A stretch of DNA of 64,000 nucleotides from assembly GCA_020632235.1 (NCBI GenBank), contig JACKFY010000002.1, positions 11,550 through 75,549 on the forward strand, read 5' to 3'. Of the stretch, positions 1 to 64,000 are shown one piece after another. Under the pieces are notes generated by a model. The model had not been told where the DNA came from. It saw nothing but the letters and a program-made list of their open reading frames with translations, and did no database searches. Source of the stretch: Pseudomonadales bacterium. Its GTDB lineage: Bacteria > Patescibacteriota > Microgenomatia > UBA1400 > PJMF01. The translations under genes and the position numbers were made by a program. The stretch's first letter is position 1, and each line of letters starts with the position of its first letter.

Positions 1-1515
1 TCTTTAAAGGGTGGCTGCGTCTAAGCCTACCTCCTAGGTGTCTTTGGATACGAACTTCCTTTACCACTAAATGTACACTTTGAGACCTTATCTGTAGGTC
101 TGGTTTGTTTTCCTTTTGCTCCTGGAACTTAGCTCCCAGGTGCTGAGTGCCGTGAAACAACAAAAAGTATTCGGAGTTTGACTAGATGCTCGAGATTGCT
201 CCCGAGACACCCGATCAGTGCTCTACCCCTTCTTGTCTTAACACGACCCTATACCTAAATATATTTCAGGGAGAACCAGCTATCTCCGGGTTCGATTGGC
301 ATATTACCCCTTACCACAACTCATCCGAGCCCCTTGCAGCGGACACCGGTGCGGACCTCCCTCTGACTTTCGTCAGAGCTCATCCTGGTCATGGTAAGCT
401 CACCCGGTTTCGGGTCATTCAATAACTACTCTCTCACCACAAGTGGTGAGAGACGCCCTATTCAGGCTCGCTTTCACTACGGCTTCCCCGCGAAACGGGT
501 TAACCTAAAGCAGTTATCAAATACTCGCAGGCTCATTCTTCAATAGGCACGAGATTACCCCTCACCTTGTTTTCTGGTTTATCCAGACGACAAGGTGAGG
601 GGCTCTCTCTGATTGTTAGCAGATAATTTCAGATTCTATTTCACGGGGTCTTCCACCCTTCTTTTCACCTTTCCCTCACGGTACTCGTTCACTATCGGTC
701 TTGTTTGGTATTTAGCCTTGGAGTGTGGTCACCCCAGCTTCGGAAGGGAGTTTGCCGTCTCCCAACTTACTCAGGAACACTGTATGGCATGTCTTATTTT
801 CGTATACACGACTGTCACGTTCTTTGGTTGCGTATTCCACCGCATTCTACTAAGAAGACATATCCACTATTCAGGTCCTACAACACCCCTCACTCTTTCC
901 TTCCAATTCTTTTCAAGAGTTCTGTCCATCCTTTTGCTCGTTTTTTCAACGCTTTTTCTCTGCGTTGAGCATATTTTCGTGCCTCGTATGCTTCATAGTA
1001 CACCAGGCACCAGTCATTCGTTCGACTGGTCCATTTACTACATCCAGAGTTGTGTTCTGTGTAGCGTCGTCGTAAGTCTGAGGTTTGTCCCACATAATAA
1101 CGATCAATGGCTGGGCTGTACAACACATACATATAAAACATAAAAACAATATTAAAACAAAAAGATGTCAAAAACCTTACATTGAAAAGAAAAAGTGAGG
1201 GGTTTGGGCTTTTCCCTGTTCGCTCGTCGCTTACTAAGGGAATCTCTTACGATTTCTATTCCTCTGGGTACTTAGATATTTCAGTTCCCCAGGTTACCTT
1301 CCCTCACCTCTTAGCCTCGAATTTCTTCAAGAACAAAAGGTGAGGGATCCCTTGCATCTCTACAAGGGGGGTTACCCCATTCGGACACCGCCGGATCAAA
1401 GCTTGATGACAGCTCCCCGACGACTTTCGCGGTCAATTTGCGTCCTTCTTCGGCCAAACAAGCCAAGGCATCCATTATCTGCGTTACTTCACATAAATAT
1501 TGCGAAATTGAGCTT
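1..1515 (-). rRNA. rrl: 23S ribosomal RNA, 5' ~1.06-kb portion; the gene continues past the window start. Interrupted by a ~290-nt insertion.
   Basis: Reverse complement matches conserved 23S blocks in order. The 5' end GGATGCCTTGGC..GAAGGACG lies near 1500. GGGGAACTGAAATATCTAAGTACCC is at ~1210-1290. GACCGATAGTGAACGAGTACCGTGAGGGAAAGGTGAAAAGAA is at ~630-700. GGAGATAGCTGGTTCTCC and GCAGCCACCCTTTAAAGA are at 1-20. Spacing between the ~250 and ~390 equivalents is ~290 nt longer than in E. coli. Confidence 0.9.
890..1171 (-). CDS. GIY-YIG nuclease superfamily protein (UPF0213/YhbQ-like), encoded inside the 23S rRNA insertion
   Basis: 93-aa ORF with YYVGQTSDLRRRYTEHNSG...KWTS...WCLVYYE...KRAKGW, the GIY-YIG core pattern. 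Same strand as the 23S gene. Occupies almost the whole inserted segment. Confidence 0.65.
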   Translation of the reverse strand: MTSFCFNIVFMFYMYVLYSPAIDRYYVGQTSDLRRRYTEHNSGCSKWTSRTNDWCLVYYEAYEARKYAQRREKALKKRAKGWTELLKRIGRKE

Positions 1516-1695
1516 TTCGATGCTTATTCAAGTATGACTCCCGATACAAGATCGGAAATCACCTTGGCCTTATATTGACATCAATATTAAAAAAACTTAT
1601 GTTTCTTCACTTTTTAAAGAACAAACCTAGCCAATATTAGTGACTAGTGTGTAACAACTGTGTGCCAATTATTACAAACTATGTACCAATCTGTG

Positions 1696-1790
1696 GACCC
1701 TAAGGCCTGCCCGCGCCTATCTGTGCAGATAGATGGGCGGGGGAGTCGAACCCCCTGGTCTTTCACTTCTTTTACATCTAATCTGTTCGT
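1696..1790 (-). other. tRNA 3'-half-like fragment (T-arm GGGGGTTCGACTCCCCC plus a copy of the tRNA-Ala 3' acceptor CCTTAGGGTCCA), with an interposed hairpin
   Basis: T-arm-like element and a duplicate of the last ~14 nt of tRNA-Ala. No matching 5' acceptor, D-arm or anticodon arm. A hairpin GCCC-ATCTATCTG-CA-CAGATAG-GCGCGGGC sits between them. Confidence 0.4.
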
Positions 1791-1807
1791 CATTGCATGC
1801 ACAATTG

Positions 1808-1881
1808 TGGACCCTAAGGGAGTCGAACCCTTGGCCTCCTGATTGCAAAACAGGCGCTCTAGCCACCTGAGCTAAGGGCCC
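1808..1881 (-). tRNA. tRNA-Ala (anticodon UGC)
   Basis: Reverse complement folds as a cloverleaf: GGGCCCT acceptor with a G3:U70 pair, D-arm GCTC/GAGC, anticodon loop TTTGCAA, T-arm AAGGG-TTCGACT-CCCTT, discriminator A. Lies upstream of and on the same strand as the 23S gene. Confidence 0.85.
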
Positions 1882-2128
1882 ACGAGCCTGTTCATCTCTG
1901 CTCCGATATACATCAGAGCGGGGCATGTTGTTTGAGGGATTCCATGCATAGTGCCTGGAATGTCGAAGTGTTTGAAATCTGTCCCGAACAGAACAGCTAT
2001 TATAACGAGTAGAATCAAGATTGCAAGAGTAAAAAAGCTAAAACTCTTTCACTCGCTGCGAAAAGTCAAGACCCAGGCATGGCACACTGAATGATCATAA
2101 TGCAAAAGCTGGTCTTATACGATATGTT

Positions 2129-2467
2129 TTGATTAAAAATAACCAACCAGTTGCATTGGTTTCATTATGGAGGGACGATGGTTTTTGGGGTAACACACAT
2201 CTTAATGATTATGGATTTGGATACTTTCTCGATCCAAAAGAACGGGGTAATGGTTTAATCACCCAATCTGTGCAGCGCCTGATCCAGATTGTAAGCAGTA
2301 ACCTACGTGTCCGCCAGTTTATTGCCTTTTGCGAAGATGACAACTATAAAAGCGCTGCTGTGCTTGCCAGACTTAGTTTTCAGCCTACTGATGAAGTATT
2401 AAGTGCGCCAGATACCGATTGGCAAGAAAGAAAGTATATTCTGCCAGTGAGTAATCTCAAAAAATAG
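2129..2467 (+). CDS. GNAT-family N-acetyltransferase, N-terminally truncated relative to the family (probable gene remnant); TTG start
   Basis: Contains GNAT motif A (YFLDPKERGNGLITQ) and the C-terminal beta5/alpha4 region (FIAFCEDDNYKSAAVLARLSF). No upstream in-frame coding for the first ~60 residues of the fold; stops are present in every frame upstream. Confidence 0.5.
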   Translation: MIKNNQPVALVSLWRDDGFWGNTHLNDYGFGYFLDPKERGNGLITQSVQRLIQIVSSNLRVRQFIAFCEDDNYKSAAVLARLSFQPTDEVLSAPDTDWQERKYILPVSNLKK

Positions 2468-2499
2468 ATCAACAGAAATATAGTACACTAATCCCAACC

Positions 2500-2961
2500 A
2501 TGCTCATTGCCGACCTCTACAACCCCATTGTTTTTACCGTAGAAGACAACGCTACGGTCAAAGAAACTCTCGATACATTCCTCAAGAAACATGTCAATGG
2601 ACTGGTGGTGGTGAGTCATAAAAACCCTAAAAAAGTAGTGGGTGTGGTCAGTTTACAAGACATGGCAGCAGCAGTCCTTCCCCAGCAGTTTCAAGACAAT
2701 AACCGCATAGCAATGGCCATGTATAAAAAGGGGTTTTTCACCAATCAGTGTCAAGAGCTAAAGAGTAAAAAAGTATCGTCCATCATGCGGAAAGACTTTA
2801 CTGATGTGAATCTCAAAGATAACATCATGGCGGTCATGGCAGACTTTCTGGAAAATGATCTCTACATTGTGCCTGTGATCGAAAAAAATAAGCTGATTGG
2901 TATTATTAACCGCGGACAGATCCGTGATGCGCTGGAGTATGGCATGAGAGAGCTGAAGTAA
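2500..2961 (+). CDS. CBS-domain pair protein
   Basis: 153 aa; two CBS-like segments (VVGVVSLQDMAAAV; LIGIINRGQIRDAL). Immediately upstream of the permease gene. Confidence 0.7.
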   Translation: MLIADLYNPIVFTVEDNATVKETLDTFLKKHVNGLVVVSHKNPKKVVGVVSLQDMAAAVLPQQFQDNNRIAMAMYKKGFFTNQCQELKSKKVSSIMRKDFTDVNLKDNIMAVMADFLENDLYIVPVIEKNKLIGIINRGQIRDALEYGMRELK

Positions 2962-2969
2962 CACACTAT

Positions 2970-4298
2970 ATGATTGCCAGCCTGTCCATCCCCGGTATTA
3001 TCGCTATTTTTGTGCTCTTGGTGGTCTACACATTCTTGATCACCGAGAAACTACCCAAAGTGCTGGTCTCCATTCTTGGCGCGGCAACACTCATCGTACT
3101 GCAGGTATTTAACACCCATGACGCCACACCGCAGGAAAATGCCTTTCAATTTGTTGCCCACAATCTCGATATTTTGGGGTTTGTTATCGGCATGATGGTA
3201 CTGGTGGGCATCGTGCGCGAGTCTGGCTTTTTTGAGTCAGCAGCTATTTACTTGGTCAAACTAGTCAAAGGCCGTCCTGTAGCGCTCCTTATTGCTATTG
3301 GCTACTTGACGCTCGTTATGACAACATTTTTATCAAACATCCCGACCGTGCTGATCTTAACGCCGGTGGTGCTGGTCTTGGTCAAGCAGCTGAAACTTCC
3401 TGTCCTCCCCTACCTCTTTACGCTGGTGGTGATGGCCAATATTGGTGGTGCTATGACGCCTATTTCTGATCCTACTACCTACTACCAGGCAAAAACGGTT
3501 GGTCTTTCTTTTATGGAAGTGATGAGCAATTCTGGCTTGATCGTGCTTATTCTCTCGGTAGTCTCAATCGCCTACATCCTGCTTGTCTTTCGAAAACAGC
3601 TGGCCCAGGCCGCCAAGCAAGACACCGATGTCAGCACCTTTGACCCTAAATCGGCACTAGAAGATCACTACATTCTCAAAGTGGGCATTCCTATTATTAT
3701 CTTGAGTGTGCTCTTGATGGTGCTCAAAGATGCTATTGCCAGCACCTTTGGCATACAGTTGGATAACGCCACTATTACCGTTACATCTGCATTTTTATGC
3801 ATTCTTATCTTTCACAAAGACCCTCGGTCGGTGCTGAGAAATCTGATTGACTGGGAAATTATTTTCTTTTTTATTGGATTATTTATTGTTGTAGGCGCGC
3901 TCGAGTTCACGCATGTCATTGAGATGCTTGCAGATAGCCTGGTGAGTATTACAGGAGGCAATCTCACTCAGCTGGCGCTGTTACTTTCTGTTGGCTCTGG
4001 ATTACTCTCAACATTTATTGACAACGTCCCCTACAACATCACCATGGTCAGCGCCATTCAGGCCATGGAGGCATCAAGCATCTGGGTGTATCCTCTCTGG
4101 TGGGCGCTTAATTTGGGCACCTCAATTGGTGGCTTTGGCTCGCCCATTGCGGCTGCGTGTAACGTGATTATCTTTGGCCAGGCAGAAGAAGAAAAAATCC
4201 ATGTGCTATTTGCCAAGTACTTGGCGCTTGCCCTTCCGCTCGTCATCATTCACAGCTTGATTAGCTTTATGGTGATTTGGGCGCGGTACTTGCAGTAG
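2970..4298 (+). CDS. ArsB/NhaD-superfamily permease (anion/Na+-H+ antiporter-like transporter)
   Basis: 442 aa, ~11 TM segments, with duplicated motifs (FLSNIPTVLILTPVV...GGAMTPISDPTT and STFIDNVPYNITMV...GTSIGGFGSPIAAACNVI) typical of this superfamily. Confidence 0.7.
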   Translation: MIASLSIPGIIAIFVLLVVYTFLITEKLPKVLVSILGAATLIVLQVFNTHDATPQENAFQFVAHNLDILGFVIGMMVLVGIVRESGFFESAAIYLVKLVKGRPVALLIAIGYLTLVMTTFLSNIPTVLILTPVVLVLVKQLKLPVLPYLFTLVVMANIGGAMTPISDPTTYYQAKTVGLSFMEVMSNSGLIVLILSVVSIAYILLVFRKQLAQAAKQDTDVSTFDPKSALEDHYILKVGIPIIILSVLLMVLKDAIASTFGIQLDNATITVTSAFLCILIFHKDPRSVLRNLIDWEIIFFFIGLFIVVGALEFTHVIEMLADSLVSITGGNLTQLALLLSVGSGLLSTFIDNVPYNITMVSAIQAMEASSIWVYPLWWALNLGTSIGGFGSPIAAACNVIIFGQAEEEKIHVLFAKYLALALPLVIIHSLISFMVIWARYLQ

Positions 4299-4307
4299 GT
4301 GTCTCTA

Positions 4308-5417
4308 CTACTTATCTAGCTCAAGATCATACTCTTCACCTTTTGCCAAACTAACTATCTTCACCTCAGCTCCTTGATAAGCTGCAAGCATAGTTTGTTT
4401 AAATTCATCTGACGACAACGCGTTTTTAACCATTTCTACTTCTTCATCACCATCGCACACAAATAGAAGCTTGCTTAGGTTAGCAAAATTCTGTCCATGT
4501 GGGTGAATGTGATTGTTCATTGCGTACCATACTTCTCCCAGTGCTCCCATCAAGCCACCAATAGTGAGAGCGCACGCAGAAAAGTCATTATCAATCGCAC
4601 CAACACCAACCTTGATTGGGTCTATATATCCATCGTGCAACACAATCGCTCTCTTTCCCACAGAAATAACTGCACATGCAGGATCTTGGTAATCCATATT
4701 TTCTGAATGATCACTTTGCAAAGTCTGATTATGCAATACTGTTTCTACATTTTCAGCATGATATATGGCGCCATCTGTGTGATCAAAATAGCCAGTGTGT
4801 ATTGCTATTCCTTCATCAAAAGTCCATGTTTGTGCAACTGTATGCACGTGTTGCAGGTTTTTTCTCCAATTACCAGAAAAATTACGCATCGCTGCAACAT
4901 ACACTAATGCTGGTGGTATGCCGATGCTATTGGCGATAGTGGCAACTTCCTCTTTCAGTTGAAAATTAGTCATTAAGTCATAAGTAATGCTGTTTTGATC
5001 ACGCAGCTTTTGTCCTAAGTCAAGCAGCGCTTGTGAGTGCTGTTTAAATACACCCCGCAGGCCACAGGTTGCTGCATCAGTGTGGTCCAAACGCTCTGCG
5101 CTATTGCCGTGTTGTGTCAAGAGAATTTCGAGTGTGGCTCTGGTGTTCAGGATTCTAATCTGCCTCATGATAGCTTGCATTGTCTGCTCTGTTGGGGCAC
5201 CACCACCTATTTGTGGCACGTACAGTAATAGTTTTCCATCTTTCTCTAGTTTTCCAGAAACACCTACTCTGCCATCATCACACCCCACCACGATCACAAT
5301 GCGTGTAGCTCTGGCAACTATCTTATCTTCATAAAATTTCACTCGATCTCTCAAAGATACATTTTCTAGCTCGGTTGAGTTCTGTTCTTCTTTATTGTTC
5401 TTTGCAGACATGCGCAC
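4308..5417 (-). CDS. hypothetical protein (369 aa)
   Basis: Long ORF with balanced composition and no family motif I can name. Confidence 0.55.
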   Translation of the reverse strand: MRMSAKNNKEEQNSTELENVSLRDRVKFYEDKIVARATRIVIVVGCDDGRVGVSGKLEKDGKLLLYVPQIGGGAPTEQTMQAIMRQIRILNTRATLEILLTQHGNSAERLDHTDAATCGLRGVFKQHSQALLDLGQKLRDQNSITYDLMTNFQLKEEVATIANSIGIPPALVYVAAMRNFSGNWRKNLQHVHTVAQTWTFDEGIAIHTGYFDHTDGAIYHAENVETVLHNQTLQSDHSENMDYQDPACAVISVGKRAIVLHDGYIDPIKVGVGAIDNDFSACALTIGGLMGALGEVWYAMNNHIHPHGQNFANLSKLLFVCDGDEEVEMVKNALSSDEFKQTMLAAYQGAEVKIVSLAKGEEYDLELDK

Positions 5418-5504
5418 ATCTTTCTTTTGTTATTTGAAAACATCGTTTTATACACCCAACACTCTGCATCCGCAATAATTATTTTCTATACTTGACTTTC
5501 CCGT

Positions 5505-6625
5505 CTTCAGAAACGAAACGCACCACTTTGGTAAAATCAGCAGATGAAAAGTGGACATAAAAAAGGAACACACTTGTCTCTAGAGGAGCGGGTGGAAATA
5601 TACAAATTAAAGGAACAAGGCTTCTCAATTCGTAGGATTGGAAGAAAAATAGGTCGCAACCATAGTGTGGTCAGTCGAGAACTGTCTCGAAACTCCAAGC
5701 CATTCAGCAATGAGGGATACAAACCAGTTAAAGCACACACACTATCCAAACAGAGGACAAAGATGCAGCGCCAACAGGCGCCACTCAAAAATCCAGCAGT
5801 ATTTTTGTATGTAAGAGAGAAACTAAGGATAAAGTGGACGCCAGAACAAATAGCGGGAAGATTACCCATTGATCATCCAGGTGAAAGTATCAGCTATGAA
5901 ACCATCTACCAATACATCTATGGTTTGGGAAGAAGAGATACGCTGTGGCACTACTTGGTTCGAGGTCACAAGAAACGAAAACCAAAGAAAACAGGTGCTG
6001 AGACTAAAAAAGCATCTAAAATAAAAGGAGTGGAGTCAATAGAACATCGCCCCACAAAGGCAAACAACCGCAAGCAAGCCGGGCACCGGGAAACAGATCT
6101 GATGGAATCTCCAAGAGGCATAGGTGCGAGCGTTTCAGCTCATATCGAGAGAAAAACAAGATTTATCAAACTTGAAAAGCTTGAGAATAAGAAAGCTGCA
6201 ACCAAGCAAAAAAGTATGCAAAAAACATTAAAAAAGATACAATCTGTGAGTAAGTCAAGAGATCCCATAATTAAGTCAATGACCTATGATAATGGCTCTG
6301 AGAATACGCAGCATCAAGAACTAGCTAAAAACATGCACAAAGGGTTATGTGTGTTATCCCTACCATTCTTGGGAAAAAAGGATCTGTTGAAAACATGATT
6401 GGAAGAGTGAGGAGATTTATTCCTAAAGGGACAGACCTCACCACCGTTAGTGAAGTGTATCTCCAGCAAGTTGAGAATTGGATTAACAACGCTCCGCTTA
6501 AATGTCTGAACCATCTAACACCAAATGAGGCAATGGCGAGAGAAGTTAACAAGTACAAGTTTAATCACTACAGAAAGGTCTTAGACCAAAGTGGTGCATT
6601 TCCAAATTGAATTCGGGTTTCAGAG
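5505..6625 (+). mobile_element. IS30-family insertion sequence (~1.1 kb) with imperfect terminal inverted repeats
   Basis: Left end CTTCAGAAACGAAACGCACCACTTTGG (5505-5531). Right end CCAAAGTGGTGCATTTCC...GGGTTTCAGAG (6586-6625). The reverse complement shares the 12-nt GCACCACTTTGG core and a CTYCWGAAAC outer segment. Encloses the IS30 transposase reading frames. Confidence 0.65.
5544..6610 (+). pseudogene. IS30-family transposase, frameshifted (ORFs 5544-6398 and 6347-6610)
   Basis: N-terminal HTH (LSLEERVEIYKLKEQGFSIRRIGRKIGRNHSVVSRELSRN). DDE region: GHRETDLM, TYDNGSEN, NMIGRVRRFIPKGTDL. The PY.SW-like segment (YVCYPYHSWEK) reads in a third frame around 6340-6380 next to an A6 run. At least one frameshift, probably two. 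Confidence 0.75.
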
Positions 6626-6677
6626 AAAGAAAGGAGAAAATATCCTGTAGTTATTAGCTACAAACGGATGTTTTTAT

Positions 6678-6884
6678 ATGCAAAGAACAAAACATGATAG
6701 AGAGCAGGCATTCCGAGAAGCAGTAGATCGTTTGAATGAAGGAGAGCTCGTGCTTCCAGCTAATCTTGTCTGGTATCTGATGGAAAATGACCTGAGTGAA
6801 GAAAGAAGGCAAGAACTGCGAGAACGTTTTGGCCACACCCACGACGCATCTGAAGCAGAGGAAGAGAAAAAAGTAAAGATTTAA
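6678..6884 (+). CDS. hypothetical small protein (68 aa)
   Basis: ORF only; charged composition. Confidence 0.3.
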   Translation: MQRTKHDREQAFREAVDRLNEGELVLPANLVWYLMENDLSEERRQELRERFGHTHDASEAEEEKKVKI

Positions 6885-6919
6885 GCGAATTTTTACAAAT
6901 TGAAAAAGCAATTTAAACA

Positions 6920-7162
6920 TTGAGAGAACGTACTTCGTACAGTATTCATCGATCTGCATATGGGGGTAATTACATAATAGTAAATAGATCATTTACTATT
7001 AGAGCTGAGTATGAAAGATTGTTTGTACAACATTCGTACTCTAATTATTTTGAAAAAGCAGATGTAATTAATGAGAAACTTAGAGAAATATTTGGGGATA
7101 TTAATTTTTCCTTTGTCCCCTATGAGCCTGGTTCGATTGCTCTTGGAGAAGAGCTAAGTTGA
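6920..7162 (+). CDS. hypothetical small protein (80 aa)
   Basis: ORF only. Confidence 0.3.
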   Translation: MRERTSYSIHRSAYGGNYIIVNRSFTIRAEYERLFVQHSYSNYFEKADVINEKLREIFGDINFSFVPYEPGSIALGEELS

Positions 7163-7278
7163 GAACAAGTATTAGCACGCACTTAATGACGAAACCCTTT
7201 TGCCCCGCCCTACTGGGTGTTCCCGCCTGAAACAGCTATGCTGAAAGTATTGCGGGTATTGTAGAGCGACAAAGAAGC

Positions 7279-7884
7279 CTAGCCAACAAACCCCGCCTTT
7301 TTCAAAACAACCTTGTTTTTCTTTTTTACCTCATCTGGTAGTTTGCCCTCTTCCTCAATGGTAATATCGAGTGTTTTTTTGCCCACCAGCGAGGCGTAAA
7401 ATGCTATTTGTGTGCCTACAAAATCTTTCACAAACGCCGGTTTTTCCAGGTGTGCCCACTCGCAACTGATTACGAAGCGCCCCAGGTGAAAAGTCTGCTC
7501 ACCACCACCCAGCGTGAGAGAGACGCCGTTACCAATATGCACCCCTTTGGGTCGCACCATGTGGCCTTTGATGTTATGTTTTAACTTTCGCGGATCATTA
7601 AACCCCAAAAACCCGGCATACGGCACTTCTGTTTTGTCTGAAAGCGCCTCAAGTTGCTGTTGAAATGTGGCGTCTACTTGATCCCATTCGTCAAGCTTAA
7701 ACGCTTTTTTTATCCAGTCATCCTGGCCACTACTCGCCAGTGAGATATCATCTCCATATAAAGACTTAAGGTGCTTCAAAACTACCTCGCCCCCCTCCAG
7801 CTCTACACCAGCGCCCAGCACGCCAAATCGGGTGCCTTCGTTAATCTGTACTCCTTCGTCGCCGCATGTAATCACAAATGACAT
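7279..7884 (-). CDS. hypothetical protein (201 aa)
   Basis: ORF with an N-terminal MSFVITCGDEG segment that could be an Ntn-type nucleophile, but no confident family assignment. Confidence 0.5.
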   Translation of the reverse strand: MSFVITCGDEGVQINEGTRFGVLGAGVELEGGEVVLKHLKSLYGDDISLASSGQDDWIKKAFKLDEWDQVDATFQQQLEALSDKTEVPYAGFLGFNDPRKLKHNIKGHMVRPKGVHIGNGVSLTLGGGEQTFHLGRFVISCEWAHLEKPAFVKDFVGTQIAFYASLVGKKTLDITIEEEGKLPDEVKKKNKVVLKKAGFVG

Positions 7885-7955
7885 AGTCTCCGTTTCGCCT
7901 AATTCAATAGTTATAAGTGCTTGCAGTATAGCACAAAAAAGAGCTTTCTGTAAGG

Positions 7956-8159
7956 CTAATCGTCGCCCTCACCCTCTTCATCATACTCATCGCCATCGGT
8001 CATCGACTGGATTGTCTGAAGATACTCTTGCATATCTGCCTCGACAGCTTCCCAGTCACCATCCGAGGCACGAATAGCATTAAACAATAGGTCCATATCT
8101 ATTAAAAGCTGGTCATCGGTCACAATCATTCTTTGTTTTGCCATACGTCTCCTTTTCAC
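7956..8159 (-). CDS. small acidic hypothetical protein (67 aa)
   Basis: ORF with a D/E-rich C-terminus, upstream of rpsA on the same strand. Confidence 0.35.
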   Translation of the reverse strand: MKRRRMAKQRMIVTDDQLLIDMDLLFNAIRASDGDWEAVEADMQEYLQTIQSMTDGDEYDEEGEGDD

Positions 8160-8205
8160 TAGCTCCTACTGTCTATCGTTACTCTTTATTCTAGACTCTC
8201 ATTTT

Positions 8206-9492
8206 TTATCTATACTCTATCGATGACAGCTGGGCACCAACAGGACTCAAGCTCATTCGGCGCTGGTTGGCATCAACATTCTCTACATGAACAGTGATCT
8301 CCTCACCGCGCTCGAATGTCTGAGTTGGGTCTATCTTGCTGGAGTGAATCAAGCCATCTACGCCTGGCTCAACGTTCACAAACACACCAAAATTCTCTAC
8401 CCGAGACACCGTACCAGTGAGTGTAGTGCCCGACTGATACCGCTCATCAATAGAAACCCAGGGGTCATCGCTCAGCTGTTTGATCGAGAGATTCAGTTTG
8501 CCTGTTTTCTCATCAACACCCAGCACACGCACTTCTATCTTGTCGCCTACGCTGTGGTATTCTTTGGGGTGCAGCACTTTTTCCCAAGAAATTTCAGAAA
8601 TATGGACTAACCCCTCCACGTGACCAACCGTATCGCTGCCTTCCACAGGTACCTCTACCGTCACAAACAGCCCAAAATGCATCACTCCAGAAACGACTCC
8701 AGGGTAAATCTTGTTTTCTTCAACTGCTTCAAGCGCCTCTTCTTTCTGTGCGATTTCTTCAGCCTCAGACACATGGCGTTCAGAAAAAATAAGGCGGTTT
8801 TTCTCTCTATCAACCTCGATAGCGCGCACCTTGACCGTCTGTCCTACCAACGTACTGTACGAGCCAACCAGTTCTTTGCCAAATTGGCTAGAAGGCACAA
8901 AGCCTCGCGCGCCGTTAATAACTACGATCAAACCACCTTTGTTGGTATCGATTGCCTCGGCATCCAAAATTGTCTCTTCTTCTAAAGCCTGGGTAAAGTA
9001 TCCCCACTTAGCATCAAGCGCCGCTTTTTTAAGTGAAAGCAGTACCCGCCCCTGGCTAATCTCGTCAGAGAGAACGGTAGCGTCAATCGTTTGGCCTACT
9101 TCTAGCTGGCTCACGTACTCTTGCGCCAACTCAAACTCTTTATCTGCCACCACACCTTCTGTTTTTGCCCCAATATCCAGCACGAGCGAGCGCTTGTTGA
9201 TCTGGGCAATAACGCCCTTTACAACGTCGCCCTGCTTGGGGATAACCAGACTGTCTTCATGCTTGGCAAACAGCTCATCCATGGTAGTGATACCACTTGT
9301 TTTTTTTGCTGGTTTTTCTGTATTTTTAGAAGTAGATGCAGACGAATCACTCTTTGAGGATTTTGAAGTCTCTTTCTTTGCTGCAGTTTTTTTAGTTGGT
9401 TTTTCTTTAGCTGACGCTTCTTTAGCGGGAGTCTTCGGTTTTACCGCCTCCTTTTTTTCAGCTGTTTTTTCTGATACCTTTTTGGTTGCCAT
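8206..9492 (-). CDS. rpsA: 30S ribosomal protein S1 with a Lys-rich N-terminal extension
   Basis: 428 aa. Four S1-type OB-fold repeats (GDVVKGVI..., G..VKV..IEVD..K.R...S, GVVSGVMHFGLFV, GTVSRVENFGVFV). N-terminal ~70 aa Lys/Ala/Thr-rich tail. Confidence 0.85.
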   Translation of the reverse strand: MATKKVSEKTAEKKEAVKPKTPAKEASAKEKPTKKTAAKKETSKSSKSDSSASTSKNTEKPAKKTSGITTMDELFAKHEDSLVIPKQGDVVKGVIAQINKRSLVLDIGAKTEGVVADKEFELAQEYVSQLEVGQTIDATVLSDEISQGRVLLSLKKAALDAKWGYFTQALEEETILDAEAIDTNKGGLIVVINGARGFVPSSQFGKELVGSYSTLVGQTVKVRAIEVDREKNRLIFSERHVSEAEEIAQKEEALEAVEENKIYPGVVSGVMHFGLFVTVEVPVEGSDTVGHVEGLVHISEISWEKVLHPKEYHSVGDKIEVRVLGVDEKTGKLNLSIKQLSDDPWVSIDERYQSGTTLTGTVSRVENFGVFVNVEPGVDGLIHSSKIDPTQTFERGEEITVHVENVDANQRRMSLSPVGAQLSSIEYR

Positions 9493-9557
9493 ACACTAGA
9501 TGCTCCTTTCTTTTCGATACTGGCAAGTATACCATAGAGTTGTGTCTTGGAAAGACC

Positions 9558-9562
9558 AGGAG
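9558..9562 (+). promoter_or_regulatory. ribosome-binding site (AGGAG) for pgk
   Basis: AGGAG ends 11 nt upstream of ATG 9574. Confidence 0.5.
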
Positions 9563-9573
9563 AAAACATACCT

Positions 9574-10881
9574 ATGCGCTACCTTGATCAGCAAACCAAA
9601 CAAGCGTTGAAAGGAAAGCGCGTGCTTGTTCGGGTAGACTATAACGTGCCAGTAGATGCTGCTGATACCCCCCGACCCTCCCTCCCCGCCCCCAAACGTG
9701 TCGAAAACTCGCTTGAAACCATTCATTTTTTGCTCAAAAATGACGCGACTCCCATCTTGTGTTCGCACCGCGGTCGTCCCAAAGGGAAAGAGGAGCGCTA
9801 TTCGCTCAAGCCGTTAGCCACTATTTTGAGTGATCAGTACAACATACCTTGTTCGTTTTCTCCTGATTGTATTGGTGATATAGCATATAATATAATACAA
9901 AATACGCCACTAAACAGCATGGTGCTACTCGAAAACCTTCGTTTTTATGACGGGGAAAAAACAAATGATGCCACGTTTGCCAAGCAGCTGGCAGAGTTAG
10001 CCGATCTCTATGTCAACGACGCATTCTCGACTGCGCACAGAAACCACGCTTCAGTTGTGGGCGTGCCTCTCTACCTACCTTCCTATGCTGGCATGAGCTT
10101 TGCCCGCGAGGTGACAACGCTGACTACGCTTCTGGAAAAACCCGAGCGTCCATTCATTGTTGTTCTGGGTGGAGCAAAAATTTCAGACAAAGTTTCAGCT
10201 GTTAAAAATTTAAGCAACCAGGCAGACATGGTACTCATAGGTGGCGCGGTAGCCAATAATTTTTTGAAGGCAGAAGGCTTGGAAATTTACCGCTCATTCA
10301 TAGAAGAACAGCAAGCGGTGGATAGTAGTAAAACGACTGATTTCGTCGCGTTTGCAGGGCAGGTGCTGGCAGATCACGCCCACGAGAAGGTGCTGAAAGA
10401 CGACTATATACCTATCCCCAAGTTACTCGCGCCCATAGACGTGATAGCTGCACCAAGTGCCGTACTACACAAAGACGAGCAAGACCGAGCAGCACCCCAA
10501 CACGAAGTAGTAGAGCTAACACACGACATGCTTGATAAAGATGAAAGTGAAGATAAAATCTATGTTGATATCGGCCCCAAGACACAACAGCTGTACCAAA
10601 GTCTCCTGGCAAGCGCTAAAACCATTTTTTGGAACGGCCCGATGGGCGTTTGGGAACAACCAGAGTTTTCAGACGGCACAAAAACAATTGCAGAGAGTGT
10701 AGCTGGCTCAAACGGCTACACCGTCATCGGCGGAGGTGACACCATCGCTGCGGTTGACCACTTTGGACTAGAAAACAAGTTTTCCTATATATCTGCAGCA
10801 GGCGGCAGCGCACTGGCATTCTTGGGTGGTGAAGTACTGCCTGGCATTGCTGCACTAGAAGAAAATACTCAAGGCGCTTGA
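9574..10881 (+). CDS. pgk: phosphoglycerate kinase
   Basis: N-terminus GKRVLVRVDYNVP. Motifs CSHRGRPKGK, LLENLRFY, and C-terminal GGGDT.AA. An ATG with an RBS is preferred over the upstream TTG of the ORF track. Confidence 0.9.
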   Translation: MRYLDQQTKQALKGKRVLVRVDYNVPVDAADTPRPSLPAPKRVENSLETIHFLLKNDATPILCSHRGRPKGKEERYSLKPLATILSDQYNIPCSFSPDCIGDIAYNIIQNTPLNSMVLLENLRFYDGEKTNDATFAKQLAELADLYVNDAFSTAHRNHASVVGVPLYLPSYAGMSFAREVTTLTTLLEKPERPFIVVLGGAKISDKVSAVKNLSNQADMVLIGGAVANNFLKAEGLEIYRSFIEEQQAVDSSKTTDFVAFAGQVLADHAHEKVLKDDYIPIPKLLAPIDVIAAPSAVLHKDEQDRAAPQHEVVELTHDMLDKDESEDKIYVDIGPKTQQLYQSLLASAKTIFWNGPMGVWEQPEFSDGTKTIAESVAGSNGYTVIGGGDTIAAVDHFGLENKFSYISAAGGSALAFLGGEVLPGIAALEENTQGA

Positions 10882-10940
10882 CAACAACCACTCGCACCAC
10901 GTACGCTGTTTTATGTACGTATGTTTTGTAGAAAAAACAC

Positions 10941-12866
10941 ATGGTAAACGCCGTTGGTGGCACACCGCCCACCACCCCACCACCCACCCCGCCCTCGTCA
11001 AGTACTGGCGAAGATGTGGCGACCAACAATCAGCCATCGACGGACATCTCCAGCTCCGACACATCGAAGAGCGATGCGACAACAAGCAACATGCCTCAAC
11101 CGCAGGCTACTCCTCCTCTAGCGGAAACACCCACCCAACAACCAGTTCCTTCCCCCATACCCACAGTGGCAGCCCCTCTTCCCGCTATGCCACCACAACC
11201 TGGTAGTCAGCTGCCAATAAAAACCCTTCCCGCCGTACCACAAGCTACCGTTAGCCAACAACTAGGAACTAAAAAATCTCAGCCACAAGCTAACCCAACT
11301 CTGGCGAAAGCAACTGCTCCTCCTCCCAAAGAAAAAAAGAGTAAAAAATGGATACTTGCAGGTGCGTTTGCTGCTCTCATTCTCTTGATTGGCGGGATTG
11401 GTGGGTTTTTCCTGATGCAACAAAACCAGGACTTGAGAAACCAGGCAGAGACTATTCCTACTCCAACTCCAAAAATAGCAGTTGTGGGCAGCTCATGTAC
11501 AAAACGAGCATACAAAAGCACTGGTCCTGACAGCAACACTCCCACAAGCACCTCTGTCACCCAGTTTGAACAAGATGAAGCCATTATTTTTGAAATTGAT
11601 GTCACCCAGACACAAGGGCCTGTTCCCCTGATTATTGAAGACGACTACTCTCAATTTTTGGGTGCAGGATGGGATATTGACTCAGTTATGGTCAATGGCT
11701 CTGACACCTGCCAGCCTGACGCGCAGTTTAATGCTAGTAACCCTGGAAAGTACCGCTGTACCTGGCTCATGGCTTCTCCAGGAGCAACACTACCGCTTGT
11801 TATGAGGCTAGAGCCAACGGGTAATCAACTCCAGTCTCTTTCTACTGGCTCAGCACAAAAGCTGACCAACACCGTCAGGCTCATTCCGTGTGAATCATGT
11901 GGTACTGGTGGTATGGAACAGACGGGAGTAGGTGAGCAACCTACTCAAAGTGAAGGGGTGTGTTCAGCACAGATTGAGATAACTACCCCAACAGAGCCAA
12001 CACTCAGCTGTAACAGCGCCTGTACTCCAGGAGCGGTCACTGGCTCTCGCACCGATATGTGCGCCCAGCAACTTGGCGGAGGGTACTCTTGCGTGCAAGT
12101 ACTTGATAAACCAGAAGATCCTAACGAACCAACTCATCGTTGCCGACTCACCAACAACCCAACTGATGAGCAGTGCAAAGAGATAATCGTCATTAATCCA
12201 CCATCACCCAAACCAGCACCGCCCGCATGTAACAGCCTCTGTACTCCTAGTGAAGATCCAGAAAAAGACGAGTGCACGCTTAATCTTGGCTCACAGTATT
12301 TGTGTCTTGATGCTACAGGAAGCTCGACTAGTGAAATACTCAGTGAATATCGCTGTCGACTCAAAGCAAACCCCACAAATGAACAATGTGTTGACCCAAA
12401 TAGAAAAATGACCTGTAACAGCACCTGCACGCTCTCTCTTACCAATGATGAAGTAGATGAGTGCGAACAAGATTTGGGCAGTGAGTATGTCTGTGCAAAT
12501 GTTTCAAGCTCGACTGAAAAAATACTAACCCGTTGCCGACTCAAAGCAAACACGGGTGATGTTTCTTGCAAACAACAAACGGGGCCAACTGCGACTCCTT
12601 CCAGCGCGCCTTCTGCCAACCCCTCGGCAACTCCACAGACAAGCCCAGCTGTGAGTAGTACGCCGTCAGCTTCTCCAGATACCTCATCAAGCCAGAGCCC
12701 GAGTCCAACCACCGGTATTACCGGTACACAGCCATCACCTACTCCGTCAACACAACCCGTGTTACCGCAAGAGTTGCCACAGACAGGTGCATTTGACTCA
12801 TCAGTACTCCTTAAAGTAGGAATGGTGATAGTCACGCTAGGAGCAGCAATTTTGCTACTACTATAA
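10941..12866 (+). CDS. cell-surface protein: Pro/Thr-rich N-terminus, signal-anchor TM, four Cys-rich repeat modules, C-terminal LPQTG sortase sorting signal
   Basis: C-terminus LPQELPQTGAFDSSVLLKVGMVIVTLGAAILLLL (LPxTG motif, hydrophobic segment, end). Internal repeats of the form CNSxCTP...C...Y.C...YRCRLKANPT.EQC. The start may be an internal Met. Confidence 0.75.
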   Translation: MVNAVGGTPPTTPPPTPPSSSTGEDVATNNQPSTDISSSDTSKSDATTSNMPQPQATPPLAETPTQQPVPSPIPTVAAPLPAMPPQPGSQLPIKTLPAVPQATVSQQLGTKKSQPQANPTLAKATAPPPKEKKSKKWILAGAFAALILLIGGIGGFFLMQQNQDLRNQAETIPTPTPKIAVVGSSCTKRAYKSTGPDSNTPTSTSVTQFEQDEAIIFEIDVTQTQGPVPLIIEDDYSQFLGAGWDIDSVMVNGSDTCQPDAQFNASNPGKYRCTWLMASPGATLPLVMRLEPTGNQLQSLSTGSAQKLTNTVRLIPCESCGTGGMEQTGVGEQPTQSEGVCSAQIEITTPTEPTLSCNSACTPGAVTGSRTDMCAQQLGGGYSCVQVLDKPEDPNEPTHRCRLTNNPTDEQCKEIIVINPPSPKPAPPACNSLCTPSEDPEKDECTLNLGSQYLCLDATGSSTSEILSEYRCRLKANPTNEQCVDPNRKMTCNSTCTLSLTNDEVDECEQDLGSEYVCANVSSSTEKILTRCRLKANTGDVSCKQQTGPTATPSSAPSANPSATPQTSPAVSSTPSASPDTSSSQSPSPTTGITGTQPSPTPSTQPVLPQELPQTGAFDSSVLLKVGMVIVTLGAAILLLL

Positions 12867-12931
12867 ACAAAAAATACAACGTAGTATGAAACGAAAATAA
12901 GTACTAAATTGAAGTAAACGTCACATTTTTT

Positions 12932-14608
12932 ATGAACGTACAACAAACAAATACTAGTAAACCTCAACCTCCTTTGTACGGAGACGCAAGTGGTCCTACT
13001 GTCCAAACAGAAAAAGTGGTCAAAAACAGCAAAAAACCTCCTTCAAAGAAAAAAGTACTACAGCTTATTGTTGGATTTGTGTTCTTTATGCTCCTAGTAG
13101 GTGGCTCTTCAGTGGGGCTCTACTTGGCACAACAACAACAGGATGTCAGAAACCAAGCTGCAGCAGATTTGTGTGCCAATATCACCAATAATGTCATTGG
13201 CACTATCAGCAAACCAATCATAGAAAATACAGGCAGAGCTCTGGCAACTGTTCAAAACACCTCTACAGATTGTACCCACGAACTGTCTTTGATGGCCTTT
13301 GAAGTATATGATGACATGCAAGACCCCAACTGGCTCAACACTCAAGTTCTATTTGATAGTAGTACTGCAACTATTGCTCCAGGGGAAACGCTTATTTTAG
13401 ATGTTCGGCTTCCCTCTTGTAACTATCAGATTGACCTAGCAGAAGGAAAGCCGCTCGTACCACCCGATTACAGATCTTCATCCCTGCACTTGTTTGACTT
13501 TGCATTTGGCGGAGGTGCACTATGTGGCGCCCCATCTACTCCTACTCCATCGCCCCAAGTATCGTCTGCACCACTCACTTGTAACAGTGTGTGTCAGCAG
13601 GCAGACAAAGACCAATGTACAGCAAGCATGGGGCCAGAATACTCATGTGTCATGACTGACGGCTCTCGCACAGGACGATGCAGAAGAACCAGCAATCCAA
13701 GTAGTGAAAAATGTGAAGCGCCTACTATTGTCAGTCCCTCTCCCTCTTCTACCACCCCACAATGTAACTCCACCTGTACTCCAGAAAGTGCTAATGTTAA
13801 AGATACATGCGTGCTCAGTATGGGCTCAGCATATGAGTGTACTGTTATCACTAACGCAAATCTTGAAATAAAAGATGAGTATAGATGTAGATTGAAGACA
13901 AACCCAACTAGCACTACGTGTCAAGCTCCTGCCTCGAATGAACCGATTGTCTGCAACAGTGTGTGTGATCCTCTAGCAGATAAATGTGGCGAGGCTGTAG
14001 GAGAAGGACATGCGTGCATCAACACCGCTACCGGCACTAATCGTGCTCAGTATCGCTGTCGAAGAGAAACCAACCCAACCAGCAGCACTTGTTCTCTACC
14101 TACTAGTGTCTCTCCGAGTCCAAGCGTAAGCCCTTCGGTGAGTCCAAGTATCTCTCCTTCTCCTAGCCCTACACCTACCTATACCTGCAACAGTACCTGT
14201 ACGGGTGACAGTCAGTGTCACAGCGCTAATGCAAGCTACGTCTGCTACAAAGAAGGTAGCAACACTACGGGAGTCTGTAGAATGGGTAACAACCCAAGTA
14301 ACACAAGTTGTCAGGCAGCCCAAGGTACCTATGCGTGTAACTCTACTTGCTCTGCAGATGCACAGTGTCAAACAATAGGTAGTGGCTACATCTGTCATGA
14401 GGGTGCATGTAGGATGAGTGCCTATCCAACCCAAACCAATTGTCAGGCACCGGTCGTAGCCCAGCAGCCTGTCTATCAGACACCGACTCCTGCCCAACCA
14501 GTCCTTCCTGAAGAACTACCCCAGACTGGCGCCTTTGACTTCTCACTGGTAGCAAAGATTGGTGTGGCTACCCTTGCACTGGGTGCTGCGCTACTACTTC
14601 TACTGTAA
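12932..14608 (+). CDS. paralogous cell-surface protein with ~6 Cys-rich repeat modules and a C-terminal LPQTG sorting signal
   Basis: N-terminus KKKVLQLIVGFVFFMLLVGG...QDVRNQA mirrors the upstream gene. C-terminus LPEELPQTGAFDFSLVAKIGVATLALGAALLLLL. Confidence 0.75.
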   Translation: MNVQQTNTSKPQPPLYGDASGPTVQTEKVVKNSKKPPSKKKVLQLIVGFVFFMLLVGGSSVGLYLAQQQQDVRNQAAADLCANITNNVIGTISKPIIENTGRALATVQNTSTDCTHELSLMAFEVYDDMQDPNWLNTQVLFDSSTATIAPGETLILDVRLPSCNYQIDLAEGKPLVPPDYRSSSLHLFDFAFGGGALCGAPSTPTPSPQVSSAPLTCNSVCQQADKDQCTASMGPEYSCVMTDGSRTGRCRRTSNPSSEKCEAPTIVSPSPSSTTPQCNSTCTPESANVKDTCVLSMGSAYECTVITNANLEIKDEYRCRLKTNPTSTTCQAPASNEPIVCNSVCDPLADKCGEAVGEGHACINTATGTNRAQYRCRRETNPTSSTCSLPTSVSPSPSVSPSVSPSISPSPSPTPTYTCNSTCTGDSQCHSANASYVCYKEGSNTTGVCRMGNNPSNTSCQAAQGTYACNSTCSADAQCQTIGSGYICHEGACRMSAYPTQTNCQAPVVAQQPVYQTPTPAQPVLPEELPQTGAFDFSLVAKIGVATLALGAALLLLL

Positions 14609-14611
14609 AGA

Positions 14612-14770
14612 CTATCCCCTCCTTCACCATAGAATGGTGAAGGAGGGGTGTTTTAGCACTTCCTTTGTAAGGGAAGACATCCCGACTTTAGTCGCGATAG
14701 AAGGGTTTACCTCTGTTATTTCGATCCGCCGGCTGGCGGATACAAATCTGCATGGAACAGAGATCTCTCC
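14612..14770. repeat. composite hairpin-repeat element (family member)
   Basis: Modules shared with other copies: CACCATAGAATGGTG + GGGGTGTTTT; CCTTTGTAAGGG; GAAGGGTTTACC; reverse-complemented CCGCCAGCCGGCGGATCGAAA motif. Confidence 0.5.
14613..14650 (+). terminator. intrinsic terminator-like hairpin (CCCCTCCTTCACC-ATAGAA-TGGTGAAGGAGGGG, then TGTTTT); also the first module of a composite repeat element
   Basis: 13-bp GC-rich stem, followed by a U-rich tract, 5 nt after the stop of the preceding gene. Confidence 0.55.
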
Positions 14771-14824
14771 TGTCCACGTTATTCCAGTTGAAATGGCAAG
14801 AAAAAAGGACGGCAAAAGCACTAT

Positions 14825-14950
14825 GCGTCTACTAGGACTTACCGATGCTGCGATCGGCACAGGCTTCTCGCCCTACTAGCCGCGTGTGCGTCTACTAGGA
14901 CTTACCGATGCTGCGATCGGCACAGGCTTCTCGCCCTACTAGCCGCGTGT
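14825..14950. repeat. two tandem 63-bp direct repeats, each beginning with the last 15 nt of the adjacent tRNA (GCGTCTACTAGGACT) and containing the palindrome CCGATGCTGCGATCGG
   Basis: Exact duplication at 14825-14887 and 14888-14950. A third copy of the 15-nt start is the 3' end of tRNA-Ile itself (14951 onward). Confidence 0.85.
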
Positions 14951-15023
14951 GCGTCTACTAGGACTCGAACCTAGAACCCCCAAGGTATAAGCTTGGTGCT
15001 CTCACCAATTGAGCTATAGACGC
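14950..15023 (-). tRNA. tRNA-Ile, anticodon UAU (reads AUA)
   Basis: Reverse complement: GCGTCTA-TA-GCTC-AATTGGTGA-GAGC-A-CCAAG-CTTATAC-CTTGG-GGGTT-CTAGG-TTCGAGT-CCTAG-TAGACGC-A. Canonical cloverleaf with anticodon loop C-U-UAU-A-C. Confidence 0.75.
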
Positions 15024-15119
15024 ACGGACAAAAGCATTATACCCCACCACCCACCCCCACCAAAGCAGTGAGTTAGTCTGGTAAAACCAAGCAGCTCGCG
15101 GTACAATACCGCTCGCGGT

Positions 15120-16145
15120 ATGAAAAAAACTCAAACATTTCTAAACAAACACTGGAAAAAACTACTGTTATTCCTTATTTTGTTTGCAGGAGTAGGCGCT
15201 CTTGTGTATGCCCAAGCAAAACCAGAGGTAGAAGAAGTTGTTACTGCTCATCCAGAGATAAAAACCATCACCCAAACACTCGACGTAAGCGGTATTGTCG
15301 ATGCAAAAACAAAAGCAGCGCTCAGTTTTGCCGGCGGGGGCAAGCTTGTCTCACTCAATGTCAAAGAGGGTGAGTACGTGGGCAAAGGCGCACTTATCGC
15401 ATCGCTTGACCAAGCACTTTTGAATAAACAACTGTGGTATGAGCTCAACACCTTTAAAAAAGAGCGTATCGACTGGGACCAAACGCTTGATGACTTTGAG
15501 GAAACCAACCAAACTATTGAAGACAACAGAGCAAAAGAAAAAGACCAACTTGATCTTGATAACAGCGTGCTTAAAGTAGAGATGCAGTCTCTTGCCTTTC
15601 GTGATGCGCGACTAACGGCACCTTTTGCAGGAGTAATCACTGCCCTACCAGTGCCAACAGCGGGTATTGTGATTGGCCCCCAAGACGTGTTCGAACTAGT
15701 TGACCCCACCACCCTTGTGATGCGTGCTGCGGTAGACGAAACAGACATCGCGAAAGTAACCCAGGGGCTCTCGGCTCGTGTGACACTTGATGCTCACCCT
15801 GATGATGAAGTGCGCACGCAGGTGTCCTACATCTCACCTACTAGCCAACAGTCGAGCACGGGCACAGTCTTTGTGGTAGAGCTACCACTCGATACTGTTG
15901 CAGGACTCAACTACTATCGCCTAGGAATGAACGGCGATGTCACCATCATTATTCAAGAAAAAACAGGTGTGTTGAGCGTACCTATTGATGCAACTATCGT
16001 GCGAGACGAAAAAACGTATGTTGAGGTACAACATGCTGATGGCAGTCTGGAAGAAAAAGAAATAGAGGTGGGGATTGAAACTGAAAACGAAGTAGAAGTA
16101 GTGCAAGGGCTCTCGACACAAGATAGTATCGTCATCCCTAGTTAG
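15120..16145 (+). CDS. efflux periplasmic adaptor subunit (HlyD/MacA-like)
   Basis: N-terminal signal-anchor, coiled-coil centre, beta-barrel C-terminus (RLTAPFAGVITAL, GMNGDVTI). First gene of an adaptor-ATPase-permease triad. Confidence 0.7.
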   Translation: MKKTQTFLNKHWKKLLLFLILFAGVGALVYAQAKPEVEEVVTAHPEIKTITQTLDVSGIVDAKTKAALSFAGGGKLVSLNVKEGEYVGKGALIASLDQALLNKQLWYELNTFKKERIDWDQTLDDFEETNQTIEDNRAKEKDQLDLDNSVLKVEMQSLAFRDARLTAPFAGVITALPVPTAGIVIGPQDVFELVDPTTLVMRAAVDETDIAKVTQGLSARVTLDAHPDDEVRTQVSYISPTSQQSSTGTVFVVELPLDTVAGLNYYRLGMNGDVTIIIQEKTGVLSVPIDATIVRDEKTYVEVQHADGSLEEKEIEVGIETENEVEVVQGLSTQDSIVIPS

Positions 16146-16149
16146 TACT

Positions 16150-16926
16150 ATGTTACTCTCTCTGCAAAACGTTCAAAAAATATACACACTTGGCGGGGTT
16201 ACCATCAACGCGCTGGATAACGTTTCACTCTCAATAGACGAAGGAGAGTTTGTGAGCATCATGGGTCCCTCTGGCTCTGGCAAGTCTACGTTTCTGCAAA
16301 TTGCCAGCATGTTAGCCGAGCCAACATCAGGCATCATCTTGCTAAAAGATCATGAAGTATCCACACTCAAAGAGACAGAGCGCGCCAGGCTGCGCAACAA
16401 AGAAATTGGCTTTGTCTTCCAACAGTTTAACTTGCTGGCGCGCACCTCAGCGCTCGATAACGTCGCCCTTCCCCTCATGTACGCGGGGGTGAGTAGTAAT
16501 GAGCGCACACAACGAGCCAAAGAAATGCTTGACCAAGTCGGCCTCTCGGACAGAATGGGTAACGCGCCCGCCCAGCTTTCTGGTGGCCAACAGCAACGCG
16601 TGGCTATTGCCCGCGCGCTTGTTAATAATCCTAGTATTATCTTTGCGGATGAGCCAACAGGCAATCTTGACTCAAAAAGTGGCGAAGACATCAAAAACAT
16701 CCTACTTGATCTTCACCAAGAAGGAAAAACGATCATTATGGTTACACACGAAGAAGATGTGGCAGAAATTTCAAAGAGAAAAATTATCTTCAAAGACGGA
16801 AAAGTTATCTCTGACTCCAAATTTGACACAAGTCACGAGCAAACTGCCTACGGCAAGCGCAAAGTAAAAAAGGCACGAAGCGCGAGTAAAACAAAGCGAA
16901 CATCGCGAAAGAAAGCAAAAAAGTAG
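16150..16926 (+). CDS. ABC transporter ATP-binding protein (MacB/LolD/FtsE-type)
   Basis: Walker [11 protein letters not shown]-loop, signature [15 protein letters not shown], Walker [14 protein letters not shown]-loop VTHEE. Confidence 0.9.
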
Positions 16927-16929
16927 TCT

Positions 16930-18135
16930 ATGTTTTGGCAAATATTTTTGATTGCTGTCAAGGCAATCCTCACCAACAAAACGCGCTCATTCCTGACGAT
17001 GCTGGGAGTGATTATCGGTGTGGGCTCGGTAGTGCTTTTGACCAGCATCGGCACAGGGTTGCAGTCGTATGTATCCGATCAATTTAGCACACTCGGGGGA
17101 ACAGTGATCTTTGTCAGCCCTGGTGATCCATTTGGCGAGGGCGGATTTGGAGAAAGCAGCTTTATTGAGAGCACCAAGCCAGTGCTCAAGCGCTCGTACT
17201 TTGACGAAGTGCTGCGTACACACCGAGATAGCATTAGTGAAGGGGTGGTGAGTGGACTAGCATCAGGACAAGCCAAGTACCGAGAGACTACAAAAAAGGT
17301 GATTTTGTATGGGGTAACCCCTAGCTTTGAGAGTGTTAATAAAGCAACCCCAGCAAAAGGCACCTGGTTTACCGATCTTGACGAGCAAAAAGGTGCGCGG
17401 GTTGCAGTGCTTGGCAGTGGTATTGCCACCGAGCTCTTTGGCGATGTTGACCCTGTGGGCAAACGTGTTCGAATTGCGAGCAGAACGTACTTGATAGACG
17501 CCGTGCTGGAAGAACAAGGTGGCGGGTTTGGTGGGCCTAGCTTTGATAACTATGTCTACATCCCATTTACAACCCTGCAAGATGACTTTGACGTAGAGCT
17601 CATAGACTCCTACTCCTTTGCCGCCAAAGATACCGAGTCTGTCGAGCAAGCCAAAAAAGACATTGAAGAGACTCTTTCAAAGTACCTAGAAGAAGATGAG
17701 TTTACCGTCTATGACCAGGCACAACTTTTGGAAACCATCAATAATATATTGGGGGTTATCACGGTAGCGCTGGGTGGCATCTCTGCTATCTCGCTGGTTG
17801 TGGGGGGGATCGGGATTATGAATATCATGCTCGTCAGTGTCACCGAGCGCACCCGAGAAATTGGTCTGCGCAAAGCCATTGGTGCGACGCCCAACGTGAT
17901 CTTACTGCAATTTTTGATTGAGTCTGCTCTGCTCTCGGTCATCGGTGGTTGTATGGGGCTACTGATTGCCTACCTGGGCTCTCTGGCTATCCAGCCGTTT
18001 TTCCCCGCCAAGGTGACTGTAGAGGCAGTCATACTTGCCTTTGGTGTCTCGACACTGGTCGGTCTGGTGTTTGGCGCTGCTCCCGCCAGACGGGCAGCGC
18101 AGCTCTCGCCCATCGAGGCGTTGAGGTATGAGTAG
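16930..18135 (+). CDS. ABC transporter permease, FtsX/MacB-type
   Basis: N-terminal TM, large extracytoplasmic domain, C-terminal FtsX-like four-TM bundle (IGIMNIMLVSVTERTREIGLRKAIGA). Confidence 0.85.
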   Translation: MFWQIFLIAVKAILTNKTRSFLTMLGVIIGVGSVVLLTSIGTGLQSYVSDQFSTLGGTVIFVSPGDPFGEGGFGESSFIESTKPVLKRSYFDEVLRTHRDSISEGVVSGLASGQAKYRETTKKVILYGVTPSFESVNKATPAKGTWFTDLDEQKGARVAVLGSGIATELFGDVDPVGKRVRIASRTYLIDAVLEEQGGGFGGPSFDNYVYIPFTTLQDDFDVELIDSYSFAAKDTESVEQAKKDIEETLSKYLEEDEFTVYDQAQLLETINNILGVITVALGGISAISLVVGGIGIMNIMLVSVTERTREIGLRKAIGATPNVILLQFLIESALLSVIGGCMGLLIAYLGSLAIQPFFPAKVTVEAVILAFGVSTLVGLVFGAAPARRAAQLSPIEALRYE

Positions 18136-18150
18136 TGCTATACTGACTGT

Positions 18151-18486
18151 GTGAAAAAAATTATCGTTTTACTGCTCCTTATTGCTGGAATAGGTTTTCT
18201 TGCATTTTCAGCAACGCGCGAAACTGCTTTTTCTTTCACTCTGCCTCAAACCGAGAAGATAATCACCATCCAACCCATCAAAATTACCGAGATCTCAGAG
18301 AGTGCGCCAGAACAGCTGTCCCAGCTAGGCAGCAGAGCCCAAACCATCGGTGACACCACTGGACAGGTTTTAGGAGAAGCCATACAGGCAGATACCCAGA
18401 GTGGTGAAAGCATGGCCAACACCGCTGTTGCGTACGGCAAGTATCTCTACTGCAAGCAGGTGGTGGAGGGGTGGGAGGCTAAATAA
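18151..18486 (+). CDS. small secreted hypothetical protein (111 aa; GTG start)
   Basis: N-terminal signal peptide-like KKIIVLLLLIAGIGFLAFSA. Confidence 0.4.
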   Translation: MKKIIVLLLLIAGIGFLAFSATRETAFSFTLPQTEKIITIQPIKITEISESAPEQLSQLGSRAQTIGDTTGQVLGEAIQADTQSGESMANTAVAYGKYLYCKQVVEGWEAK

Positions 18487-20817
18487 CTACAAATTACTCC
18501 TGCTTTGTATCTCTGCCTCCACCATCTCTTTATCTTTACCATACTTCAGGCGCGAGAGCTGCTTTATCATCTCGGCTAGCTTGGGGTTCATCTTGGCTTT
18601 AATTGCATCCATGTCTTTCATCAAACTCATGCTAAAGGGTGGCACTGGCTCGTTCTTCACAATGGTACGAATGTAAACGTGGTACTTCTCAATGTTGGTC
18701 AGGTCGCCCTCATTAAAGGTGGGTGCAAACTCGTGTTGCAAAAAGTTAGCATCAGGCACACCCACACGAAATGACACAATCGTACCCACGTTGCCAAACA
18801 CAGCGTTTTTCACATCTTCGTCAATCTGGCTCACAAACTGGTTGGCCACAATCAGATTGAGGCGATACTTCCTAGCCTCCGAGAGAATAACCGCAAAATC
18901 TTCGGTGGCGTAGTTTTGAAACTCATCCACATATAAAAAGAAGTCTTCGCGCTGATCCATCGGCACATCTTGCCTACTCATAGCAGCTGTCAGTACCTTT
19001 GGTACTAAGATTAAACCTAAAAACTTAGCGTCTTCTTCTCCCAGAATTCCTTTTGAAAGGTTGCATAAAATAATCTTTTTCTCATCCATGGCCTTTCTAA
19101 AGTTAAAAGCACTATGAGGCTGGCCAATAATGTTACGCATAGTTTTGTTGGTTACAAATCTGCCAAACTTCGAGACGATGTAGTCCAATACCTCAGACTT
19201 ATGAAAATCACTGGTTTGGGCAATTTGGTCTGTCCAGTAGCGCTTCACCACCGGGTCTTTGACGTACGGCAGTAGCTCGTTAACATACTTGCTATCGGTG
19301 AGCACGCGCACTAGCTCTATAAACGTACTCCCCTTTTTGTACATGATAGTGAGCATGGCATTGCGAATAGCGTGCTCAAACCGCGGTCCAATGATACCCG
19401 TGCGATGTGGATCATACAGCTTGTACATCAAACCAATGATGGAACTCACCACAAAGTGACGCTGCTCCTCAGTGTCTGCCTCCATCATGTTCATTCCCAT
19501 TGGTCGGGTCAAATCTGAGGGGTTAAAGTAAATAACATCTTCAGCACGCTCTGGCGGCATCAGCTGCAGAATGTCTTCGACAAACTCACCGTGGGGGTCA
19601 ACCGCGCACACACCGTATCCAGATTCAATATCCTGCATAATCATTTCTTTTAAAAACTCTGACTTGCCCGTACCAGTTTTCCCAATGATGTACATATGCC
19701 GCCTTCTGTCATCCAGCGACATATGCACCTCGCGCTCTTGGCCACGATAGAGTGATTTACCCAAAAATAACCCTTTGGTAGGGATCATGCTTGGTGCCGG
19801 AGCATTTTTAGCATTCAGCCACTTAATATGATGTGTTTCTACTGTTTTATTCGGAAAGTGAAAGATGGTAGCTAGCTCTTCTGTATTTAAAATAGCAGTG
19901 TTTCGATTAAAAAACGGCATGTAGCGATACAAAAAATCAATCATAAAAATGTGTTTTAAAAACACCCTACCCTTGTCAAACCCGTTGTAGGCAGATGAAA
20001 ACTGGGCAAAAGCGCCCGTGATGTTGTTGAGGTGCGACTCAGCAGAGTACTCATTGGTGGACGACACCACCACGCGTATAGCCACCCGAAATCCAGGTTT
20101 TTCTGTCTTGGTGGCGATCGCCTCCATCTCTTTTGGATCGTGTCCATAGGTCGCTTTTTCCGGATCAGCCTCTTTTTTCTTTTCGTTTTGAATGTGTGAT
20201 CTACCCTGGTCTCGCCACTTTTTGCCCTCGGGGCGAAGTAAAATCTGGACAATTGCGCCCTCACCGTCATCAAGTTTGGAAAGGGCCGAGGTAATGAGTG
20301 ACAGCCCGTCGGTGGGCAAGTCTTTGTAGGTCTTGATGGGGTAGTAATTGGCTTTTTCTAGCTTGAGTGCGGCAAAGTCAACCCGCCCCTTTTCACTAAA
20401 AATATTCACTTCGTCGCGCTCCGAGATATCAGCGTTGGGGTACGCCCCGTGAATCTGCTTTTCTACCAGGTCGCGGATTTTTTTGGGACAGCTGATGTAA
20501 AAACTAATCTCTTCTTTCAGTGCCACTACCTCAAACGAAAAGACATCTTCTGGTTTTAAAAATGAAAAAACACCACTGTGTTTGATGGAGTACAGCCCAG
20601 CAAACATCTGTTCGGCAGCGTCGATCTTGATTTCGTTGTCTTTGGGCAGGCGCACCAGCAGTGAAACAAAATCAAGCGCATACTCTTCGCGGTTTCTGTG
20701 TTTATACCACTGCAGCAACATGTAGAAAAACACCGCGATGATGGCAGCAAAAATAAGAAGGAAAAACACCAGACTGGCTATTTCTAAAATCTGGGATGCT
20801 ATATTTTGTGTATCCAT
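18487..20817 (-). CDS. membrane-anchored P-loop ATPase of the FtsK/HerA (AAA_10 / T4SS coupling-protein-like) type
   Basis: 776 aa. One N-terminal TM. Walker A MYIIGKTGTGKSEF, then CAVDPHGEF, then Walker B FFLYVDEFQNY, then RKYRLNLIVANQ. No VirB4-type CagE N-terminal domain. Confidence 0.6.
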   Translation of the reverse strand: MDTQNIASQILEIASLVFFLLIFAAIIAVFFYMLLQWYKHRNREEYALDFVSLLVRLPKDNEIKIDAAEQMFAGLYSIKHSGVFSFLKPEDVFSFEVVALKEEISFYISCPKKIRDLVEKQIHGAYPNADISERDEVNIFSEKGRVDFAALKLEKANYYPIKTYKDLPTDGLSLITSALSKLDDGEGAIVQILLRPEGKKWRDQGRSHIQNEKKKEADPEKATYGHDPKEMEAIATKTEKPGFRVAIRVVVSSTNEYSAESHLNNITGAFAQFSSAYNGFDKGRVFLKHIFMIDFLYRYMPFFNRNTAILNTEELATIFHFPNKTVETHHIKWLNAKNAPAPSMIPTKGLFLGKSLYRGQEREVHMSLDDRRRHMYIIGKTGTGKSEFLKEMIMQDIESGYGVCAVDPHGEFVEDILQLMPPERAEDVIYFNPSDLTRPMGMNMMEADTEEQRHFVVSSIIGLMYKLYDPHRTGIIGPRFEHAIRNAMLTIMYKKGSTFIELVRVLTDSKYVNELLPYVKDPVVKRYWTDQIAQTSDFHKSEVLDYIVSKFGRFVTNKTMRNIIGQPHSAFNFRKAMDEKKIILCNLSKGILGEEDAKFLGLILVPKVLTAAMSRQDVPMDQREDFFLYVDEFQNYATEDFAVILSEARKYRLNLIVANQFVSQIDEDVKNAVFGNVGTIVSFRVGVPDANFLQHEFAPTFNEGDLTNIEKYHVYIRTIVKNEPVPPFSMSLMKDMDAIKAKMNPKLAEMIKQLSRLKYGKDKEMVEAEIQSRSNL

Positions 20818-20845
20818 ATCTCTATTCTAACAAGTGTGGCAAGTA

Positions 20846-21547
20846 TTACTCTGGGCGGTAGACTACCTTTCCTGCAAACAGTTTGATCATTTTCTGGCTC
20901 CACTCCACCAACCAACGCACACTAAAAGTGGTGTTTTTTTTGCGCCCCACCTCTTCGACCATTTGAGTAACTGGGAGAACCACCACGGGCTGAGCAGCAT
21001 AGGTAGGCTGGGTCAGGTGCACAGCGTCACCGGCTATGACTACTTCTTGGGGTAGTTGCTCGGTGTGATCGGTCACCTTGGTAATATAGCTTTCTACTTC
21101 TGGGGGGAGCTCGCTGCTCGGTTCATACTCTACCGCGCCACCAGTAGCGCCTGTCTCCATACTTGACTGCGTCATTCTCTCTTTTATCCCTGCAGTGGCG
21201 GTTTGCTGGGGTGTTTGTTGACTGACTAACTCATCAACTGCCTGAGGCAAACTGGCTGCCACTTGACCAAGATCACTCGTATCTAGGCCAGCTGTAGGCC
21301 GATTTTCAGGTGCGACTTCTGGAGTAAGCTCCAGTTGCTCTGCCACAGCAATAGTGTCTTCAAACAAGGCTCGTTTAGCTTGGTCAGAGATGCCAGCCTC
21401 TGGTACTGTGTCGGGTGGTAAAGATGGAGAGGTTGGCGGGGTTTTTGACATGGCCGCTGTTGACACAGGCGCTGGCGAAGTTGCAGTCCCAGAGGAAGTA
21501 AACGCAGAGCGCATTGACTGAAGAGGAGAAGGAGTGGCAGCAGACAT
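20846..21547 (-). CDS. hypothetical Pro/Thr/Ala-rich protein (233 aa), immediately upstream of the ATPase
   Basis: ORF with a low-complexity N-terminal half, 28 nt upstream of the ATPase start on the same strand. Confidence 0.4.
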   Translation of the reverse strand: MSAATPSPLQSMRSAFTSSGTATSPAPVSTAAMSKTPPTSPSLPPDTVPEAGISDQAKRALFEDTIAVAEQLELTPEVAPENRPTAGLDTSDLGQVAASLPQAVDELVSQQTPQQTATAGIKERMTQSSMETGATGGAVEYEPSSELPPEVESYITKVTDHTEQLPQEVVIAGDAVHLTQPTYAAQPVVVLPVTQMVEEVGRKKNTTFSVRWLVEWSQKMIKLFAGKVVYRPE

Positions 21548-21602
21548 ACTGCCACTAGCATAGCACTTTTTTAGCCAGGGAAGAAGGAGTGCACTGAGTT
21601 AG

Positions 21603-22814
21603 TTACTCTTGCAACTCTTGGCTTGCATACTTGATCGAAGTAAGTAGCCAAACTTGGAACATAGTTGCCAACACCACTAGACCAGATAGGCAGTATAAAG
21701 AACTGGCATCAACACCTGCAAAAAGGAACAACACGACAAAACTACCAACCATGCCAATCCCAATGTTGAATACCTCCCTTATCACAAGGTACACCACTTT
21801 ATACTCTTCATAGTTTGGTATTGTATGTAAAAGATTTTCGCTATATACCCGTCTTGGCACCTCCATCATGCTAGCTGCCATTTGTTGCACAACGCCAAAC
21901 ACAACAACCGACCAAAATGAAGGAAAAACGAGAAGCAGCACAAATGATCCTATTAAAACAGTACGCCCAAGCAATAACACGACATCATACTTTGTATAGT
22001 TGACTACCTTTCCCACCACTAGTGAAGTGATGATGGATGCAAGCGCAAATGCACTTAACCAACCTCCCAAACTAAGCTCATTTCCTGTCTTTTCAAAGAT
22101 AAGAAGGGGAATCAACGCCGAGGACAACGCTCCATTTCCCAATGCAAATCCAGACATCGTACCAGACAAAAAAACTCTCATTACTTTTGGTGTTTTTGCA
22201 ATATCTTTCAATATATCCACTCCAAGAAGTGGTTTTTTCTCTGACTCTTGCCCACCAGTACTAAACAAAATTGAGAGAACAAACAACATTGCTGCAGAAC
22301 CAAACAGCCACTTATATCCACTTTCGCCTCCTCCAAGAGTTATTAAAAGCCCTCCAATAATGGGCGCCACCAGACCGACAAAAATCTTGGTAGCAGACTC
22401 TATTCCAGTGTAATTTCCCCTGTTTTTTATGTGCGTTACATCAAAGCGTTGAATCTGGTACGAAAACCAGTACGAGCCATTCACTATCCCTATCAAAAAA
22501 GCTAAGAAAAAAACATGATTGCTCATACTCTCTCCTAGAGGAGCTAGTGCAACATAGATGCAACAAAATCCCACCAGACCAATTTTTTTTATAGTATTGA
22601 GCCAGCCCCTACCAACAAAAGGAGACCACACAACAAACATAGCGGTGTGCGTCAGCGCATAGATGATATTGAAAATAGCAACCGTCTGTATGTCTCCTGT
22701 GATCTTCCATATGAAGACGCTTAAAAAAATGTCAAACGCAGCCCGACCAAAACGAAAAAATCCATGCGACAACAATAGCGTATAAACCGTAGTATTGAGC
22801 CAATTGGCTGACAT
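21603..22814 (-). CDS. MFS-type transporter (12 TM)
   Basis: 403 aa, ~12 hydrophobic helices in a 6+6 arrangement with a central loop. Confidence 0.65.
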   Translation of the reverse strand: MSANWLNTTVYTLLLSHGFFRFGRAAFDIFLSVFIWKITGDIQTVAIFNIIYALTHTAMFVVWSPFVGRGWLNTIKKIGLVGFCCIYVALAPLGESMSNHVFFLAFLIGIVNGSYWFSYQIQRFDVTHIKNRGNYTGIESATKIFVGLVAPIIGGLLITLGGGESGYKWLFGSAAMLFVLSILFSTGGQESEKKPLLGVDILKDIAKTPKVMRVFLSGTMSGFALGNGALSSALIPLLIFEKTGNELSLGGWLSAFALASIITSLVVGKVVNYTKYDVVLLLGRTVLIGSFVLLLVFPSFWSVVVFGVVQQMAASMMEVPRRVYSENLLHTIPNYEEYKVVYLVIREVFNIGIGMVGSFVVLFLFAGVDASSLYCLSGLVVLATMFQVWLLTSIKYASQELQE

Positions 22815-22835
22815 TTCAAAGAGTGTACCACTCTA

Positions 22836-23336
22836 CTACTGAGTGAGAACGACCACACTCCCCACCTCCACCCCATACTCCTCTGCCATGCCAGCGGGTA
22901 GTTCTAACACCATATCGGCCAACCCGGGAGACGAGTAGGTAGGTAGTTGGTCAAGTGGCGTTTCTGGCAGTGGATAGGGCACATCTTCAGTCACACCCGT
23001 CACCCGCCCCTTATGAATCCAGATCATGTCTAGGGGGAACTGCATCTCTTTCATCCAAAACGTGGCGTGCTTTGGCTGGGGAAAAATAAAGAGCATGCCA
23101 TCAGCCCCTATCTGGCTACGCCCACTCAAACCCTGGGTCATGCTCTCTGGTGTATTGACTACTTCTACGGTGAGACGAGCGGTACCGATAGTAATAGTTT
23201 GGTGTGAGCGATCGGCAAATTTGACAGATAAAGAAGAACTTGGCGAAGTATGAAAGCGCTGATAAAGAGCGAGTGCCACCAAAACCACAACACACATGCC
23301 TATCAAGAAAAAAACAAGTGTGGTCGCGCGTGGCAT
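22836..23336 (-). CDS. DUF192 (COG1430) domain protein
   Basis: N-terminal TM, then GMLFIFPQP...FWMKEMQFPLDMIWI...G, matching the DUF192 pattern. Confidence 0.65.
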   Translation of the reverse strand: MPRATTLVFFLIGMCVVVLVALALYQRFHTSPSSSLSVKFADRSHQTITIGTARLTVEVVNTPESMTQGLSGRSQIGADGMLFIFPQPKHATFWMKEMQFPLDMIWIHKGRVTGVTEDVPYPLPETPLDQLPTYSSPGLADMVLELPAGMAEEYGVEVGSVVVLTQ

Positions 23337-23349
23337 ACACGTAGTCTAC

Positions 23350-23630
23350 CATCCCTCACCATAAAGTGATGGGCGAAGGGGTGTTTTCATCCCCTCTTTT
23401 CAAGAGGGGCAGGCTGAAAGCATGGGGTGTTTTAGCCCTCCCTTTCATAAGGGGAGACACATGGCGAAGCCAGGTAGAGGGGTTTTCCCTCGTCATTTCG
23501 ACTGGAACAAAGTGGAGTGGAGAAATCCCCAATGCAGACTTCTCGGATATGCTCGAAGTGACAGACTGAGTTGTGGCCGAAATGACAGATTGGCATGGAG
23601 ATCAAATGGTGAGGAGGGGTATTTTGTTTT
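23350..23630. repeat. composite hairpin-repeat element (family member)
   Basis: Modules: CACCATAAAGTGATGG + GGGGTGTTTT; CCCCTCTTTTCAAGAGGGGC + AGGCTGAAAGCATGGGGTGTTTT; CCTTTCATAAGGGG; CGTCATTTCGACTGG...GGAGAAATCCCC. Confidence 0.6.
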
Positions 23631-23680
23631 ATTCTTTTTAGCTACAATGTCGCATAAAAAATAAAAACCAGATTCAATAA

Positions 23681-23708
23681 GAAAAAAATAGATGCGACTA
23701 TGTCGCAT
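23681..23708 (-). terminator. intrinsic terminator-like hairpin downstream of the glycosyltransferase gene
   Basis: On the minus strand: ATGCGAC-ATA-GTCGCAT followed by CTATTTTTTTC. Confidence 0.45.
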
Positions 23709-23711
23709 TTA

Positions 23712-24815
23712 TCAGCCCAGTAATCTCGTGACAATACTGCGTAGTTTTTCACCAGAACGCGCATTGTACTGCGCCATCTTTGTTATATTAGGCTCGAGCG
23801 AAGTATGCAGTTGGGGGTTTTCAAGCAACTGCTGGAGTAATTTTCTTGCTTTAAGTGGGTTTTCTTCCACAAAACCCAAGTTATACTCACGAATGATATC
23901 AAGATTGCCATCCTCCTGACCGGCAAGATGCGTGATGGCAAAAAATGGCGTTTTCGTAGCCACTGCCTCAAATAGAGTGTTCGGCCCTGCCTTGCCGATG
24001 ATGAGGTCTGCAGCCTGCATGTAGCGATGTAGCTGGGTGGTAAACGAGAGCGGGAGGAGTGTTTTTTGCGAAAACTGATCAGTTATTTTTTGCAGTGCGG
24101 TGAGTGATTTATACAGCACAGTGTTGTTGCCACAGGCCACTACTATCTGCAGTGGAGACGAAGACTCTAGCAAAGCAGGTAAGACCTTCATGATAGCCGT
24201 TGTGCCTTCAGAGCCAGATACTATAAGAAACACAGGGATGTCGGGGCGAAGGCCGAGCTCATTCTGCACTGCTGTTTTGTCGTAAGGCTGTTCAAAGTCG
24301 TTTCGCACAAACCAACCCACCTCTCGCACTTTTACTCCTGGAGCAAGCTGACGAACATACTCGCTGGCGGCGGCGTCAAACGATACGTTGAGATCGGCAT
24401 GTTTGCTAATAATCACACTGTACATCGTCCGGGGGTCAGCAAGAATGTTGAGAAGTGGAACATTGTGCTGCTCTGCATACGGCTCAAGAATAGAGCCAAA
24501 TAATGCATACGTACTAATAATAATATCTGGTTTATGTTGGTTTAAAAATGCAGTAATGCTTGAATGATAGTTTTGCTGAAAGTACTTAAGAACTCCATCA
24601 GAGAATGTTTGACTATGCATCACCGGCCCAAGCACTTTTGGACCACTCGGCATATACTGATACAGCAATGTATAGATGTTTGCTACTTGGGGAGCATCGT
24701 TAAATACCACAATCTTTGCGCTACCTTGCAAGTCCTCTGCTACAGCCTGCGCAATACTCTCATGACCCCACTTGGTAGTAAAAATAGCAATAGTTGGTTT
24801 CTTTTTAAGACTCAC
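23712..24815 (-). CDS. glycosyltransferase family 28 (MurG/UgtP/MGDG-synthase-like)
   Basis: 367 aa with a two-Rossmann-domain GT-B layout; the C-terminal half carries a GT28-type motif. Confidence 0.6.
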   Translation of the reverse strand: MSLKKKPTIAIFTTKWGHESIAQAVAEDLQGSAKIVVFNDAPQVANIYTLLYQYMPSGPKVLGPVMHSQTFSDGVLKYFQQNYHSSITAFLNQHKPDIIISTYALFGSILEPYAEQHNVPLLNILADPRTMYSVIISKHADLNVSFDAAASEYVRQLAPGVKVREVGWFVRNDFEQPYDKTAVQNELGLRPDIPVFLIVSGSEGTTAIMKVLPALLESSSPLQIVVACGNNTVLYKSLTALQKITDQFSQKTLLPLSFTTQLHRYMQAADLIIGKAGPNTLFEAVATKTPFFAITHLAGQEDGNLDIIREYNLGFVEENPLKARKLLQQLLENPQLHTSLEPNITKMAQYNARSGEKLRSIVTRLLG

Positions 24816-24852
24816 AGAAGATAGTATACAAAAAACTTGTTACAATGGGGCT

Positions 24853-25377
24853 ATGAAGTATGCCATTGGCCTGGGAAACCCCGGAAAGCAGTACGAAAAT
24901 ACCAGACACAACGTGGGGTTTATGGCTGTTGAGTACATCCAGAAACAGCTAGACCTTCCTCAGTTTAAAACAGATGTAAAACGAAACATGGCAGTTACTT
25001 CAAACAACGAGCTAACACTACTCAAACCCCAAAGCTACATGAACAACTCTGGAGAGGCAGTGCAAAATTACCTTTCCTACTACAACAAAGAATGGCACAG
25101 TGAGCTAGAACACTTTTTTGTCATACATGATGATCTTGATATTCCCGTGGGAAGCTACAAAGTGCAGCAGGGCACTGGCCCAAAAGTGCATAATGGCTTG
25201 CTGTCGCTCTATCAGCACCTGGGTACAAAGGACTTTTGGCACATTCGTGTTGGTGTGGATGGTAGAAATGGACAACGCGGTGTTTCTGGCAACCAGTACG
25301 TGCTTTCTCCTTTTTTAGAGCAAGAGCGATTGCTACTCCTCCCAGTCTTCCAAGAAATTTTGGAACAACTACACTAG
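24853..25377 (+). CDS. pth: peptidyl-tRNA hydrolase
   Basis: MKYAIGLGNPGKQYENTRHNVGF, MNNSGEAV, HDDLD, GGHNGL-type motifs. Start taken at the conserved N-terminus, not the upstream in-frame extension. Confidence 0.9.
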   Translation: MKYAIGLGNPGKQYENTRHNVGFMAVEYIQKQLDLPQFKTDVKRNMAVTSNNELTLLKPQSYMNNSGEAVQNYLSYYNKEWHSELEHFFVIHDDLDIPVGSYKVQQGTGPKVHNGLLSLYQHLGTKDFWHIRVGVDGRNGQRGVSGNQYVLSPFLEQERLLLLPVFQEILEQLH

Positions 25378-25455
25378 AAAAACAAAGCATCTATGCACAA
25401 AGTCCACAGTTACCACCTTCACCTACCCCTGCCTCATGTTGATGCAAATAAAACT

Positions 25456-26637
25456 ATGCGCCTACTGTACCTCAACCGAGTTATGCGAGATATCGTTAAC
25501 ACACTTGTGATGTTTTTTTTACCACTGTATTTATACAGTCTAGGCGAGACCTTTCCACTGTTTGCCTCACTGCCACTTTCTGGATTTCAAAAAGGTATGC
25601 TGCTAATCGGTGTGTGGGGAGTGCTCTCAAAGGTAGTGTCTCTAATCAGCGTACTACCTATTAGCACAAAAGTAGTACAAATTGGGCACAAAAAAGCCCT
25701 GACCTACTCATATCTTTTACGTGTGATAGCCTTTGCTTGTCTTTTTTTAGCAAACACGCATCCTCTGTTTCTCATTGTTGGGCTGGTGCTAGAAGCTATA
25801 CAGACTAGTCTCTTTTGGAACAGCTACCTGACTATTTTAAGCAACCATGCCTTGCAAAAAAACATGGGTAAAGACTTGGGACTGCAGCAGTTCTTCACGC
25901 AATTAGTCACCGCCGTTGCCCCAGCAGTAAGTGGTCTTATTGCTGCAGTGTTTGGACTAGAGTTTGTGTATATCGTGGGCATTGCGTTCACGCTCATAGA
26001 ACTGAGTGTGAGCCTGCAGATGGAACTATCCATTCGCTCAAAATCCCCCAGCTGGAAAGAATTTAAACAATGGTGGAAAGAGGCAGCCTTTCGCGCCTTT
26101 GCCCTCACTCATGCCTCACGCACACTGCATGATAGCGTGCTCTACATCTGGCCACTCTACGTCTTCTTTATCTTGGGTAGTGTCGAAAAAGTAGGGTTGC
26201 TCTACACCACTACGCTCTTTTTAGTGCTTTTTGCCAGCGCATTTTTGGGCACAGTTGTTAGCAAATCAAGCAGTAAGAAACCCTACTACGTGAGTGGTAG
26301 TATTCTCTCGCTACTCTGGTTACTTCGTATACAAGTTTTGGGTCCTATCTCAATTGCGGTAGTTGACGCCATCGGGAGGCTGACGGGCAACTTCCACTGG
26401 CTGTTTTACGATATGACCTATCTCAAGCGAGCCTCGGGCAAACGAGCGTATAGTTTCTTTGTCTACGCTGACATAATAAGCATAGCTACCTCACTTTCTT
26501 TCTGGAGTATCTTTAGCATCTACTTTCTTCTTTTTGACTCGTGGACAGCGTTGTTTCTGTTTGGGGCGCTGAGCGTGTTTGGCACCTTTAAAATTGAAGA
26601 ACATGGCGCTCCCAGCTGGATAAAACGTTATGAGTAA
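25456..26637 (+). CDS. polytopic membrane protein, probable MFS-type transporter (the start may be 25393)
   Basis: ~10-12 hydrophobic helices; no specific family motif. Confidence 0.5.
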   Translation: MRLLYLNRVMRDIVNTLVMFFLPLYLYSLGETFPLFASLPLSGFQKGMLLIGVWGVLSKVVSLISVLPISTKVVQIGHKKALTYSYLLRVIAFACLFLANTHPLFLIVGLVLEAIQTSLFWNSYLTILSNHALQKNMGKDLGLQQFFTQLVTAVAPAVSGLIAAVFGLEFVYIVGIAFTLIELSVSLQMELSIRSKSPSWKEFKQWWKEAAFRAFALTHASRTLHDSVLYIWPLYVFFILGSVEKVGLLYTTTLFLVLFASAFLGTVVSKSSSKKPYYVSGSILSLLWLLRIQVLGPISIAVVDAIGRLTGNFHWLFYDMTYLKRASGKRAYSFFVYADIISIATSLSFWSIFSIYFLLFDSWTALFLFGALSVFGTFKIEEHGAPSWIKRYE

Positions 26638-26947
26638 CACACAGAAGTCTGGACAAAACACTGCTGGCAACTTTACGCAACTGGGCAGCTTGTTTGAAGA
26701 GTACACGCTGGTAGATAAAGGTGGCTACATTACACAAGAATTTCAAGATTATGGCTACCGACTAGCGATTGATTTGGGTGATATGAAACACAAGGCGCTC
26801 TACATCAAGATGGCAAAAGAGGTGGATAGAACAATTTTGGACGCAGCACTGCGCTTTGTAAGTGATGCTACCCACGCGAAAAGTAAGGCAAAACTGTTTA
26901 TGTGGAAAGTCAAGCAGCTTAAAAACGAAAAAAAAGATGCGAAATAA
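26630..26947 (+). CDS. hypothetical protein (105 aa)
   Basis: ORF that bridges two better-supported genes with short overlaps. Confidence 0.35.
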   Translation: MSNTQKSGQNTAGNFTQLGSLFEEYTLVDKGGYITQEFQDYGYRLAIDLGDMKHKALYIKMAKEVDRTILDAALRFVSDATHAKSKAKLFMWKVKQLKNEKKDAK

Positions 26948-28133
26948 CATAAAACTAGGTGTTTTTATACTTTTGCTGAGTATCGTGGTCGGTTTAGTGG
27001 GCTACAACTACTTTTACACACCATTTGCCCAGTTGCCGCAGGAAGACTCTGCATCAGACTCAAGTCAACTCACCACTAGTTATCCGTTGGTGAACGAGAT
27101 GGCGCCTAGCACTCCAGAAACTGCCACTGCTGAAGAGAGAGCTCTGCAGAACATGTCGCAAAGAGAGAAAGTGTTACTGCTCATCGCCACACCGCTCTCG
27201 GTAGGAGAACCGCTGCAGATTGAAGATGTGCTTGCGTGGCTGGAAACAAATCCCACCGGCATGGTTACGCTGTTTGGCAGTGATGTCTCGGTGGACGAAG
27301 CAGGGGAGGTGGTGTCCCAGGTACAAACTACTTACACAACTGCTGTGTTCTCACCCATCATCGCCGTTGATCATGAGGGCGGGTCGGTGCAGCGACTGAG
27401 TGGAAAAGGTTTTACTACTCTTCCCAGCTGGTTTGCCGTGTGTGAAATAGAAAACCCACAAGAAAGACAAGAGTTGCTAGCCTCTTCGGCAGCAGAACTG
27501 CGAGAAGTGGGGGTCTCGATGGTGTTTGCGCCCGTGGTAGACACACGAGTCAACGGGTCACCACTTGGCAACAGAGCATGTTCGGCTGACCAAGCTATTA
27601 TCACCAGGCGGGCTCAAGAATTTATCACTGCATTTGAAAATAAGGGCGTTGTCTCGGTGATTAAGCACTTTCCCAATATTGGGAAAGTGAACCAGGATTT
27701 GCATGTCTCCTACGGCTCAACAGACGTTTCGCCAGACGAGATGATCGCGTTTGAAAACTTGACAAAGCAAAACGACATGCTGGGCATCATGGTATCACAT
27801 GCAGGGTTAGAATCGATAGACAGCACGCTGCCCTGCGCACAAAACATCGAGTGCGTGGCGCTTGCTCGCAGCAATAAAGATAATCTGATCGTGAGTGACG
27901 CGCTAGAAATGGCAGCTGCTCTTGGAGCGGGTGATCAGACTACAACCCAAGCTGCTATCGATACGCTCAAAGCAGGAGTAGACGTGATCGTACTTGAGAA
28001 AGGCGCCTCATCAGAAAGCCTGGAAGAGCTCGTGGTCAGTATCACGGCAGCAGTAGAGCAAGACAGTGTGCTGCAAAGCAACATTGATGCCGCAGCCCTT
28101 CGTGTACTACACTACAGCACATTTGCTCAATAA
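26937..28133 (+). CDS. glycoside hydrolase family 3 N-terminal domain protein (NagZ-like beta-N-acetylhexosaminidase), membrane-anchored
   Basis: N-terminal TM. Motifs AVDHEGGSVQRL, KHFPNIGKVNQDLHVSYG, and MVSHAG..S.D in GH3 order. Confidence 0.75.
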   Translation: MRNNIKLGVFILLLSIVVGLVGYNYFYTPFAQLPQEDSASDSSQLTTSYPLVNEMAPSTPETATAEERALQNMSQREKVLLLIATPLSVGEPLQIEDVLAWLETNPTGMVTLFGSDVSVDEAGEVVSQVQTTYTTAVFSPIIAVDHEGGSVQRLSGKGFTTLPSWFAVCEIENPQERQELLASSAAELREVGVSMVFAPVVDTRVNGSPLGNRACSADQAIITRRAQEFITAFENKGVVSVIKHFPNIGKVNQDLHVSYGSTDVSPDEMIAFENLTKQNDMLGIMVSHAGLESIDSTLPCAQNIECVALARSNKDNLIVSDALEMAAALGAGDQTTTQAAIDTLKAGVDVIVLEKGASSESLEELVVSITAAVEQDSVLQSNIDAAALRVLHYSTFAQ

Positions 28134-28140
28134 AGAGAGT

Positions 28141-28638
28141 ATGAAGAAGAAGTCAAACGCCACCATCTCAAACAAACACACACTGTTCTCTTTTTGCTTG
28201 ATAGTTCTCGTCTATAGTAGTCTGGGTGGTATTGCGTTGCTCACCGACAACGCCTCGCTTGCAACACTCGCACCACTTAGTATCGGTATTGCACTAGGAC
28301 TCGGCATCCTGATAGTCGACCAATTGTTTCTGAGCCAATACTATCTTGAGTCAGGAGAAACCCAGCTCATCACTCGAAGTGTGATATTTTTACTCATACT
28401 CATTCCACTGAGTATTTTTGTACTCACTTCATCTGGGAGCCTGGTGGGTATGGGTATGATGATAGGGTTGCAAGTAGGGCTCACGGCAGAAATGCTGCAA
28501 CTGCGAAAACAACCAGATGCGTTTGCGCGTCGATTTCTACAGCACGTACATCACCAGTACTCCAATCAAGAGATTAAACTGATCATCTTTGCTGCCGTGG
28601 TGGTTGTCATACTTACTCACCTCTTTGTATTCCTCTAA
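28141..28638 (+). CDS. hypothetical membrane protein (4-5 TM)
   Basis: Hydrophobic ORF. Confidence 0.45.
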   Translation: MKKKSNATISNKHTLFSFCLIVLVYSSLGGIALLTDNASLATLAPLSIGIALGLGILIVDQLFLSQYYLESGETQLITRSVIFLLILIPLSIFVLTSSGSLVGMGMMIGLQVGLTAEMLQLRKQPDAFARRFLQHVHHQYSNQEIKLIIFAAVVVVILTHLFVFL

Positions 28639-28646
28639 ACCCTTCC

Positions 28647-30458
28647 CTACCCCACCCTAATCCCACCAAGCTCCACAAGCGTTGTCACGTCGCCCAACGC
28701 CTTGTCTTCACGGATACCCACCAACCGAGGAAACCTAAGCGCCACACCTGCGGTGTGGCTTGGCGAAGTAGTAATTTCATCGGCGGCAAGTTCTACCACC
28801 AGTTCTGGCTCCACCCAGATATCAGGAGTGTGTTGCTTATCTACCTGGTAGTTTTTTGGTTGCTGAGAAACTTCAAGGTTTGCCAAACGGGCTTTAAGCT
28901 CGGCTAACTGCGCCTCTGTCATACCCGTTCCTACTTTGGTAAGTGTTACTACCTGCAAATCGTTGGTTGAAGTATCAATGACACCTGCTAAAAATGCTCC
29001 TATGCCAAACTGAGCTCTGCTGCCCTTACCCAAGTAGTATCCCATTATCACTGCGTCAACAGTGTCAGAAAGTTTGCCACTACTTCCCTCTGACTCCTTT
29101 ATCTTGACCCAAGACCAACCCTTTCGACCACTTTGGTACACCGAATCAAATTGCTTTACCACTGCCCCCTCCAAACCTTTTTCTAGTTCTGCTTCATGAA
29201 ATGAGTGCAGCTGAGTTGCGTCTGTCGTAACAATAAACGGAGTAAGCTCAAGCGATGGACCCGAGGTAACAATTTTTTTAAGTAACTGTTTTCTTTCACT
29301 CAAAGGTATATCAAGTTGGCCCTCTTCCTCGAAGAGTAATACATCGTAAATATAAAAACGAATCGGCACCTCGCTTGATTGCTCTGCAACACCATGTTTT
29401 CTCTTTCTTGTGATTGTTTTTTGAAACGGCAGAAGCTGATCATTGACTGGGTCATACCCAATTGCCTCTCCGTCAAGAATACATGATTCACACTCAAGGA
29501 GTTGAGGGAGCGTATCTATCTCTGGGAACATATACGTCACATCTTCCAAACTTCTAGTAAACACTTGAGTACTTGGTTTTCCTTGGCTGGATTTCTGAAT
29601 ATGAATCTGCACACGCAGACCATCATACTTTGGCTCGGCAATTACCTTACCCATTTTTTCAATAATTTCTGCAGAGGTATTCAACCGCTGGCACAGCGCT
29701 GGCACGACCGGGATACCCACCACTACTTTGTATTGATTTTTCAATGTGCGCTCTACATCGTCAAGAGTATCTTTGTTGGTGACGTTCGAGAGGTAAAACA
29801 ACGCCAAGTTGCCTATGTCTGCCTGCTTTTGGTAGGCGTCCTCTAGCAGACCTCGGTGTGACTTATCACCTACAATAGACCAAGAAAGCGCATCGATCAT
29901 GGTCATCACCGAAAACCCCAGGCGCATCTTGCCCATGACAATTCTGGTCACGTACTTGGCAGAAAGCGCGTCGAGTCGCCCGAGAAGTGATGAGAGTGCC
30001 GCTACCTTTCTCTCCTGCGAGCCCTGGCCACTGTCTTGGGCAATACGTAGTAAATCTTCAAATACTTCCTGAAGGGACATGCTAGAAGGCCGCGCGCTAG
30101 TCAAGCTAGCTGAGGCTTCTCGCACTGCTAGTGCTGTCTGGCCTATATCACCTATCTGTTTGTACAAACGCTCAACTTCTTGAATCTTGTTTTCAGAAGA
30201 AGACTCACCAAACAGATCAACTGCTACATCAGCTTGAGGCATTAGCTGAGCAAGTGAGCGAATCAGCATCTTGGCAGATAACTGAAACTCTAGAGACTGA
30301 TACGCGGGCACCAAACCTCCCTGCAGTAAGTAGCTGGCAGGAATAATCTCTGCTTCATCCAGTTTTTTAAACAAATCAGCTAAAATCCCTGTCATTTCTA
30401 ACCGAGAGGAATGCTGTTCTAGCTGTAATAAAGTTTTGGAAAATGTTGCAAAAAGCAT
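28647..30458 (-). CDS. ATP-dependent DNA ligase
   Basis: Motif I AEPKYDGLRVQIH (active-site Lys), downstream nucleotidyltransferase and OB-domain motifs. Start set at MLFATFSK; an upstream in-frame Met is possible. Confidence 0.85.
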   Translation of the reverse strand: MLFATFSKTLLQLEQHSSRLEMTGILADLFKKLDEAEIIPASYLLQGGLVPAYQSLEFQLSAKMLIRSLAQLMPQADVAVDLFGESSSENKIQEVERLYKQIGDIGQTALAVREASASLTSARPSSMSLQEVFEDLLRIAQDSGQGSQERKVAALSSLLGRLDALSAKYVTRIVMGKMRLGFSVMTMIDALSWSIVGDKSHRGLLEDAYQKQADIGNLALFYLSNVTNKDTLDDVERTLKNQYKVVVGIPVVPALCQRLNTSAEIIEKMGKVIAEPKYDGLRVQIHIQKSSQGKPSTQVFTRSLEDVTYMFPEIDTLPQLLECESCILDGEAIGYDPVNDQLLPFQKTITRKRKHGVAEQSSEVPIRFYIYDVLLFEEEGQLDIPLSERKQLLKKIVTSGPSLELTPFIVTTDATQLHSFHEAELEKGLEGAVVKQFDSVYQSGRKGWSWVKIKESEGSSGKLSDTVDAVIMGYYLGKGSRAQFGIGAFLAGVIDTSTNDLQVVTLTKVGTGMTEAQLAELKARLANLEVSQQPKNYQVDKQHTPDIWVEPELVVELAADEITTSPSHTAGVALRFPRLVGIREDKALGDVTTLVELGGIRVG

Positions 30459-30502
30459 GCAACTATTATAGCTAACAAAGACTAACAAAATAGCGTGAAA
30501 TC

Positions 30503-31066
30503 ATGACTGCTATAATGTACTTTATGCTAGAACCGACCGAATATACTTTTAATCTTTTGCACATACTGTTTGGATCATATCCCCCAGAGATATTTTTAGA
30601 AATTATTCTTCGTGTAACTATTATTCTTATGTATACCTACATAGCATTCAAGGTACTCGGAAAACGAGCAGCAGGTGAAATGAGGAATGCTGATGCAATA
30701 CTAGTGATTGCGCTTGGTTCTGCAGTTGGTGACGCCCTGTTTTATCCTTCAATTCCACTAATAGTATCTCTCACTGTTGTAACCGCAGTAATAGTGATAG
30801 ATGTTTGTTACAACTATCTAACAAAATACAATAGGTTTTTTAAATATAATCTCTCTGAGAGTCCTACACTAATAGTTAAAAATGGAGAGATGATGAAAGA
30901 AAATATCAGAAAGGTAAAATTAAACCATAATGATGTTAGAATGCTGTTGCGCCTTGAGGGTATTGAGTATTTAGAAGAAGTGAATAAAGCATACTTAGAG
31001 CCTTCTGGAAAAATAAGTGTTTTTAAAAATGCAACATTTGACAAAACTACAAGTATTCTTCCTTAA
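30503..31066 (+). CDS. DUF421 (YetF/YdfS-like) membrane protein
   Basis: Two to three N-terminal TM helices plus the C-terminal LVIALGSAVGDALFYPSIP...LRLEGIEYLEEV...LEPSGKISV pattern. Confidence 0.6.
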   Translation: MTAIMYFMLEPTEYTFNLLHILFGSYPPEIFLEIILRVTIILMYTYIAFKVLGKRAAGEMRNADAILVIALGSAVGDALFYPSIPLIVSLTVVTAVIVIDVCYNYLTKYNRFFKYNLSESPTLIVKNGEMMKENIRKVKLNHNDVRMLLRLEGIEYLEEVNKAYLEPSGKISVFKNATFDKTTSILP

Positions 31067-31102
31067 TGGGCTGGCAAAATATAACATAGTTATGCATTGT
31101 AT

Positions 31103-32194
31103 TTACTCCACCAGCCGATACGTCACGCCCTTGGTCACACCTTGTTTTTCTAACACTCCCTTTTCTATCAGGTCTTTAATATCGCGCAAGATAGTATCGA
31201 TAGAAACATTGGGCAACACATGCAGTGCGTCATCAGAGGTAATCTCTTCTTGGTTTTGGAAAAGTTCGAGCAAAATAATCTGCCGCTCGGAAAGCGCCAC
31301 CTGCTTGCCCAGCTGGCGCTTCAGCTTTAGGTCTTTGGAAAGCTTGGTCACCTGACGTTGTACTTTATCAAGCTCGATAGCCAAGCCGTAACAAAAATAC
31401 TCCAGCCAGTAGGTAAGGTCTGCCTCGCTGCTGTGTTGTACTGAGAGTAACGCCCGGTAGTACGCCTCGACATCGCTATCAAAGTACTGCTCGAGCGAGA
31501 AAAACTTTTTAAAGTCATACCCTAGGGTGTAGAGCACGAGCGACGCTACTGCTCGCGCCGTTCGCCCATTTCCCTCAATAAACGGATGAATATACACCAG
31601 TTGATAATGTGTGATAGCTGCCCGAAAGATAGCGTGCACACTTTCAGCACTAGAAGAAAGCGCCCACTCAAAAAAATCATCAATCAAGTAGGGGATCTCG
31701 ACAGAGACAGGTGGGCGAAACACCACCTGGCCACTGGTCGCACTTTTGACAATCACCTGTTTGTCACGAAACTGACCTACATACTCATCTGGCACTAGGT
31801 GCGTCACCGTAATCTCGTGAATATCTTTGAGCATCTTTTCGGTAAATACATCACTATACTTCAGGCTTGTTTGGTCACTCATCCATGACAGCACGTTACG
31901 ATAGTTGATGACTTCTTGAATATCACGCTGGCGCGCTACAATCCCCGTTTTTTTAGCCAGCTCACCACTATCGTTTTCTTCCCTCAGGCGAACTACTTGC
32001 TCTGCCTGCTCTTCTGTCAGATCATTACCCTCTATTTTAGTGCCAAAATGAACTGTTCTAGTCAGCGCCTCATTTCGAAACTTTGCCTCCCAGGCAGGAA
32101 CAAGCGGCGCGTTATCAATCAGTGTCTTTGCTGCCTCTATTTTACTGATGTAGGTAAGGAGGTTGTTTGTTATAGTGAAATGGGGTTGGTACAT
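31103..32194 (-). CDS. Fic/DOC family protein
   Basis: Fic motif HPFIEGNGRTARA. Start placed at MYQPHF to remove the divergent overlap; the ORF is open to 32386. Confidence 0.85.
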   Translation of the reverse strand: MYQPHFTITNNLLTYISKIEAAKTLIDNAPLVPAWEAKFRNEALTRTVHFGTKIEGNDLTEEQAEQVVRLREENDSGELAKKTGIVARQRDIQEVINYRNVLSWMSDQTSLKYSDVFTEKMLKDIHEITVTHLVPDEYVGQFRDKQVIVKSATSGQVVFRPPVSVEIPYLIDDFFEWALSSSAESVHAIFRAAITHYQLVYIHPFIEGNGRTARAVASLVLYTLGYDFKKFFSLEQYFDSDVEAYYRALLSVQHSSEADLTYWLEYFCYGLAIELDKVQRQVTKLSKDLKLKRQLGKQVALSERQIILLELFQNQEEITSDDALHVLPNVSIDTILRDIKDLIEKGVLEKQGVTKGVTYRLVE

Positions 32195-32237
32195 ACTCCC
32201 ACAGTACAGTATTTTCGCAAAAACTGCAAAAGTAACT

Positions 32238-32774
32238 ATGCCAGACATCAAAACGCCCGATACTCTCAGGGATTTACCCTCTGCTATCATTGAAAACATC
32301 ACCACGCTCGCCACTAATGGCTTTGCTTTGGTAGTTGCCCTGGCCTGGAATGAGACGGTCAAGCTCTTTGTCACCCAGTTTATCAACCCCCATCTTGGTC
32401 AAACAGGTGAGTTGATCTCACTCACCCTCTACTCTATTGTCATCACTCTGTTTGCTGTGTTTATCACCATGCAGCTCTCGGCATTTCAAAAAAAGGTAGA
32501 AGAAATTGAAGACAAAATCCTGCCGCACGACATAGAAGACGACGAGCTAGCCGAGGCTGCTAGCCTGGCAATAGGCAGCACCTACAAACACTTCAAAGGT
32601 GCCACCGTCAAGATCTTGGATGTTGCCAGGCACTCAGAAACCAAAGAAGCTATGGTGGCCTACACCCACCTGGATACTGGCGAAACGTGGGTCCGCCCCT
32701 TGACTATGTTTATGGAAAAAGTGGAGGTCAAGGGCAAATGGGTGCCTCGATTTAAAAAGATCACTACAAAATAA
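32238..32774 (+). CDS. DUF1653-domain protein with an N-terminal membrane-associated segment
   Basis: C-terminal YKHFKGATVKILDVARHSETKEAMVAYTHLDTGETWVRPLTMFMEKVEVKGKWVPRF matches the DUF1653 pattern. Confidence 0.55.
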   Translation: MPDIKTPDTLRDLPSAIIENITTLATNGFALVVALAWNETVKLFVTQFINPHLGQTGELISLTLYSIVITLFAVFITMQLSAFQKKVEEIEDKILPHDIEDDELAEAASLAIGSTYKHFKGATVKILDVARHSETKEAMVAYTHLDTGETWVRPLTMFMEKVEVKGKWVPRFKKITTK

Positions 32775-32835
32775 CTATTTTAGCTAAAATAGGTAAATTG
32801 ACAAAATAGATAAAATAGCTATAATAACTAGTGTT

Positions 32836-33084
32836 ATGCATACTATTTCTGCTACACAACTCAAAAATAATACCGCCGACATCCTCAATCGGGTTGCCTA
32901 CGAGCAGGTCGAAATCTTGATAAAGCGCCACGGGAAGACTGTGGCTAAAATTACTCCTACCGAAACAAAAAATTATCAAGAAGTAGTTGATGCAACATAC
33001 GGCATGCTTCCTGACTTCCCAACTGCCGAAGAAATTAGAGCAATGCGTGTCAATAAAGACTGGTCAGATATACAAACTTGGTAA
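32836..33084 (+). CDS. type II antitoxin, Phd/YefM family
   Basis: 82 aa; N-terminus ISATQLKNNTADILNRVAYEQVEILIKRHGKTVAKI. Confidence 0.75.
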   Translation: MHTISATQLKNNTADILNRVAYEQVEILIKRHGKTVAKITPTETKNYQEVVDATYGMLPDFPTAEEIRAMRVNKDWSDIQTW

Positions 33085-33509
33085 TGCAGTACTTACTCGA
33101 TACCAATATCATTATCAAACACTTACGCCGACAGCAAAAGGTTGATCCAAGATGGTTAGAAAAAGAATGCGGTGTATCATTATTTACTTATGCTGAACTA
33201 CTATATGGCTGTTATAGATCCGCTAACCCTCTCCATGAACAAAGAATCCTTGATGAAACTCTCGAGTTGCTCGATATTTCTGTTGTCGATATAGGGCTTA
33301 AAGAAATTGAGTTGTACATACAAATCAAAGTTAATTTAGAAAAAAAAGGTCAAAAACCAGAAGACTTTGATCTCCTCATTGCTGCAACTGCGCTGGGTCA
33401 AGACCTCACGCTCATCACCAACAACGCCAAGCATTTCAAGAGGATTTCAGGCTTGAGAGTGCTTGCCACAGAGCCCGAGGCACTTCCTCTACCAGATCAC
33501 TCGCATTAA
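33078..33509 (+). CDS. vapC: PIN-domain toxin (VapC-like)
   Basis: Starts MVMQYLLDTNIII, has acidic residues at PIN positions, and overlaps the antitoxin stop by 7 nt. Confidence 0.75.
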   Translation: MVMQYLLDTNIIIKHLRRQQKVDPRWLEKECGVSLFTYAELLYGCYRSANPLHEQRILDETLELLDISVVDIGLKEIELYIQIKVNLEKKGQKPEDFDLLIAATALGQDLTLITNNAKHFKRISGLRVLATEPEALPLPDHSH

Positions 33510-34416
33510 AGTACGGGCCCTTCTGGGCGTACAAATTGTCCCCTGCTTTTTTATTGATGTATGAGCCTACCACCGCTGCCGTCTTGGGATGATGCTTGCA
33601 GTACAAGGCTGCGATCAGCCCAGCCAAAACATCACCTGTGCCACCTTTGGTCATGCCAGAGTTGCCACCAGTTATATAGACTGACCCGTCCATTTGAGCG
33701 ACATAGTCGATGACGCCCTTTATCACTACCGTAGCTCCCTGCAGGTCACCCGACATTCCTGTCGCAGCGCTCAAGTTTACAGGAAAAAATGTGTCAGAGG
33801 TCGAAGTAATATCATGACCAAAATCTTTCCACTCCCACGTTTCAGGAAGTTTGGTAAAAAGAGTACGCACCTCCCCCTCATGCGGTGTCACAATGCAGTT
33901 TTTATGTAGTAGCTCTGGGTTCACCATCTGAAGCGCCCCAGCATCAACCACCCACTTTTTGTCTGGGTACTTTTCAAGAAGGTAGTTGACGACAAACTCG
34001 GTGTCTTCATTCCACTTTTCTGTAGTTTTACTCCCTTTCGTAAGGGGATCCCCCGATGTTTCATCGGGGGAGGAATGTTTTGGGGGGTTTCTGGTCATCC
34101 CCGGCCCAATCAAGACGCAATCTGCCTCGTCAATATAGCTCTCGATGTCTTGTCTGGGCACCACAATACCGTTCCAAAATGCACCTTTTGCCTCTTCAAC
34201 CAGTCTATTATTGCTGGGCACTGATGCATAAAACACCATATCGACAAACTTGCTGGCAACATCAAGACTCCACTTGCTGGCCGCATGAAACAGCTCTGAC
34301 CCCCCAATGATCATCAGTTTGCCGTTTTGGCCTTTGTGTGAGTCTGGCCTAGGCAGTTTTATTCTCTTTAAGTAGCTCTGTATCTGTTTGTCCATAGTGT
34401 CCTTGTGGTTTAACAT
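33436..34416 (-). CDS. ADP-dependent NAD(P)H-hydrate dehydratase (YjeF C-terminal / Nnr-like carbohydrate-kinase fold)
   Basis: GKLMIIGGS, DCVLIGPGMTR, VVDAGAL, TPHEGE, GGNSGMTKGGTGDVLAGLIAAL. Confidence 0.75.
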   Translation of the reverse strand: MLNHKDTMDKQIQSYLKRIKLPRPDSHKGQNGKLMIIGGSELFHAASKWSLDVASKFVDMVFYASVPSNNRLVEEAKGAFWNGIVVPRQDIESYIDEADCVLIGPGMTRNPPKHSSPDETSGDPLTKGSKTTEKWNEDTEFVVNYLLEKYPDKKWVVDAGALQMVNPELLHKNCIVTPHEGEVRTLFTKLPETWEWKDFGHDITSTSDTFFPVNLSAATGMSGDLQGATVVIKGVIDYVAQMDGSVYITGGNSGMTKGGTGDVLAGLIAALYCKHHPKTAAVVGSYINKKAGDNLYAQKGPYFNASDLVEEVPRALWQALSSLKSS

Positions 34417-34424
34417 CCTTTCCC

Positions 34425-34515
34425 TTGTAAGGGAAAAACTCTGGCGGAGCCAGAGAAAAGGGTTTTCCCTCTGTCACTCTGCCGTGCCACGGTAGAGTCT
34501 TCTCACTCCCTGAAA
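34425..34515. repeat. composite hairpin-repeat element (family member)
   Basis: CCCTTGTAAGGG + AAAAACT-CTGGCGGAGCCAGAG-AAAAGGGTTTTCCCT + CTGTCACTCTGCCGTGCCACGG; parallels 45.7 kb and 51.5 kb copies. Confidence 0.55.
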
Positions 34516-34528
34516 AACTATATCAAGC

Positions 34529-34807
34529 TTGACAAAGAAGAAGAAGAAGATAATCGACTTTATTATAAGACAACAAAGAAAGATGTGTATGCCGAATGAA
34601 AAAGGTTACTTTACAGAAGAAGACTTTGAAAAAACCAAATTAGACATGCTTGATGCCGGGCAAAACCCATATCCAAACTTAACACTTCAAGAAGCGCGAG
34701 AACTAGTCAAGCTCCTCAGTCTACAAAAAACAATTTTGCTTTCAACTGAACAACAAGAAAGGAGCGCTTTTCTTCAACAAAAAGCTGTCGGCGCGGGGGG
34801 GGGATGA
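34529..34807 (+). CDS. hypothetical protein (92 aa)
   Basis: ORF only. Confidence 0.3.
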   Translation: MTKKKKKIIDFIIRQQRKMCMPNEKGYFTEEDFEKTKLDMLDAGQNPYPNLTLQEARELVKLLSLQKTILLSTEQQERSAFLQQKAVGAGGG

Positions 34808-34911
34808 AGAATACATAGAACACCAACCAGTTGACCCCTCCCAAAATGTAACTGGCGTACGACTGGTAACAAAGAGAAGGTAAATACTAGACCTTAGTCG
34901 CCCTTTTGTAT

Positions 34912-35332
34912 CTAGTCAAAAATAGCAAACCGCTGGACCCCAAGAGCATCATAGCCTCGATTAAAACTAAAGATAAAAGGAATACCCAGCGCGCGCATCA
35001 CCGCTGCGTTTGAGCAGTCAACAAAGCTGGTCCCCCGCTTTTTTAGTGATGAAAAAAGCTCTAGAGACGCTTGAAACAAATTTCTGTCAACAAAAACACT
35101 TTGATACTGCTGGGCTTTTTCTAAAAAATAAACAGGCAGGCTGCTGGCCGCACTTGTGACTGAGCACCGTTGCTGTCTCGGCAATAACTTGGTTTGAGGT
35201 AACAATGGAGATGCGCTCACTCACAATATGGGCAAACATATGGGCAACACGGCTGTGATGTGCATCGTCTTGAAGAAAAAGAGCTACAAAGGCATCGGAG
35301 TCCAAAAAAACATCAAAGTTATGTGTCTGCAT
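34912..35332 (-). pseudogene. PIN-domain toxin (VapC-like) disrupted by a frameshift (ORFs 35087-35332 and 34912-35220)
   Basis: N-terminal half FLDSDAFVAL...TSNQVIAETATVLS and C-terminal half SFVDCSNAAVMRALGIPFIFSFNRGYDAL lie in different frames. Confidence 0.65.
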
Positions 35333-35642
35333 CGGCTAGATCCCCTCTCCATGCACCGTCGTCACCATAGAGCGCTTCATCTATCTCACTTGAGATATCT
35401 TCTAGTCGAGTGTATTGAAATGATGTATCAGATTTGCTCATGGCGCCTATCATACTTTGAACGGCCCCGTAACCTACTGCTTGCTGTTCTTGAAACTTTC
35501 GTCGTGCTTCTTTCTCTGCAACACTCGTCATAAACTCAGAAAAACTTTGGCCAAGCGCTGCTGCCTCACGCTTTAGGTATTGGTGCAAATTAGTGGGCAT
35601 AGTGATGGTAGCTCTGGTAGTCATACCACCTATTATATGCAC
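35319..35642 (-). CDS. ribbon-helix-helix (CopG/RelB-like) antitoxin
   Basis: ITMPTNLHQYLKREAAALGQSFSEFMTSV, a typical RHH N-terminus. Directly upstream of the disrupted PIN gene. Confidence 0.6.
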   Translation of the reverse strand: MHIIGGMTTRATITMPTNLHQYLKREAAALGQSFSEFMTSVAEKEARRKFQEQQAVGYGAVQSMIGAMSKSDTSFQYTRLEDISSEIDEALYGDDGAWRGDLADADT

Positions 35643-35652
35643 GCATACTGCA

Positions 35653-36723
35653 TCACAACCTCACTACATTACTGTTCGGTAGATCAATCTCTAGCTCTCT
35701 CACCGTTGTAATAACAGACTGATAGCTGGGTAAGAGATCAGAAATGATTACCCTACTCTCATCATCAAGCTCTGAAAAAATGTCATCGAGCATCAAGAGT
35801 GGCGTGTAGCCAAGAGTGCTCTCAAGATACTGCAGCTCACACAGTTTGAGCCAGAGCACTCCCAAGCGTTGCTGGCCACGAGAGCCAAAGCGAGCAATGT
35901 CAAACTCTTCCCCCTCAAGCACCTGCAGCTGCTCGCCTCGCCAAGACTGCAGCGTGACCATGAAGTCATCTTTGTGGGGGCCCACCAGTGTTCTACCAGC
36001 AGCAATTTCTTTTGAGCGGTATGCTTCTTGACGCTCTGGCGAGATCACACTCGGCAAATACTGGACGCGAAACTGCACGGGAAACTCTAGCACAATAAAG
36101 GTGGAGAGTAGTTTCCTTCGCTCCTCTTGAAGTAGTACACCGTGCTTGAGGATGCTCATATCCCAATACTGCAGACTGCTAGCCGACTGCTCGCCCTCAC
36201 GCACTGCCAACAAAACTTTATTCCTCCTGGTGAGTGCCTTTTCGTACTGACCGAGGGAACGAGCATACTCGGGGCTCGTCACCGAGAGAATGGCGTCAAG
36301 TAAGCCCCGCCTGCGAGACTTTGAGCCTTCAATCAGTCTCATATCTTCTGGCCTGAAAACAACACTGGCAAACTGGCCCACAAAGTCTTTTTTGCGCCGT
36401 CGCACGCCATTTACCGAGTAGAGGCGCTTGGCTACTCGCTTTCCCTGCACCAGGCCTTTGGTCAGGAGGAGCTCGAGTTCTTTTTGCTCGTCATCATGCT
36501 CTACTACCGCGATAATTCTGCCAAACTCGCTCTCAAACTCTATTACGTCATCTATCACACTGGCGCGGAAACTCTCTCCTGTAGTCAAAAAGTAGAGTGC
36601 CTCCGCAATAGTTGTTTTGCCACTACCATTTTCGCCCACAATCACGGTTGTTTGTTGTGAAAAATCAAGAGACAAAAATGTGTGTTTGCGAATGTTGGTG
36701 AGCGAGATGGTTTTGAGTTGCAT
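35653..36723 (-). CDS. recF: DNA replication and repair protein RecF
   Basis: N-terminus MQLKTISLTNIRKHTFLSLDF...VIVGENGSGKTTIAEALYFL. C-terminal signature and D-loop region. 356 aa. Confidence 0.85.
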   Translation of the reverse strand: MQLKTISLTNIRKHTFLSLDFSQQTTVIVGENGSGKTTIAEALYFLTTGESFRASVIDDVIEFESEFGRIIAVVEHDDEQKELELLLTKGLVQGKRVAKRLYSVNGVRRRKKDFVGQFASVVFRPEDMRLIEGSKSRRRGLLDAILSVTSPEYARSLGQYEKALTRRNKVLLAVREGEQSASSLQYWDMSILKHGVLLQEERRKLLSTFIVLEFPVQFRVQYLPSVISPERQEAYRSKEIAAGRTLVGPHKDDFMVTLQSWRGEQLQVLEGEEFDIARFGSRGQQRLGVLWLKLCELQYLESTLGYTPLLMLDDIFSELDDESRVIISDLLPSYQSVITTVRELEIDLPNSNVVRL

Positions 36724-36728
36724 AGACT

Positions 36729-36998
36729 CTAATATTTATCATGAGTAATAAGATCAAAAAAAATATAGGTGTTGCCATCAACCACACATAGCGCTCGCAG
36801 ATCTCCTGTTATCCTTACTGAAAACTGATTGCTTCTTTTTCCCACCAGCTTATGGGTTTTTAGTGATGGATGGTACGGGTTTTTTGAGAAATACTGCAGT
36901 TGTTTTTCTATAACTTGGCGTAAGGCAGGGTTTTTTTGGCAACGTTTCTTGACTATTTTTTGGAATGAAGTAGTGAGTACCAACTTCATACTAATCAA
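36729..36998 (-). CDS. RelE/ParE-superfamily toxin
   Basis: 89 aa; C-terminus RITGDLRALCVVDGNTYIFFDLITHDKY. Confidence 0.6.
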   Translation of the reverse strand: MISMKLVLTTSFQKIVKKRCQKNPALRQVIEKQLQYFSKNPYHPSLKTHKLVGKRSNQFSVRITGDLRALCVVDGNTYIFFDLITHDKY

Positions 36999-37248
36999 GA
37001 AAGTCTAATGACCCTGAAAAGGGGATTGTGTTACCATTTCTATGTTCTTGTATGGCTGTGATCCCCTGGCCTTCTTGTTTTTTGGAAAGCATAAATGTAG
37101 GCATGCTTTGGTGAAAAATCTGCTCAGTAGCTTTTTGCACAATAAACTTGGCTGTTTTTGCCGTATTATAGCCAAATTGCTCACCATACATGGTGAGGAG
37201 CTGGGCCTCTTTATCGGTCAATGTGAGTTGTATTTTTGTCATACCCAC
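36991..37248 (-). CDS. putative cognate antitoxin (85 aa)
   Basis: Small ORF overlapping the toxin start by 8 nt. Confidence 0.45.
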   Translation of the reverse strand: MGMTKIQLTLTDKEAQLLTMYGEQFGYNTAKTAKFIVQKATEQIFHQSMPTFMLSKKQEGQGITAIQEHRNGNTIPFSGSLDFLD

Positions 37249-37301
37249 GTCAGTATAGCAGATAAGTAGGCTTTTTACAATACTTTTTTGCTACTTTTTG
37301 C

Positions 37302-39038
37302 CTACTTTCTCTCAACATTAAAAAATGCCCCACCGCACGGGCTGCCAGACCACTGTGGAATACGCAAGTTACCAGGGGCGCGCACATTAAACGCCTTGCA
37401 AAAATCACTCCCACTCATGCTAACGCCAGAAATAGTCACGTTGTTGGTCGCCCCCTCTCCCTGCGAGACAGAAACGCTCCCTGCACTCGCAATACCACCA
37501 TACTTGCTGGCCACATCGCGCAGCTCACTCATCGAGTACGGGTTGCCCCCCCAACAACTAGTGGTGACCGGTGTCACACGCTCCAGCTCTTCACCCGTAC
37601 CATTTTTCATTACTACATACGCATTGACAATATCAGCCATCTCTTCAGGGCTCAACCACGGGCTAGAGCGCCCGCAGGTCGCCCCAGAGCTGCTGTACCC
37701 CTGCCTCCACCAGGCTTTGTACAGCCATGGCGAGCCACCAATGCGCTCGTATGCTTTGGTGAGCAGGTCAGAACCACCACCTCCATCGGTCGTGTCCCAG
37801 CCAGCAGTACGAGTAAACCCACCGTGCGTTGAGGCAAACTGCGTTAGCACTGGCGAGCCACCATTGGTCAGCACCATTCCTCTGGTTTCTGCTACTGCTT
37901 CGGCCCAGGCTCCGCCCTTTGGCTCATTCTTGAATACCTGGCATGCCTCGGTAGTACAGATAGAGCTTTGGCCGTTATTGGTGTGGCGAATGGCATAGGT
38001 GCGCGCAGCAATAGCCTGCACTTTTAAGACTTCTTTTGGCCAACTGGCTGGCACTTCATAAATCCGTAACAAATACCAATCTTCAAACGAGCCAGAGCCC
38101 ACACCACTCACCGTAATTTGATCCATCGCAGGGTAATCTGTCTGAATAGTTGAACCTGGATAGTAGGCCGAGAGGATCTGCTGATAGCTCTGCCCACTTT
38201 TTGCCCGCCCCAGTGCTCCATACTGGCTCATGCCATTGCGGTGCGAGTACGCCCCAAATGAAAACACACCAAAGTATCCTGCTGGCGCTGTTGCGTTAAA
38301 GTTGTTGATAGAGCCCATTGAGTCGTCAGATAACTCGCCATCACCACTCACCGTAAACCCACCACTTCTGGCAGCAATGATCTCTTGCTGCCTAGCAGAG
38401 AGCGCAGCGATCTGGCCAGCCAGGTCGTTTTGATACACCTTTGCTTTTAAGACTTCTTCTTCAAAAAATGCCTGCTGGCTATCAAGTTGTTTTTGTAAAT
38501 TGGCTAACAGTACTTGGTTTTGTTCCAAGGTTTGCTTGTCTTTTTCCAGCTGGACGATGTCGCCAGAAATAGACTGGATCAACTTGTTGTCTTGGGCCTT
38601 GACCGAGTTTCGATAGGCTAAATCTTTGGTGATGTTGGCCGCATCTTGCGAGGCGATCACCAGCATGAGGGGTGAAAACGTGCGCGCTTTTTTGTATTGG
38701 TCGGCGATACGCAGAGTGAGCATCTCGTACTGTACGGCCAGGTCGAGCTCACGATCATCAATACTCTCGGCGAGCTCTACTGCCTCTTTTTTAGCACTTT
38801 CTACCCCCGCGCGTGCTGAGCGAATCTTTTTTTCCAGAGATGCAATTTCAGATTCAAGTGGCTTGGTCGCACTCTCCGACTGTTGTTTGAGGTTTTCCAG
38901 CTCATCAATTTGCCGTTGCAGCTCTTCTACCTCGTCAGCCTGTATCAAGATGGGAGTGGGCAGATGCCACACTAGCCCAACTAACACTAAAACGCCAAGA
39001 AGTAACACCAGCAGCCGAGCAGCTTTCATAGATATCAT
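37302..39038 (-). CDS. SpoIID/LytB-domain protein with an N-terminal signal-anchor and coiled coil (peptidoglycan lytic transglycosylase family)
   Basis: C-terminal region WYLLRIYEVPASWPKEVLKVQAIAARTYAI...QVF...AVAETRGMVLT...FASTHGGFT, matching SpoIID/LytB conserved blocks. Confidence 0.7.
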   Translation of the reverse strand: MISMKAARLLVLLLGVLVLVGLVWHLPTPILIQADEVEELQRQIDELENLKQQSESATKPLESEIASLEKKIRSARAGVESAKKEAVELAESIDDRELDLAVQYEMLTLRIADQYKKARTFSPLMLVIASQDAANITKDLAYRNSVKAQDNKLIQSISGDIVQLEKDKQTLEQNQVLLANLQKQLDSQQAFFEEEVLKAKVYQNDLAGQIAALSARQQEIIAARSGGFTVSGDGELSDDSMGSINNFNATAPAGYFGVFSFGAYSHRNGMSQYGALGRAKSGQSYQQILSAYYPGSTIQTDYPAMDQITVSGVGSGSFEDWYLLRIYEVPASWPKEVLKVQAIAARTYAIRHTNNGQSSICTTEACQVFKNEPKGGAWAEAVAETRGMVLTNGGSPVLTQFASTHGGFTRTAGWDTTDGGGGSDLLTKAYERIGGSPWLYKAWWRQGYSSSGATCGRSSPWLSPEEMADIVNAYVVMKNGTGEELERVTPVTTSCWGGNPYSMSELRDVASKYGGIASAGSVSVSQGEGATNNVTISGVSMSGSDFCKAFNVRAPGNLRIPQWSGSPCGGAFFNVERK

Positions 39039-39074
39039 TCACTATAGCAGGTGCGGTGTGCACTTGAGAAGAAG

Positions 39075-39400
39075 TGAACCCCTTGCCTGCAGTTGTCACT
39101 CTGCCTTGCCCGAAATGCTATGCACAGTCGTTGCAGGCGGGGAGCGAAGCATGGCGCATGGACTCACTCCCTTTCATAAGGGGAGACATCAAGCGACAGC
39201 ATGATAGAAGGGTTTTTCTTTGTCATTTCGACTCCCGACACGTCGGGACTGGAGAAATCCCCAACACAGACTTCTCTCCGTCAGCTGGCGGATCAAAGTA
39301 GTAGATGGGTTTAGCTCTCCCCTTGCAAGAGACTTCATCAAGACTTGTAAACGCGGATACCTCCATTCCAGTCGGCATGACAAGTCTTGCTTCGTCACTC
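39075..39400. repeat. composite hairpin-repeat element (family member) in the divergent promoter region between the SpoIID-like gene and the pilin array
   Basis: GTCACTCTGCC; CCCTTTCATAAGGGGAG; GTCATTTCGACTCCCGACACGTCGGGACTGGAGAAATCCCC; CTTCTCTCCGTCAGCTGGCGGATCAAAG; AACGCGGATACC...GGCATGACAAG. Confidence 0.6.
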
Positions 39401-39458
39401 TCAACTAAAACAAACGAAGGGGTTTGCTCAATAGCTCCATCTGGAGTAAAATAACAGG

Positions 39459-40610
39459 GTGAAGAAAATACTACTACTGTGCTTTGCTGTATTGCAGATA
39501 GGCTCGTTTGTGATGCCGAGTCAAACCAAGGCGCAAGACATGTGTGGCGGCATTAGTGTTGAACCACCAATAGCATCACCACACCTAGATGGAGAGGTAC
39601 TCATCGTTAAAATAGCTGGATTTACAAATGGAGCATACAGAGAGTTTGCTATTACGGAAGACAGATTTGCCGCAATCACTCTTGAATCAGCAAGCGGAAC
39701 TGCTGTTGATGGTAAAATCACGCTGCAGTTTTCAGGCAACGGAGTAAAAAAACTTCTTTGGGCAGCGGATAGTAGAAAAATTTCTATGAACGGAGAAGGC
39801 TCTAATGACTGTGTTGTTCCAAATAGTTATTTCGAAATAGGTGAAAGTAGCACTAGTGGAAATCATTCTTGCGACCTCAACATTACCTATACAAACGATG
39901 AAAACGACACGTTCGGAAAATGGGGGTGCATAGACACCACAAGCGATTTTAGCATTAACGCTACTAACATTACAGACCCCCTGGGTGTGTTTTCGGGAAA
40001 TGAGGCAACATTACACTATGACAGTAACGCAGCTACCCTTGTTGATCTTGATGGTAACGGCAATTTTTTAAATCCTAAAATACTTCAATCAAATGAAACT
40101 AATTATGGCAATAACCATAGCGTGAGATTTGCTGTTGCAATAAGTGATTTAATTATTTACCACACGGCATGCGAAGAAACAGTCGGCACAATTGTCGAAT
40201 CATGCGCCAATGCCGTCACCCCCACCTCCACCACTCCCTTCCAACTTTGCTCCCAAATCCCCAATCCTGTCCAAAGGGCTGAATGCGAAACATGCGCTAC
40301 TACAGGAGGAGGTGACCCAGAAAACCCCGGTGGCGTCTGGACAGCAGTTGGCTGCATCAGCAAAGACCCTGCCTCTATCATCCAGTCACTCATCAAGGTA
40401 GGCCTGGGCATGTCTGGCGGCGTGGTGCTACTCACTTTCCTAGCTGGCGGCTTTATGCTCACTACTTCCCAGGGTAACCCTGAGGGCGTCAACAAGGCCA
40501 AAGAAATGATGACCGCCAGCGTGGTGGGCCTGGTATTCATGCTACTATCAATTAGTATCTTACAATTTATTGGCGTAACCGTACTACGAATACCAGGGTT
40601 TGGTACATGA
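39459..40610 (+). CDS. T4SS pilin-like protein (VirB2/TrbC-type C-terminal domain) with a ~280-aa N-terminal extracellular domain
   Basis: Signal peptide. C-terminus VGLGMSGGVVLLTFLAGGFMLTTSQGNPEGVNKAKEMMTASVVGLVFMLLSISILQFI: two hydrophobic helices flanking a GxxG/K-rich loop. Confidence 0.55.
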   Translation: MKKILLLCFAVLQIGSFVMPSQTKAQDMCGGISVEPPIASPHLDGEVLIVKIAGFTNGAYREFAITEDRFAAITLESASGTAVDGKITLQFSGNGVKKLLWAADSRKISMNGEGSNDCVVPNSYFEIGESSTSGNHSCDLNITYTNDENDTFGKWGCIDTTSDFSINATNITDPLGVFSGNEATLHYDSNAATLVDLDGNGNFLNPKILQSNETNYGNNHSVRFAVAISDLIIYHTACEETVGTIVESCANAVTPTSTTPFQLCSQIPNPVQRAECETCATTGGGDPENPGGVWTAVGCISKDPASIIQSLIKVGLGMSGGVVLLTFLAGGFMLTTSQGNPEGVNKAKEMMTASVVGLVFMLLSISILQFIGVTVLRIPGFGT

Positions 40611-41035
40611 GACAACTTACAATCACCCTTATTGGTACATGTTTGATACTATTTTGTACCCTCTTTGTGCCAAACATCACCCAGGCGCAAGGGGCTCTAC
40701 CTGATGGTTGGGTAGATGATGGTATTCCCCAAGAGGCATTTGACGCGGTCAACCCACTCGTGATTGAGCAAAGTAGTCAAGCACACCAACTCTCAACACC
40801 TGGTGGGATCGTCTCTCGCGCACTGGACTTCGCTTTTCCCATTGCTGGCATGGTACTGTTTGTGATGCTGGTTTGGGGTGGGTTTGAGATGTTGGCAGGC
40901 TCATTTGGTGGCGAGCAGTCACTGAATGCTGGAAAAAGCCGCGCCACCGCTGCTCTGGTAGGTTTCTTACTGCTGTTTTGCAGTTATTGGCTGATGCAAA
41001 TTATTCAATATGTATTTGGTATAGTTATTTTGTAG
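40607..41035 (+). CDS. T4SS pilin-like protein (VirB2/TrbC family)
   Basis: Signal peptide ending AQG. IAGMVLFVMLVWGGFEMLAGSFGGEQSLNAGKSRATAALVGFLLLFCSYWLMQII. Confidence 0.6.
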   Translation: MRQLTITLIGTCLILFCTLFVPNITQAQGALPDGWVDDGIPQEAFDAVNPLVIEQSSQAHQLSTPGGIVSRALDFAFPIAGMVLFVMLVWGGFEMLAGSFGGEQSLNAGKSRATAALVGFLLLFCSYWLMQIIQYVFGIVIL

Positions 41036-41523
41036 TGATAAAACGTATTTGCATCTTACTAGCTGCACTTCTTCTTTTAGGTGGCTTGTATGTTTTTTCC
41101 CATCACCCTGTGCAGGCACAAAGCTTTACCTGTTTTGAGCAGTGCGCGGCATTTTTTGGAGATGATACGCGATGTATAGGATTAGGGCTTCCTGCCTGCC
41201 CCCCCTGTACACCAGGAATAAGCGCGGGCACTGATCTTGGCGCCTGCCTCAAGCTTTCCAACGACACGCCCGTACGAGACGTCTACTCTAGCCCCTCAGT
41301 CCTGATCAACCTGGTGGTGCGCAATGTCTTTGTGCTAGCAGGCGTACTACTATTTGCTCTGGTGTTTTACGTGGGGTTCAAGATGCTCACGGGCGGTAAA
41401 AAAGGCTTTGAAGATTCGCGCAAAGCTCTCACTGCTGCCGTTGCGGGGTTTATTCTCATGTTTTCTGCCTACTGGATCATCCAGATTATCAAGTACCTAA
41501 CGGGCGCTGACATACCTATTTAA
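41035..41523 (+). CDS. T4SS pilin-like protein (VirB2/TrbC family), Cys-containing N-terminal region; GTG start proposed, ORF open from 40978
   Basis: LAGVLLFALVFYVGFKMLTGGKKGFEDSRKALTAAVAGFILMFSAYWIIQII. Confidence 0.5.
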   Translation: MIKRICILLAALLLLGGLYVFSHHPVQAQSFTCFEQCAAFFGDDTRCIGLGLPACPPCTPGISAGTDLGACLKLSNDTPVRDVYSSPSVLINLVVRNVFVLAGVLLFALVFYVGFKMLTGGKKGFEDSRKALTAAVAGFILMFSAYWIIQIIKYLTGADIPI

Positions 41524-41527
41524 TAGT

Positions 41528-41974
41528 ATGAAAAAATTACCACTCAGTTTTTCCAAAGCAATACTACTCTGTTTTATATTTCTGACAGCTTTACTAGCCC
41601 TCCCCCTCACCTCGCAGGTGAGGGGCCAAAGCTCTCTGGGCACCATCGATGTCCCTCCTGGCGTTGATGTCTACATCGCGCAATCTGGACTCTCGGATGA
41701 CGAGATCGCCATCATCTTTTTTATCAATCGTGGCATCTTGCTCATCACCGTTATCAGCGCCCTCTGGGCATCGCTGATGATCATCCTCGCCAGCTACACA
41801 CTACTCACCTCTCAGGGTGATACGGGCGCCTACACCAAAGTCAAGCAGTTATTTATCAACGCCGTCATTGGCCTACTACTCATACTGCTCACCTACACTA
41901 TTGCTGGCATCATCGGTCTACTTGTTTTTGGCGACCCAGGGTATATTTTAAATCCAGAATTGCCGCAGCCATGA
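41528..41974 (+). CDS. T4SS pilin-like protein (VirB2/TrbC family)
   Basis: Signal peptide. ITVISALWASLMIILASYTLLTSQGDTGAYTKVKQLFINAVIGLLLILLTYTIAGII. Confidence 0.55.
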   Translation: MKKLPLSFSKAILLCFIFLTALLALPLTSQVRGQSSLGTIDVPPGVDVYIAQSGLSDDEIAIIFFINRGILLITVISALWASLMIILASYTLLTSQGDTGAYTKVKQLFINAVIGLLLILLTYTIAGIIGLLVFGDPGYILNPELPQP

Positions 41975-42525
41975 GAAAACTTGTCCTTATTTTCATCCTG
42001 ATGTGCGTCACTATTATACCTAAAGCGGAGGTGTACGCTCAAAGCTCGGGCTGCAATTATGTCGGGCAATGTGTGGGAGGCAGAAGGTGCGAATGCGAGC
42101 TTGTCAACCCTACTACCGGCAACTGCACGTTGCTCAACCCTAGTGGGTCACTATGCGATACCTCAATTACTGGTGGAGTTGAGCCCCCTCAGGGAATAAC
42201 TGACTTTCAAGACAATAATGGCAATATTGTTGACATTGGCATCATCAACTTTGCCTCTCTTGCTATTCGAGCGCTCACCATAGTCTCTGGCATCTTCATT
42301 ATGTTTAACATCATTCGCGCTGGCTGGTACTACCTGATGGCCTGGGACAACACCGAGGCCACTGGCAAAGTAAAAGAGCTGCTCACCTACTCGGTCATTG
42401 GCTTGGGTGTGATTGCTACTGCCTACACTATCGCTGCGCTCATCGGCCTCATCATGTTTGGCGACCCCACGTTTATCCTCAACCCACAGCTATCTAGCGC
42501 TCTTTCAACTACCACTACCCCATAG
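41971..42525 (+). CDS. T4SS pilin-like protein with a Cys-rich N-terminal module
   Basis: Signal peptide; six Cys in the first 60 mature residues. ALTIVSGIFIMFNIIRAGWYYLMAWDNTEATGKVKELLTYSVIGLGVIATAYTIAALI. Confidence 0.55.
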   Translation: MRKLVLIFILMCVTIIPKAEVYAQSSGCNYVGQCVGGRRCECELVNPTTGNCTLLNPSGSLCDTSITGGVEPPQGITDFQDNNGNIVDIGIINFASLAIRALTIVSGIFIMFNIIRAGWYYLMAWDNTEATGKVKELLTYSVIGLGVIATAYTIAALIGLIMFGDPTFILNPQLSSALSTTTTP

Positions 42526-42552
42526 TCTGCTCTTTGCTATAATAGCCCCACC

Positions 42553-42933
42553 ATGCTACTACCCACCCTTATTGCCCAGTTTGGAGACGGCTTTCAGCCG
42601 GCGGTGGACAACAGCTACACCCAAAACGCCGACACTATCGAGGGTGCTACCAACAACACCGCTCTTGTTCTCTCCAACATCATCGGCATTCTCACCATCC
42701 TTGGCGGGCTGTTTTTTGTGGTCTATTTTATTATCGGCGCACTCAACTGGACACTGGCAGGCAATGACTCTGGCAAAGTAGGAAAAGCCATAGACCAAAT
42801 GCGCAACGCTACTATTGGTTTAGCACTCTTGGTGGCCTCATACGCTATTATCGGTGTTATTGGTAGCATTCTTGGGTTTAATATCTTTAATATTGCAGAT
42901 CTAATAAAAGGAGTTGCACCTGTAACAAACTAA
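42553..42933 (+). CDS. T4SS pilin-like protein (no obvious signal peptide)
   Basis: IIGILTILGGLFFVVYFIIGALNWTLAGNDSGKVGKAIDQMRNATIGLALLVASYAIIGVI. Confidence 0.5.
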   Translation: MLLPTLIAQFGDGFQPAVDNSYTQNADTIEGATNNTALVLSNIIGILTILGGLFFVVYFIIGALNWTLAGNDSGKVGKAIDQMRNATIGLALLVASYAIIGVIGSILGFNIFNIADLIKGVAPVTN

Positions 42934-42941
42934 AACCAAAC

Positions 42942-43451
42942 ATGAAAAAATTCTTTCAAACTTTCTCCGTTACGTTTTTATCACTCCTCATCTCTGTTCA
43001 GACAACCTTGGCTCAAGGAGCTGGAGGCGGTGGCGGAGGTACGGGCGGAGGAAGTGGTGGTTCTGGGGGTGGAGGCAATACTGGCGGTGGAGTAGGTGGT
43101 AGCGACCCTGTGTACGAGAACGGTATTATCACCAACCCCGTAATCGGCGACCTTGGCGCCTCTGGCGATGCAGCCTCTGGCAGCACGTTTCAAACATTAT
43201 TTGTACACTTTTGGCAGGTGATTATAATTATTGGTGCCGTAACTGTCCTCCTGATGTTCCTTTGGGGTGCTATTGAGTGGATTGCAGCCGGTGGTGACTC
43301 GGGTAAGATTGAGAAAGGGAGAAACCGCATCATCAATAGTATAATTGGACTCTTCTTACTTGTGTTTTCATTCATTATTATCAACTTTATTGGCTGGCTG
43401 CTCTTCCGGGGCTCATTCCAGATTCTTATATTTAATGTACCAACACCATAG
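42942..43451 (+). CDS. T4SS pilin-like protein with a Gly-rich N-terminal tract
   Basis: Signal peptide, a (G)n/GGS/GGT stretch, then IIIGAVTVLLMFLWGAIEWIAAGGDSGKIEKGRNRIINSIIGLFLLVFSFIIINFI. Confidence 0.55.
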   Translation: MKKFFQTFSVTFLSLLISVQTTLAQGAGGGGGGTGGGSGGSGGGGNTGGGVGGSDPVYENGIITNPVIGDLGASGDAASGSTFQTLFVHFWQVIIIIGAVTVLLMFLWGAIEWIAAGGDSGKIEKGRNRIINSIIGLFLLVFSFIIINFIGWLLFRGSFQILIFNVPTP

Positions 43452-43454
43452 CTT

Positions 43455-43931
43455 ATGATCTTTCAAACAACCATAAATCTTTCTCAAGAGGCTGCTGCAC
43501 AAAACCTCACTGGATATGACGCAGACCCCAGCGGCGGTATGGCCTTCCTCATCGGCCGTATTCTCTCTATTGCCATTGTTGTGGGTGCCGTTCTCCTATT
43601 GTTGTATCTTGTTTGGGGTGGCATTGAGTGGATCGCATCTGGCGGTGATAAGGGCAAGCTAGAGTCTGCCCGCAGCAAGATCACCCAGTCAATTATTGGC
43701 ATGATCGTCTTAGCTGGCTCCGTTGCTCTTTTCATGCTGGTGCAAGCGTTTCTTGGTTTTCAAGTCTTGCAATTTAATTTTGTAGGAGGGAGCAGGAATC
43801 CTGGAGGAAATACACCAAATTGTAATTATCAGACACAAACAACATGTAATGCTGCCCCTGGCTGTACCTGGATAATTGATAATAATTTTACACCACCAAA
43901 TGAGTTTTGTATGCCGGATGGAAATGGTTGA
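43455..43931 (+). CDS. T4SS pilin-like protein with a Cys-containing C-terminal tail
   Basis: LSIAIVVGAVLLLLYLVWGGIEWIASGGDKGKLESARSKITQSIIGMIVLAGSVALFMLV, then a tail with five Cys. Confidence 0.5.
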   Translation: MIFQTTINLSQEAAAQNLTGYDADPSGGMAFLIGRILSIAIVVGAVLLLLYLVWGGIEWIASGGDKGKLESARSKITQSIIGMIVLAGSVALFMLVQAFLGFQVLQFNFVGGSRNPGGNTPNCNYQTQTTCNAAPGCTWIIDNNFTPPNEFCMPDGNG

Positions 43932-44062
43932 CAATAACTAAACTATAGGATACAATAAAACCAGTAAAAAGTATTACTTGACTATACCTTGGCTACATGC
44001 CTATAATGTCTTGCCAAGGAGGCAGTACGTAAAAATAGTAGTACACAAATAAAAAGGAAATA

Positions 44063-44479
44063 ATGCTACAAAAAGCACGAAAATCTCTCAACACAGCACT
44101 GGTAACTGCTGGTGCACTCTTGGCAACAAGTATGCCAGCACTTGCACAAGATCCACAAGATCCTATTGGCACTGTTACAGTTCAGAGTACTGATGGTTAT
44201 TTTTCAAATTTTGGCGACCTCATAAGCGATCTTGTAGTTATTGCAATGGCAATTGCTGCATTATTAGTATTTGTTTATCTAATCTGGGGTGGCATTGAAT
44301 GGATCACTTCCGGTGGTGATAAAGGTAAAACTGAGTCTGCTCGCAACAAAATCACTGCAGCAATTATCGGTCTTATCATTCTTGCAGCTTCATATGCCTT
44401 GCTTAGAATTGCTTTAGAGTTTATTGGCGTAGATGGTGGCCTCCAGGGCATACTCAATAGAGCTGGTGGAAACAAATAA
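44063..44479 (+). CDS. T4SS pilin-like protein; candidate major pilin
   Basis: Signal peptide. VIAMAIAALLVFVYLIWGGIEWITSGGDKGKTESARNKITAAIIGLIILAASYALL. Followed by the strongest intrinsic terminator in the array. Confidence 0.6.
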   Translation: MLQKARKSLNTALVTAGALLATSMPALAQDPQDPIGTVTVQSTDGYFSNFGDLISDLVVIAMAIAALLVFVYLIWGGIEWITSGGDKGKTESARNKITAAIIGLIILAASYALLRIALEFIGVDGGLQGILNRAGGNK

Positions 44480-44500
44480 CTTATTGTAGATATACAGGAA

Positions 44501-44540
44501 ACCCCTCACTTTAATTTTTTAACCAAGGTGAGGGGTTTTT
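44501..44540 (+). terminator. Rho-independent terminator (AAACCCCTCAC ... GTGAGGGGTTTTT)
   Basis: 8-11-bp GC-rich stem followed by T5, 22 nt after the stop of the 44063 gene. Confidence 0.7.
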
Positions 44541-44657
44541 CGTTCCAGTTATGCTAAAATATGTGTGGTGTTACAGTACAACTACTTCAATGTATCCTCT
44601 ATTGATTTTTATAGGATATTTTGATATAATAAATCCGTTTACACATAAAATACTCTT

Positions 44658-45224
44658 ATGAAGAAACTTTTTCTCTCTGCTCTACTTGGTTTTTGTCTGA
44701 TGCTTACGCCTAGCGTGTATGCCCAGGGCATGCTCAACACCCCTAGTGACCAAACAGGTGACGTGGTAGCACGCAAAGATGGTGACATACTGTACCTAAC
44801 CACCTCGGTTACTGACAATAGCGCAAGCGGTACTACCGAGCAAACAAGCCAGACAACCACTACTACCTCCAGCACCCAACAAGATGGCGATGTTGTACTG
44901 AATACCTACTTTGGCCAAATTGTGATACCACAAGGCTACTTTCATAACTTTGGAGAGCTTTTCACAAAGCTCCTCACTGCAGCCATGGCGGTGGCAGCTC
45001 TGCTCACGCTTGGGTTTCTCATCTGGGGCGCGTTTAAGTGGATCACCTCTGGCGGTGATAAAGGGAAAATTGACTCAGCTCGCTCGACCCTTATTGCCGC
45101 GGTGGTAGGGCTCATTATTGTCGCTGCCTCGTACGCTATTTTACTACTAACCCTCAACTTCCTCGGCATTGAAGGTGGCCTCAATGGCCTACTACAACGG
45201 GCTGGCTCTGCCATGAGCAACTAA
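44658..45224 (+). CDS. T4SS pilin-like protein, paralog of the 44063 gene with a longer Thr-rich N-terminal region
   Basis: AAMAVAALLTLGFLIWGAFKWITSGGDKGKIDSARSTLIAAVVGLIIVAASYAILLL...GIEGGLNGLLQRAGS; shares the GYFxNFGxL and C-terminal motifs with 44063. Confidence 0.6.
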   Translation: MKKLFLSALLGFCLMLTPSVYAQGMLNTPSDQTGDVVARKDGDILYLTTSVTDNSASGTTEQTSQTTTTTSSTQQDGDVVLNTYFGQIVIPQGYFHNFGELFTKLLTAAMAVAALLTLGFLIWGAFKWITSGGDKGKIDSARSTLIAAVVGLIIVAASYAILLLTLNFLGIEGGLNGLLQRAGSAMSN

Positions 45225-45266
45225 CCTTTTACCTTCCTCAGCTCAAAATCATGCTATACTCCTGGT

Positions 45267-45674
45267 ATGAAACAACATCTGTTTGCTAAAAATCTTTTCA
45301 TCACACTCACGCTTGTATTGTGGAGTGTTTTTTTGCCCGTCCAGGCACATGCCCAGACCAGCGCCTGGGGTGGCACTTGCGTGGGTGGGCCAGACCGTAA
45401 CGTAGCGACTATTCAGGGTCTGGAGTGCTTAGTAGCCAATGTGTTTGTGGTGATTATCACCCTTATCGGCCTGGCTGGGTTTGTGATGTTTATTATTGCC
45501 TCGTTTCGCTGGATGACGGCAGGCAGCAACACCGAAGGCATCAAAAAGGCGCGTGCCACCATGACCTACGCGGTGGTGGGCATTGTGGTCTCGCTTTCTG
45601 CCTTTATAGTGCTCAATGTCCTGGCAGACTTTACTGGAGTTGAAGCCATCAAGGTGTTCCGTATTCCCAGCTGA
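45267..45674 (+). CDS. T4SS pilin-like protein
   Basis: Signal peptide. VFVVIITLIGLAGFVMFIIASFRWMTAGSNTEGIKKARATMTYAVVGIVVSLSAFIVLNVL. Confidence 0.55.
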   Translation: MKQHLFAKNLFITLTLVLWSVFLPVQAHAQTSAWGGTCVGGPDRNVATIQGLECLVANVFVVIITLIGLAGFVMFIIASFRWMTAGSNTEGIKKARATMTYAVVGIVVSLSAFIVLNVLADFTGVEAIKVFRIPS

Positions 45675-45679
45675 AGTTC

Positions 45680-46035
45680 TGGGTTTTAGCATTCCCCTCT
45701 TTTCAAGAGGGGCTAGCTGAAAGCCAGGGGTGTTTTAGTCCTTCCCCTTGTAAGGGGAAAACTCAAGTGATAACTTGAGAAAAGGGTTTAGCCCTCCGTT
45801 TCATAAGGGGACCCGCCTGCATCAGCTGTGCTGAAAGCACTGCGGGCAGGGACATCAAGCGAAGCGTGATAGAGGGGTTTAGCGCTTCTCCCGAACTGAG
45901 TCGGGACTTTGTCATTTCAACTCCCGACCTGTCGGGATTGGAGAAATCCCACCCAGATGTCCCTGCCCGCAATGTCTGCGACATAGTCGTAGCAGGCGGG
46001 TCTACTACGCTCGAAATGACATTCTAGCTTTCGGT
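45680..46035. repeat. composite hairpin-repeat element (largest family member), immediately 5' of the giant hydrolase gene
   Basis: CCCCTCTTTTCAAGAGGGGC + TAGCTGAAAGCCAGGGGTGTTTT; CCCCTTGTAAGGGG + AAAACT-CAAGTGATAACTTGAG-AAAAGGGTTTAGCCCT; CCGTTTCATAAGGGG; GTGCTGAAAGCAC; GTCATTTCAACTCCCGACCTGTCGGGATTGGAGAAATCCC. Confidence 0.6.
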
Positions 46036-46039
46036 CCAC

Positions 46040-49000
46040 ATGACAACCAAACCAGCACAACCCACTCAGGCTTCCAGAGCCAAAGCTGGTATAATCGAGG
46101 CCATGTTGGCCCTACGATCTCCCACTCGGTTTTTGTTGTCGTGCCTTTTGGCAAGCAGTCTCTTGCTGCTCTCGGTAAGTGGAGTTTTGGCAGGTAAAGC
46201 GGGCATTAACATTGGCGACCACTTTGGTGAAGTAGACCAAGCAGCACAAATCACCCGTGATGGTGGTTGGATAGTCGTCATGGCACAGCCGGGCGACTGC
46301 ATGGATCTCTCGCAAATGATGGCAGATCACCCCAACACCAACTTTGTTATCCGCGGACACCACCCTCACACCGACGTAATGTCTCCTGAACACGCAAAAG
46401 CATGGGCCTACACCCTAGCCAACATGAATACGGGCGGAAGAAAAGTATATTTTTACCCTGTGAACGAGCCATTTACCCGGGGGGCGCAGGAGGGGTTTTC
46501 CAACGACCCTGCCACCACCGCTCAGATGGTGAACGCGTATGTTGACACTCTTCTCTCTACTGCTCCGGGACTAGACCAAAAGGTGGTATTTCTCTCGCCC
46601 ATGATAAACAGAACACACCCAAACTATGAAAGCAATGTGGACTTGTTGGGCGGAGCAGGTTTTTACAATAAATTTTCTGGTATATCAATGAATTTATATG
46701 ATTTTCAAGGCTGCGGAGGGCCGTTTTGCCACCCCAACAAACATCTTAACTCAGGAAGATTTTTAGAAGACAAAGCGCTCGAAGGCATTGATGCTGGCAA
46801 GCAGGTCTACGCTGTCGAATCTGGCGTGGTAAATGGAAACGTCGTCTACATAGACACCCAACTGCGAACGTACTACGAGGCTGGTTATGGCAGCCCTGGG
46901 CCATTTCTTGACTCCAGGCTGGCAATGACCGCCACATTTTCCTACAACCCCCACGCCAGCGACTGGAGCATCTACGGTACACAGACCGCTAGTTTTTTTC
47001 AGGGGTTGGGTGGTGGAACTGCGCCAATTCCAGAAACCTTTGACGAGGAAGCGTGGTTTGCTGACAACAACATACAAGACAAAATTGACGCAGGCGAGAT
47101 CATCCAGTGTGACGAGTGCGGCTTGAGCCCTTCCACCCCCGACGGGGCTGGCTACTGTGCGGCTGTGGGCAACTATAGTACGACGATCTTCCCCGAGTAC
47201 GAATACGAAAACACCGAGTACTACATCCATCCTATTTGCGAAAATGAAGAGGTGTGCCGAAGTGGTAGTTATGAAGAGGCAACCGTGGAGTATAAAAACA
47301 GCCTCATAAACCAAGGGTATGAGGCCTACTGCGCCAACGAAGAAGTGCAAGTACTCGGCACTACGGGGCAAAACTGGGATCTCTACCTATCACTCATTGC
47401 CTCTGGACAACAACCCGGGAGTCAGCAAACAACACAAAGCGAGTACGTGCTTGACGCCACCAACATGAAGGTGCCGCTATTCAGAGATGTATCGGGTAAA
47501 CGCTGGCGCATGACATCGCTGGAAGAGTTTTTTGGATTTAGAGATATTTACACCAACAAAGACACTGAAAGCCTCATCAACAGCGCTATGATTGAAAAAC
47601 TAACTTCCCAAGAGCAGCGCTGTCAGCTGTCGGTGCAGATCTTGCGGGAGACCAAGCAATTTTGCCAGCGAGAAGAAAATGCAGATACAGCCTCGTGCTA
47701 TCTCAATACTCAGATACCAGACCCTGCCGGCTCGGTAATTGGCAACATGAAGAGACTCGACGCCCTCTCTCTTTTTGAAGGACAAGGCACAACATGCAGT
47801 GAGCTTGTCCAGCGTCAAGACACAGACCCGCTAAAAGCCGCCATTATGAATAATCCATTGTATCTTGAAAGGCTCTATAGACTGGGGTTCTTGGTAACCT
47901 CAGTACGGCAGGTTGCGCCAAATAGCTACACAGGCAATCCCGATACTTTTTTTAGTTTTTTTTCGAATAACTATAGTTCTGGGGTGGGGCTCGCCTACGC
48001 CTCTAGCATGAACGATGTTTCGATCACTGCATTTAAAATCCCTGATGTTGGGCTGGGTCATGACTACGAAAAACTCCAAAACGAAGATGGTTCTACAGCG
48101 GATTTGCAAGACACCAGCATATATACCGACCCATTGTACAACACCAAGCTATCGGTGCTCAGCACCAAGCAACAGCAGTACGCAGCCACCATGAGTGCAG
48201 AGTATAAAGATATACTCAGGCACAACTCATACACCGAGTACGAACGTCCAGATGGCTCTGTCGTTACTGGTCCTCGTCCGTTTGGCGGTAATGACCTCAT
48301 CAACTGCCCTTTCACTCCTGGCTGTGGCGTACCTCATTTTGACCCCAGCACGCCAGTTGACCCGCTTTTTCGTGCAATTATAGACTTGGTCAATACCAAC
48401 AAAGGCATTTACGGCACAGAAGACAAAGATGAAGACGGCAAGCCCGATGTTATTCCTGGCAGGACCTACACAGTAGAAGACATAGCTGATAGAGACAAAG
48501 GTTTGTATCTAAACTGTAAGCCAGAAATAGTCGAGATCACCCCCGAGGGTGTGACGCGCATTTCAGATCCATCGACCATTGATGAGTCTGACCCCTATAG
48601 AAACCTAGAAAATGACCTGGGCGAAACAAACGAACACATCGCGTTGTCTCTGGCAAACAGACTCAGAAACGGTGACACGAGCACTCCTATTTCGAGAACA
48701 AACTTTAGCCCATTTACTTCTATTATCAAATCAACTAATACAGAAAAAAATAGGTACGCTATGATCAACACCTATGTGGTGTATCCGGGAGAGTACGAGG
48801 CAAACGAGATTGCAAATGCTATTCGCAGCCCCTTTGTGCCCTTTGAAGACGCAGAAGAGATTGACATAAACAGACTCAAAGGTTGCGACCCCTACGAAAC
48901 AGACTGTCCGCCACTGCTACAACCAGACGGATCGGTCAAACCAAAAATCCAGAGAGGATTTGAGCTCATTGGAGGTATTTTTCAGTCAAGCTGGGGAAGT

Positions 49001-49750
49001 GTTGTCTTTCCATTCAGGGACGTCACTATCTCGTGCCCACCTGGCGAACCAGACTGCAACTACAAAGAGGCTGGTGCTGGAGTCATTGCGTCCAACCTTA
49101 CCAACACACTGATGATTCCTGGCGAAAAACTAGGTTTTTGGACCAGAGAGATCCAGAAATCACTCAATACCGCCGTCAGCACCCAACGCTCATACCTTGA
49201 CAGCTGTCAGACACTAGAGCAATTTTTACTGGGCACCTGCGGCGGGGCAACAAGTAGTGGTTCTACCACCACTCTAGCCAGTAGTGTTGTACCCACTCCA
49301 ACCATACTAGGAAACCACCAGTGCATACCTGTTCCAGAGGGAAACCCTTACTGCAGCATCTCTGCTATTCAAAGCTTTACGGGCTGGGATGAAGCTCGTG
49401 CCCGCACAGCGTCCATCATCTGTAATGTTGAAAGTGGGGGTAACCCAAATGTAGCAAACACCAGTTGTTTGGTAGGTGGTACTGTTGACTACAGCATCGG
49501 TCTGTTTCAGATCAACCTACTTGCTCACGGTACACCTGGCATTCTGTTTGATGCAAACGGGCGAACAAACGGTAGTCCTGGCTATGACCCAACAGCAGTC
49601 CCCTGCAGTGTTGCCAATGCAGCGCTCCTCGAGCAAAACGAAACGTACTACTTTATTCCTGATAATAACTTGAGAAAAATGGTGGAGTTGTCAAATGATG
49701 GGACCAACTGGCAGCCTTGGGCAGCTGCTAGCTACTGCGGGATCAACTAG
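46040..49750 (+). CDS. giant secreted protein (1236 aa) with a C-terminal Rpf/SLT-like lytic transglycosylase domain and an N-terminal glycoside-hydrolase-like (NEP motif) region; putative T4SS-associated cell-wall hydrolase
   Basis: Signal peptide ~residues 22-50. C-terminus IICNVESGGNPNVANTSCLVGGTVDYSIGLFQIN...W (ESGGN...GLFQI transglycosylase signature). N-terminal region FVIRGHHPH...VYFYPVNEP... Confidence 0.7.
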   Translation: MTTKPAQPTQASRAKAGIIEAMLALRSPTRFLLSCLLASSLLLLSVSGVLAGKAGINIGDHFGEVDQAAQITRDGGWIVVMAQPGDCMDLSQMMADHPNTNFVIRGHHPHTDVMSPEHAKAWAYTLANMNTGGRKVYFYPVNEPFTRGAQEGFSNDPATTAQMVNAYVDTLLSTAPGLDQKVVFLSPMINRTHPNYESNVDLLGGAGFYNKFSGISMNLYDFQGCGGPFCHPNKHLNSGRFLEDKALEGIDAGKQVYAVESGVVNGNVVYIDTQLRTYYEAGYGSPGPFLDSRLAMTATFSYNPHASDWSIYGTQTASFFQGLGGGTAPIPETFDEEAWFADNNIQDKIDAGEIIQCDECGLSPSTPDGAGYCAAVGNYSTTIFPEYEYENTEYYIHPICENEEVCRSGSYEEATVEYKNSLINQGYEAYCANEEVQVLGTTGQNWDLYLSLIASGQQPGSQQTTQSEYVLDATNMKVPLFRDVSGKRWRMTSLEEFFGFRDIYTNKDTESLINSAMIEKLTSQEQRCQLSVQILRETKQFCQREENADTASCYLNTQIPDPAGSVIGNMKRLDALSLFEGQGTTCSELVQRQDTDPLKAAIMNNPLYLERLYRLGFLVTSVRQVAPNSYTGNPDTFFSFFSNNYSSGVGLAYASSMNDVSITAFKIPDVGLGHDYEKLQNEDGSTADLQDTSIYTDPLYNTKLSVLSTKQQQYAATMSAEYKDILRHNSYTEYERPDGSVVTGPRPFGGNDLINCPFTPGCGVPHFDPSTPVDPLFRAIIDLVNTNKGIYGTEDKDEDGKPDVIPGRTYTVEDIADRDKGLYLNCKPEIVEITPEGVTRISDPSTIDESDPYRNLENDLGETNEHIALSLANRLRNGDTSTPISRTNFSPFTSIIKSTNTEKNRYAMINTYVVYPGEYEANEIANAIRSPFVPFEDAEEIDINRLKGCDPYETDCPPLLQPDGSVKPKIQRGFELIGGIFQSSWGSVVFPFRDVTISCPPGEPDCNYKEAGAGVIASNLTNTLMIPGEKLGFWTREIQKSLNTAVSTQRSYLDSCQTLEQFLLGTCGGATSSGSTTTLASSVVPTPTILGNHQCIPVPEGNPYCSISAIQSFTGWDEARARTASIICNVESGGNPNVANTSCLVGGTVDYSIGLFQINLLAHGTPGILFDANGRTNGSPGYDPTAVPCSVANAALLEQNETYYFIPDNNLRKMVELSNDGTNWQPWAAASYCGIN

Positions 49751-50634
49751 CTATCACTCCCCAACTTCTTCGCCTGCTTGACAGGCAGCTCTGCCCCAGA
49801 AGACACAATGGTGCGCTTTGGCTGCGGACTGCGTGAAACCACCTGTTCTTGCACGGATGTGCCAGAGTTGCTCTGGGCGGGCTTGCTGCGCCGCGCGCCA
49901 AGTCGCAGTAGCGACGCGACTGTCTCAAATGTCTGAGCTGTAGCACTCAAAGAGGTAAAGTACTGGGTTTGTGTCTCGATGCCGCGTAAAAACGCAGTTG
50001 CTGCTTCTTCTGGTATGGGTAGCTGGTTGTTTAGTAATGCAACTGCCGTTGTCTCACTCAGACTGGCAGCATTGTCGGGTTTAATAGTCAGTGCAGCAGT
50101 ATTGCTAGCAGTACTACCCACCTGGACAATGGTCGCCTTTTCGTAGGCATCCTCATATCCTTCATACACTGCACCCAAAGAAGAAAGTGAAGATACACCC
50201 ACCAAAAATATGGCATCTACCTCCAAACCCGCATAGTCATAACTTAGCTTTGAGGTATCGAGCGGCAGGGCGCCAGCCTGCGGCTTGATGGTGAGATAAA
50301 ACGTGCTGGAGTCATCACTGATGTGATAACTAACTTTATCCACCGCTTCTTCAGAGTAGGGGAACGATACGATCAGGCTTTGATTACCCACCTCTGTTTG
50401 GGTTTCAGAAAGCACTTCAAAACCTGCGGTTTCCACCCTTGGTTTTGCTGGACTAGCCAAGCTGACTGCTTTACCCGCTGCTTTCAGTGAAGTGTATACC
50501 CCAGCAGTAGCAGCCAAGACATCAGTGGTTGCATTGCCTGGATACACCACGAGAACAGAGCTAACTTCTTCGAGTAGTTCTGTGAGTTGGTTTTGGTCAG
50601 TATTCATGCCGTTAGTATAGCAAATAGATGGCAA
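49747..50634 (-). CDS. hypothetical protein, possibly a degenerate DHH/NrnA-like fold
   Basis: Pattern LVVYPGNATTDVLAATAGVYTSLKAAGKAV resembles the DHH N-terminal layout but lacks the catalytic Asp/His residues. Confidence 0.4.
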   Translation of the reverse strand: MPSICYTNGMNTDQNQLTELLEEVSSVLVVYPGNATTDVLAATAGVYTSLKAAGKAVSLASPAKPRVETAGFEVLSETQTEVGNQSLIVSFPYSEEAVDKVSYHISDDSSTFYLTIKPQAGALPLDTSKLSYDYAGLEVDAIFLVGVSSLSSLGAVYEGYEDAYEKATIVQVGSTASNTAALTIKPDNAASLSETTAVALLNNQLPIPEEAATAFLRGIETQTQYFTSLSATAQTFETVASLLRLGARRSKPAQSNSGTSVQEQVVSRSPQPKRTIVSSGAELPVKQAKKLGSDS

Positions 50635-50716
50635 AATAGCTAGTACTATATCAAAATAAAGTATGCTACACTATCTAGTGTACGTACATGACCAACGCGG
50701 TCAAGAAAGGAAATGT

Positions 50717-51157
50717 ATGAGCGACGACAAACGAGGACTCAACGCAGGCGGTATGCTTCTGGGCGCACTTGCTGGGGCAGTCGCTACATTTTTCCTCTCT
50801 CCCCAATCAGGTGAACAAAATAGAAAAACTGCCTCTACTGCACTAAAAAAGGCCCAACAAAACATGAGTGAGAGTGGTGCTGATATTCGCTCTTCTGTTG
50901 AGTCATTTGTTTCAGAACTACGAGGAAGTACTAGTGGTGCATTTGAAGATGCTGATGCATACTTTCAAGAATTACAAGAAAAAGCAGAACAAACACTTGC
51001 AGAAATGAACGAAGTAGATCTTGACTCACTCATCAAAAAAGTGGAAAAAGACATGAAAAAAGCAGGAAGAGAACTGCAGTTTACTGCCTGGAAATACAAG
51101 GTAAAAGCGCAGTGGTACCTGGCTAAAGCCAGACTTGAAAACAAGCTGCGTAACTAG
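50717..51157 (+). CDS. YtxH-like protein
   Basis: N-terminus GGMLLGALAGAVATFFLSPQSGEQNRK, then a helical charged region. Confidence 0.5.
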   Translation: MSDDKRGLNAGGMLLGALAGAVATFFLSPQSGEQNRKTASTALKKAQQNMSESGADIRSSVESFVSELRGSTSGAFEDADAYFQELQEKAEQTLAEMNEVDLDSLIKKVEKDMKKAGRELQFTAWKYKVKAQWYLAKARLENKLRN

Positions 51158-51199
51158 GTAGTGTACAACCCAAGCTAGGCACACGCCTAAACATACTAT

Positions 51200-51451
51200 A
51201 TGGATATACAAACACTTTTTTATGTAGTGGCCATCTCTTTCATGGTGCTGTTCATGATTGTGATGGGTGTTGTTGGTCTTCTCGCCTGGAGACTCAAGCA
51301 AGCACTAAGGAGCATACCTACCTTAAGCGGCGCAATAGCCACCGGCCTGGCAGCCGCCAAGAAAAAAGAGTTTTTAAGCACCGCTGGTTTTACCGCATTT
51401 ACTATTATTTTGGCAAAATTAAACGAGAAGTTTTCCAGCAAGAGGTCCTAA
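51200..51451 (+). CDS. small membrane protein (83 aa, 2 TM)
   Basis: ORF with two hydrophobic helices. Confidence 0.35.
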   Translation: MDIQTLFYVVAISFMVLFMIVMGVVGLLAWRLKQALRSIPTLSGAIATGLAAAKKKEFLSTAGFTAFTIILAKLNEKFSSKRS

Positions 51452-51602
51452 TCCCCTACCTTTGTCACTCTGCCGCGCCCACCTCCTTGTCTCTCTGAAC
51501 TTGTTTCAGAGACTACCCTCACGCCTGTCAACGCGGATGCTGAATCTCGTTCAGCATGACAGGCTAAAACGTGGAGAAGGGTTTACCCCTTCCCACTACC
51601 GT
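51452..51602. repeat. composite hairpin-repeat element (family member)
   Basis: TTGTCACTCTGCCGCGCCC; CTGTCAACGCGGATGCTGAATCTCGTTCAGCATGACAGG palindrome; GGGTTTACCCC. Confidence 0.5.
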
Positions 51603-51612
51603 ACTATCAGAT

Positions 51613-51867
51613 ATGAAAATGGTCACACTCAACACCAAAATTACCCCAAGTCAGCACCAGTGGCTGAAAGAGCAGGCGCAACAAAACAAGATGAGCCTTG
51701 CTGAAACACTCAGACAAATTGTAAAAAAAGCTCAAGAGGAACGAGCGGATGAGCTTATGCAACGAATACGAGACTGGCACGCCAACAACAATCTCACATT
51801 TGATGGTACCGAAGCAGTAGATATCATCCGCAAAGCAAGAGACACTCGTTATGGCCCTGATAGTTGA
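51613..51867 (+). CDS. ribbon-helix-helix antitoxin (CopG family)
   Basis: MKMVTLNTKITPSQHQWLKEQAQQNKMSLAETLRQIV. Confidence 0.6.
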   Translation: MKMVTLNTKITPSQHQWLKEQAQQNKMSLAETLRQIVKKAQEERADELMQRIRDWHANNNLTFDGTEAVDIIRKARDTRYGPDS

Positions 51868-52290
51868 TGCCTCCGTTGTATTGAAGTGGGTTCTCCCCGA
51901 ACCAGGAACAGAAAAAGCTATTACGCTTTTTGACCTTCACGCCAGTAAAAAAATCGAGCTATACGCACCAATCCTGCTATTATACGAGGTGACAAACACC
52001 ATCGCCCTAAAAAAAGACCTCAGCTCTAAGCAGGTAAAAGATGCGCTCGCCATAATATTAGATGAAAGAATTAACCTTGTGTCTATGGAGATATATATGC
52101 AAAAAATAGCCCAAGCTGTTCGCGGCTAGTCCATCTCTGCCTATGACGCCAGCTATGTGGTGCTGGCTCAGCAGTACGACTGTCCTCTCGTCACCGCCGA
52201 CACAAAGCTCATTTCGGCAGTGGGTAAACCCTTTGTCCAAACTCTTGAAGCGCTAGACATCCCCTCTTTTTCCCTCACCATAAAGTGGTG
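51851..52290 (+). pseudogene. PIN-domain toxin (VapC-like) interrupted by a frameshift/stop near 52125
   Basis: N-terminal frame MALIVDASVVLKW...LLLYEVTN ends at 52129. The C-terminal PIN segment SISAYDASYVVLAQQYDCPLVTADTKLIS continues in another frame. Confidence 0.65.
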
Positions 52291-52365
52291 AGGGGGGGGT
52301 TTCATATCCCCTCTTTCAAAGAGGGGCGGGCTAAAAGCCGGGGGTGTTTTTCCCCCCAGATACTA
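52270..52365. repeat. composite hairpin-repeat element (family member), immediately 5' of the VirB6-like gene
   Basis: CACCATAAAGTGGTGAGGGGGGGGTTTCAT + CCCCTCTTTCAAAGAGGGGC + GGGCTAAAAGCCGGGGGTGTTTT, near-identical to the 23.4-kb and 45.7-kb modules. Confidence 0.6.
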
Positions 52366-52380
52366 TATAATCGCCCCTGC

Positions 52381-54108
52381 ATGCGAAAGAAGCTACTTGC
52401 TCTACTAGCTTTTGTTGTGGTGGGTGTTATTTTTTCCCTCTCTCCTTCTGTAGCTGTAGCCCAAGATGATGCCGACAATAACTTTGGTTATGCTATTGCC
52501 CAAGAAGAAATCACTGCTTATCGCCAAGCTACTGAAAACTGCGATACTCCCTCTCTTGAGTGTCTGGTGCACAACACCACCCGCTTTACCGCAATAGAAA
52601 TCATCTACAATATTATAGGTAGAGAAGACTTTCTTGAAAATGACAGCATAGGATGCGACCCAGCAGACCCCGGGTGTCCCCCTCCTACATCACAAGCTCC
52701 CGCAGATGGCGGTTTTTTAGGTGATATTAACAGCTTTATTGGTAGTATGTACGCCAATCCAGCCGCAAATACCAGAACGTACGTCTCTGACGTGCTTGAC
52801 TCCGCCAACATCGCCCAGCCAGCCTACGCCCAAGGCATTGGCTTTGCATCACTTAACCCCATTCTTTCCATGTGGAAAAAGTTTCGAAACATTGCCTACC
52901 TTGCTTTTGTGGTGCTGTTCATCGTGATCGGCTTTATGATTATGTTTCGCACCAAAATCGGCGGGCAAAACGCGGTCACTACCCAGCAGGCTATTCCCAG
53001 CATTATTGTCAGTTTGCTCTTGGTCACGTTTTCATACGCCATTGCAGGCCTCCTCATAGACCTGATGTACCTATCTATGTTTATGATTGCCGGTATATTT
53101 AACGGCACTGGCTACAGGGGTGGCGACATCATCAGCTATGATATTTTCAACCTCGCAGGCGAAATGTTTAACGCTGGGAAGAACTCATTTGGTGTGGGGG
53201 GCAATATTGTAGAAACTGTGCTCACCGCTGCTAGCGGCAGTACTCTGCTTGGGACGATTGGCGGTATTTTTGGCGGCATAACCCTTGTGCTTGTGCTTGC
53301 CATAGCTATGCTCATCGCTACTTTTAAGCTATTTATAGAGCTACTCAAGTCATACGCTGCTATTGTGCTCAATGTAGTGGCGGCACCCATCATCCTAATG
53401 ACTGGCGCAATACCAGGCAAAAACCCCTTTATGGGGTGGTTTAAAGGCATGGTGGGCAACCTCGCTGCCTTTCCTACCGTCTTACTCATGCTGGTGATGT
53501 ACAAAGAGTTTGTAGAAAATGCGAGTGGGGCGGGAGGGTTTGTGCCACCGTTTACCCTGCAATCTGGCGCAAGCGGAGTAATAGGCTCTATCATGGGCTT
53601 GGCTATTATGCTGGCGTTGCCAGAGATTGTGAAAAAAGTGAAAGAAGTTCTGGGGGCAAAAGATGGATTTGGTGTTGATATTGCAAAAACTGCTGCAGGC
53701 AGAGCTGAAGACTACCTCCCAATGCCATTTATGGCTACTCGCGGTGTTGGTGGCAGTCTAAATGCCATGAGATTAGCTAGAAAAGACAACATGGGTCTAG
53801 CAGATACTTTGAGAGCTGGAAGAGATGGGTATACAAGAATTGATGGCGAAGGACAACTCATGGGTGGTTTACAAGGAAGTTCAAAAGGGTTGTTTGGAGG
53901 AGCAAAGGCTGGATATGACTTTGGCTATAATATAAGAAAAAATATTGACAGAGTAGCAGACGGAAGGCTTGTTGATGTCGAAAATCAAAACAACCTTTTG
54001 GCAAAAATTCAAGAACAAACTAAGCAAAAAGAGCCACCAAAAGGATTTGTTTCTGTTGGTGGAAAACTAAAAAGAGCATCGAGCTATAAACCACCAGAAT
54101 CGCATTAA
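52381..54108 (+). CDS. VirB6/TrbL-like polytopic membrane protein (T4SS channel component candidate)
   Basis: Signal peptide, ~170-aa extracytoplasmic region, six or more TM helices, hydrophilic C-terminal tail. The upstream ORF extension (from 52285) lies inside the repeat element. Confidence 0.5.
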   Translation: MRKKLLALLAFVVVGVIFSLSPSVAVAQDDADNNFGYAIAQEEITAYRQATENCDTPSLECLVHNTTRFTAIEIIYNIIGREDFLENDSIGCDPADPGCPPPTSQAPADGGFLGDINSFIGSMYANPAANTRTYVSDVLDSANIAQPAYAQGIGFASLNPILSMWKKFRNIAYLAFVVLFIVIGFMIMFRTKIGGQNAVTTQQAIPSIIVSLLLVTFSYAIAGLLIDLMYLSMFMIAGIFNGTGYRGGDIISYDIFNLAGEMFNAGKNSFGVGGNIVETVLTAASGSTLLGTIGGIFGGITLVLVLAIAMLIATFKLFIELLKSYAAIVLNVVAAPIILMTGAIPGKNPFMGWFKGMVGNLAAFPTVLLMLVMYKEFVENASGAGGFVPPFTLQSGASGVIGSIMGLAIMLALPEIVKKVKEVLGAKDGFGVDIAKTAAGRAEDYLPMPFMATRGVGGSLNAMRLARKDNMGLADTLRAGRDGYTRIDGEGQLMGGLQGSSKGLFGGAKAGYDFGYNIRKNIDRVADGRLVDVENQNNLLAKIQEQTKQKEPPKGFVSVGGKLKRASSYKPPESH

Positions 54109-54137
54109 AGATTCTTTCAAAGAATAGGTCAAATACA

Positions 54138-56351
54138 TTATTGTTTCTTATCTTCTTTTGGTGGGACAAGCTCTGTTAAGCGGGTGAGGGGGGGGTGATT
54201 ATTTTCTCCAGTATAAATATCAATAGCTTCTTTCTCCTCAGATCCTGGAGAAGAAAAAAACTCCTTAAAGAAACGAGTGCCAGCATATCTATCTCCAAGA
54301 GGAAGGTCTTTCTTTAGAAACATCTTGCTGTAAGCTGTAGCATACCTTTTTCTTTCTTTTTTCCTTCTTCCTGGGCCAATTCTACGAAGGTCTACTGCTT
54401 CTAAGTAGCGAATGGTTTTAGTGAGACTGTCTTTCAAAGGACCCGAGGTAAGACCTGCTGTATCTCTTGTTTGCTCAAGTTTCTCAATTACCTCTCTGTT
54501 GAGTTTTATAAGTTCCTCTGGATTTCCTACGAAGGAAACATACATTCTCATTATTCTGTCTGTGAGGTATGGATAAAGAATAGAGCCCAACCTTTCGGCA
54601 TAAAATACCTTCGTTTTTCCCAGCAGGCCCGTAATTTTTCCTATCTCACTTCCAGATTTATTTGATGAACCAAGAATGTCAGAAGCTTTTAAGTTCTGTG
54701 GAACTGACCCTATTATGAGCTGTAAAAACTCAGCAAAATTTGCCTCAGCGAGTTGGTACTCTCCAAATCCTTGCACATCAGACCTACTTATCTGCAGCGA
54801 AGTGCCATAGACAATCTGGCCATTTACACTTATTTTTTCTTCAGCGCTCAGAAAAAAAATATCTATTGGAGAAAGCAGCGATTTTCCAAGACCAAGCTCT
54901 GGAATTTGATCTATAAGCGGCCCAACATCGTACTGTGAATTTAAGTAAGTAATAACAAGCTCCTTCATTTTTTCTAAATCACCAAACTTTCCTGCTCTGG
55001 CACCTTGTCCACGGTAGCCCATTCTTTGCCCCGAAATCTGGTTAAAAGGAAGCAAATATTGTGATCCATTTCTCTCGTTTCCAGGATATCCATAGGAACT
55101 ATGAAACATATAGGCCATTGGATTCTGCACCGCAACTACTTCATAGCCTTTGCTAGAAGAGCTGTGTTTTGTGCCTCTCGATTTTCTTCTTAACTGTCCT
55201 TCCTGTAAAACAATTGAGGCAAAATCAAATGCAATGAAAGTATTCCAAATAATTGAAAGGAGGGCTTCGTGCAGTTGTTTTTCTATATTTTGGCCAAAAA
55301 AAGAGTCTGGGAAAAGCTGTCGCACAACCTCTCTAAGAAAGTCTTGTCCTGAGTCACTCACTAATTTTTCGTAAAAACCGCCCTCAGTAATAGAGTGGTC
55401 TATAAGAGTGTGTATAGCATCAGATATTTTATTCCCAAAAATAGGGTTGTATGTTGTAATTTGTAACAACTCCTCACGAGTAAGTAGAAATTCATTTACC
55501 CAAGAACTTTCGCCAGGACCATATACAGAAGTTCTGTTTTCAGCAGCCACCTTTCCCACAGATTTTTTTCCTACCATATTGCTGAGAATAAAGCTGTATA
55601 TCTCAGTTTGTTCTATCCAAAAATCGTCATCATGGTGCTTTTGTAGTTCTTTCCCTCCAGCCTTTCTACTCCAAAACTCAACGACATAACTACCAACTTC
55701 CGTTGGATTTTCTGCGCCATAGCCCTGTGCAGAGAGTCTAATCCCCTTTCTCTTCAAATATGCGATCAGATCTCTAGTTGCCATATCTCTTGGAGACTGC
55801 TCTTTCTTTGCTAAATCAAGCCGCTTCAACAAGCTACTAGCTGCATGAATTATCTTGCCTTGACTATAGCTCTTCGTAAAGCCATCCAACTGTTCCACCA
55901 GCTCTTGCAACTTATCAACATCACCATCCACTAAAGCCCCCGTTGCAAACTGACCTTCAATAAGAGCTGTGAGTTGTTGAACCCTACCTATGTCTTTCTT
56001 CACTTCCTCGCTCTCACCACTAGCATCAACAACGGGTGATTCTGTTACGATCGCTGTTTCAGATTCAGAAAGCTCTTTTATTCTGGCTTTTATCCTTTTT
56101 AGATTTTCTAAAATTTCACTTTTTTTAGAATCATCAATCTGAGTAGTTTTTGTCAAATTTTGGTATTGTGTAACAAACTCCCTTCTTTGTGATTTTAATG
56201 TATCTAGGTCATCTGCATCATAGAAATTCAAAGTATCCACCACTCCCTGCAATTCACGTTGAAAACCCTCTACGCCCATTCTTTCTTGAGATGACTTGTT
56301 CTCTTCAGACTGGTTATTCGGAGAATCGCCTTCTCGATTCGGTTCACTCAT
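54138..56351 (-). CDS. hypothetical cytoplasmic protein (737 aa) within the T4SS-like locus
   Basis: Long ORF with balanced composition, no TM segments, no P-loop. Confidence 0.55.
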   Translation of the reverse strand: MSEPNREGDSPNNQSEENKSSQERMGVEGFQRELQGVVDTLNFYDADDLDTLKSQRREFVTQYQNLTKTTQIDDSKKSEILENLKRIKARIKELSESETAIVTESPVVDASGESEEVKKDIGRVQQLTALIEGQFATGALVDGDVDKLQELVEQLDGFTKSYSQGKIIHAASSLLKRLDLAKKEQSPRDMATRDLIAYLKRKGIRLSAQGYGAENPTEVGSYVVEFWSRKAGGKELQKHHDDDFWIEQTEIYSFILSNMVGKKSVGKVAAENRTSVYGPGESSWVNEFLLTREELLQITTYNPIFGNKISDAIHTLIDHSITEGGFYEKLVSDSGQDFLREVVRQLFPDSFFGQNIEKQLHEALLSIIWNTFIAFDFASIVLQEGQLRRKSRGTKHSSSSKGYEVVAVQNPMAYMFHSSYGYPGNERNGSQYLLPFNQISGQRMGYRGQGARAGKFGDLEKMKELVITYLNSQYDVGPLIDQIPELGLGKSLLSPIDIFFLSAEEKISVNGQIVYGTSLQISRSDVQGFGEYQLAEANFAEFLQLIIGSVPQNLKASDILGSSNKSGSEIGKITGLLGKTKVFYAERLGSILYPYLTDRIMRMYVSFVGNPEELIKLNREVIEKLEQTRDTAGLTSGPLKDSLTKTIRYLEAVDLRRIGPGRRKKERKRYATAYSKMFLKKDLPLGDRYAGTRFFKEFFSSPGSEEKEAIDIYTGENNHPPLTRLTELVPPKEDKKQ

Positions 56352-56434
56352 ACCCTCAAATTATACCACTGTTACCCCTGCCAGACCATACTGCCCCCAC
56401 AAATCTGCGCTAGAGTTCGCTATAATCAAACAAA

Positions 56435-59400
56435 ATGTTTGACGCTCGTACTGACTCGCCAGAAACAACAGAGCAAACCGCTCAAGACAACCAGGGTGGG
56501 CAAAGCATACCCAGGGGGCACGTACTTGTCTCCGACCTCAAGCATCTCAAGACTGGCCTGGCAGGAAATGACTGGCAGCAGCTAGAGAAATTGCTCTTGT
56601 CTATCCTTGGCGCACTTGATGGTGAACACCACCTGCTGCATGACCAAAAAATAACCATTGCTCTTGAGGATGGAATGGGAGAACTGACCACAACCAACGA
56701 GCCGCACTCGGCTTTTGGGCGAGAAGAACAAAAAGTCTGGTTGTTTTTTACCGATGTTCTTAGTATTTCTCTTGACGCGCTCGAGCAGCTAGAGGTGCCT
56801 GGATACTCAGAGAGTGAGGTTGCAGCAAAGCTAAACAGCTTTTCAAACAAAACAGGGGCAGACTCTGGCGTTATAGATGAAGTAGAGCTGGTGGATAATC
56901 AAAACCTGCGCTTTGAGGTATTTGAGATTGTACAAGCTGCCTACGAGGCAGTTTTGGCCCATATCAATGCACAAACGAAACAAGAGCCGCCAGAAAAAGA
57001 AACAGATAAAAGCGAAACAACTTCTGATGATCCAGGGTTAAAAAAGCAACAAAGGGGTGATGCTGTAACTCTTTCTGGGGCAAAAGTACGAAGAAAAGAA
57101 ACAACGGAGGGAGGCGGTGAAACAGGCCAAACCCAACCAGCCCAGCAAACACTACAAGAAGAAAAGCTCTACGGCACGCGCACTGCTGCCCAGGCCTTCC
57201 AGTACCAAGCTGCCTGGCTGCAGGCTGCAGGCATGCATCAGATTGCTACCCAGCTAGGGATTGATATTGACAGCCTGGGGGCAGAACAACAAGCGCTACT
57301 GCGCACTGCGCTACAAAACGCCATAGGCCAGTATCTGAGCGATCCGCGCAACTTGCAAAACCTAAGCGACCTAAAAAATGCCGACATATACCGCCTAGAG
57401 GCATTACGAGAGATAACGAGACTGCTGAATGGACAAAAACTCCAGATTGTCTTGACTAGAGTAGATGAGCAAGGAGTAGAAGCACAAAGCGAGACAAGCG
57501 TTACCCTAGACCAACCCACCACCGTTGACGACACACAACTACTCTCCCAGGCAATACGCCAGCACTTCCCCAATGTAAGTAACCAACAAATTGTCACTAT
57601 TGAGCAAATGCTGCACACACTAGAGGTACTAAACGGCTCTAGCGTTACTATCACCCCCACTATTGTTATTGAGATCTTTGAACAAGCCACCGCCATTCGC
57701 CTCTCTCCAGACGACCCGCGCCTGCTCTCACTCGTTGCTTTTTTCAAGACCTTTGTGGTGATGCAGGTCAAGGAAGCTGCCCTGATCACAGAAAATAAAG
57801 ACACAGAAAGTGGTATTACTATTGCCGGTACTCCCAGAGAAAGCCTAGAGCAACACTACTCACCTCGCACTATCGTATTAGCAGAAACAAGCAAAGATGA
57901 GCCAGAAGTTCTCCCCGCAGAGCAAAGAGAAAATGTGGCTCGCCGGGCTGGCCGGCTGGGGGATCGCCAGTTTTTGAAAGTACAAAAAATGTATGGCCCC
58001 GTGTGGAACAGCTTTACTGCCGAGCAACAAGAAGCTATCGCCGCTTATATCCAAAGCAAAAACCCCCAGTTTACCCCCTACCGAGACCCCATCAGCAAAG
58101 AACTGCTCTTTCCCATCGAGTTTACCTGGCTCTCGGGCAGTGAGTTAAAGCGTGTTGTTGAGAAAAAAACGAGTGGTGGGGTTGTTATTGACTCGGCGCA
58201 GGCAAATAACTCTGTGGCAGAGTTTGAGCGACTGCGGATAGATCCGAAAATCCAAGAGCAACTTGAGGTAATCGAGCTAGAACAGCTCTACTCCCAGGCA
58301 TTGCTTGAACAACTCGATGAGCAGCAAAAGCAAATCTTATTAAACCAGCTGGTACAGGAACAGATCGCCAAGTACCAGGCTCAACTAGAGTACTTTGCGG
58401 CAGTAGAACAGTTGGAGCAGCAGATCTTCATTCAACAAAGACGTGCATATATAGAGCAACAACTAGCACTTCTAGAGGCTGGAGAAGCACAACTAGCAGA
58501 TTTTCAATATGCCCAGATGATGGGTGGGATTGTCTCCCAAGAACGACAACAAGCAGCTTGGGAAGCAGCAAAGGCGGGTGGTGAGCCTATTCCAGAAGGA
58601 ACTACTCCCAGTCGATTTTTCAAACGAGGGCAAACTGCTGGAAGTATAAGAAACACTACTGTCAATAAAGCAACAAAGCGCGCTCAAGATCTAAAAGAGT
58701 TAGCAAAGCTAGCTGCTGCTGCGGGCAGAGTAGCAAGTGGCGACATCAAGGCGCTTGTTGATGTTATTCGCAATAAGCAATTTAGAAAACTTGTGAAATA
58801 CCTCGGCTTAGGAGGCATCGCGGGAGGGGTTATTTCTTATATTCTGGGGGGACTAAAAGCGCTCGCAGGATTTGTGGGTGGTGGAGTTATTGGTGGTACT
58901 GTTGGTGGATTCATTGGCTTTTCAATTGGAGGTCCGCTTGGAATTATACCAGGCATTCTTGTCGGCTCAGCAATCGGAGGGACTATAGGCTCAGCAATTG
59001 GAGGAACTATGGGAGGGTGGCAGGGTGGGTTCACTTCCTCTATCGGCACCACAGAGGGTCTTTCAAATATCCAGGCTGCCACTGGCGGTGTCAGCAACAT
59101 CGTGACAGGAACAGGTGGACAAGCAGCTGGCGCAGGAGGATCTACTCTCACTACCTCAGGTGGAGGTGCGGGAGGATTTGGGACAGCTACAACTACCACA
59201 GCTGCCACTGGTGGTGGAGGCGTTATTGCAAGCGCAACGGGCGCGGCTGCAGCGGCCGCCAGTGCTCTGGGTATTGGCGTACTAGCCCCAGCCATGGGTA
59301 TTGCCATGATTGCTGGTATGTCGCTCTATAACCTTTGGATCATCCAACACTCATTTTTAGCACCCCTACCCCTGGGCACACCTCTCACCGCCCAGCCAAG

Positions 59401-60310
59401 CTACTCCCAGTACATCGAGGTAGAAAAATCGGTCACCCCCAGCGTGCTGGAAAACGGCAGTGCGCCGCCCACCCAGCTGACCTACACCATCACCATTCGC
59501 CCCAGGAGTCTGTACCAGGTAGAGATCATAAGCGCCACCGACACCTTTCAGTTTTTGGGCAAAGACGGGGAAAAAGTAGATCCCGTTATTACAGAGCTAG
59601 ACAGCAACAACCAACACCCAGTCGATTTACAGACGGATTTTGACATCACACCAGCCGAAAAGGTAACTACCACCAAGACAGGCACCTACACCTTTACCAT
59701 CACCAACTCCCCCACCGACGTCATGATCCAGAACACCTTTGAGGTAGACTTTATCGCGTACGACGGCACAGGCGCCCAGGTGGCAACAGACAGCATCACC
59801 GCCACTGCCCAGCTGCCGGTGGGAACGCCAGAGATATTTGGCTGTTGGCCCACGACGGGCTCTATCACCCAGCTACCATACAACCTACGGTCATGGAGTT
59901 CTACCTCCCAGTTCGCGGACGGCCACAGCAGGGTGGCAGAATACAACCACGACGCATTTGACATTGCTAATGGTGCTGGCACACCTATTTATGCGCCATT
60001 TTCAGGAACTGCCTTTACGGGCAATAGTTTTGCAGGGGGGATATGGGGATATGGATACTATGTAGTACTAAAAACCAACAGCAATCAAAGCCTTATGTTT
60101 GCCCACATGACACGACAAGCGTTTTCGGGCACAAAGAGTGTTACAGCAGGAGAAACCATAGGGTTTATGGGCAGTACTGGCAACAGCAGGGGAAGCCATC
60201 TTCACTACGGTATACTAGAGACGACCAGCACTCCTTTTGGGGTCCTTAGAACGCTTGTTCCTGATAGAAGCGCTCCACTTAATACATATGTAACAAGCTG
60301 CTATGACTAA
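56435..60310 (+). CDS. giant protein (1291 aa): coiled-coil N-terminal region, Gly-rich membrane segment, beta-rich region, C-terminal peptidase M23 (LytM) domain
   Basis: C-terminus HDAFDIANGAGTPIYAPFSGTAF...GYGYYVVLKTNSNQSLMFAHMT...GETIGFMGSTGNSRGSHLHYGI (HxxxD ... HxH M23 signature). Central GGIAGGVISYILGGLKALAGFVGGGVIGG... Confidence 0.75.
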   Translation: MFDARTDSPETTEQTAQDNQGGQSIPRGHVLVSDLKHLKTGLAGNDWQQLEKLLLSILGALDGEHHLLHDQKITIALEDGMGELTTTNEPHSAFGREEQKVWLFFTDVLSISLDALEQLEVPGYSESEVAAKLNSFSNKTGADSGVIDEVELVDNQNLRFEVFEIVQAAYEAVLAHINAQTKQEPPEKETDKSETTSDDPGLKKQQRGDAVTLSGAKVRRKETTEGGGETGQTQPAQQTLQEEKLYGTRTAAQAFQYQAAWLQAAGMHQIATQLGIDIDSLGAEQQALLRTALQNAIGQYLSDPRNLQNLSDLKNADIYRLEALREITRLLNGQKLQIVLTRVDEQGVEAQSETSVTLDQPTTVDDTQLLSQAIRQHFPNVSNQQIVTIEQMLHTLEVLNGSSVTITPTIVIEIFEQATAIRLSPDDPRLLSLVAFFKTFVVMQVKEAALITENKDTESGITIAGTPRESLEQHYSPRTIVLAETSKDEPEVLPAEQRENVARRAGRLGDRQFLKVQKMYGPVWNSFTAEQQEAIAAYIQSKNPQFTPYRDPISKELLFPIEFTWLSGSELKRVVEKKTSGGVVIDSAQANNSVAEFERLRIDPKIQEQLEVIELEQLYSQALLEQLDEQQKQILLNQLVQEQIAKYQAQLEYFAAVEQLEQQIFIQQRRAYIEQQLALLEAGEAQLADFQYAQMMGGIVSQERQQAAWEAAKAGGEPIPEGTTPSRFFKRGQTAGSIRNTTVNKATKRAQDLKELAKLAAAAGRVASGDIKALVDVIRNKQFRKLVKYLGLGGIAGGVISYILGGLKALAGFVGGGVIGGTVGGFIGFSIGGPLGIIPGILVGSAIGGTIGSAIGGTMGGWQGGFTSSIGTTEGLSNIQAATGGVSNIVTGTGGQAAGAGGSTLTTSGGGAGGFGTATTTTAATGGGGVIASATGAAAAAASALGIGVLAPAMGIAMIAGMSLYNLWIIQHSFLAPLPLGTPLTAQPSYSQYIEVEKSVTPSVLENGSAPPTQLTYTITIRPRSLYQVEIISATDTFQFLGKDGEKVDPVITELDSNNQHPVDLQTDFDITPAEKVTTTKTGTYTFTITNSPTDVMIQNTFEVDFIAYDGTGAQVATDSITATAQLPVGTPEIFGCWPTTGSITQLPYNLRSWSSTSQFADGHSRVAEYNHDAFDIANGAGTPIYAPFSGTAFTGNSFAGGIWGYGYYVVLKTNSNQSLMFAHMTRQAFSGTKSVTAGETIGFMGSTGNSRGSHLHYGILETTSTPFGVLRTLVPDRSAPLNTYVTSCYD

Positions 60311-61325
60311 TATTAAAAAAGCCACCTTCTCACAAAAAGTGCGCCACTTTATCCAAACGCTCCCTAATTGGCTTAAAGCAATAGTATTATTTGTTTTTTT
60401 TGCTCTTGTGGCATCGTCTATTTTTCAATCTCTTACAACTCAAAGACAATCGGTCGTGCGCGTCTCTGAAGGCCAAGTAAATTACTTGGGTGAAACAACT
60501 ACTTTTGAAGACATAGTATTTGTTGGTACTACTTCGAGCTTAGAAACAACAGGTAGTATCTACTCAACTTCTCTTACAAATCAGGGCGAGCAAATTGCAC
60601 AACGACTTATCGAGCGTTATGCACTACTTCCCTCTCCACACCTTGATGATCTGTGGGTAAATGGCGAAAGTTCACTTTCATACGATGCATTGAGCCAAGA
60701 ATTTCTCTTTATTCCTGGCTTAAGTACATCAGAAAACACCCAGGGCGTGTTTAATACCGCAGCTGCCATCCAGGAGGCACAGCAGTTCTTAACAAACGAT
60801 CTGCAGATACAAAACATAACCCCTCTACAAGAAGGTATTATATATTTTGATAGCGGTTATGAGTTTAACAAAACATCCGAGCTAAAAGCGACAATTGCAC
60901 AAATTCCTTTTGCCCAAACCACAGTAGAAAACAACCCCGTCTTTCAGAATACTGCATACACCCCTCCTTATATCGTGGTTATTGACAAGGACAACACTCT
61001 CTTAAAAGTTGTGTTTTCACCTTATATGTTTAGTGCTAGAGCTGAGCAAGAAGCGGATCTCATTTCTGTCAACACAGCTATAGAAAATATTAACAACAAT
61101 CAAGGGATTCTTATTCAAACAGAGCACAATCCCTTTGAGTACACACCCCTTGACTCCATTAATAGTGGGAGCTTGGATCAAGCGAGTGTTGAGTATAGAC
61201 TAGATACAGACCAATCGCTCATCTACCCCTTCTACCGTTTCACTGGCACGCTCACCAACAACCAAGGGCAGTCATTTGAGGGCACTATCATCACCCCAGC
61301 CGTCGAAACTACTCATCAGCCTTAA
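60303..61325 (+). CDS. membrane-anchored protein (340 aa), candidate VirB8/TcpC-like T4SS component
   Basis: Short cytoplasmic N-terminus, one TM (AIVLFVFFALVASSIF), ~300-aa extracytoplasmic region. Size and topology resemble Gram-positive VirB8 homologs; the assignment rests on synteny and topology only. Confidence 0.35.
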   Translation: MTNIKKATFSQKVRHFIQTLPNWLKAIVLFVFFALVASSIFQSLTTQRQSVVRVSEGQVNYLGETTTFEDIVFVGTTSSLETTGSIYSTSLTNQGEQIAQRLIERYALLPSPHLDDLWVNGESSLSYDALSQEFLFIPGLSTSENTQGVFNTAAAIQEAQQFLTNDLQIQNITPLQEGIIYFDSGYEFNKTSELKATIAQIPFAQTTVENNPVFQNTAYTPPYIVVIDKDNTLLKVVFSPYMFSARAEQEADLISVNTAIENINNNQGILIQTEHNPFEYTPLDSINSGSLDQASVEYRLDTDQSLIYPFYRFTGTLTNNQGQSFEGTIITPAVETTHQP

Positions 61326-61410
61326 ATGACCCTTTTTGGACTATTTTTGTCACCACTGTGTGCTATGGTCTAGTGCTCGCGCTCGTGGTGCGCTATACTT
61401 GCCAGAGAGT

Positions 61411-62613
61411 ATGCGCGAACATCCTATTCCCCAAGACATCACTGGTTATCGCTTTCACATCATCGGCAACATGACGCTCAAGCAGTTTGGCGAGTTGGCA
61501 CTTGGTGTTATTGTGGCTGTTATTGTGTATGCCACCAACTTGCCCATTATTTTAAAGTGGCCACTCATTGCTCTATTTGGCTTGATGGGTGTAGTTGCTG
61601 CATTTGTCCCCATTGCCGAAAGACCTCTCGACCACTGGCTGCTTGCGTTTTTTCGAGCACTCTACAAACCAACCCTCTTTTTTTGGAAAAAATCTCCCAA
61701 CATCCCGCCCTCACTCATCCATAACGCGTCAAAAGAACAAGTGGTAGTAGAGCAAGAACTAGATCTTTCCCCCCACCGCAAACAGCGCATCCGCGAGTAC
61801 ATTCACTCTGTCTCGAGAACAAAAACTATTATTTCTCAAGAAGAAAAACAAGAAAAACAACGAGTTGCGCAGATACTAGAGCAGTTTGAAGTTGGAACTA
61901 CCACCCCGCCACAGGGCGCAGTTGCTACAAAACAAAAACCAACACTAGGAGTGCGCGTGCGCCAAGTGCAGTTTGAGGTAGAAAACCTCAACAACCTTCC
62001 TGTTACCAAACACACAAAACAGGAAAAGGTCGTGTTTGCTCCACCACCCTCTCGGCTCGCAGAAGTACAGCCCCAAAGCGCAGAACAAGAGTTGGCCAAT
62101 GCGGCAAAATCAAAACTTGCGGTTGATCAGGTAGCGCACAAAGTAGAAATTCCTGAAACAACCCTCATCGAGGTAGACAAGTTGCACAACATTGACGAGG
62201 TTGCCGCCCAAGACACCCAAGACAACGCAGCAGCCTACATTGCTACAACACACACACCACAGAATGAAGTGGTGGCGAGCAGCAGCGCCTCGTTTAACAC
62301 CAACCTTCCCTTCCCCACCCTCCCCTCCACCCCCAACACGCCAGTCGGCATGGTGCTTGACGGTCAAAATAACTTGCTCAGCGGCGTTATTGTTGAGATT
62401 CAAACAACAACAGGTGCAGTTGCACGAGCAGTAAAGACCAATAAACTCGGTCAATTTAGTGTTTCAACACCGCTCAAAGATGGTGAGTACGTGCTCTCGG
62501 CAGAAAAGCCAGGGTACGTATTTGCAAAACAATCACTTTCTACCCATAACCAACACCTCCCTCCTATCGAAATCCGCGGCTCTGTTGACCCAAGCCACTC
62601 ACAAACAGTATGA
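61411..62613 (+). CDS. VirB3/TcpE-like two-TM domain protein with a C-terminal carboxypeptidase-regulatory-like beta-sandwich domain
   Basis: N-terminus PIPQDITGYRFHIIGNMTLKQFGELALGVIVAVIVYA...LIALFGLMGVVAAFVPI (TcpE/PrgI-like). C-terminus GMVLDGQNNLLSGVIVEIQTTTGAVARAVKTNKLGQFSV...GEYVLSAEKPGYV. Confidence 0.5.
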   Translation: MREHPIPQDITGYRFHIIGNMTLKQFGELALGVIVAVIVYATNLPIILKWPLIALFGLMGVVAAFVPIAERPLDHWLLAFFRALYKPTLFFWKKSPNIPPSLIHNASKEQVVVEQELDLSPHRKQRIREYIHSVSRTKTIISQEEKQEKQRVAQILEQFEVGTTTPPQGAVATKQKPTLGVRVRQVQFEVENLNNLPVTKHTKQEKVVFAPPPSRLAEVQPQSAEQELANAAKSKLAVDQVAHKVEIPETTLIEVDKLHNIDEVAAQDTQDNAAAYIATTHTPQNEVVASSSASFNTNLPFPTLPSTPNTPVGMVLDGQNNLLSGVIVEIQTTTGAVARAVKTNKLGQFSVSTPLKDGEYVLSAEKPGYVFAKQSLSTHNQHLPPIEIRGSVDPSHSQTV

Positions 62614-62624
62614 TGAAGTAACGC

Positions 62625-64000
62625 CATGCCCACCAACTACACCCAGTCAACCACCCAAGAGTATCTTGATATTTATGACATCACCAACAACCTCGTGGTG
62701 ATGAAAGATGGCTCTACTAGCATGATCTTGACGGTAGATGCCATGAACTTTGGCCTCTTGGCAGAAGAGGAGCAAGACGCAGTGATGTATGCCTACGCAG
62801 GGCTCCTTAACTCACTCAATTACCCTATTCAAGTCATTGTAAAGTCACAGACAAAAGACGTAACCTCATACCTTCAACGTCTCAAAGAACAAGAAATAAA
62901 AGCGAGCTCTCGACTAAACCAAGAGAGAATTGGGCGATACCGAGAGTTTGTGAGCAACCTTATTCGCGAGCGAAATGTGCTTGATAAAAAATTCTATGTT
63001 GTTATTCCTGCCACCGCCATTGAGTTGGGTATTGTGCCCGCAAGCAGTGTGCTGCCTGGCAAACAATCATTTAACGCCGAGAGTGTAGACAAGCCTGTTC
63101 TACTTGAAAAAGCCCAAACAGTACTTGAACCAAAACGAGATCACATTGTTTCTCAGTTTGCCCGGATTGGACTCTACTCTCGGCAGTTAGAAACACAAGA
63201 GATTATCCAGTTGTTTTATGTCAGCTACAACCCAGAAGCGGCAGAAGGTCAACAACTAGGCGAAACACAAAGCTATGCCTCACCACTAGTGAGCACCTTT
63301 TCAGAAGAGGTGGCTGTGCCAGAAGTAGTCCCAGTGTCTGAAGAACCTGTTGGTGAGGTGCCTATAAGTCAGTCTCAGCCAGAGGCTGATCCTGCTTTGG
63401 CGCAAGTGAGTGGTGCGACAGTAAACCCAGATTCTCTCCGTCAGCTGACGGATCGACATGACGAAGCGGAGATCGACATGACAAGTAACAATCAACCCCA
63501 GCCAGAGGCTAATCCGCCTTTGGCGGAAATAACCACTTTAGTAGACAAAAGTACTAATACTCAACCAGAGGTGATGGGTGAAATGAGTACTTCACCACAG
63601 CAAAGTGACGAAAAAATCCCCCCACCCACCATCCCTAAAGCCATTTTCTCTGGTCCTACGTCAGCTCCATCAACTGATGAAGTTCAAACACAGATTTATT
63701 CAGATCTGGCACAAACGAATAACATAATAGTAAACCCAGATTCTCTCCCTCAGCCGATGGATCGAAATGACAAAGTGGAGATCGACACGACAGATGACAA
63801 CCAGACAATAGCCAACAAACATCAGTCGGAGGAGGAGGCCCTAGAAGCCACAAATCAGCCGGAACAAAGCCCTCAGAACGCCCAGGAGGCCCTAAATTCT
63901 CTCGCGGGACAAGTTGTTTCAGCTCCTCCTCAACCACAAATTAATCCTGCTTTAGTGCAAGCACCCAACTCCCAAACGCTCTCTCGTACCTCAGCTGTCT
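62625..64000 (+). CDS. VirB4-like T4SS ATPase N-terminal region (CagE/TrbE/VirB4-type domain) with a repeat-containing low-complexity insertion; ORF runs off the window
   Basis: YDITNNLVVMKDGSTSMILTVDAMNFGLLAEEEQDAVMYAYAGLLNSLNYPIQVIVKSQ matches the VirB4 N-terminal pattern (compare A. tumefaciens VirB4 HIVLLEDGSIMSIARIDGVAFELEE...). The frame stays open for 1376 nt to the window end. Not in the ORF table because it has no stop. Confidence 0.6.

Follow-up and report, generated by a model that had tools for sequence, protein, structure and literature searches.

A 64,000-nucleotide stretch of DNA from a candidate-phyla-radiation (CPR) bacterium, hereafter the window, carries 8-11 copies of hairpin-rich composite elements at no fewer than eight separate loci across 56 kb. 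With moderate confidence, we interpret them as interspersed palindromic DNA repeats of mosaic build that form a family specific to this lineage and are comparable in kind to REP/BIME or BOX. We prefer a repeat family to a conserved regulatory RNA because the elements are restricted to one lineage, shuffle their modules, occupy neutral locations, have copies in ORFs and fold equally well on both strands.

The proteins of the window were found at 100% identity in two NCBI MAGs. One of these, GCA_020429115.1, is labelled Candidatus Woesebacteria, and the Pseudomonadales label of the other is evidently a mislabelling. The window holds a partial 23S rRNA gene, tRNA-Ala, tRNA-Ile(TAT), housekeeping genes (PGK, S1, Pth, an ATP-dependent ligase and transporters) and several toxin-antitoxin pairs. 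It also contains a T4SS-type locus comprising a TrwB-like ATPase, a PF18895 pilin array (39.4-45.7 kb), a 1236-aa SLT_3 protein, an M23 giant protein, PrgI and a TraC-like ORF. The 23S rRNA match (window 1-1498, minus strand) spreads model positions 1-1129 over 1498 nt. Some 370 nt would therefore be insertions, perhaps an intron or expansion of the kind common in CPR rRNA genes. Beside tRNA-Ile(TAT) (14949-15023, minus strand) we observed two exact 63-nt tandem repeats (14824-14949). Each opens with TGCGTCTACTAGGACT, which duplicates the 3' end of that neighbouring tRNA-Ile gene. These repeats look like duplicated att sites from integration into the tRNA 3' end; no obvious integrase gene was found near them.

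Hairpin modules had been predicted at eight loci and were present at all of them (8/8), with recurrence far above chance. The motif GGGGTGTTTT occurred in five copies against 0.15 expected, all five on the plus strand, and the a-hairpin pattern CCYTTNNNNAAGGG matched three sites against 0.31 expected. The 45-nt core that the original prediction had described as recurring three times was recovered by repeat search and BLAST within the window at 23.39, 45.69 and 52.31 kb, with 86-91% identity. Module-to-module BLAST within the window gave 91% identity for the 46-nt core between 23390 and 45693 (E = 2e-11) and 87% for the core between 23389 and 52306 (E = 2e-6). The d/e module was 91% identical between 39218 and 45907 (E = 4e-10), and element E1 matched module X of element D at 86% over 35 nt. 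Exact and degenerate motif searches of the window found the modules confined to composite loci (Table 1). Further copies, beyond the eight loci, were identified in coding sequence at 34027-34095, 63420-63480 and 63729-63790. We also considered GGGGTGTTTT as an uptake signal sequence and rejected this, since five copies in 64 kb are too sparse and all are embedded in composites. The repeats yield spurious ORF calls, for example at 23422-23664 and 45763-45984; a six-frame query for other copies called as proteins returned no matches.

Table 1 Composite elements, related features and modules in the 64-kb window.
Feature	Coordinates	Strand	Composition
E1	7190-7270	-	X-type hairpin (CCCGCCTG..GCTGAAAG..TGCGGG); reverse complement continues AAAAGGGTTTCGTCATT
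A	14612-14800	+	H1 + TGTTTT (14616-14654), then a-b-c unit (14655-14712)
B (locus flagged originally)	23345-23640	+	Degenerate H1, GGGGTGTTTT, H2-H3 core, GGGGTGTTTT, a-b-c unit
E	34412-34512	+	a-b-c unit, then hairpin h (GTCACTCTGCCGTGCCACGGTAGAGT); TTGACA box downstream at 34529
C	39075-39420	+	X'-like hairpin, a-b-c unit, GTCATTTCGA, d (TCCCGACACGTCGGGA), e (GGAGAAATCCCC), f (TCCGTCAGCTGGCGGA), TGTAAACGCGGAT...CATGACAAG module
D	45676-46035	+	H2-H3 core, two a-b units (second with 40-nt X insert), hairpin
G7	51452-51605	+	TTTGTCACTCTGCC, hairpin, CCTGTCAACGCGGAT..CATGACAGG, then GGAGAAGGGTTTACCCCTTCC
H8	52262-52355	+	Perfect H1 hairpin, H2-H3 core, GGGGTGTTTTT
Dehydratase copy	34027-34095	+	a-hairpin (CTCCCTTTCGTAAGGGGA), perfect 9-bp hairpin, then GGAATGTTTTGGGGGGTTTC
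TraC-like ORF copy	63420-63480	+	In-frame module f + flanks (CCCAGATTCTCTCCGTCAGCTGACGGATCGACATGAC), disordered C-terminal part
Intrinsic terminator	44497-44545	+	Canonical CCCCTCAC...GTGAGGGGTTTTT after pilin gene 44063-44479
Module H1			CCCTCACCA-loop-TGGTGAGGG, then T-rich tail
H2-H3 core			CCCCTCTTTTCAAGAGGGG, small GCTGAAAGC hairpin, then GGGGTGTTTT
H2 hairpin			CCCCTCTTyMAAGAGGGG
a-b-c unit (recurrent, 53 nt)			Hairpin a (YCCCTT-loop-AAGGGR), ACA, variable hairpin b, AGARGGGTTT
Hairpin c			AGARGGGTTT can pair with following CCCTC
Long-range stem			GTCATTTCGA...TCGAAATGAC around d (TCCCGAC..GTCGGGA), e (GGAGAAATCCC), f (TCCGYCNGCTGGCGGA)
Module X			40-nt palindrome; both orientations present, within element D
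Module h			GTCACTCTGCC...
Further paired module			TGTCAACGCGGAT...CATGACAGG

Each locus is a different mosaic drawn from the module set H1, H2-H3, a, b, c, d, e, f, X and h. The hairpins are 15-33 nt long and of many sequence types, with loops of 3-5 nt. Module boundaries coincide with the G-run/T-run motifs GGGGTGTTTT and GGGTTT. Every hairpin had been said to be followed by one of these motifs; this proved incorrect, and the motifs are module-module junctions. Some composites enclose inner hairpins within long-range stems: GTTATTTCGA...TTGAAATGGC (14715-14793) surrounds hairpin f (TCCGCCGGCTGGCGGA) in element A, GTCATTTCGA...CCGAAATGAC lies around module e in the 3' part of element B and is followed by ATGGTGAGGAGGGG and a T-rich tail, and GTCATTTCAA...TCGAAATGAC surrounds d, e and an inverted X' in the 3' part of element D.

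Judged from their sequences, paralogous loci differ by whole modules and appear to behave like filled and empty sites. Element A reads H1-GGGGTGTTTT-AGC(a...), with a single GGGGTGTTTT, whereas at the same junction element B reads H1-GGGGTGTTTT-(46-nt H2-H3 core ending GGGGTGTTTT)-AGC(a...). The apparent duplication of GGGGTGTTTT flanking the core in B could be each unit's own tail. Likewise, the second a-b unit of D has the 40-nt X between a and b, whereas element C has no X there. The composites may thus have grown by stepwise insertion or duplication of modules at G-run/T-run junctions. Matches between modules of different loci were all in direct orientation by BLAST, the sole inverted pair being X/X' inside element D. 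Orientation is not uniform across the family, as the 7190-7270 copy reads best on the minus strand, giving approximately 9-10 plus to 1 minus.

The claim that the elements are not CRISPR was borne out by repeat search and Rfam scans, which revealed no array of uniform direct repeats with unique, similarly long spacers between them. A broader proposal, in which the elements would be arrays of guide RNAs for a TIGR-Tas-like or CRISPR-like system, has almost no probability in our assessment. TIGR stem-loop arrays are likewise palindromic, poorly conserved in sequence and found in CPR genomes, but they lie adjacent to a Nop-domain Tas gene and are built from regular units that contain two 8-12-nt spacers bordered by box C/D motifs (PMC12045711). 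Our search of the window ORFs revealed neither a Nop-domain (Tas) nor a Cas protein. The units are irregular rather than 36-nt repeats, their loops leave no space for two such spacers with box C/D, and the copies are scattered over 56 kb instead of forming an array beside an effector gene. The TIGR-Tas reading is effectively refuted by the lack of a Nop domain in the window and by the irregular, scattered units.

We analyzed the predicted folding of the elements against shuffled sequences. Element D (z = -9.2; -172.6 kcal/mol) and element A (z = -5.7) folded far better than their shuffles, whereas B (z = -1.8) and C (z = -2.6) were only marginally better. Folding energies of the plus and minus strands were about equal, with no strand preference, indicating that the stems are essentially Watson-Crick palindromes. 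Across six paralogous a-b units, 88% of cells in hairpin b were paired compared with 66% in shuffles (0/500 reached this value), and five of its seven pairs had changed on both sides; slid controls reached 40% at most. Since pairing was kept through double substitutions, hairpin formation itself is conserved, either as RNA or as single-stranded DNA. A covariance model of the a-b unit (R1), which the original prediction had suggested building from the copies, recovered copies outside its training set. One was the copy in the dehydratase gene (E = 1e-4), another came from a Komeilibacteria MAG (E = 6e-4), and the third was E1 at 7.2 kb (7191-7251, minus strand, E = 0.04).

These results bear on whether the copies are plus-strand structured cis-regulatory or small RNAs that control the T4SS/pilin-locus and neighbouring genes, for example via a hairpin-binding protein. 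Selection on RNA is also compatible with the compensatory changes in hairpin b and with the G-T wobbles found in A's long stem; as G-U pairs, these wobbles favour the plus strand. The strong structure predicted for D and A and the plus-strand bias of the copies agree with an RNA function, as does a weak d/f-like arrangement in the pilin locus of one relative (L006, E = 0.06). In contrast, the minus strand folds as stably as the plus strand, B and C barely beat their shuffles, and the mosaic content differs from locus to locus with no single conserved architecture. Rfam at the gathering threshold over the whole window passed only the rRNA and two tRNAs, and at permissive E-values the best sub-threshold match over elements B, C and D had E >= 1.3; the related copy in contig L013, described below, also gave nothing. 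C, D and H8 precede T4SS-locus genes, in line with the predicted association, but the family spans 7-63 kb and also lies in coding sequence and beside unrelated housekeeping genes. Most copies follow stop codons or stand upstream of the probable -10 boxes of leaderless genes, element B lies between minus-strand genes, and the copy in the dehydratase gene is antisense to that gene. Together with the short, module-free syntenic spacers of relatives and the probable promoters downstream of C, E, G7 and H8 (see below), these observations make regulatory RNAs a distinctly unlikely explanation in our view.

We then compared the positions of the elements with those of neighbouring genes. Elements A, D, G7 and H8 open only a few nucleotides away from a stop codon on the plus strand, with G7 lying between the stop codon of 51200-51451 and the start of the next gene, and E1 is directly 3' of the minus-strand gene 7279-7884. 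We scored intrinsic terminators as a GC-rich stem and a T-tract with a same-strand gene upstream. The H1 hairpins of A (14616-14648 + TGTTTT) and H8 (52267-52299) scored as such, as did 44497-44545, and from their sequences H1-type hairpins look like ordinary intrinsic terminators. This supports the earlier claim that one element doubles as a terminator after an LPXTG gene: the gene is 12932-14608, which encodes a C-terminal LPQTG and a hydrophobic tail, and the terminator-like hairpin begins 8 nt past its stop with a 15 bp stem followed by TGTTTT. The terminator at 44497-44545 shares its arm sequence with module H1 and gave a weak R1 match. A perfect 10-bp hairpin, CCCCTCACC-TCGCA-GGTGAGGGG, whose arms are identical to those of H1 and of the 44.5-kb terminator, was also observed at 41603-41625, inside the pilin gene 41528-41974, where it codes for PLTSQVRG near the end of the signal peptide. 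This hairpin could be a chance occurrence or a further in-gene copy.

The sites just past stop codons, the terminator-like scores of H1 followed by TGTTTT or TTT, and the H1 arms in the bona fide terminator at 44497-44545 all suit a model in which the composites are in-place arrays of intrinsic terminators or RNA-stabilising 3' hairpins. Such arrays would arise without transposition, as G-run/T-run tails slip and duplicate locally, and would insulate packed transcription units, which would be useful because genes here seem leaderless and promoters abut the elements. However, most other modules did not score as intrinsic terminators, and the internal hairpins a, b, d, e and f mostly have no T-tract. 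Elements B, C and E have no same-strand gene upstream. B lies between two minus-strand genes, encoding a DUF192 protein and a MurG-like glycosyltransferase, and the MurG-like gene already has a separate terminator of its own. Moreover, near-identical modules occur 6-30 kb apart and in two ORFs, which local slippage alone cannot produce. We therefore consider terminator arrays unlikely as an account of the family, and within a repeat family some copies, namely H1 hairpins with T-tracts, appear to have been co-opted as intrinsic terminators.

A sigma-70 consensus scan of the elements found no promoter inside them. For C, E, G7 and H8, a probable promoter follows the element, as judged from a TATAAT-like box 6-9 nt before the starts. 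Element C, for example, ends before a probable -10 box TAAAAT (39447-39452), 6 nt 5' of the GTG start at 39459, and H8 is followed by TATATAAT and an ATG (~52390). Such boxes stand 6-9 nt before many start codons in the window, with no Shine-Dalgarno sequence (e.g., 39447-39461, 45250-45269, 52375-52392 and 56415-56437). This pattern, which recurs in three relatives (L006-L008), suggests widespread leaderless mRNAs in these organisms. Under a leaderless reading, C, E, G7 and H8 are upstream of the next promoter and not in a 5' UTR. H8 overlaps the 3' end of a PIN (VapC-like) gene (51851-52288) that appears frameshifted. The ORF of this gene stops at 52129, but a second frame goes on to encode the C-terminus expected of VapC (AYDASYVVLAQQYDCPLVTADTKLISAV...) and reaches a TGA inside the H1 hairpin at ~52286.

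Element D differs in its transcriptional setting. It occupies the entire spacer from the last pilin gene to the 1236-aa SLT_3 (giant hydrolase) gene and has no internal promoter-like site. Alone among the elements, it must therefore be transcribed, as part of the region between two cistrons. The equivalent spacer in three relatives is 80-180 nt long and ends with a TATAAT box. According to the folding model, D probably attenuates read-through from pilin to giant hydrolase, and it would do so as a very stable intercistronic structure that modulates this step.

Copies inside coding sequence were examined at the protein level. The copy at 34027-34095 is antisense in the NAD(P)HX dehydratase gene 33436-34416 (minus strand). 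Its a-hairpin is identical to module a at 17 of 18 positions, and its 3' piece is GTTTTGGGGGGTTTC. The copy is in frame and codes for 22 residues (TRNPPKHSSPDETSGDPLTKGS) in a hypervariable loop immediately after the conserved GPGM motif. This loop has approximately 6 residues in solved (PDB) homologues and none in the homologues P0140 and P0150, and ranges from none to approximately 70 residues among CPR homologues, in which loops of 20-70 aa share a terminal (D/E)W..T. Because relatives are also hypervariable at this position, the copy does not qualify as a clean and unique insertion, although the loop accepts repeat DNA. In the CPR homologue P0145, a 7-nt tandem repeat, (AGAATCG)n, is translated within the same loop as REERIENRESRIENQ, indicating that this dehydratase loop takes up different repeat DNA across CPR lineages. 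The TraC-like copy is 96% identical to 39272-39294 over 23 nt (BLAST, E = 9e-5), and a second in-frame copy in the same ORF (63729-63790, 63.73 kb) is the product of a 309-nt tandem duplication. Together with the positions past stop codons and upstream of promoters, these insertion-tolerant loops would be places where a composite can settle with little harm.

Subsequently, we searched for the modules in other organisms. The nearest relatives of the flanking proteins share 47-51% protein identity and the same gene order. At the syntenic T4SS loci of these relatives (L006-L008) the modules were absent and the spacers were short and AT-rich, with the exception of the weak arrangement in L006 noted above. 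Strain variants 99.9% identical to the window showed no indels or presence-absence polymorphism in the elements. A riboswitch-like leader (GGAAGTCTGGTGA...CCAGCACTGTGCCGCAACGGT...AGTCCGATCTTC) is conserved among the relatives at L006 22725-23074, L007 21900-22159 and L008 22338-22677, upstream of the gene following the M23-protein homologue. This leader looks cobalamin-type, and its variable loops carry species-specific hairpin inserts; the equivalent place in the window is merely a 96-nt spacer.

A pattern scan with the H2 21-mer gave one match in 185,579 species genomes and four in JGI metagenomes, approximately the number expected by chance, and two viral-contig scans gave 0 matches. Two of the matching loci (L005 and L013) nonetheless have matching flanking grammar. 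The Komeilibacteria MAG contains arrays of CCCCTC...GAGGGG hairpins followed by AGAGGGGTT. In L013 (JGI contig Ga0307967_1000075, 276-450), a whole unit of GGGGTTTT, H2 (CCCCTCTTnnnAAGAGGGG), a variable hairpin and GGGGTGTT is present in two inverted copies. The doublet is downstream of a TonB-dependent receptor gene on a Bacteroidota-like contig (SusC/TonB receptor, imelysin, DUF4856). By its sequence, this doublet is REPIN-like and follows the grammar of the window's H2-H3 core, in an unrelated phylum. By analogy, this patchy spread of the H2 grammar (Komeilibacteria, Bacteroidota-like) may be regarded as typical of REP-like elements.

A bolder extension of these observations is that units of H2, a variable hairpin and GGGGTGTT, and of the a-hairpin and AGAGGGGTT, might belong to a class of single-strand-DNA mobile hairpins that is widespread, spreads horizontally and inserts beside a G-run/T-run target in one orientation relative to replication. 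We give this idea a low probability. If true, it would explain the ~9:1 plus-strand bias regardless of gene direction, a bias that is itself suggestive of single-strand, replication-coupled insertion, and it would represent the first REP/RAYT-like system in CPR bacteria, one that also reshapes protein loops.

Finally, we compared the family with known repeat systems. REP/BIME in Enterobacteria and REPINs in Pseudomonas are mobilised by RAYT (TnpA-REP) Y1 transposases, whose genes often have REPs on their flanks. REP sequences are imperfect palindromes of 30-40 nt with a conserved 5' tetranucleotide (GTAG in E. coli), occur as inverted REP/iREP pairs with linkers between them and number tens to hundreds per genome. 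The window elements resemble REP/BIME/REPIN in that short imperfect palindromes and linkers form mosaic intergenic composites at gene ends or within operons, can terminate or stabilise transcripts and have species-specific sequence; the related copy in L013 is an inverted doublet, as in REPINs. REP hairpin stems also stay complementary despite base changes (PMC3333891). Unlike REP, the window hairpins have no conserved 5' tetranucleotide (no GTAG), their conserved flank being a 3' G-run/T-run; the copies lie nearly all in one orientation, without alternating REP/iREP pairs, and comprise many hairpin types compared with two or three in REP. No transposase, RAYT or other HUH gene was seen among the ORFs of the 64-kb window by Pfam. 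Mobility would depend on an enzyme encoded elsewhere in the genome, possibly of the single-strand-DNA (HUH/Y1) type or another transposase.

Regarding MITEs, GTCATTTCGA...TCGAAATGAC and TGTCA...TGACA bound some modules, and the interiors are not homologous and have no flanking duplication. No clear terminal inverted repeats with target-site duplications were seen for the composites. The sole IS-like ORF in the window (5544-6398, HTH_38 only) has ends that do not match. Of the three options first proposed, a lineage-specific REP-like family fits best; neither strict REP nor strict MITE character was demonstrated, and the regulatory RNA option was weakened.

BOX elements of Streptococcus pneumoniae (known with RUP and SPRITE) provide another parallel, being modular, with a variable number of internal modules and extensive predicted RNA structure. 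BOX (boxA-boxB(n)-boxC) is intergenic, sometimes co-transcribed so as to alter expression, missing in related species, and regarded as parasitic, turning over slowly (PMC3049150). The likeness is in architecture only, as the window elements have no sequence or Rfam relationship to boxA, boxB or boxC, occur in another host phylum and lack fixed ends, whereas BOX has fixed terminal modules A and C. The in-gene copies in the dehydratase and TraC-like ORF recall Rickettsia palindromic elements (RPE), in-frame palindromic repeats that add peptide in a tolerant loop. However, RPE are single units of 100-150 bp, whereas the window elements are mostly intergenic mosaics of 15-45-nt modules, and the dehydratase copy sits in a loop that varies in relatives too. 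H1, a GC-rich stem and T-tract right after a stop codon, resembles intrinsic terminators, but most modules lack a T-tract and composites also occur where the strand needs no terminating. Roles as terminators or in transcript structure are the usual fate of REP, BIME and BOX elements (PMC3333891, PMC3049150).

We found no description of interspersed palindromic repeat families in CPR/Patescibacteria in the literature. The window family is the first set of such repeats noted in this group, of a kind already known from REP/BIME and BOX, and does not represent a new biological principle. In practical terms, repeats of this kind fragment MAG assemblies, give spurious ORF calls and could serve as strain markers. 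CPR/Patescibacteria genomes are small and compact. Mosaic repeats that fill spacers of 100-365 nt would indicate that even such reduced genomes carry proliferating non-coding DNA, which here supplies terminators, sits between the pilin and giant hydrolase genes of a T4SS locus and enters protein loops.

Follow-up and report, generated by a model that had tools for sequence, protein, structure and literature searches.

Tandem arrays of VirB2-like pilin genes in Patescibacteria are already published as a kind (PMC12102498 and PMC10633639). Quinonero-Coronel et al. 2025 (PMC12102498) describe 441 arrays of 2–11 VirB2-like pilins, most abundant in Microgenomatia and Saccharimonadia. Southlakia epibionticum ML1 carries six clustered pilins, SEML1_0014-0019, all of them essential by Tn-seq (Wang et al. 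2023, PMC10633639 Table S1).

The array reported here resembles the published ones in that its genes stand in tandem and are of the PF18895/PF04956 type, in its T4SS neighborhood, which is chromosomal and Gram-positive-like with PrgI nearby, and in mean within-array identity (about 25%). With eleven genes it equals the published maximum size (PMC12102498). The last pilin of the Southlakia cluster, a TrbC-matching protein of 138 aa that lies behind a gap of ~83 nt, is likened to gene 9 of the present array by size, match and gap. In the parts available, neither paper describes an orthogroup order that is fixed, one major pilin under a promoter and terminator of its own, members without a signal peptide or a first gene fused to an adhesin. 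What is added here, from 81 related loci, is the fixed 1:1 orthologue order and, at gene 9, a promoter-like site of its own together with a terminator-like hairpin.

The diderm VirB2/TrbC/TraA pilins (T-pilus, F-pilus, RP4) also show a long leader, a two-helix hairpin and a basic connecting loop, and their loci likewise include VirB3- and VirB4-type genes plus one for a lytic transglycosylase, the VirB4 of the present locus being assigned by position. After the predicted cleavage of the leader, the mature protein would start with Gln, as does that of A. tumefaciens VirB2. However, the classical diderm T4SS has one pilin gene and a VirB5 tip protein, whereas the present locus has eleven genes with a pilin core and none for VirB5, and the host is monoderm. 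Several of the proteins also carry extracellular appendages of 40–280 aa, unlike diderm conjugative pilins.

The VirB2 arrays of Bartonella and Anaplasma are lineage-specific amplifications read as antigenic variation, whereas the paralogs described below are ancient, with 1:1 orthologues and order conserved. The likeness to Bartonella and Anaplasma phagocytophilum lies in the tandem VirB2 paralogs and the host-interaction T4SS (PMC12102498).

Layout of the array

The window is the whole 64-kb stretch of DNA that was analysed, from an ultrasmall (Patescibacteria) bacterium. Eleven pilin-like open reading frames, all on the + strand, span positions 39459-45674, and an ORF check upheld their coordinates. 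They are given here with their scores to Pfam T4SS_pilin (PF18895).

39459-40610, + strand: gene 1, 383 aa, 20.7 bits
40607-41035, + strand: gene 2, 142 aa, begins inside gene 1 (4-nt overlap), 32.9 bits
41035-41523, + strand: gene 3, 162 aa from GTG (181 aa from an upstream TTG at 40978), 17.1 bits
41528-41974, + strand: gene 4, 148 aa, 28.9 bits
41971-42525, + strand: gene 5, 184 aa, match at E<1 only
42553-42933, + strand: gene 6, 126 aa, 31.9 bits
42942-43451, + strand: gene 7, 169 aa, 38.5 bits
43455-43931, + strand: gene 8, 158 aa, 26.1 bits
44063-44479, + strand: gene 9, 138 aa, 39.5 bits
44658-45224, + strand: gene 10, 188 aa, 30.1 bits
45267-45674, + strand: gene 11, 135 aa, 29.2 bits

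Independent gene callers start gene 3 at the 162-aa form. Neighbors among genes 1-8 overlap or sit 3–27 nt apart. The window agrees with two independent SRA-run assemblies at 99.92% identity over 11,948 and 2,428 nt, and three independent assemblies are concordant at a level of at least 99.9%. Since independent assemblies reproduce the array, it did not arise from faulty assembly, a possibility that the preliminary description had named as fatal to its reading; the paralog cores are also deeply diverged, with 16–58% identity to each other (mean 27%). A repeat search aimed at a repeat that flanks the array also listed no long near-identical repeats and no inverted-repeat switch inside it.

The shared core and its family assignment

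The C-terminal core can be aligned in all eleven proteins and consists of two hydrophobic helices flanking W/GG..W..SGGDxGK..xAR..I..A.IGL, where one Gly only is strictly invariant across the paralogs. Every protein displays a helical hairpin, i.e. the two hydrophobic helices and a short basic loop (SGGDKGK..AR.K), and in nine of the eleven a cleavable-looking leader ends in A↓Q. A core HMM trained on the locus matches all eleven at 62–101 bits (genes 1, 3 and 5 at 62, 73 and 66 bits) and finds no other match in the 64 kb. The open reading frames, the core alignment and this HMM thus bear out the initial claim of eleven same-strand genes with a common C-terminal pilin core.

PF18895 is the sole family matched by all eleven genes, each at E<1, and seven reach its gathering score of 26.6 bits; genes 1, 3 and 5 are below the cut-off, as is gene 8. 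TrbC/VirB2 (PF04956) gives a weak match to gene 9, 21.3 bits against a cut-off of 27.9. Among 40 gene-9 orthologues tested, 30 match PF04956 at E<0.01 (best 2.9e-8) and six match T4SS_CagC. The VirB2/TrbC-type assignment proposed from the sequence is supported by PF18895 on all cores, by PF04956 on the gene-9 orthologues and by the T4SS neighborhood.

Other results concern more distant likeness. NCBIfam NF045849 shows weak matches to seven of the eleven genes. Among the relatives of PF18895 is a pilin-like conjugal transfer protein of the Mbov_0395 family; we take this name to suggest Mycoplasma ICEs. A fold search also returned ATP-synthase c-type hairpins, no PDB relative of the array pilins is detectable by sequence, and there are weak sub-threshold matches to the membrane families MatE, TctB and FtsK_4TM.

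Neighborhood of the array

37302..39038, - strand: SpoIID-domain cell-wall protein, divergent from the array (PF08486, 59.8 bits)
46040..49750, + strand: secreted protein of 1236 aa, SLT_3 lysozyme-like domain at the C-terminus (PF18896, 32 bits)
56435..60310, + strand: protein of 1291 aa, M23 peptidase domain at the C-terminus (PF01551, 64 bits)
61336..62613, + strand: PrgI-family (VirB3-like) T4SS protein (PF12666, 31.7 bits, cut-off 27)
62626..64000, + strand: open reading frame directly after PrgI and open to the window end, VirB4 candidate
18487..20817, - strand: 775-aa ATPase with DUF87 and TrwB_AAD_bind matches, of the T4SS coupling-protein or VirB4-like family

With the SLT_3 hydrolase, M23, the PrgI/VirB3-like protein and the TrwB/DUF87 ATPase, the neighborhood is of T4SS type, and this context is conserved in relatives. 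The SLT_3 protein, with a putative VirB1-like role, also follows the array in relatives L001 and L003, and in L003 the SpoIID gene adjoins the gene 1 orthologue. The open reading frame at 62626..64000 may encode VirB4, judged from its position and a reading of its sequence; this N-terminal fragment has no Pfam or PDB sequence match.

Comparison with related loci

Reciprocal-best-hit orthologues of each paralog keep their array rank across 20–81 of the 81 related loci compared. Cores share 41–67% identity with their orthologues versus a mean of 27% between paralogs, and N-regions only 16–33% between orthologues. Complete collinear sets from gene 1 to gene 11 are found in three other species (L052, L074 and L082), and L074, with 12 genes, lies above the published range of 2–11. 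A 7-gene core is common among related loci, to which the window adds genes 1, 2 and 10 and the 4/5 duplication. Judged by these sequence comparisons, the paralogs are old 1:1 orthologues in fixed order and not lineage-specific expansions.

Gene 3 (orthologues in 70 loci, mostly position 1 of 7) opens the conserved core, and gene 11 (77 loci, nearly always array-terminal; 2 Cys) closes it. Gene 2 orthologues occur in 20 loci and invariably rank second. Gene 5 has orthologues in 56 loci and is the sister of gene 4, their cores being 42% identical.

The features noted earlier in individual genes are all present. Gene 1 consists of a signal peptide, a variable beta-rich ectodomain of ~278 aa with 10 Cys, a Cys linker, the core and a C-terminal LRIPGFGT; the 278 aa between signal peptide and core correspond to the ~280-aa extracellular domain first described. 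Its homologues mostly align over the C-terminal third only (50–64% identity). Seven Cys are invariant or nearly so in the family (C264 and C279 invariant, five at a frequency of at least 90%), a scaffold that is kept as the remaining sequence diverges. An AF2 model of gene 1 is beta-rich at residues 40–246 (pLDDT 55–70) and shows the helical hairpin at 304–374 (pLDDT about 90). Gene 1 is a candidate adhesin-fused pilin.

In genes 3 and 5, described as Cys-rich, the mature N-region holds 6 Cys each. Gene 7 has a lineage-specific poly-Gly tract, its mature N-region being 44% Gly versus an orthogroup median of 12%. The 4 Cys in the C-terminal tail of gene 8 are also lineage-specific; orthologue tails are usually without Cys. 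The number of Cys is even in every mature ectodomain. Genes 6 and 8 display two hydrophobic segments and the other nine genes three, therefore genes 6 and 8 have no signal peptide, as initially proposed. The N-tail of gene 6 is without Lys or Arg, and a signal-peptide-like sequence occurs in 7% of the 75 members of its orthogroup, where signal-peptide absence is a conserved, predicted property.

Gene 9 and its expression signals

Gene 9 is the most conserved of the paralogs (67% to orthologues), with a nearly invariant core. It has 1134 homologues, with ~50–74% identity among the 120 matches listed, and its AF2 hairpin has a pLDDT above 95. Gaps of about 90 nt separate it from its neighbors, versus 2–13 nt for other pilin genes, and it alone among the eleven shows a clear Shine-Dalgarno sequence (AAGGA at about -10 to -6). 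Promoter and terminator calls here are predictions from consensus match and folding energy.

43928-43956 and 43978-44007, + strand: sigma-70-like promoter matches upstream of gene 9, each 11/12 positions
44514-44549, + strand: intrinsic-terminator-like hairpin CCCCTCAC ... GTGAGGGG, then TTTTTCGTT (folding, MFE -18 kcal/mol)
44602-44630, + strand: promoter-like site upstream of gene 10, 10/12 positions, extended TG

A promoter match of at least 10/12 lies upstream of 68% of 82 gene-9-type genes (81 orthologues and the window's own) versus 6% in shuffled sequence; in five other orthogroups tested the rate is 3–19%. The strong terminator suspected after gene 9 appears real: the hairpin has an 8-bp G+C-rich stem (12 pairs by RNAfold), and the 50 nt preceding the downstream T-run fold at -18 kcal/mol. 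A consensus terminator scan missed it because the loop is long. A hairpin and T-run are found 3′ of 93% of 81 gene-9-type genes, the window's own included, versus at most 13% in every other orthogroup. Gene 9 is the canonical pilin of the array and a candidate for the major subunit. Its closest paralog is gene 10 (cores 58% identical; orthologues in 20 loci), whose N-extension is Thr/Ser-rich as first noted, with S+T richness conserved.

Interpretation of the array

On balance, though with considerable doubt, the array is held to be the pilin module of a Patescibacteria-type, Gram-positive-like T4SS, a fixed non-redundant set of VirB2-like proteins and not a series of interchangeable variants. 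It looks like one major and ten accessory subunits. The hairpins would insert in the cytoplasmic membrane with both termini on the outer side and the basic loop facing the cell interior, and the T4SS (PrgI/VirB3-like protein, VirB4-like ATPase) would extract them into a wall-crossing extracellular filament, its passage aided by the adjacent SLT_3, M23 and SpoIID hydrolases. Gene 9 would supply the bulk subunit, transcribed by itself from a strong promoter, with the only good ribosome-binding site and a closing terminator. Genes 1-8 would make up one operon with translational coupling, and genes 10-11 a further unit, both encoding low-copy accessory pilins with N- or C-terminal appendages on the filament exterior. 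Gene 1, joining the core to a large disulfide-stabilised, fast-evolving, beta-rich ectodomain, is the strongest candidate for an adhesin that acts at the tip or in host contact. The proposed logic resembles that of type 1 pili, whose adhesin FimH couples a binding domain to a pilin domain. It also resembles that of major and minor pilins in type IV pili (PilA with FimU/PilVWX) and type II secretion (GspG with GspHIJK), where an abundant subunit with expression signals of its own is joined by low-copy paralogs that have the polymerisation core in common. This is analogy only: there is no homology, fold and assembly machine differ, and the array pilins lack the class III prepilin motif G↓FxxxE.

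A pilus made by a Patescibacteria T4SS has not been observed and is given as a possibility only (PMC12857230), and Gram-positive-type T4SSs are generally without pili (PMC10633639); both count against a filament. A possible but rather unlikely reading is that the hairpins stay in the cytoplasmic membrane as a hetero-oligomeric part of the T4SS channel, either a ring or a stalk; the exposed domains would then serve as spikes that span the wall or touch the host, and a long filament would not be polymerised. The monoderm T4SSs without a known pilus, the Mbov_0395 and NF045849 relationships and the c-type hairpins agree with it. However, the dedicated signals predicted for gene 9 (a strong promoter, a Shine-Dalgarno sequence, a terminator) are those to be expected of a structural subunit made in very large amounts, and the sequence affinity is to TrbC/VirB2 and CagC pilins. 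Conjugative pilins have a phospholipid-binding basic loop, which the conserved basic loop of the array appears to resemble.

The two papers on Patescibacteria arrays favor, in the parts available, host-range or antigenic versatility, an idea raised by Quinonero-Coronel et al. (PMC12102498), whereas the present analysis favors a fixed set. Under such versatility each paralog would form its own homopolymeric filament or coat, and the array would be a repertoire that widens or switches host recognition. We regard this as improbable. The N-regions and appendages do evolve far faster than the cores, the gene 1 ectodomain is hypervariable, and genes 7 and 8 carry lineage-specific decorations. But the paralogs keep the same order across species, the overlaps and tight spacing of genes 1-8 indicate co-expression rather than switching, the repeat search listed no switch, and the conserved signal-peptide absence in two orthogroups indicates distinct roles. 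In Southlakia, each of the six clustered pilins is essential on its own (PMC10633639), which for the upstream pilin genes could partly reflect polar effects. The preliminary description had left several readings standing; specialised tip and minor pilins fit the comparative data best and phase or antigenic variation worst, since fixed-order 1:1 orthologues and the gene 9 promoter and terminator favor a major pilin with accessory and adhesin-fused pilins.

Assembly duplication or another two-TM family (e.g. holins, bacteriocin immunity proteins), for which the sub-threshold MatE, TctB and FtsK_4TM matches might speak, is refuted to near certainty by the concordant assemblies, the paralog divergence, the PF18895 matches common to all eleven and the T4SS context kept in relatives.

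The preliminary description pointed to Saccharibacteria epibiosis. The closest named relatives, however, are not Saccharibacteria but Pacebacteria and Woesebacteria MAGs, which we take to belong to GTDB class Microgenomatia, and the gene 1 protein is identical to NCBI H6774_01930.

Eleven pilin-like genes with a common core

The open reading frame listing of the window shows eleven consecutive frames on the + strand at 39459-45674. The C-terminal ~75 residues, termed the core, can be aligned across all eleven proteins, and an HMM built from the eleven cores scores genes 1-11 at 62-101 bits with no other match in the 64 kb. Alignment and locus-trained HMM thus agree with the preliminary description, which proposed eleven same-strand genes sharing a C-terminal core. 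The core consists of two hydrophobic helices and, between them, the motif W/GG..W..SGGDxGK..xAR..I..A.IGL, which contains a short basic loop. Both hydrophobic segments are present in 11/11 genes by hydropathy.

The AlphaFold2 model of gene 9 (44063-44479, 138 aa; the NCBI call is 79 aa) shows a leader helix and a helical hairpin (H50-81 and H87-120) with pLDDT >95. Gene 1 displays a hairpin like that of gene 9 (H304-336 and H341-374), preceded by a Cys linker and a beta-rich N-region modelled with low confidence (pLDDT 55-70). A fold search with this weak N-domain model gave no identification, those with the helical hairpins gave generic matches only, and the gene-9 profile has no match among PDB sequences.

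Pilin-like genes of the array (all + strand): start, whole-protein score with Pfam PF18895 (T4SS_pilin), and appendage
Gene 1: 39459, 20.7 bits, 278-aa N-region
Gene 2: 40607, 32.9 bits
Gene 3: 41035, 17.1 bits, 6-Cys module
Gene 4: 41528, 28.9 bits
Gene 5: 41971, E<1 only, 6-Cys module
Gene 6: 42553, 31.9 bits
Gene 7: 42942, 38.5 bits, poly-Gly tract
Gene 8: 43455, 26.1 bits, 4-Cys C-tail
Gene 9: 44063, 39.5 bits
Gene 10: 44658, 30.1 bits, Thr/Ser tract
Gene 11: 45267, 29.2 bits

Family assignment

PF18895 matches all eleven genes with E<1, and seven reach its whole-protein gathering cut-off of 26.6 bits. The other four (genes 1, 3, 5 and 8) are assigned to the family from their scores with the locus-trained HMM (62-87 bits) and from the precomputed PF18895 matches of their orthologues. 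TrbC/VirB2 (PF04956) matches gene 9 at 21.3 bits (E=3.2e-4), under its 27.9-bit cut-off, and no other paralog in the window. Among 40 gene-9 orthologues, 30 match PF04956 with E<0.01 (best 2.9e-8) and six match T4SS_CagC. The NCBIfam pilin-like conjugal transfer family (Mbov_0395) gives a weak match in 7/11 genes. The Pfam check thus supports the VirB2/TrbC/T4SS_pilin assignment suggested earlier, with PF04956 contributing a sub-cut-off match to gene 9 only.

Features of type IV pilins are absent. N_methyl or pilin Pfam matches occur in 0/11 genes, the G followed by F/M-xxx-E pattern of a class III signal peptide is not found, and the leaders are of Sec type. An assembly duplication had been named as a possible refutation of the array. 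Two independent SRA-run assemblies agree with the array region at 99.92% identity and NCBI H6774_01930, on a 245-kb contig, is identical to gene 1; therefore the array is not an artefact. Both an artefact and an unrelated protein family are excluded as explanations.

Leaders and ectodomains

The appendages listed in the table were all predicted beforehand and all were found. Nine of the eleven genes carry an N-terminal signal peptide-like segment in addition to the two core helices. Genes 6 and 8 had been said to lack a signal peptide, and hydropathy indeed gives the core helices only. This absence is conserved across both orthogroups. In the window itself, the gene 6 and gene 8 proteins have N-tails devoid of Lys and Arg.

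The leader ends in an Ala/Gln junction in ten of the genes, among them genes 6 and 8 with vestigial leaders, and in Gly/Gln in gene 4. If cut at this junction, as predicted, the mature proteins would have Gln as their first residue. The VirB2 protein of A. tumefaciens is cut before Gln and then cyclised. Head-to-tail cyclisation, as in the T-pilin and the RP4 pilin with a mature N-terminal Gln, was considered here but is not claimed, since the C-termini are not conserved. The gene 1 family has the conserved C-terminal motif LRIPGFGG.

The number of Cys residues is even in every mature ectodomain. In the gene 1 family the Cys positions are kept while the remaining N-domain diverges beyond alignment.

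Orthologous arrays in related genomes

A profile of gene-9 homologues yielded 80 loci from species-representative genomes; a locus from a metagenome assembly (L003) brings these to 81. Array sizes were counted in 84 sequences, which include the window and two loci of the same organism (L001 and L002). The largest array per locus has 7 genes in 33 loci, 8 in 12, 9 in 15, 10 in 3, 11 in 3 and 12 in 1. Thus pilin arrays are the rule among the related loci.

For every paralog of the window, reciprocal best hits identify orthologues that keep its rank in the array across 20-81 loci. A seven-gene core is made up, from rank 1 to rank 7, of genes 3, 4 or 5, 6, 7, 8, 9 and 11. Genes 1 and 2 head the array in ~20 loci, and gene 10, a gene-9-like duplicate, is present in 20. 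All eleven genes are collinear in three other species at a mean identity of 45-49%. Core identity between orthologues is 41-67%, highest in gene 9, as against a mean of 27% and a maximum of 58% between paralogs; N-region identity between orthologues is only 16-33%. The pattern is not the lineage-specific amplification without conserved 1:1 orthologues of the Bartonella/Anaplasma type. The preliminary description had left a choice between phase or antigenic variation and specialised pilin roles; the fixed-rank orthologues favour specialised roles and disfavour variation.

Arrays of this kind are known. Quinonero-Coronel et al. 2025 (PMC12102498) applied PF18895 and PF04956 to 3,035 Patescibacteria genomes and describe 441 arrays with 2-11 pilin genes each, from 383 assemblies; most belong to Microgenomatia and Saccharimonadia. 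Within-array identity as stated there averages 25% with a maximum of 54%, close to the 27% and 58% of the window cores. The array definition in that paper (at least two VirB2-like genes of low mutual identity, in tandem or one gene apart) covers the eleven adjacent genes. Since arrays of 2-11 such pilins are in the literature, the feature is a known kind and not a new kind of system; the window array is a maximal-size example of it. The residual novelty is the fixed-order orthogroups and the regulatory layout around a major pilin, neither of which is described in the passages found of PMC12102498, of Wang et al. 2023 (PMC10633639) or of a 2025 review (PMC12857230).

The locus L074 (CAZZBW010000005.1, 4390-11485) has 12 collinear pilin genes, corresponding to the eleven orthogroups and one additional gene between genes 8 and 9. 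This is one gene above the range in the PMC12102498 passages.

Predicted expression signals of gene 9

Genes 1-8 in the window overlap or lie 3-27 nt apart, and gene 9 alone in the array has a clear Shine-Dalgarno sequence. Across the related loci, gene-9-type genes have flanking gaps of ~90 nt, compared with 2-13 nt at the other pilin genes. The strong terminator proposed after gene 9 was borne out as a hairpin at 44514-44549 (-18 kcal/mol) with a T-run. A consensus terminator scan had missed it because of its 8-nt loop limit and was replaced by an RNAfold-based scan. A strong hairpin with a T-run is found within 130 nt after 93% of gene-9-type genes and after at most 13% in every other orthogroup. 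Upstream of 68% of gene-9-type genes there is a sigma-70-like match at 10 or more of 12 positions; the corresponding figure is 6% for shuffled sequence and 3-19% for the five other orthogroups tested.

Neighbouring genes

Window genes outside the array
18487-20817, - strand, DUF87/TrwB-type ATPase of 775 aa, 20 kb upstream of the array
28647-30488, - strand, ATP-dependent (archaeal/eukaryotic-type) DNA ligase, upstream of the array
31103-32386, - strand, Fic-domain protein, upstream of the array
61336-62613, PrgI (VirB3-like) protein, above the Pfam cut-off

Directly downstream of the array lies a gene for a 1236-aa protein with an SLT_3 lysozyme-like domain, and farther downstream one for a 1291-aa M23 peptidase protein. 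Relatives keep the order pilin, SLT_3, YtxH; the 1236-aa protein itself, used as a query against genome contigs, found no relative. The open reading frame after PrgI leaves the window and sits where VirB4 is expected, but has no match in Pfam or among PDB sequences. Neighbours of 607, 737, 340 and 294 aa show no Pfam or NCBIfam families. A SpoIID protein is encoded divergently upstream of the array.

L003 is the nearest relative that has a long contig. There, at 29-3071 (compare window 37302-40610), the orthologue of gene 1 and another pilin gene (211 aa) adjoin the SpoIID gene, and ~6 kb of housekeeping genes (prenyltransferase, amino-acid kinase, NUDIX, sigma factor) lie between these two pilin genes and the remaining array. 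Given this split arrangement, the gene 1/gene 2 module is separable from the nine-gene module. In 15 loci the pilins cluster as two groups, one of two genes and a larger one of 6 to 9 genes.

A fixed pilin set or a variable repertoire

We favour the interpretation that the eleven genes are a fixed, non-redundant pilin set. Judged from its sequence signals, gene 9 is probably the one abundant, separately transcribed major pilin, and we favour accessory pilins, made from coupled operons, as the role of the other paralogs. The fast-evolving, pilin-fused ectodomain of gene 1 is favoured as a candidate host-contact subunit. By analogy with known VirB2-type pili, the hairpins would insert in the membrane with their termini outside, the T4SS would extract the pilins, and polymerisation would proceed through the wall with the aid of the adjacent hydrolases.

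The pilins may instead form a purely membrane-embedded complex, consistent with the fact that no pilus has been seen. In the passages found of the 2025 review (PMC12857230), a T4SS pilus in these monoderms is treated as an open possibility and as hypothetical.

An antigenic or host-range repertoire is disfavoured for the array as a whole. Drawing on Bartonella and Anaplasma as analogues, PMC12102498 suggests that the arrays give versatility towards different host strains, and such a reading might still hold for the appendages. Against it stand the conserved orthology and order, the tight coupling of the genes and the lack of any switch repeat in a repeat search of the array. In addition, pilins are individually essential in Southlakia epibionticum: the passages found of PMC10633639 place a series of essential pilin genes inside its essential T4SS cluster, and Table S1 there calls each of the six clustered pilins SEML1_0014-0019 essential. 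Epibiotic growth of the only patescibacterium that is genetically tractable cannot proceed without the T4SS and its pilin cluster.

If the fixed set with a separately expressed major pilin is correct, antibodies, tagging, cryo-ET and filament purification could be directed at the gene-9-type protein. A fixed set would also predict a stoichiometry and distinct accessory-pilin phenotypes, would speak against antigenic or host-range variation, the default reading in the literature, and would make the hypervariable gene-1-type ectodomain a candidate determinant of host specificity.

A wider proposal is offered tentatively, and we give it somewhat less than an even chance. Seven or more conserved, non-redundant paralogs would make up a VirB2-type heteropolymeric filament in Patescibacteria, one of them major and several minor or initiating (two inserted without a signal peptide), with an adhesin-fused pilin replacing VirB5 in some lineages. 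On this view the major/minor-pilin logic known from type IV pili and type II secretion would have arisen independently in a conjugation-derived T4SS of a monoderm, and gene order may mirror assembly order.

Source organism

The preliminary description had pointed to T4SS/pilus genes in Saccharibacteria epibiosis. Loci with orthologues of the whole array are titled Pacebacteria, Woesebacteria or Patescibacteria group, and NCBI taxonomy places Pacebacteria under Minisyncoccota. The source probably belongs to the Pacebacteria/Woesebacteria group of patescibacteria, which GTDB places in class Microgenomatia. The record title "Pseudomonadales bacterium" is apparently a mislabel, as isolates of the same series are named HK-STAS-PATE. 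Many related loci are titled "uncultured Pseudomonadales bacterium".

Arrays of typical make-up, with 7 and 8 genes, are also found under other non-patescibacterial titles, in L023 (CP011212.1, candidate division TM6) and L056 (DASPLQ010000012.1, Vitreimonas sp., on a 1.41-Mb contig). The G+C content of array regions under such titles is 34-44%. Either the MAGs are mislabelled or misbinned, or arrays exist outside Patescibacteria.

Flanking repeat and RNA genes

Both flanks of the array carry a hairpin-rich intergenic repeat, partial copies of which are scattered in the window.

Repeat copies and tRNA genes
39040-39458 and 45680-46039, hairpin-rich repeat at the array flanks
7188-7261, 14619-14806, 23387-23544, 34411-34474 and 52305-52354, partial copies of the repeat
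1807-1881, tRNA-Ala, adjoining the 23S rRNA gene
14949-15023, - strand, tRNA-Ile with anticodon TAT (UAU)

Within the repeat, one 44-nt block (CTTTGTCATTTCGACTCCCGACACGTCGGGACTGGAGAAATCCC) reaches 91% identity, and several hairpin units have the form GGGTTTAGC...CCCC. Among the 81 related loci the repeat is lacking except in L001, which is from the same organism, and it shows no Rfam family at gathering score. With partial copies scattered through the window and none in relatives, a role as cassette boundary or regulatory leader was rejected. In character, the repeat resembles a lineage-specific element of REP/MITE type.

The 5′ part of a 23S rRNA gene at 1-1498 (- strand) spans 1498 nt and covers model positions 1-1129 only; the implied surplus of ~370 nt may represent an insertion or an intron. 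In most bacteria AUA is decoded by a lysidine-modified CAU tRNA; the tRNA-Ile gene of the window has the UAU anticodon.

Follow-up and report, generated by a model that had tools for sequence, protein, structure and literature searches.

A large protein with a clan GH-A-type barrel and a lysozyme-like domain at a T4SS-type locus of Patescibacteria, and its possible role in opening glycan layers

Patescibacteria represent a sizeable part of bacterial diversity, and they live attached to other microorganisms. The wall-opening component of their T4SS is poorly defined. These systems resemble monoderm conjugation systems, and linkage between virB4 and VirB1 homologues is rare in Patescibacteria (PMC12102498); in the one genetically tractable species, a T4SS-like cluster is essential for the attached lifestyle (PMC10633639). 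The stretch of 64,000 nucleotides analysed here (the window; GCA_020632235.1, JACKFY010000002.1:11550-75549, deposited as a Pseudomonadales bacterium, here taken to come from an ultra-small Patescibacteria/CPR cell) carries a gene for a 1236-aa protein behind a series of pilin genes, which raises the question of whether this protein may serve the pilus or T4SS and, if so, which glycans it would cut. A sequence-only reading had described it as a secreted protein of unusual form, in which a glycoside-hydrolase-like region is joined to an Rpf/SLT-type transglycosylase as found in VirB1.

The large gene (46040..49750, + strand) lies directly downstream of eleven consecutive, co-oriented small ORFs (39459..45674, + strand), ten of which match PF18895 (T4SS_pilin), seven of these ten above the Pfam cut-off; its position directly after a pilin array was thus read correctly. 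The same arrangement is present in 10 of 14 related loci, and the loci with this position come from several candidate phyla. A SpoIID-domain protein of 578 aa (37302..39038, - strand) forms the conserved left border of the array. On the other side, a convergent 295-aa gene with no assigned function (49747..50634, - strand) adjoins the large gene in six loci, and a 607-aa protein, also without assigned function (52285..54108, + strand), has a homologue in 11 of the 14 related loci, in nine of them downstream of the large gene. The locus encodes another wall hydrolase, 1291 aa long and with an M23 peptidase at its C-terminus (56435..60310, + strand), which is followed by a PrgI (VirB3-like) protein (61336..62613, + strand) and by a TrsD/TraC-like ORF that runs off the window (62626..64000, + strand). 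A gene identical to the latter in another locus (L015) matches PF26593. In the related syntenic locus L007, the TrsD-like gene is followed by a VirB4-type ATPase, and a VirB4 gene can be expected immediately past the window end. The SpoIID, 295-aa, 607-aa, PrgI, and TrsD-like genes are conserved around the large gene in the related loci. Overall, the pilin array, PrgI, and the TrsD/TraC-like gene within the window, together with the synteny, support a link between the large gene and a T4SS-type locus.

The gene is separated from the array by a highly structured gap of 365 nt (45675..46039, + strand; MFE -173.8 kcal/mol, z -8.6), and the repeat element said to precede it could be resolved into four GGKTTTAGY-plus-hairpin units. 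A 44-nt core from this gap is present again, 91% identical, ahead of the first pilin gene (39218-39261); its hairpin core was not found in the related loci. The gap has no Rfam match, and consensus scans detected no promoter-like site in it. It contains a single weak terminator-like hairpin (45889-45906), the sites in this region being no more than chance would give.

Translation of the ORF gives 1236 aa from an ATG start, plus the stop, exactly as had been claimed, and the three motifs quoted earlier are present at aa 136-144 (VYFYPVNEP, nt 46445-46471), aa 1131-1135 (ESGGN, nt 49430-49444), and aa 1154-1159 (GLFQIN, nt 49499-49516). Met22 (46103) is a possible alternative start. An NCBI MAG protein annotated as 'hypothetical protein H6774_01985' has the same sequence from end to end. 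The product consists of four parts: an N-terminal signal or anchor, a GH-A barrel, a middle region, and a C-terminal lysozyme-like domain, all encoded on the + strand. In a hydropathy scan, the N-terminal hydrophobic segment, PTRFLLSCLLASSLLLLSVSGVLAG (46121..46195, about aa 28-52, extending at most to aa 59), was the only one in the protein, and the same feature was seen in 124 of 132 long homologues. From its sequence it may be either a Sec signal peptide or an N-terminal membrane anchor. Together with the 29 Cys of the whole protein, it supports probable export, in keeping with the earlier description of the protein as secreted.

The N-terminal domain (46196..47059, aa ~53-340) was modelled by AF2 as a (beta/alpha)8 barrel of eight alternating strand/helix units with high confidence (pLDDT 90.7, pTM 0.91). 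The top 18 Foldseek matches of this model are all clan GH-A enzymes, as are almost all of the 55 PDB matches at E <= 0.001, with some other TIM-barrel enzymes further down the list. The best PDB match is PslG (GH39; a GH39-like exopolysaccharide hydrolase, 5bx9) at E 1.4e-7, followed by GH53 (galactanase), GH5, GH128, GH10, and GH79 enzymes. Among the structural neighbours are also a non-catalytic GH128 oligosaccharide-binding protein (6ubc) and, in BFVD, phage GH5 proteins as the top viral matches. As in the '4/7' enzymes of clan GH-A, the conserved features are an Asn-Glu after strand 4, a Tyr on strand 6, and a Glu on strand 7. A bare three-residue NEP would be meaningless; it gains significance because it is conserved in homologues. 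N142-E143-P144 (46463..46471) is conserved at 100%, 97%, and 92%, respectively, in 89 homologues and without exception in a separate sample of 48, so that the non-conservation which would have spoken against the earlier claim was not observed. Glu143 is located just after strand 4 (model strand 97-100) and aligns with the acid/base Glu of the HEMNGE motif in the GH26 mannanase 2whk, the GH26 match itself being weak (E 0.017). Glu260 (VYAVESG, 46817..46819) is 100% conserved both in the 89 homologues and in the 48, and lies within model strand 216-226 (aa 255-265), which is strand 7. R105, N142, E143, Y220, E260, and W309 are all 97-100% conserved. The fold and the position of the NEP Glu therefore support a clan GH-A-type TIM barrel in the model, as had been proposed from the motif. 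A retaining beta-glycosidase is predicted, in which Glu143 would be the general acid/base and Glu260 the nucleophile.

Within the clan, no specific GH family can be assigned to the barrel, since its TM-scores against the PDB neighbours are ~0.45-0.55 and the identities 9-16%. Neither the query nor the family consensus has a GH Pfam match at E <= 1, and no Pfam or NCBIfam model spans the domain. When GH5 (PF00150), GH128 (PF11790), GH26, GH39, and GH53 were considered, sub-threshold or isolated matches appeared in two or three relatives only; in the sample of 48 members, the weak matches were to PF11790 (best E 1.4e-7, two members) and to GH5 (2e-4). The threshold of a named CAZy or Pfam GH family was not reached by query or consensus, and as far as tested the barrel family appears to stand outside every named GH family.

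The C-terminal domain (49313..49747, aa 1092-1236) matches PF18896 (SLT_3, 'Lysozyme like domain') with 32 bits in the whole protein and 39.2 bits (E 9.5e-10) when searched alone, against a gathering cut-off of 27, and 9/9 of its relatives match the same model. Its membership in the lysozyme-like superfamily is thus supported by sequence profiles; the narrower assignment to Rpf/SLT-type transglycosylases was not supported. No Rpf-family match was obtained in two Pfam scans, and hhalign against a manually entered RpfB catalytic-domain sequence gave a probability of 0.5%; both are small lysozyme-superfamily domains with an E(S/A)GGN-like motif. The VirB1-type SLT model (PF01464) gave 12.5 bits against a cut-off of 21.3 (E 0.11); the E-S and G-L-F-Q motifs are present, and no AYN-type third SLT motif was seen. 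In a profile search against the PDB, the best match was human C-type lysozyme, across the whole domain (E 3e-4), and hhalign supported this pair at 90% probability (E 1.5e-6) over 53 columns. Glu35, Asp53, and four Cys of human lysozyme are aligned, along the pattern ESG.N...DY..G(I/L)FQIN, so that Glu1131 of ESGGN (49430..49432) is the predicted catalytic acid, equivalent to Glu35, and Asp1150 of DYSIGLFQIN (49487..49489) the equivalent of Asp53 (Asp52 in hen lysozyme). Both residues and the DYSIGLFQ.N block are invariant in nine domain homologues. Therefore, a hydrolytic muramidase is favoured over a lytic transglycosylase. The domain also resembles chicken-type (GH22) lysozymes in its size (~130-145 aa) and richness in disulfides; it differs in the weak scores and the insertions, and in being bacterial and fused. 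PF00062 (GH22 Lys) is not matched by the query at E <= 1, and is matched by two of the nine relatives (best E 0.0019). To our knowledge, GH22 is almost exclusively animal.

Between the two putative enzymes, the barrel is followed by a small Cys knuckle (C357, C360, C373; 47069..47164), a beta-hairpin in the AF2 model with a Zn_ribbon_LysW match below the cut-off (E 0.016-0.055). The family-specific middle region (47165..49240, aa 376-1067) is acidic, contains 16 Cys, and was correctly described as unassigned, its length being nearer ~700 aa than the ~800 aa given before. It has conserved blocks at aa ~376-790 and ~1010-1075 with a variable stretch between, and is common to 26 other collected proteins, some of which have a different N-domain or none. 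Its consensus has no Pfam match, and a structure search with its low-confidence AF2 model (pLDDT 56.6; the C-domain part of that model is also of low confidence) returned no fold match. A Ser/Thr/Pro-rich linker, evident from the translation and the hydropathy scan (49241..49312, aa 1068-1091), leads into the lysozyme-like domain.

The barrel-domain family is rare, with 123 clusters among 1.84 billion proteins, and the named genomes that carry it are all Patescibacteria lineages or MAGs labelled gammaproteobacterial. The barrel almost invariably forms the N-terminal part of large exported proteins and is 30-45% identical across distant Patescibacteria classes. The regions downstream of it vary by lineage, with SLT_3, weak SLT-like, CHAP, or no known domain; among 48 sampled members, CHAP was found in two and SLT_3 in three. 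Of the 132 collected barrel-domain proteins, six combine the barrel with the C-domain described here and 112 have other C-terminal regions. The protein was called an unusual form, which holds for the uncommon combination with this C-domain alone; otherwise it is the local representative of a recurrent Patescibacteria family.

From the ORF, the domain boundaries, the fold, the residue conservation, and the synteny, we infer an activity, its substrates, a role at the T4SS or pilus, and a target wall as follows. An exported protein with two enzyme domains at a conserved position after the pilins is a promising candidate for the wall-opening enzyme still missing from the T4SS machine. With middling confidence, it is proposed to be a Sec-exported accessory enzyme of a Patescibacteria T4SS/pilus locus, with two glycan-cutting domains that act primarily on the producer's own envelope. 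The barrel would cut a beta-linked envelope polysaccharide other than peptidoglycan by means of Glu143 and Glu260, and the C-domain may hydrolyse the MurNAc-GlcNAc backbone of peptidoglycan as a C-type-lysozyme-like muramidase with Glu1131 and Asp1150. The Cys-rich middle region and the S/T/P linker may serve as an extracellular scaffold or spacer. In concert, the two domains would make a local opening in the glycan layers through which the pilus or T4SS could pass, as VirB1, PrgK, and TraG do elsewhere, with the muramidase as an optional add-on. Across lineages it is the barrel that is conserved, and this speaks for a substrate that is likewise conserved and derived from the producer itself.

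The same two domains would also suit a protein that is exported by the T4SS pilus or displayed together with it, and that would digest the surface polysaccharide (barrel) and peptidoglycan (lysozyme domain) of the host and let the epibiont set up a contact or conduit. Such a host-directed role is possible, if doubtful. The protein is large with a flexible linker, the viral structures nearest to its barrel are phage GH5-type proteins, and epibiotic growth of Ca. Southlakia requires lysozyme and peptidase genes linked to the T4SS (PMC10633639; PMC12102498). Furthermore, SpoIID and the M23 giant are already at the locus and could serve the producer's wall, so that an own-wall role of the large protein may be redundant. 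The post-barrel region is highly variable and swapped between lineages, as target-driven diversification would give; this variability fits scaffold drift equally well. However, barrel identities of 30-45% across classes with probably different hosts argue for a conserved substrate, and no secretion signal was recognised beyond the Sec-type N-terminus. It seems rather unlikely that the barrel represents a new Patescibacteria-restricted GH family and a 'VirB1 substitute' which forms, with the muramidase, a pilus drill on host polysaccharide and peptidoglycan.

Two further readings leave the wall-opening role aside. GH-A enzymes typically degrade polysaccharides, Patescibacteria rely on external nutrients (PMC10633639), and no clear promoter or terminator signal ties the large gene to the pilin operon, so a general secreted polysaccharidase for nutrient scavenging, beside the pilin genes by coincidence, could be imagined. 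It is very improbable in view of the position, which is kept in 10 of the 14 loci and across several candidate phyla, the fusion of the barrel to wall hydrolase domains rather than carbohydrate-binding modules, and the 44-nt element common to the gaps upstream of the large gene and the pilin operon. The least probable reading is that of a structural adhesin or pilus-tip protein in which the enzyme-like domains bind glycans without cutting them, even though the gene sits directly after the pilins, where minor pilins or tip proteins are placed in other systems, the large middle region has no assigned function, and 6ubc is a non-catalytic neighbour. The complete or near-complete invariance of both barrel Glu residues and of the lysozyme domain's Glu/Asp pair would not be expected had catalysis been lost.

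The closest functional parallels of the protein would be PrgK (pCF10) and TraG (pIP501), multidomain peptidoglycan hydrolases from conjugative T4SS of Gram-positive bacteria, and VirB1 from Gram-negative systems. They are likewise encoded within T4SS-type loci and begin with a hydrophobic segment, behind which extracytoplasmic wall-cutting domains follow, including a lysozyme-superfamily muramidase module. The T4SS of Patescibacteria is homologous to the monoderm systems (PMC12102498). PrgK and TraG carry CHAP, as do some other members of the barrel family. There is no detectable sequence homology between these proteins and the one described here, which is much larger with its unassigned middle region and has as its conserved core a GH-A barrel that the three lack. 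In addition, the large gene follows a pilin array, whereas Gram-positive systems have none (PMC10633639).

A recurrent, unannotated family with a fixed place after the pilin array can thus be given a confidently modelled fold and a set of predicted catalytic residues open to mutation. Its enzymological novelty would lie in a GH-A-type family that no Pfam or NCBIfam model describes and in a bacterial lysozyme domain with the Glu/Asp pair of animal C-type lysozyme. In practice, hundreds of 'hypothetical' giant proteins could be better annotated, and candidate enzymes may be gained to study or disrupt epibiont-host contact.

In another member of the Patescibacteria, Ca. Southlakia epibionticum, SEML1_0006 and SEML1_0007 are likewise wall hydrolases from a T4SS cluster that includes a series of pilin genes; these lysozyme/CHAP and peptidase proteins are essential in Tn-seq, as is the cluster for epibiotic growth (PMC10633639). 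SEML1_0006 has phage-tail-lysozyme, glucosaminidase, and CHAP domains without a GH-A barrel and adjoins virB4, whereas the large gene here follows the pilins; the M23 giant of the window resembles SEML1_0007.

The large protein is a predicted T4SS-associated multidomain wall hydrolase, of a known kind, built on a GH-A-type domain for which there is no Pfam or NCBIfam model. Its gene (46040-49750, + strand) starts with ATG and encodes 1236 aa; the product is identical from end to end to a MAG-derived NCBI entry annotated only as 'hypothetical protein H6774_01985', encoded on a contig of 245 kb. The motifs quoted in the sequence-only reading were all recovered on translation (VYFYPVNEP at aa 136-144, ESGGN at aa 1131-1135, and GLFQIN at aa 1154-1159). 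A mis-called or chimeric ORF is ruled out by full-length homologues with 46-47% identity; Met22 is a possible alternative start. A hydropathy scan revealed a single hydrophobic segment, at the N-terminus (aa 28-59), and a comparable one is present in 124 of 132 long homologues; it could be either a cleaved signal or an anchor. The protein contains 29 Cys and has an acidic pI in all its parts, and both features fit export. When the whole protein was compared with Pfam, NCBIfam, and PDB sequences, PF18896 was the sole match.

A phmmer search with aa 1-420, run exhaustively over 1.84 billion representative proteins, found only 123 clusters. Nearly all are proteins of 650-1800 aa in which the match begins no more than about 50 residues from the N-terminus. 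In an alignment of 89 homologous barrel domains, N142, Y220, and E260 are 100% conserved, R105 99%, E143 and W309 97%, and P144 92%; the same residues are invariant in a separate set of 48 full-length members. The AlphaFold2 model of the barrel, based on a 30-sequence alignment, has eight strand/helix units (pLDDT 90.7, pTM 0.91), with N142/E143 immediately following strand 4; Y220 lies on strand 6 and E260 on strand 7. This '4/7' arrangement defines clan GH-A. A Foldseek search of the PDB with this model gave 55 matches with E <= 0.001, nearly all of them GH-A enzymes, with a few other TIM-barrel enzymes lower in rank. The best was the GH39-like PslG (E 1.4e-7), and the others included GH53 galactanase, GH5_4, GH5_18, GH128, GH10, GH79 heparanase, and GH51; the TM-scores are just ~0.45-0.55 and the identities 9-16%. 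Among viral models, phage proteins with a GH5 domain matched best (E 4.5e-9). The conserved N142/E143, the layout of the model, and the structural matches bear out, at clan level, the earlier suggestion that the NEP segment marks a GH-A hydrolase.

At the sequence level the signals are weak. GH26 mannanases matched with E 0.017, the NE of the query being aligned to the HEMNGE acid/base motif, a few family members matched PF11790 (best E 1.4e-7), and one matched PF00150 (GH5). Neither the query barrel nor the family consensus matched any GH model in Pfam, and judged by its sequence the barrel cannot be filed under a named GH family. GH-A families cleave beta-linked glycans other than peptidoglycan. 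Therefore, we infer a second, non-murein glycan as the predicted target of the barrel.

The C-domain (aa 1092-1236), which is preceded by a Ser/Thr/Pro linker, passes the 27-bit cut-off of PF18896 (SLT_3, 'Lysozyme like domain') scoring 32 bits within the full protein and 39.2 bits when taken by itself. Used on its own as the query, the C-domain retrieved only three homologues. In nine homologous C-domains the invariant residues (domain numbering) are E41, S42, N45, N50, D60-Y-S-I-G-L-F-Q (60-67), N69, H73, and five Cys. When a profile of these nine sequences was compared with all PDB sequences, C-type lysozymes came first; human lysozyme aligned over residues 23-129 (E 3e-4), with ESGgN paired to WESGYN (Glu35), DYsiGLFQIN to DYGIFQIN (Asp53), and four Cys also in register. 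With hhalign, the probability was 90% (E 1.5e-6) against C-type lysozyme and 0.5% against an RpfB catalytic-domain sequence, and similarity to Rpf was rejected. The SLT model PF01464 gave 12.5 bits on the query C-domain against a cut-off of 21.3, and it matched five of the nine relatives with E >= 0.016; PF00062 (C-type lysozyme) matched two of the nine (best E 0.0019). Within the lysozyme superfamily, the C-domain therefore falls between SLT and C-type lysozyme. The Rpf/SLT-type transglycosylase proposed for this end thus becomes a C-type-lysozyme-like domain, which is not Rpf and not demonstrably SLT. A lytic transglycosylase works with a single Glu. Since the C-domain has the Glu/Asp pair of hydrolytic C-type lysozymes, the established mechanism and the profiles favour a muramidase over a lytic transglycosylase. 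The AF2 model of aa 375-1236 is poor over the C-domain, so this point is taken from sequence profiles only.

When compared by BLAST and HMM with the homologues collected, the large protein falls into three separable modules. The barrel (aa ~40-375) is found in many proteins whose C-terminal parts are unrelated. The middle region (aa ~376-1075), with conserved blocks at aa 376-790 and 1010-1075, also occurs without any N-terminal domain in two collected homologues (P0015 and P0017), and follows a second, divergent NEP/TETG barrel-like domain in three others (P0013, P0133, and P0135). The N-terminal domain of these three differs in carrying AGPNEPD and ITETGPW motifs and, with weak profile matches (E 1e-5 to 6e-4), looks like a second GH-A-type barrel. 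Among 145 collected proteins, 112 have the barrel with other C-terminal regions, 14 have barrel and middle, three have barrel, middle, and C-domain, three have barrel and C-domain with the middle absent, ten have the middle with no barrel match counted, and three have the C-domain alone. The barrel is therefore the constant element, and its combination with a lysozyme-like domain is seen in two distinct architectures, with and without the middle. In P0003, P0004, and P0015, which are 46-47% identical to the large protein through the middle region, PF18896 is replaced by another C-terminus with SLT-like E-S/G..Q motifs (PF01464 E 0.004 in P0004). Their sequences suggest that muramidase modules are exchanged at the C-terminus.

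The middle region itself had no match in Pfam, NCBIfam, or PDB sequences, and consensus sequences of barrel and middle region found nothing in Pfam. The AF2 model of aa 375-1236, from a 20-sequence alignment, reached a pLDDT of 56.6, and Foldseek found nothing above noise with it (BabA adhesin, E > 1). Strongly conserved motifs and 16 Cys are present in the region, which we treat as a family-specific extracellular scaffold.

Directly upstream of the large gene and in the same orientation lie 11 small ORFs (39459-45674), ten of which match PF18895 (T4SS_pilin), preceded by a SpoIID-domain gene (37302-39038, - strand). One ORF within the array (184 aa; 41971-42525, + strand) has no PF18895 match, but at least seven related loci have it at the corresponding place. 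Its possible identities include a divergent pilin and an assembly factor. Downstream are a convergent 295-aa gene (49747-50634, - strand), a YtxH gene (50663-51157), a 607-aa gene (52285-54108, + strand), a 737-aa gene (54138-56351, - strand), an M23-peptidase protein of 1291 aa (56435-60310, + strand), a 340-aa gene (60303-61325), PrgI (VirB3-like; 61336-62613), and a TrsD/TraC-like ORF (62626-64000) that continues past the end of the window. The 340-aa gene was also retrieved on a 10-kb contig, which ends within the TraC-like gene. Two small overlapping ORFs of 98 and 92 aa (51571-52129, + strand), between the YtxH and 607-aa genes, look like a toxin-antitoxin pair from their size and arrangement.

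Fourteen loci encoding homologues were fetched for synteny. Their MAGs are labelled WWE3, Saccharibacteria, Microgenomates, Pacebacteria, Woesebacteria, Gottesmanbacteria, and 'Patescibacteria group', and four are labelled Pseudomonadales/Gammaproteobacteria. In 10 of the 14 the homologue comes immediately after a pilin array, and the usual order is SpoIID (- strand), pilins, large protein, in some loci the 295-aa gene (- strand), the 607-aa gene, further genes, PrgI, and TrsD-like. In one locus (L007) the TrsD-like gene is followed by a VirB4-type ATPase (P-loop_TraG, AAA_10, DUF87), and in two (L003 and L004) the homologue is placed after the M23 protein instead. The M23 protein, of which the C-terminal peptidase (aa 1171-1262) is the sole recognisable part and ~1150 aa are unassigned, is the second giant wall enzyme of the locus and is conserved in several related loci. 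Pfam recognises neither the 295-aa nor the 607-aa protein; the former is kept beside the large gene in 6 of the 14 loci and the latter in 11, and both may be uncharacterised T4SS/pilus components. The large protein thus belongs to a recurrent Patescibacteria family, and the 'unusual form' of the earlier description was imprecise in so far as it implied uniqueness.

The T4SS of Patescibacteria is homologous to monoderm conjugation systems (PMC12102498). Epibiotic growth of Ca. Southlakia epibionticum requires a T4SS cluster in which a series of pilins is accompanied by the lysozyme/CHAP protein SEML1_0006 and the peptidase protein SEML1_0007, and which lacks recognisable coupling and relaxase proteins (PMC10633639). 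The M23 giant of the window resembles SEML1_0007. A GH-A-type protein behind the pilin array is described in neither study, and the literature search found no mention of PF18896 and no paper that tied GH22 or glycoside hydrolases to such T4SS/pilin loci.

The best-supported interpretation is that the large protein would be a Sec-exported accessory enzyme of the T4SS/pilus locus, whose two predicted glycan-cutting domains may open glycan layers for the apparatus. The two glycan-cleaving domains and the T4SS link of the sequence-only reading are largely upheld, with the corrections to C-terminal class and uniqueness. That the predicted catalytic residues are invariant speaks against a purely adhesive role, and the synteny speaks against nutrient scavenging. 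Hydrolases of the barrel's kind are common in polysaccharide-synthesis operons, PslG being an example. For this reason, and because it is the barrel that is conserved, implying that its substrate is too, we tend to favour the producer's own envelope as the main target. A drill directed at the host is a serious rival, favoured by the shuffling of the C-terminal modules and by the other wall enzymes that the locus encodes.

The repeat element reported ahead of the large gene is indeed there: the gap of 365 nt (45675-46039) contains four GGKTTTAGY-plus-hairpin units, and 371 nt folded with an MFE of -173.8 kcal/mol (z -8.6), which is unusually structured. The window has just two copies of a 44-nt core (CTTTGTCATTTCRACTCCCGAC..GTCGGGAYTGGAGAAATCCC), in the same orientation, one upstream of the pilin operon (gap 39039-39458) and one upstream of the large gene. 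This hints at regulation common to the two; the core could be a regulatory element that both use or a small mobile repeat. The gap had no match in Rfam, the hairpin core was not found in the related loci, and promoter and terminator scans gave sites no more numerous than chance.

The source is labelled 'Pseudomonadales bacterium' at NCBI, and the related MAGs of loci L006, L011, and L014 are labelled Pseudomonadales or Gammaproteobacteria. A gammaproteobacterial origin was rejected, as the pilin family, the gene order, and all named relatives are of Patescibacteria type, and these labels look like taxonomic mislabels. A partial 23S rRNA (1-1498, - strand) has model positions 1-1129 spread over 1498 nt, and the ~370 nt extra look like an insertion, of a kind reported for candidate-phyla-radiation rRNAs. 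The window also contains a tRNA-Ile gene with anticodon TAT (14949-15023, - strand).

Follow-up and report, generated by a model that had tools for sequence, protein, structure and literature searches.

A probable Patescibacteria-type T4SS core, without a relaxase in the window, in a Woesebacteria-like bacterial chromosome (Microgenomatia)

What kind of machine is encoded by a T4SS-like gene cluster in which no relaxase is found, and is it part of a mobile element? This question was raised by a preliminary description of positions 52381-64000 of the window (the whole stretch of 64,000 nucleotides analysed here), which had interpreted six ORFs as a monoderm, Gram-positive-type T4SS core. All six ORFs are present, and the central reading agrees with two studies of the Patescibacteria T4SS (PMC12102498, PMC10633639) and with a review (PMC12857230) that supports the same picture. 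We consider it very probable that this chromosomal locus of a Woesebacteria-like bacterium (Microgenomatia) is the core of a Patescibacteria-type T4SS, and that it represents a machine of the cell envelope that is inherited vertically and not a mobile element. The chromosomal setting is seen from the housekeeping genes spread across the window (23S rRNA, pgk, S1, pth, DNA ligase and a RecF/SMC-type ATPase). Relaxase-free chromosomal T4SSs of ultrasmall Patescibacteria (CPR) have already been published, and the present locus, being one of these, is therefore real but not new.

The last ORF in the window (62626..64000, plus strand, still open at the window end) had been taken for a VirB4-like ATPase, and this assignment did not hold. 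Motif and profile searches of the 458 residues within the window detected neither an ATPase family nor an ATPase motif, and among 712 homologues, the 120 listed are stand-alone proteins of 224-379 aa which carry a TraC-like N-domain only, none of them with an ATPase domain. The product is TrsD-like and corresponds to no more than the N-terminal domain of VirB4, extended by a disordered tail. It is not a VirB4 ATPase; in relatives, the ATPase is a separate, following gene. The match to NCBIfam TrsD has an E value of 2e-5 and that to NCBIfam VirB4_plasma, over profile positions 102-238, one of 7e-6. PF26593 (TraC-like) is given in precomputed annotations; our Pfam scan did not match it and returned only a faint TraC_F_IV hit (E 0.04). 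By alignment, the conserved domain covers residues 1 to approximately 222. The remaining residues, 236 or more, form a disordered tail rich in Pro and Gln, in which no tandem repeats were found. A sequence and profile search of the domain against PDB chains gave no meaningful match.

The relatives, which were collected by a scan of GTDB and share at most 76% identity, show what is expected next to this gene. The TrsD-like gene lies directly upstream of an ATPase gene, which is the next gene in 79 of 83 related loci, and this is followed by dnaA in 73 and dnaN in 66 of the 83. When the VirB4 ATPases of two relatives were scanned, they matched the NCBIfam CD1110 VirB4-like family with 383 and 376 bits (cut-off 325), as well as P-loop_TraG, AAA_10 and DUF87. 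Because the alignment covers positions 170-734 of the 752 in the CD1110 profile, the VirB4 ATPase of these relatives is without its N-terminal part. Judging from synteny, the VirB4 ATPase of the present genome would be encoded just past the window end (64000), and the locus would continue through virB4 to a nearby dnaA, as in the related loci. Public contigs that encode the identical proteins are no longer than 10 kb and end within the TrsD-like tail, and an exact 50-mer scan of JGI metagenomes gave no match.

For two membrane proteins, candidate assignments were made by fold. The first (52381..54108, plus strand; 575 aa from the ATG) has seven hydrophobic segments and had been called VirB6-like; its polytopic topology stands and weak fold matches point the same way, but sequence profiles do not support the name. 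It belongs to a conserved family of at least 1074 proteins, and no Pfam domain was found in any of the 120 members listed. The protein itself matches neither PF04610 (TrbL) nor PrgH-type profiles, only one of 66 family members matches TrbL (E 0.008), and no match came from a profile search of PDB sequences. When the AF2 model (pLDDT 69) was compared with the PDB using Foldseek, the top five matches were all TrwI/VirB6 of R388, with E values of 0.02-0.3, probabilities of at most 0.97 and TM of about 0.35. Membrane topology together with these weak but specific matches suggests that the protein may be a highly divergent VirB6 channel subunit.

The second (60303..61325, plus strand) is a 340-aa bitopic protein with one N-terminal TM segment and tandem alpha/beta domains. 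It had been described as TcpC/VirB8-like, of which the bitopic topology was confirmed and the family was not. The predicted fold is confident (pLDDT 92.8) and most similar to YycH/YycI; a VirB8-type fold was not detected, and the TcpC/NTF2 fold was not the best match. Its family was recovered by an exhaustive HMMER search (a word-indexed homologue search returned the protein alone), and none of the 102 members is among the leading Pfam matches to VirB8 (PF04335) or TcpC (PF12642). A profile search of PDB sequences gave nothing relevant. The identity to the YycH/YycI regulators of the WalK kinase (Bacillus subtilis; PDB 2fgt, 2o3o) is 12-16%, and unlike for those regulators, no WalK/WalR genes are near and the context is a T4SS operon. 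We suggest that this YycH/YycI-fold protein fills the bitopic scaffold role held by VirB8/TcpC elsewhere. Its gene occupies a VirB8/TcpC-like position of the monoderm T4SS.

Both assignments by fold bear on whether the locus encodes one machine at all. It could be argued that PrgI- and TrsD-like genes lie by chance beside unrelated envelope proteins, namely hydrolases, a YycH/YycI-like kinase regulator and an unrelated membrane protein, since no sequence profile backs the VirB6 or the VirB8 assignment, the 340-aa protein is closest in fold to a family of kinase regulators and the gene of a 737-aa protein within the locus is poorly conserved. However, the order of giant hydrolase, bitopic protein, PrgI, TrsD and VirB4 is kept in about 80 other species, with PrgI in 82 of the 83 related loci, and because the same order recurs so widely, the arrangement is not due to chance. 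Moreover, no histidine kinase is found nearby, and the five best PDB matches of the polytopic protein are all to VirB6. A fortuitous neighbourhood is thus very improbable, and we treat the genes as parts of a single T4SS.

The remaining parts of this T4SS were mostly identified by family profiles. The PrgI/VirB3-like protein (61336/61411..62613, plus strand; 425/400 aa, with the ATG at 61411 as the start in the public annotation) has two TM segments and is extended at its C-terminus by a long stretch that terminates in a beta-sandwich-like domain. It was expected to be a VirB3/TcpE-like protein fused to a carboxypeptidase-regulatory-like domain; PrgI (PF12666) was confirmed with 31.7 bits (cut-off 27), but TcpE was not matched, and CarboxypepD_reg is borderline (30.9 bits, under the cut-off of 32.3). 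The hydrolase functions are divided over two giant proteins, as had been proposed. One of these (56435..60310, plus strand), of 1291 aa, has a long N-terminal region, Gly-rich membrane segments at residues ~809-962 and a C-terminal M23 peptidoglycan peptidase domain (residues 1171-1262; 64 bits, cut-off 28.7) with HxxxD and HxH motifs, is also matched by NCBIfam peptidoglycan hydrolases and may have a PrgK/VirB1-like role. Its counterpart is present in 66 of the 83 loci, where the hydrolase domain can instead be CHAP or NAGPA. The other (46040..49750, plus strand) is a secreted or anchored protein of 1236 aa with a hydrophobic segment at the N-terminus and a C-terminal lytic-transglycosylase-like domain (SLT_3, PF18896; residues 1115-1228, 32 bits, cut-off 27) of VirB1-like function.

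Upstream of these genes lies an array of 11 paralogous VirB2-like pilin genes (39459..45674, plus strand), starting at 39459, 40607, 40978, 41528, 41971, 42553, 42942, 43455, 44063, 44658 and 45267. The T4SS_pilin profile (PF18895) reaches its cut-off of 26.6 bits in seven of the 11, scores 26.1 bits in an eighth and is weak in the other three, and a two-helix hydrophobic hairpin is common to all. The paralogues are divergent, with a mean pairwise identity of 25% and a maximum of 59%. While the genes assigned to 52381-64000 are there, the extent of the locus has to be revised: it begins at about 39.5 kb with the pilin array and takes in the SLT protein.

Is this T4SS a conjugative element? The preliminary description had doubted it, finding no relaxase and its only coupling-protein candidate as far as 30 kb away, and its doubt proved justified. 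No relaxase family was detected by profile scans in any ORF scanned over the 64 kb, no 3H-type motif occurs in any reading frame of at least 150 aa, and no integrase was found in the window. A possible coupling protein does exist as a VirD4/TraD-like P-loop ATPase (18487..20817, minus strand), unlinked to the locus at a distance of ~34 kb, with one N-terminal TM segment, the Walker A motif GKTGTGKS and matches over the cut-offs to DUF87 (34.5 bits) and TrwB_AAD_bind (30.9 bits); NCBIfam TraD and CD1115 matches are far under their cut-offs. One could still propose a conventional conjugative element (an ICE or integrated plasmid) of the Tcp or ICEBs1 type that exports ssDNA, with a relaxase and oriT beyond the window or so divergent as to escape recognition. 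In line with this proposal, the conjugative CD1110 VirB4 proteins are the nearest among ATPase families, a VirD4-like ATPase is encoded within the window, and PrgI, TrsD and hydrolase parts are derived from MPF_FATA conjugation systems (PMC12102498). However, besides the missing relaxase, 3H motif and integrase, the locus keeps the same chromosomal place beside dnaA-dnaN in about 80 species. The survey in PMC12102498 also reported only 109 relaxases among 3,035 Patescibacteria genomes and a nearest homologue in the same class for 99.3% of VirB4 proteins, and the VirD4-like gene, unlinked here, is non-essential in S. epibionticum (PMC12102498). We regard the conjugative element as largely refuted and extremely unlikely, and a chromosomal T4SS that probably does not serve conjugation as the proper description.

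Compared with the published Patescibacteria T4SS, the present locus has no essential difference. In the survey of Quiñonero-Coronel et al. (2025; PMC12102498), the Patescibacteria VirB4 clade is nested in MPF_FATA, and the system has TrsD beside VirB4, PrgI, no relaxase and a place close to the replication origin, with dnaA nearby. Pilin arrays of 2-11 genes are abundant in Microgenomatia, VirB6 is scarce in that class, and VirB8 is almost absent outside the class ABY1. Wang et al. (2023; PMC10633639) reported that S. epibionticum, a Saccharibacterium, requires the T4SS and its pilin array (genes SEML1_0006-0019) to grow as an epibiont. Common to these systems and ours are a chromosomal location, a TrsD homologue next to VirB4, PrgI/VirB3 and a place near dnaA (for our genome, the VirB4 and the dnaA position are predicted), as well as a divergent VirB2-like pilin array, peptidase and lysozyme hydrolases, an unlinked VirD4-like gene and the lack of a relaxase. 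The array of 11 pilin genes stands at the top of the reported range, and in addition to the parts in PMC12102498, the locus offers a VirB6 candidate, on weak evidence, and, at the place of VirB8, a protein with the YycH/YycI fold.

Conjugation systems of monoderm bacteria show partial likeness. The MPF_FATA system of staphylococcal pGO1/pSK41-type plasmids (TrsC, TrsD, TrsE, TrsG) also encodes a large hydrolase, a small membrane protein of VirB3 type and, immediately upstream of the VirB4 ATPase, a separate TrsD that resembles the VirB4 N-domain. Unlike our locus, the pGO1 plasmid carries a relaxase, an oriT and a coupling protein but no VirB2-like pilins, and the TrsD found here bears a long disordered tail. 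With the Tcp system of Clostridium perfringens pCW3 (TcpC, TcpE, TcpF, TcpG, TcpH), the locus shares a bitopic protein, a small two-TM protein, a VirB4-type ATPase, a hydrolase and a VirB6-like polytopic protein. The parallel drawn earlier to the Tcp layout is thus valid for the general monoderm arrangement, but not at the level of families: TcpC, TcpE and TcpH are not matched, and for TcpF there is no more than a faint match, that of the relatives' ATPase (22 bits, cut-off 1100). Furthermore, the present system has a split VirB4 and pilins, and is without a relaxase or a TcpA-type coupling protein.

How such a machine could work can be outlined from the literature and from the predicted parts. 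TrsD, VirB4, VirB3 and VirB6 may form a membrane translocon, the hydrolases would open the cell wall locally, and the variable VirB2-like pilins may build a tube to the host cell. The assembled machine would move proteins or other macromolecules between epibiont and host, instead of conjugating DNA. A rather unlikely alternative is that the channel and pilus are an import machine which takes up host nucleic acids or building blocks for a cell unable to make nucleotides, comparable with ComB of H. pylori and archaeal Ced. Import through a T4SS has been proposed (PMC11665869), and a 2026 preprint (10.64898/2026.06.21.733656) describes tubular structures, possibly T4SS pili, in a patescibacterium which was brought into culture and feeds on the RNA of its host. 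The relatives' VirB4 also matches the DNA-import ATPases CedB and CedD, but these sub-threshold matches are far under the cut-offs and reflect a common ATPase fold, and the direction of transport is not readable from sequence.

Within the Patescibacteria-type T4SS, this locus is a clear-cut example from Microgenomatia in which the list of parts is complete, and not a new kind of system. It provides structure-based candidates for VirB6 and for the protein in the VirB8 position, which are rarely or never detected by sequence searches. We tentatively propose, as a possibility and not as our expectation, that Microgenomatia hold a profile-invisible VirB6 and, in place of VirB8, a bitopic protein with the YycH/YycI fold, and that both belong to a distinct monoderm T4SS variant in which VirB4 is divided between an ATPase body and a TrsD-like head whose long, disordered tail ends in PP..LPEI. 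This variant would perhaps act as a pilus-tipped conduit for the uptake of host macromolecules. The Patescibacteria T4SS is of wider interest as the first T4SS found to be indispensable to the bacterium carrying it and as a leading candidate for the means by which ultrasmall epibionts exploit their hosts.

Finally, the divergently transcribed gene between the polytopic protein and the M23 protein (54138..56351, minus strand) encodes the 737-aa hypothetical protein that had been described there. It matches no Pfam or NCBIfam profile and evolves fast, with homologues found by iterative HMM search in four related loci only. The GC content over 54-56 kb is 0.398, below that of the surroundings. 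In many related loci, a large minus-strand gene is found at the same position.

The locus very probably belongs to the T4SS of Patescibacteria, and earlier publications already account for it. Directly observed were the set of components, the lack of a relaxase and, in relatives, the position beside dnaA. The preliminary description proved real and largely right in its overall reading, but three details needed correction: the last ORF is TrsD-like, the bitopic protein has a YycH/YycI fold, and the T4SS locus is larger than the module at 52381-64000.

All six ORFs claimed for that module are present as described. The M23 peptidase of the 1291-aa protein was recovered by Peptidase_M23 (64 bits vs a cut-off of 28.7), and its sequence shows the HxxxD and HxH motifs. 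The VirB3-like assignment was likewise borne out, with PrgI, the monoderm VirB3, matching the 425/400-aa protein at 31.7 bits (cut-off 27). This protein (61411-62613) has two TM helices and a C-terminal extension of about 300 aa that includes a beta-sandwich-like domain; given the two helices, the extension should lie on the same side as the N-terminus, and domains of this type are normally extracellular. The proposed carboxypeptidase-regulatory-like domain was matched, but at 30.9 bits, just under the cut-off of 32.3. Upstream of the module, 11 paralogous VirB2-like pilin genes (PF18895) were found at 39459-45674, with a mean pairwise identity of 25% and a maximum of 59%; the profile reached or exceeded its cut-off in seven, scored 26.1 bits in an eighth and was weak in the other three. 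The array is followed by the SLT hydrolase placed at 46 kb, where SLT_3 matches the C-terminus of a 1236-aa protein (32 bits, cut-off 27).

The 575-aa protein (ATG at 52381, +), described as VirB6-like, has a signal-like segment, six further hydrophobic helices, a Cys-containing extracytoplasmic region and a Gly-rich tail. Its family comprises at least 1074 proteins, and none of the 120 listed carries a Pfam domain. Sequence profiles, including those against PDB chains, gave no VirB6 match, and TrbL matched one of 66 family members (E 0.008). With an AlphaFold2 model (pLDDT 69), however, the top five Foldseek PDB hits were all TrwI/VirB6 of plasmid R388, albeit with weak scores (E 0.02-0.3, probability up to 0.97, TM about 0.35), and the modelled fold suggests that the protein is likely VirB6. 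The 340-aa bitopic protein (60303-61325, +) has 385 homologues by exhaustive HMMER search, and a model built from 102 sequences is confident (pLDDT 92.8, pTM 0.84). It had been called TcpC/VirB8-like, but its only significant PDB fold matches were to YycH (E 8.6e-7 and 4.9e-5), from which we infer that the VirB8 position is occupied by a bitopic protein with alpha/beta domains in tandem. This protein plausibly serves as a functional analogue, rather than being a demonstrated member, of VirB8/TcpC. Structure-based candidates in Microgenomatia for both VirB6 and the protein at the VirB8 position are a small addition to the published picture.

The ORF at 62626 was taken for a VirB4-like ATPase, but no P-loop is present in its 222-residue conserved domain or in the tail of at least 236 Pro/Gln/Thr-rich residues that follows. 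Within the conserved domain its 712 homologues are 53-76% identical, and each of the 120 listed stands alone as a protein of 224-379 aa carrying only PF26593 ('TraC-like'). Weak NCBIfam matches link the ORF to TrsD (E 2e-5) and, over positions 102-238, to an 894-position VirB4 profile (E 7e-6). The window ends before the ATPase: in two long-contig relatives, the next gene encodes an ATPase of 674-682 aa, followed by dnaA, dnaN, rpmH, rnpA and yidC. That ATPase scores 383 and 376 bits with the CD1110 VirB4-like family (NCBIfam curated cut-off 325), in an alignment beginning only at profile position 170, and also matches P-loop_TraG, AAA_10 and DUF87, while CagE_TrbE_VirB falls short at 20.0 bits (cut-off 21). 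These domains and profiles indicate that a TrsD-like head and a separate ATPase body share the VirB4 function, the arrangement known from pGO1-type Gram-positive systems. In aligned TrsD-like proteins, the Pro-rich disordered tail is very variable, between 0 and about 450 aa long depending on the species, and a conserved PP..LPEI motif often lies at its end. The public assemblies of the source species break within this tail.

Scanning one genome per GTDB species yielded 80 loci, to which three from relatives were added. By tblastn, 82 of these 83 loci have the PrgI-like gene, 79 the ATPase, 73 dnaA and 66 dnaN; the giant hydrolase is likewise present in 66 and the 340-aa protein in 52, always in identical order and orientation. 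This conservation identifies a vertically inherited chromosomal locus adjoining the replication origin, and an ICE was rejected on the retained gene order and orientation near dnaA-dnaN.

Published work describes the same type of system. A survey of 3,035 genomes (Quiñonero-Coronel et al. 2025, PMC12102498) nested the Patescibacteria VirB4 clade in MPF_FATA, with TrsD the most abundant associated component, PrgI/VirB3 common, and VirB2 arrays of 2-11 genes abundant in Microgenomatia; VirB6 was scarce in Microgenomatia ('extreme sequence divergence'), VirB8 almost undetectable and relaxases nearly absent, and the locus lay near dnaA in Microgenomatia and Paceibacteria. A 2025 review (PMC12857230) describes such systems as unique among the T4SSs of monoderms. 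In Southlakia epibionticum, Tn-seq showed the T4SS cluster SEML1_0006-0019 and its pilin array to be essential for epibiotic growth, and a relaxase or coupling protein was not recognisable (Wang et al. 2023, PMC10633639).

In our window, the claimed absence of a relaxase was upheld, as relaxase families had no match among the ORFs scanned by profiles and the 3H-type motif is missing from every reading frame of at least 150 aa. The coupling-protein candidate about 30 kb away was found as a 776-aa protein at 18487-20817; it matches DUF87 and TrwB_AAD_bind and has a Walker A motif and a single TM at its N-terminus. Within the Patescibacteria T4SS, we regard conjugation as highly improbable. The function of these systems has been called 'completely unknown', with effector export or nucleic-acid import proposed (PMC11665869); import of host macromolecules seems to us unlikely, and contact-dependent export or host manipulation is moderately probable. 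TrsD, VirB4, PrgI and the VirB6-like protein are predicted to build the translocon in the membrane, with the SLT and M23 giants breaching the wall, the variable pilins forming a tube that reaches the host and the YycH/YycI-like protein acting as a scaffold. Tubular structures at a patescibacterium-host interface, which may be T4SS pili, were described in a 2026 preprint (10.64898/2026.06.21.733656).

The 737-aa divergent gene (54138-56351, -) has the lowest GC in the window (0.398 vs about 0.46), and its protein matched no family profile. Homologues were found in just four related loci, with conservation far below that of its neighbours, suggesting rapid evolution or replacement. A large minus-strand gene occupies its position in many loci. 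In the giant protein upstream of the bitopic gene, the N-terminal body persists among species while the C-terminal hydrolase domain varies (M23 in the window and in related locus L005, which also shows weak NAGPA, and faint CHAP in L007), which looks like a swap of the cell-wall-cutting module.

The window is ordinary chromosome of a Patescibacteria (CPR) bacterium. Its housekeeping genes encode phosphoglycerate kinase, ribosomal protein S1, peptidyl-tRNA hydrolase, a RecF/SMC-type ATPase, MacB/ABC and MFS transporters and a three-domain ATP-dependent (archaeal/eukaryal-type) DNA ligase (28647-30488, -); other genes encode an IS30-family transposase (5544-6398, +) and a VapC toxin (33078-33509, +). 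Separate from this toxin, a ribbon-helix-helix antitoxin-like gene overlapping a short 92-aa PIN-domain gene (51571-52129, +) immediately precedes the VirB6-like gene. A 23S rRNA fragment (1-1498, -) covers Rfam model positions 1-1129, and its surplus of about 370 nt likely represents insertion(s). Upstream of it there is only tRNA-Ala(TGC) (1807-1881, -), with no neighbouring 16S, so the rRNA genes appear unlinked. The second of the two tRNAs is tRNA-Ile with anticodon TAT (14949-15023, -), an uncommon bacterial route for reading AUA. Proteins 100% identical to those of the locus are carried by the 'Candidatus Woesebacteria' MAG GCA_020429115.1.
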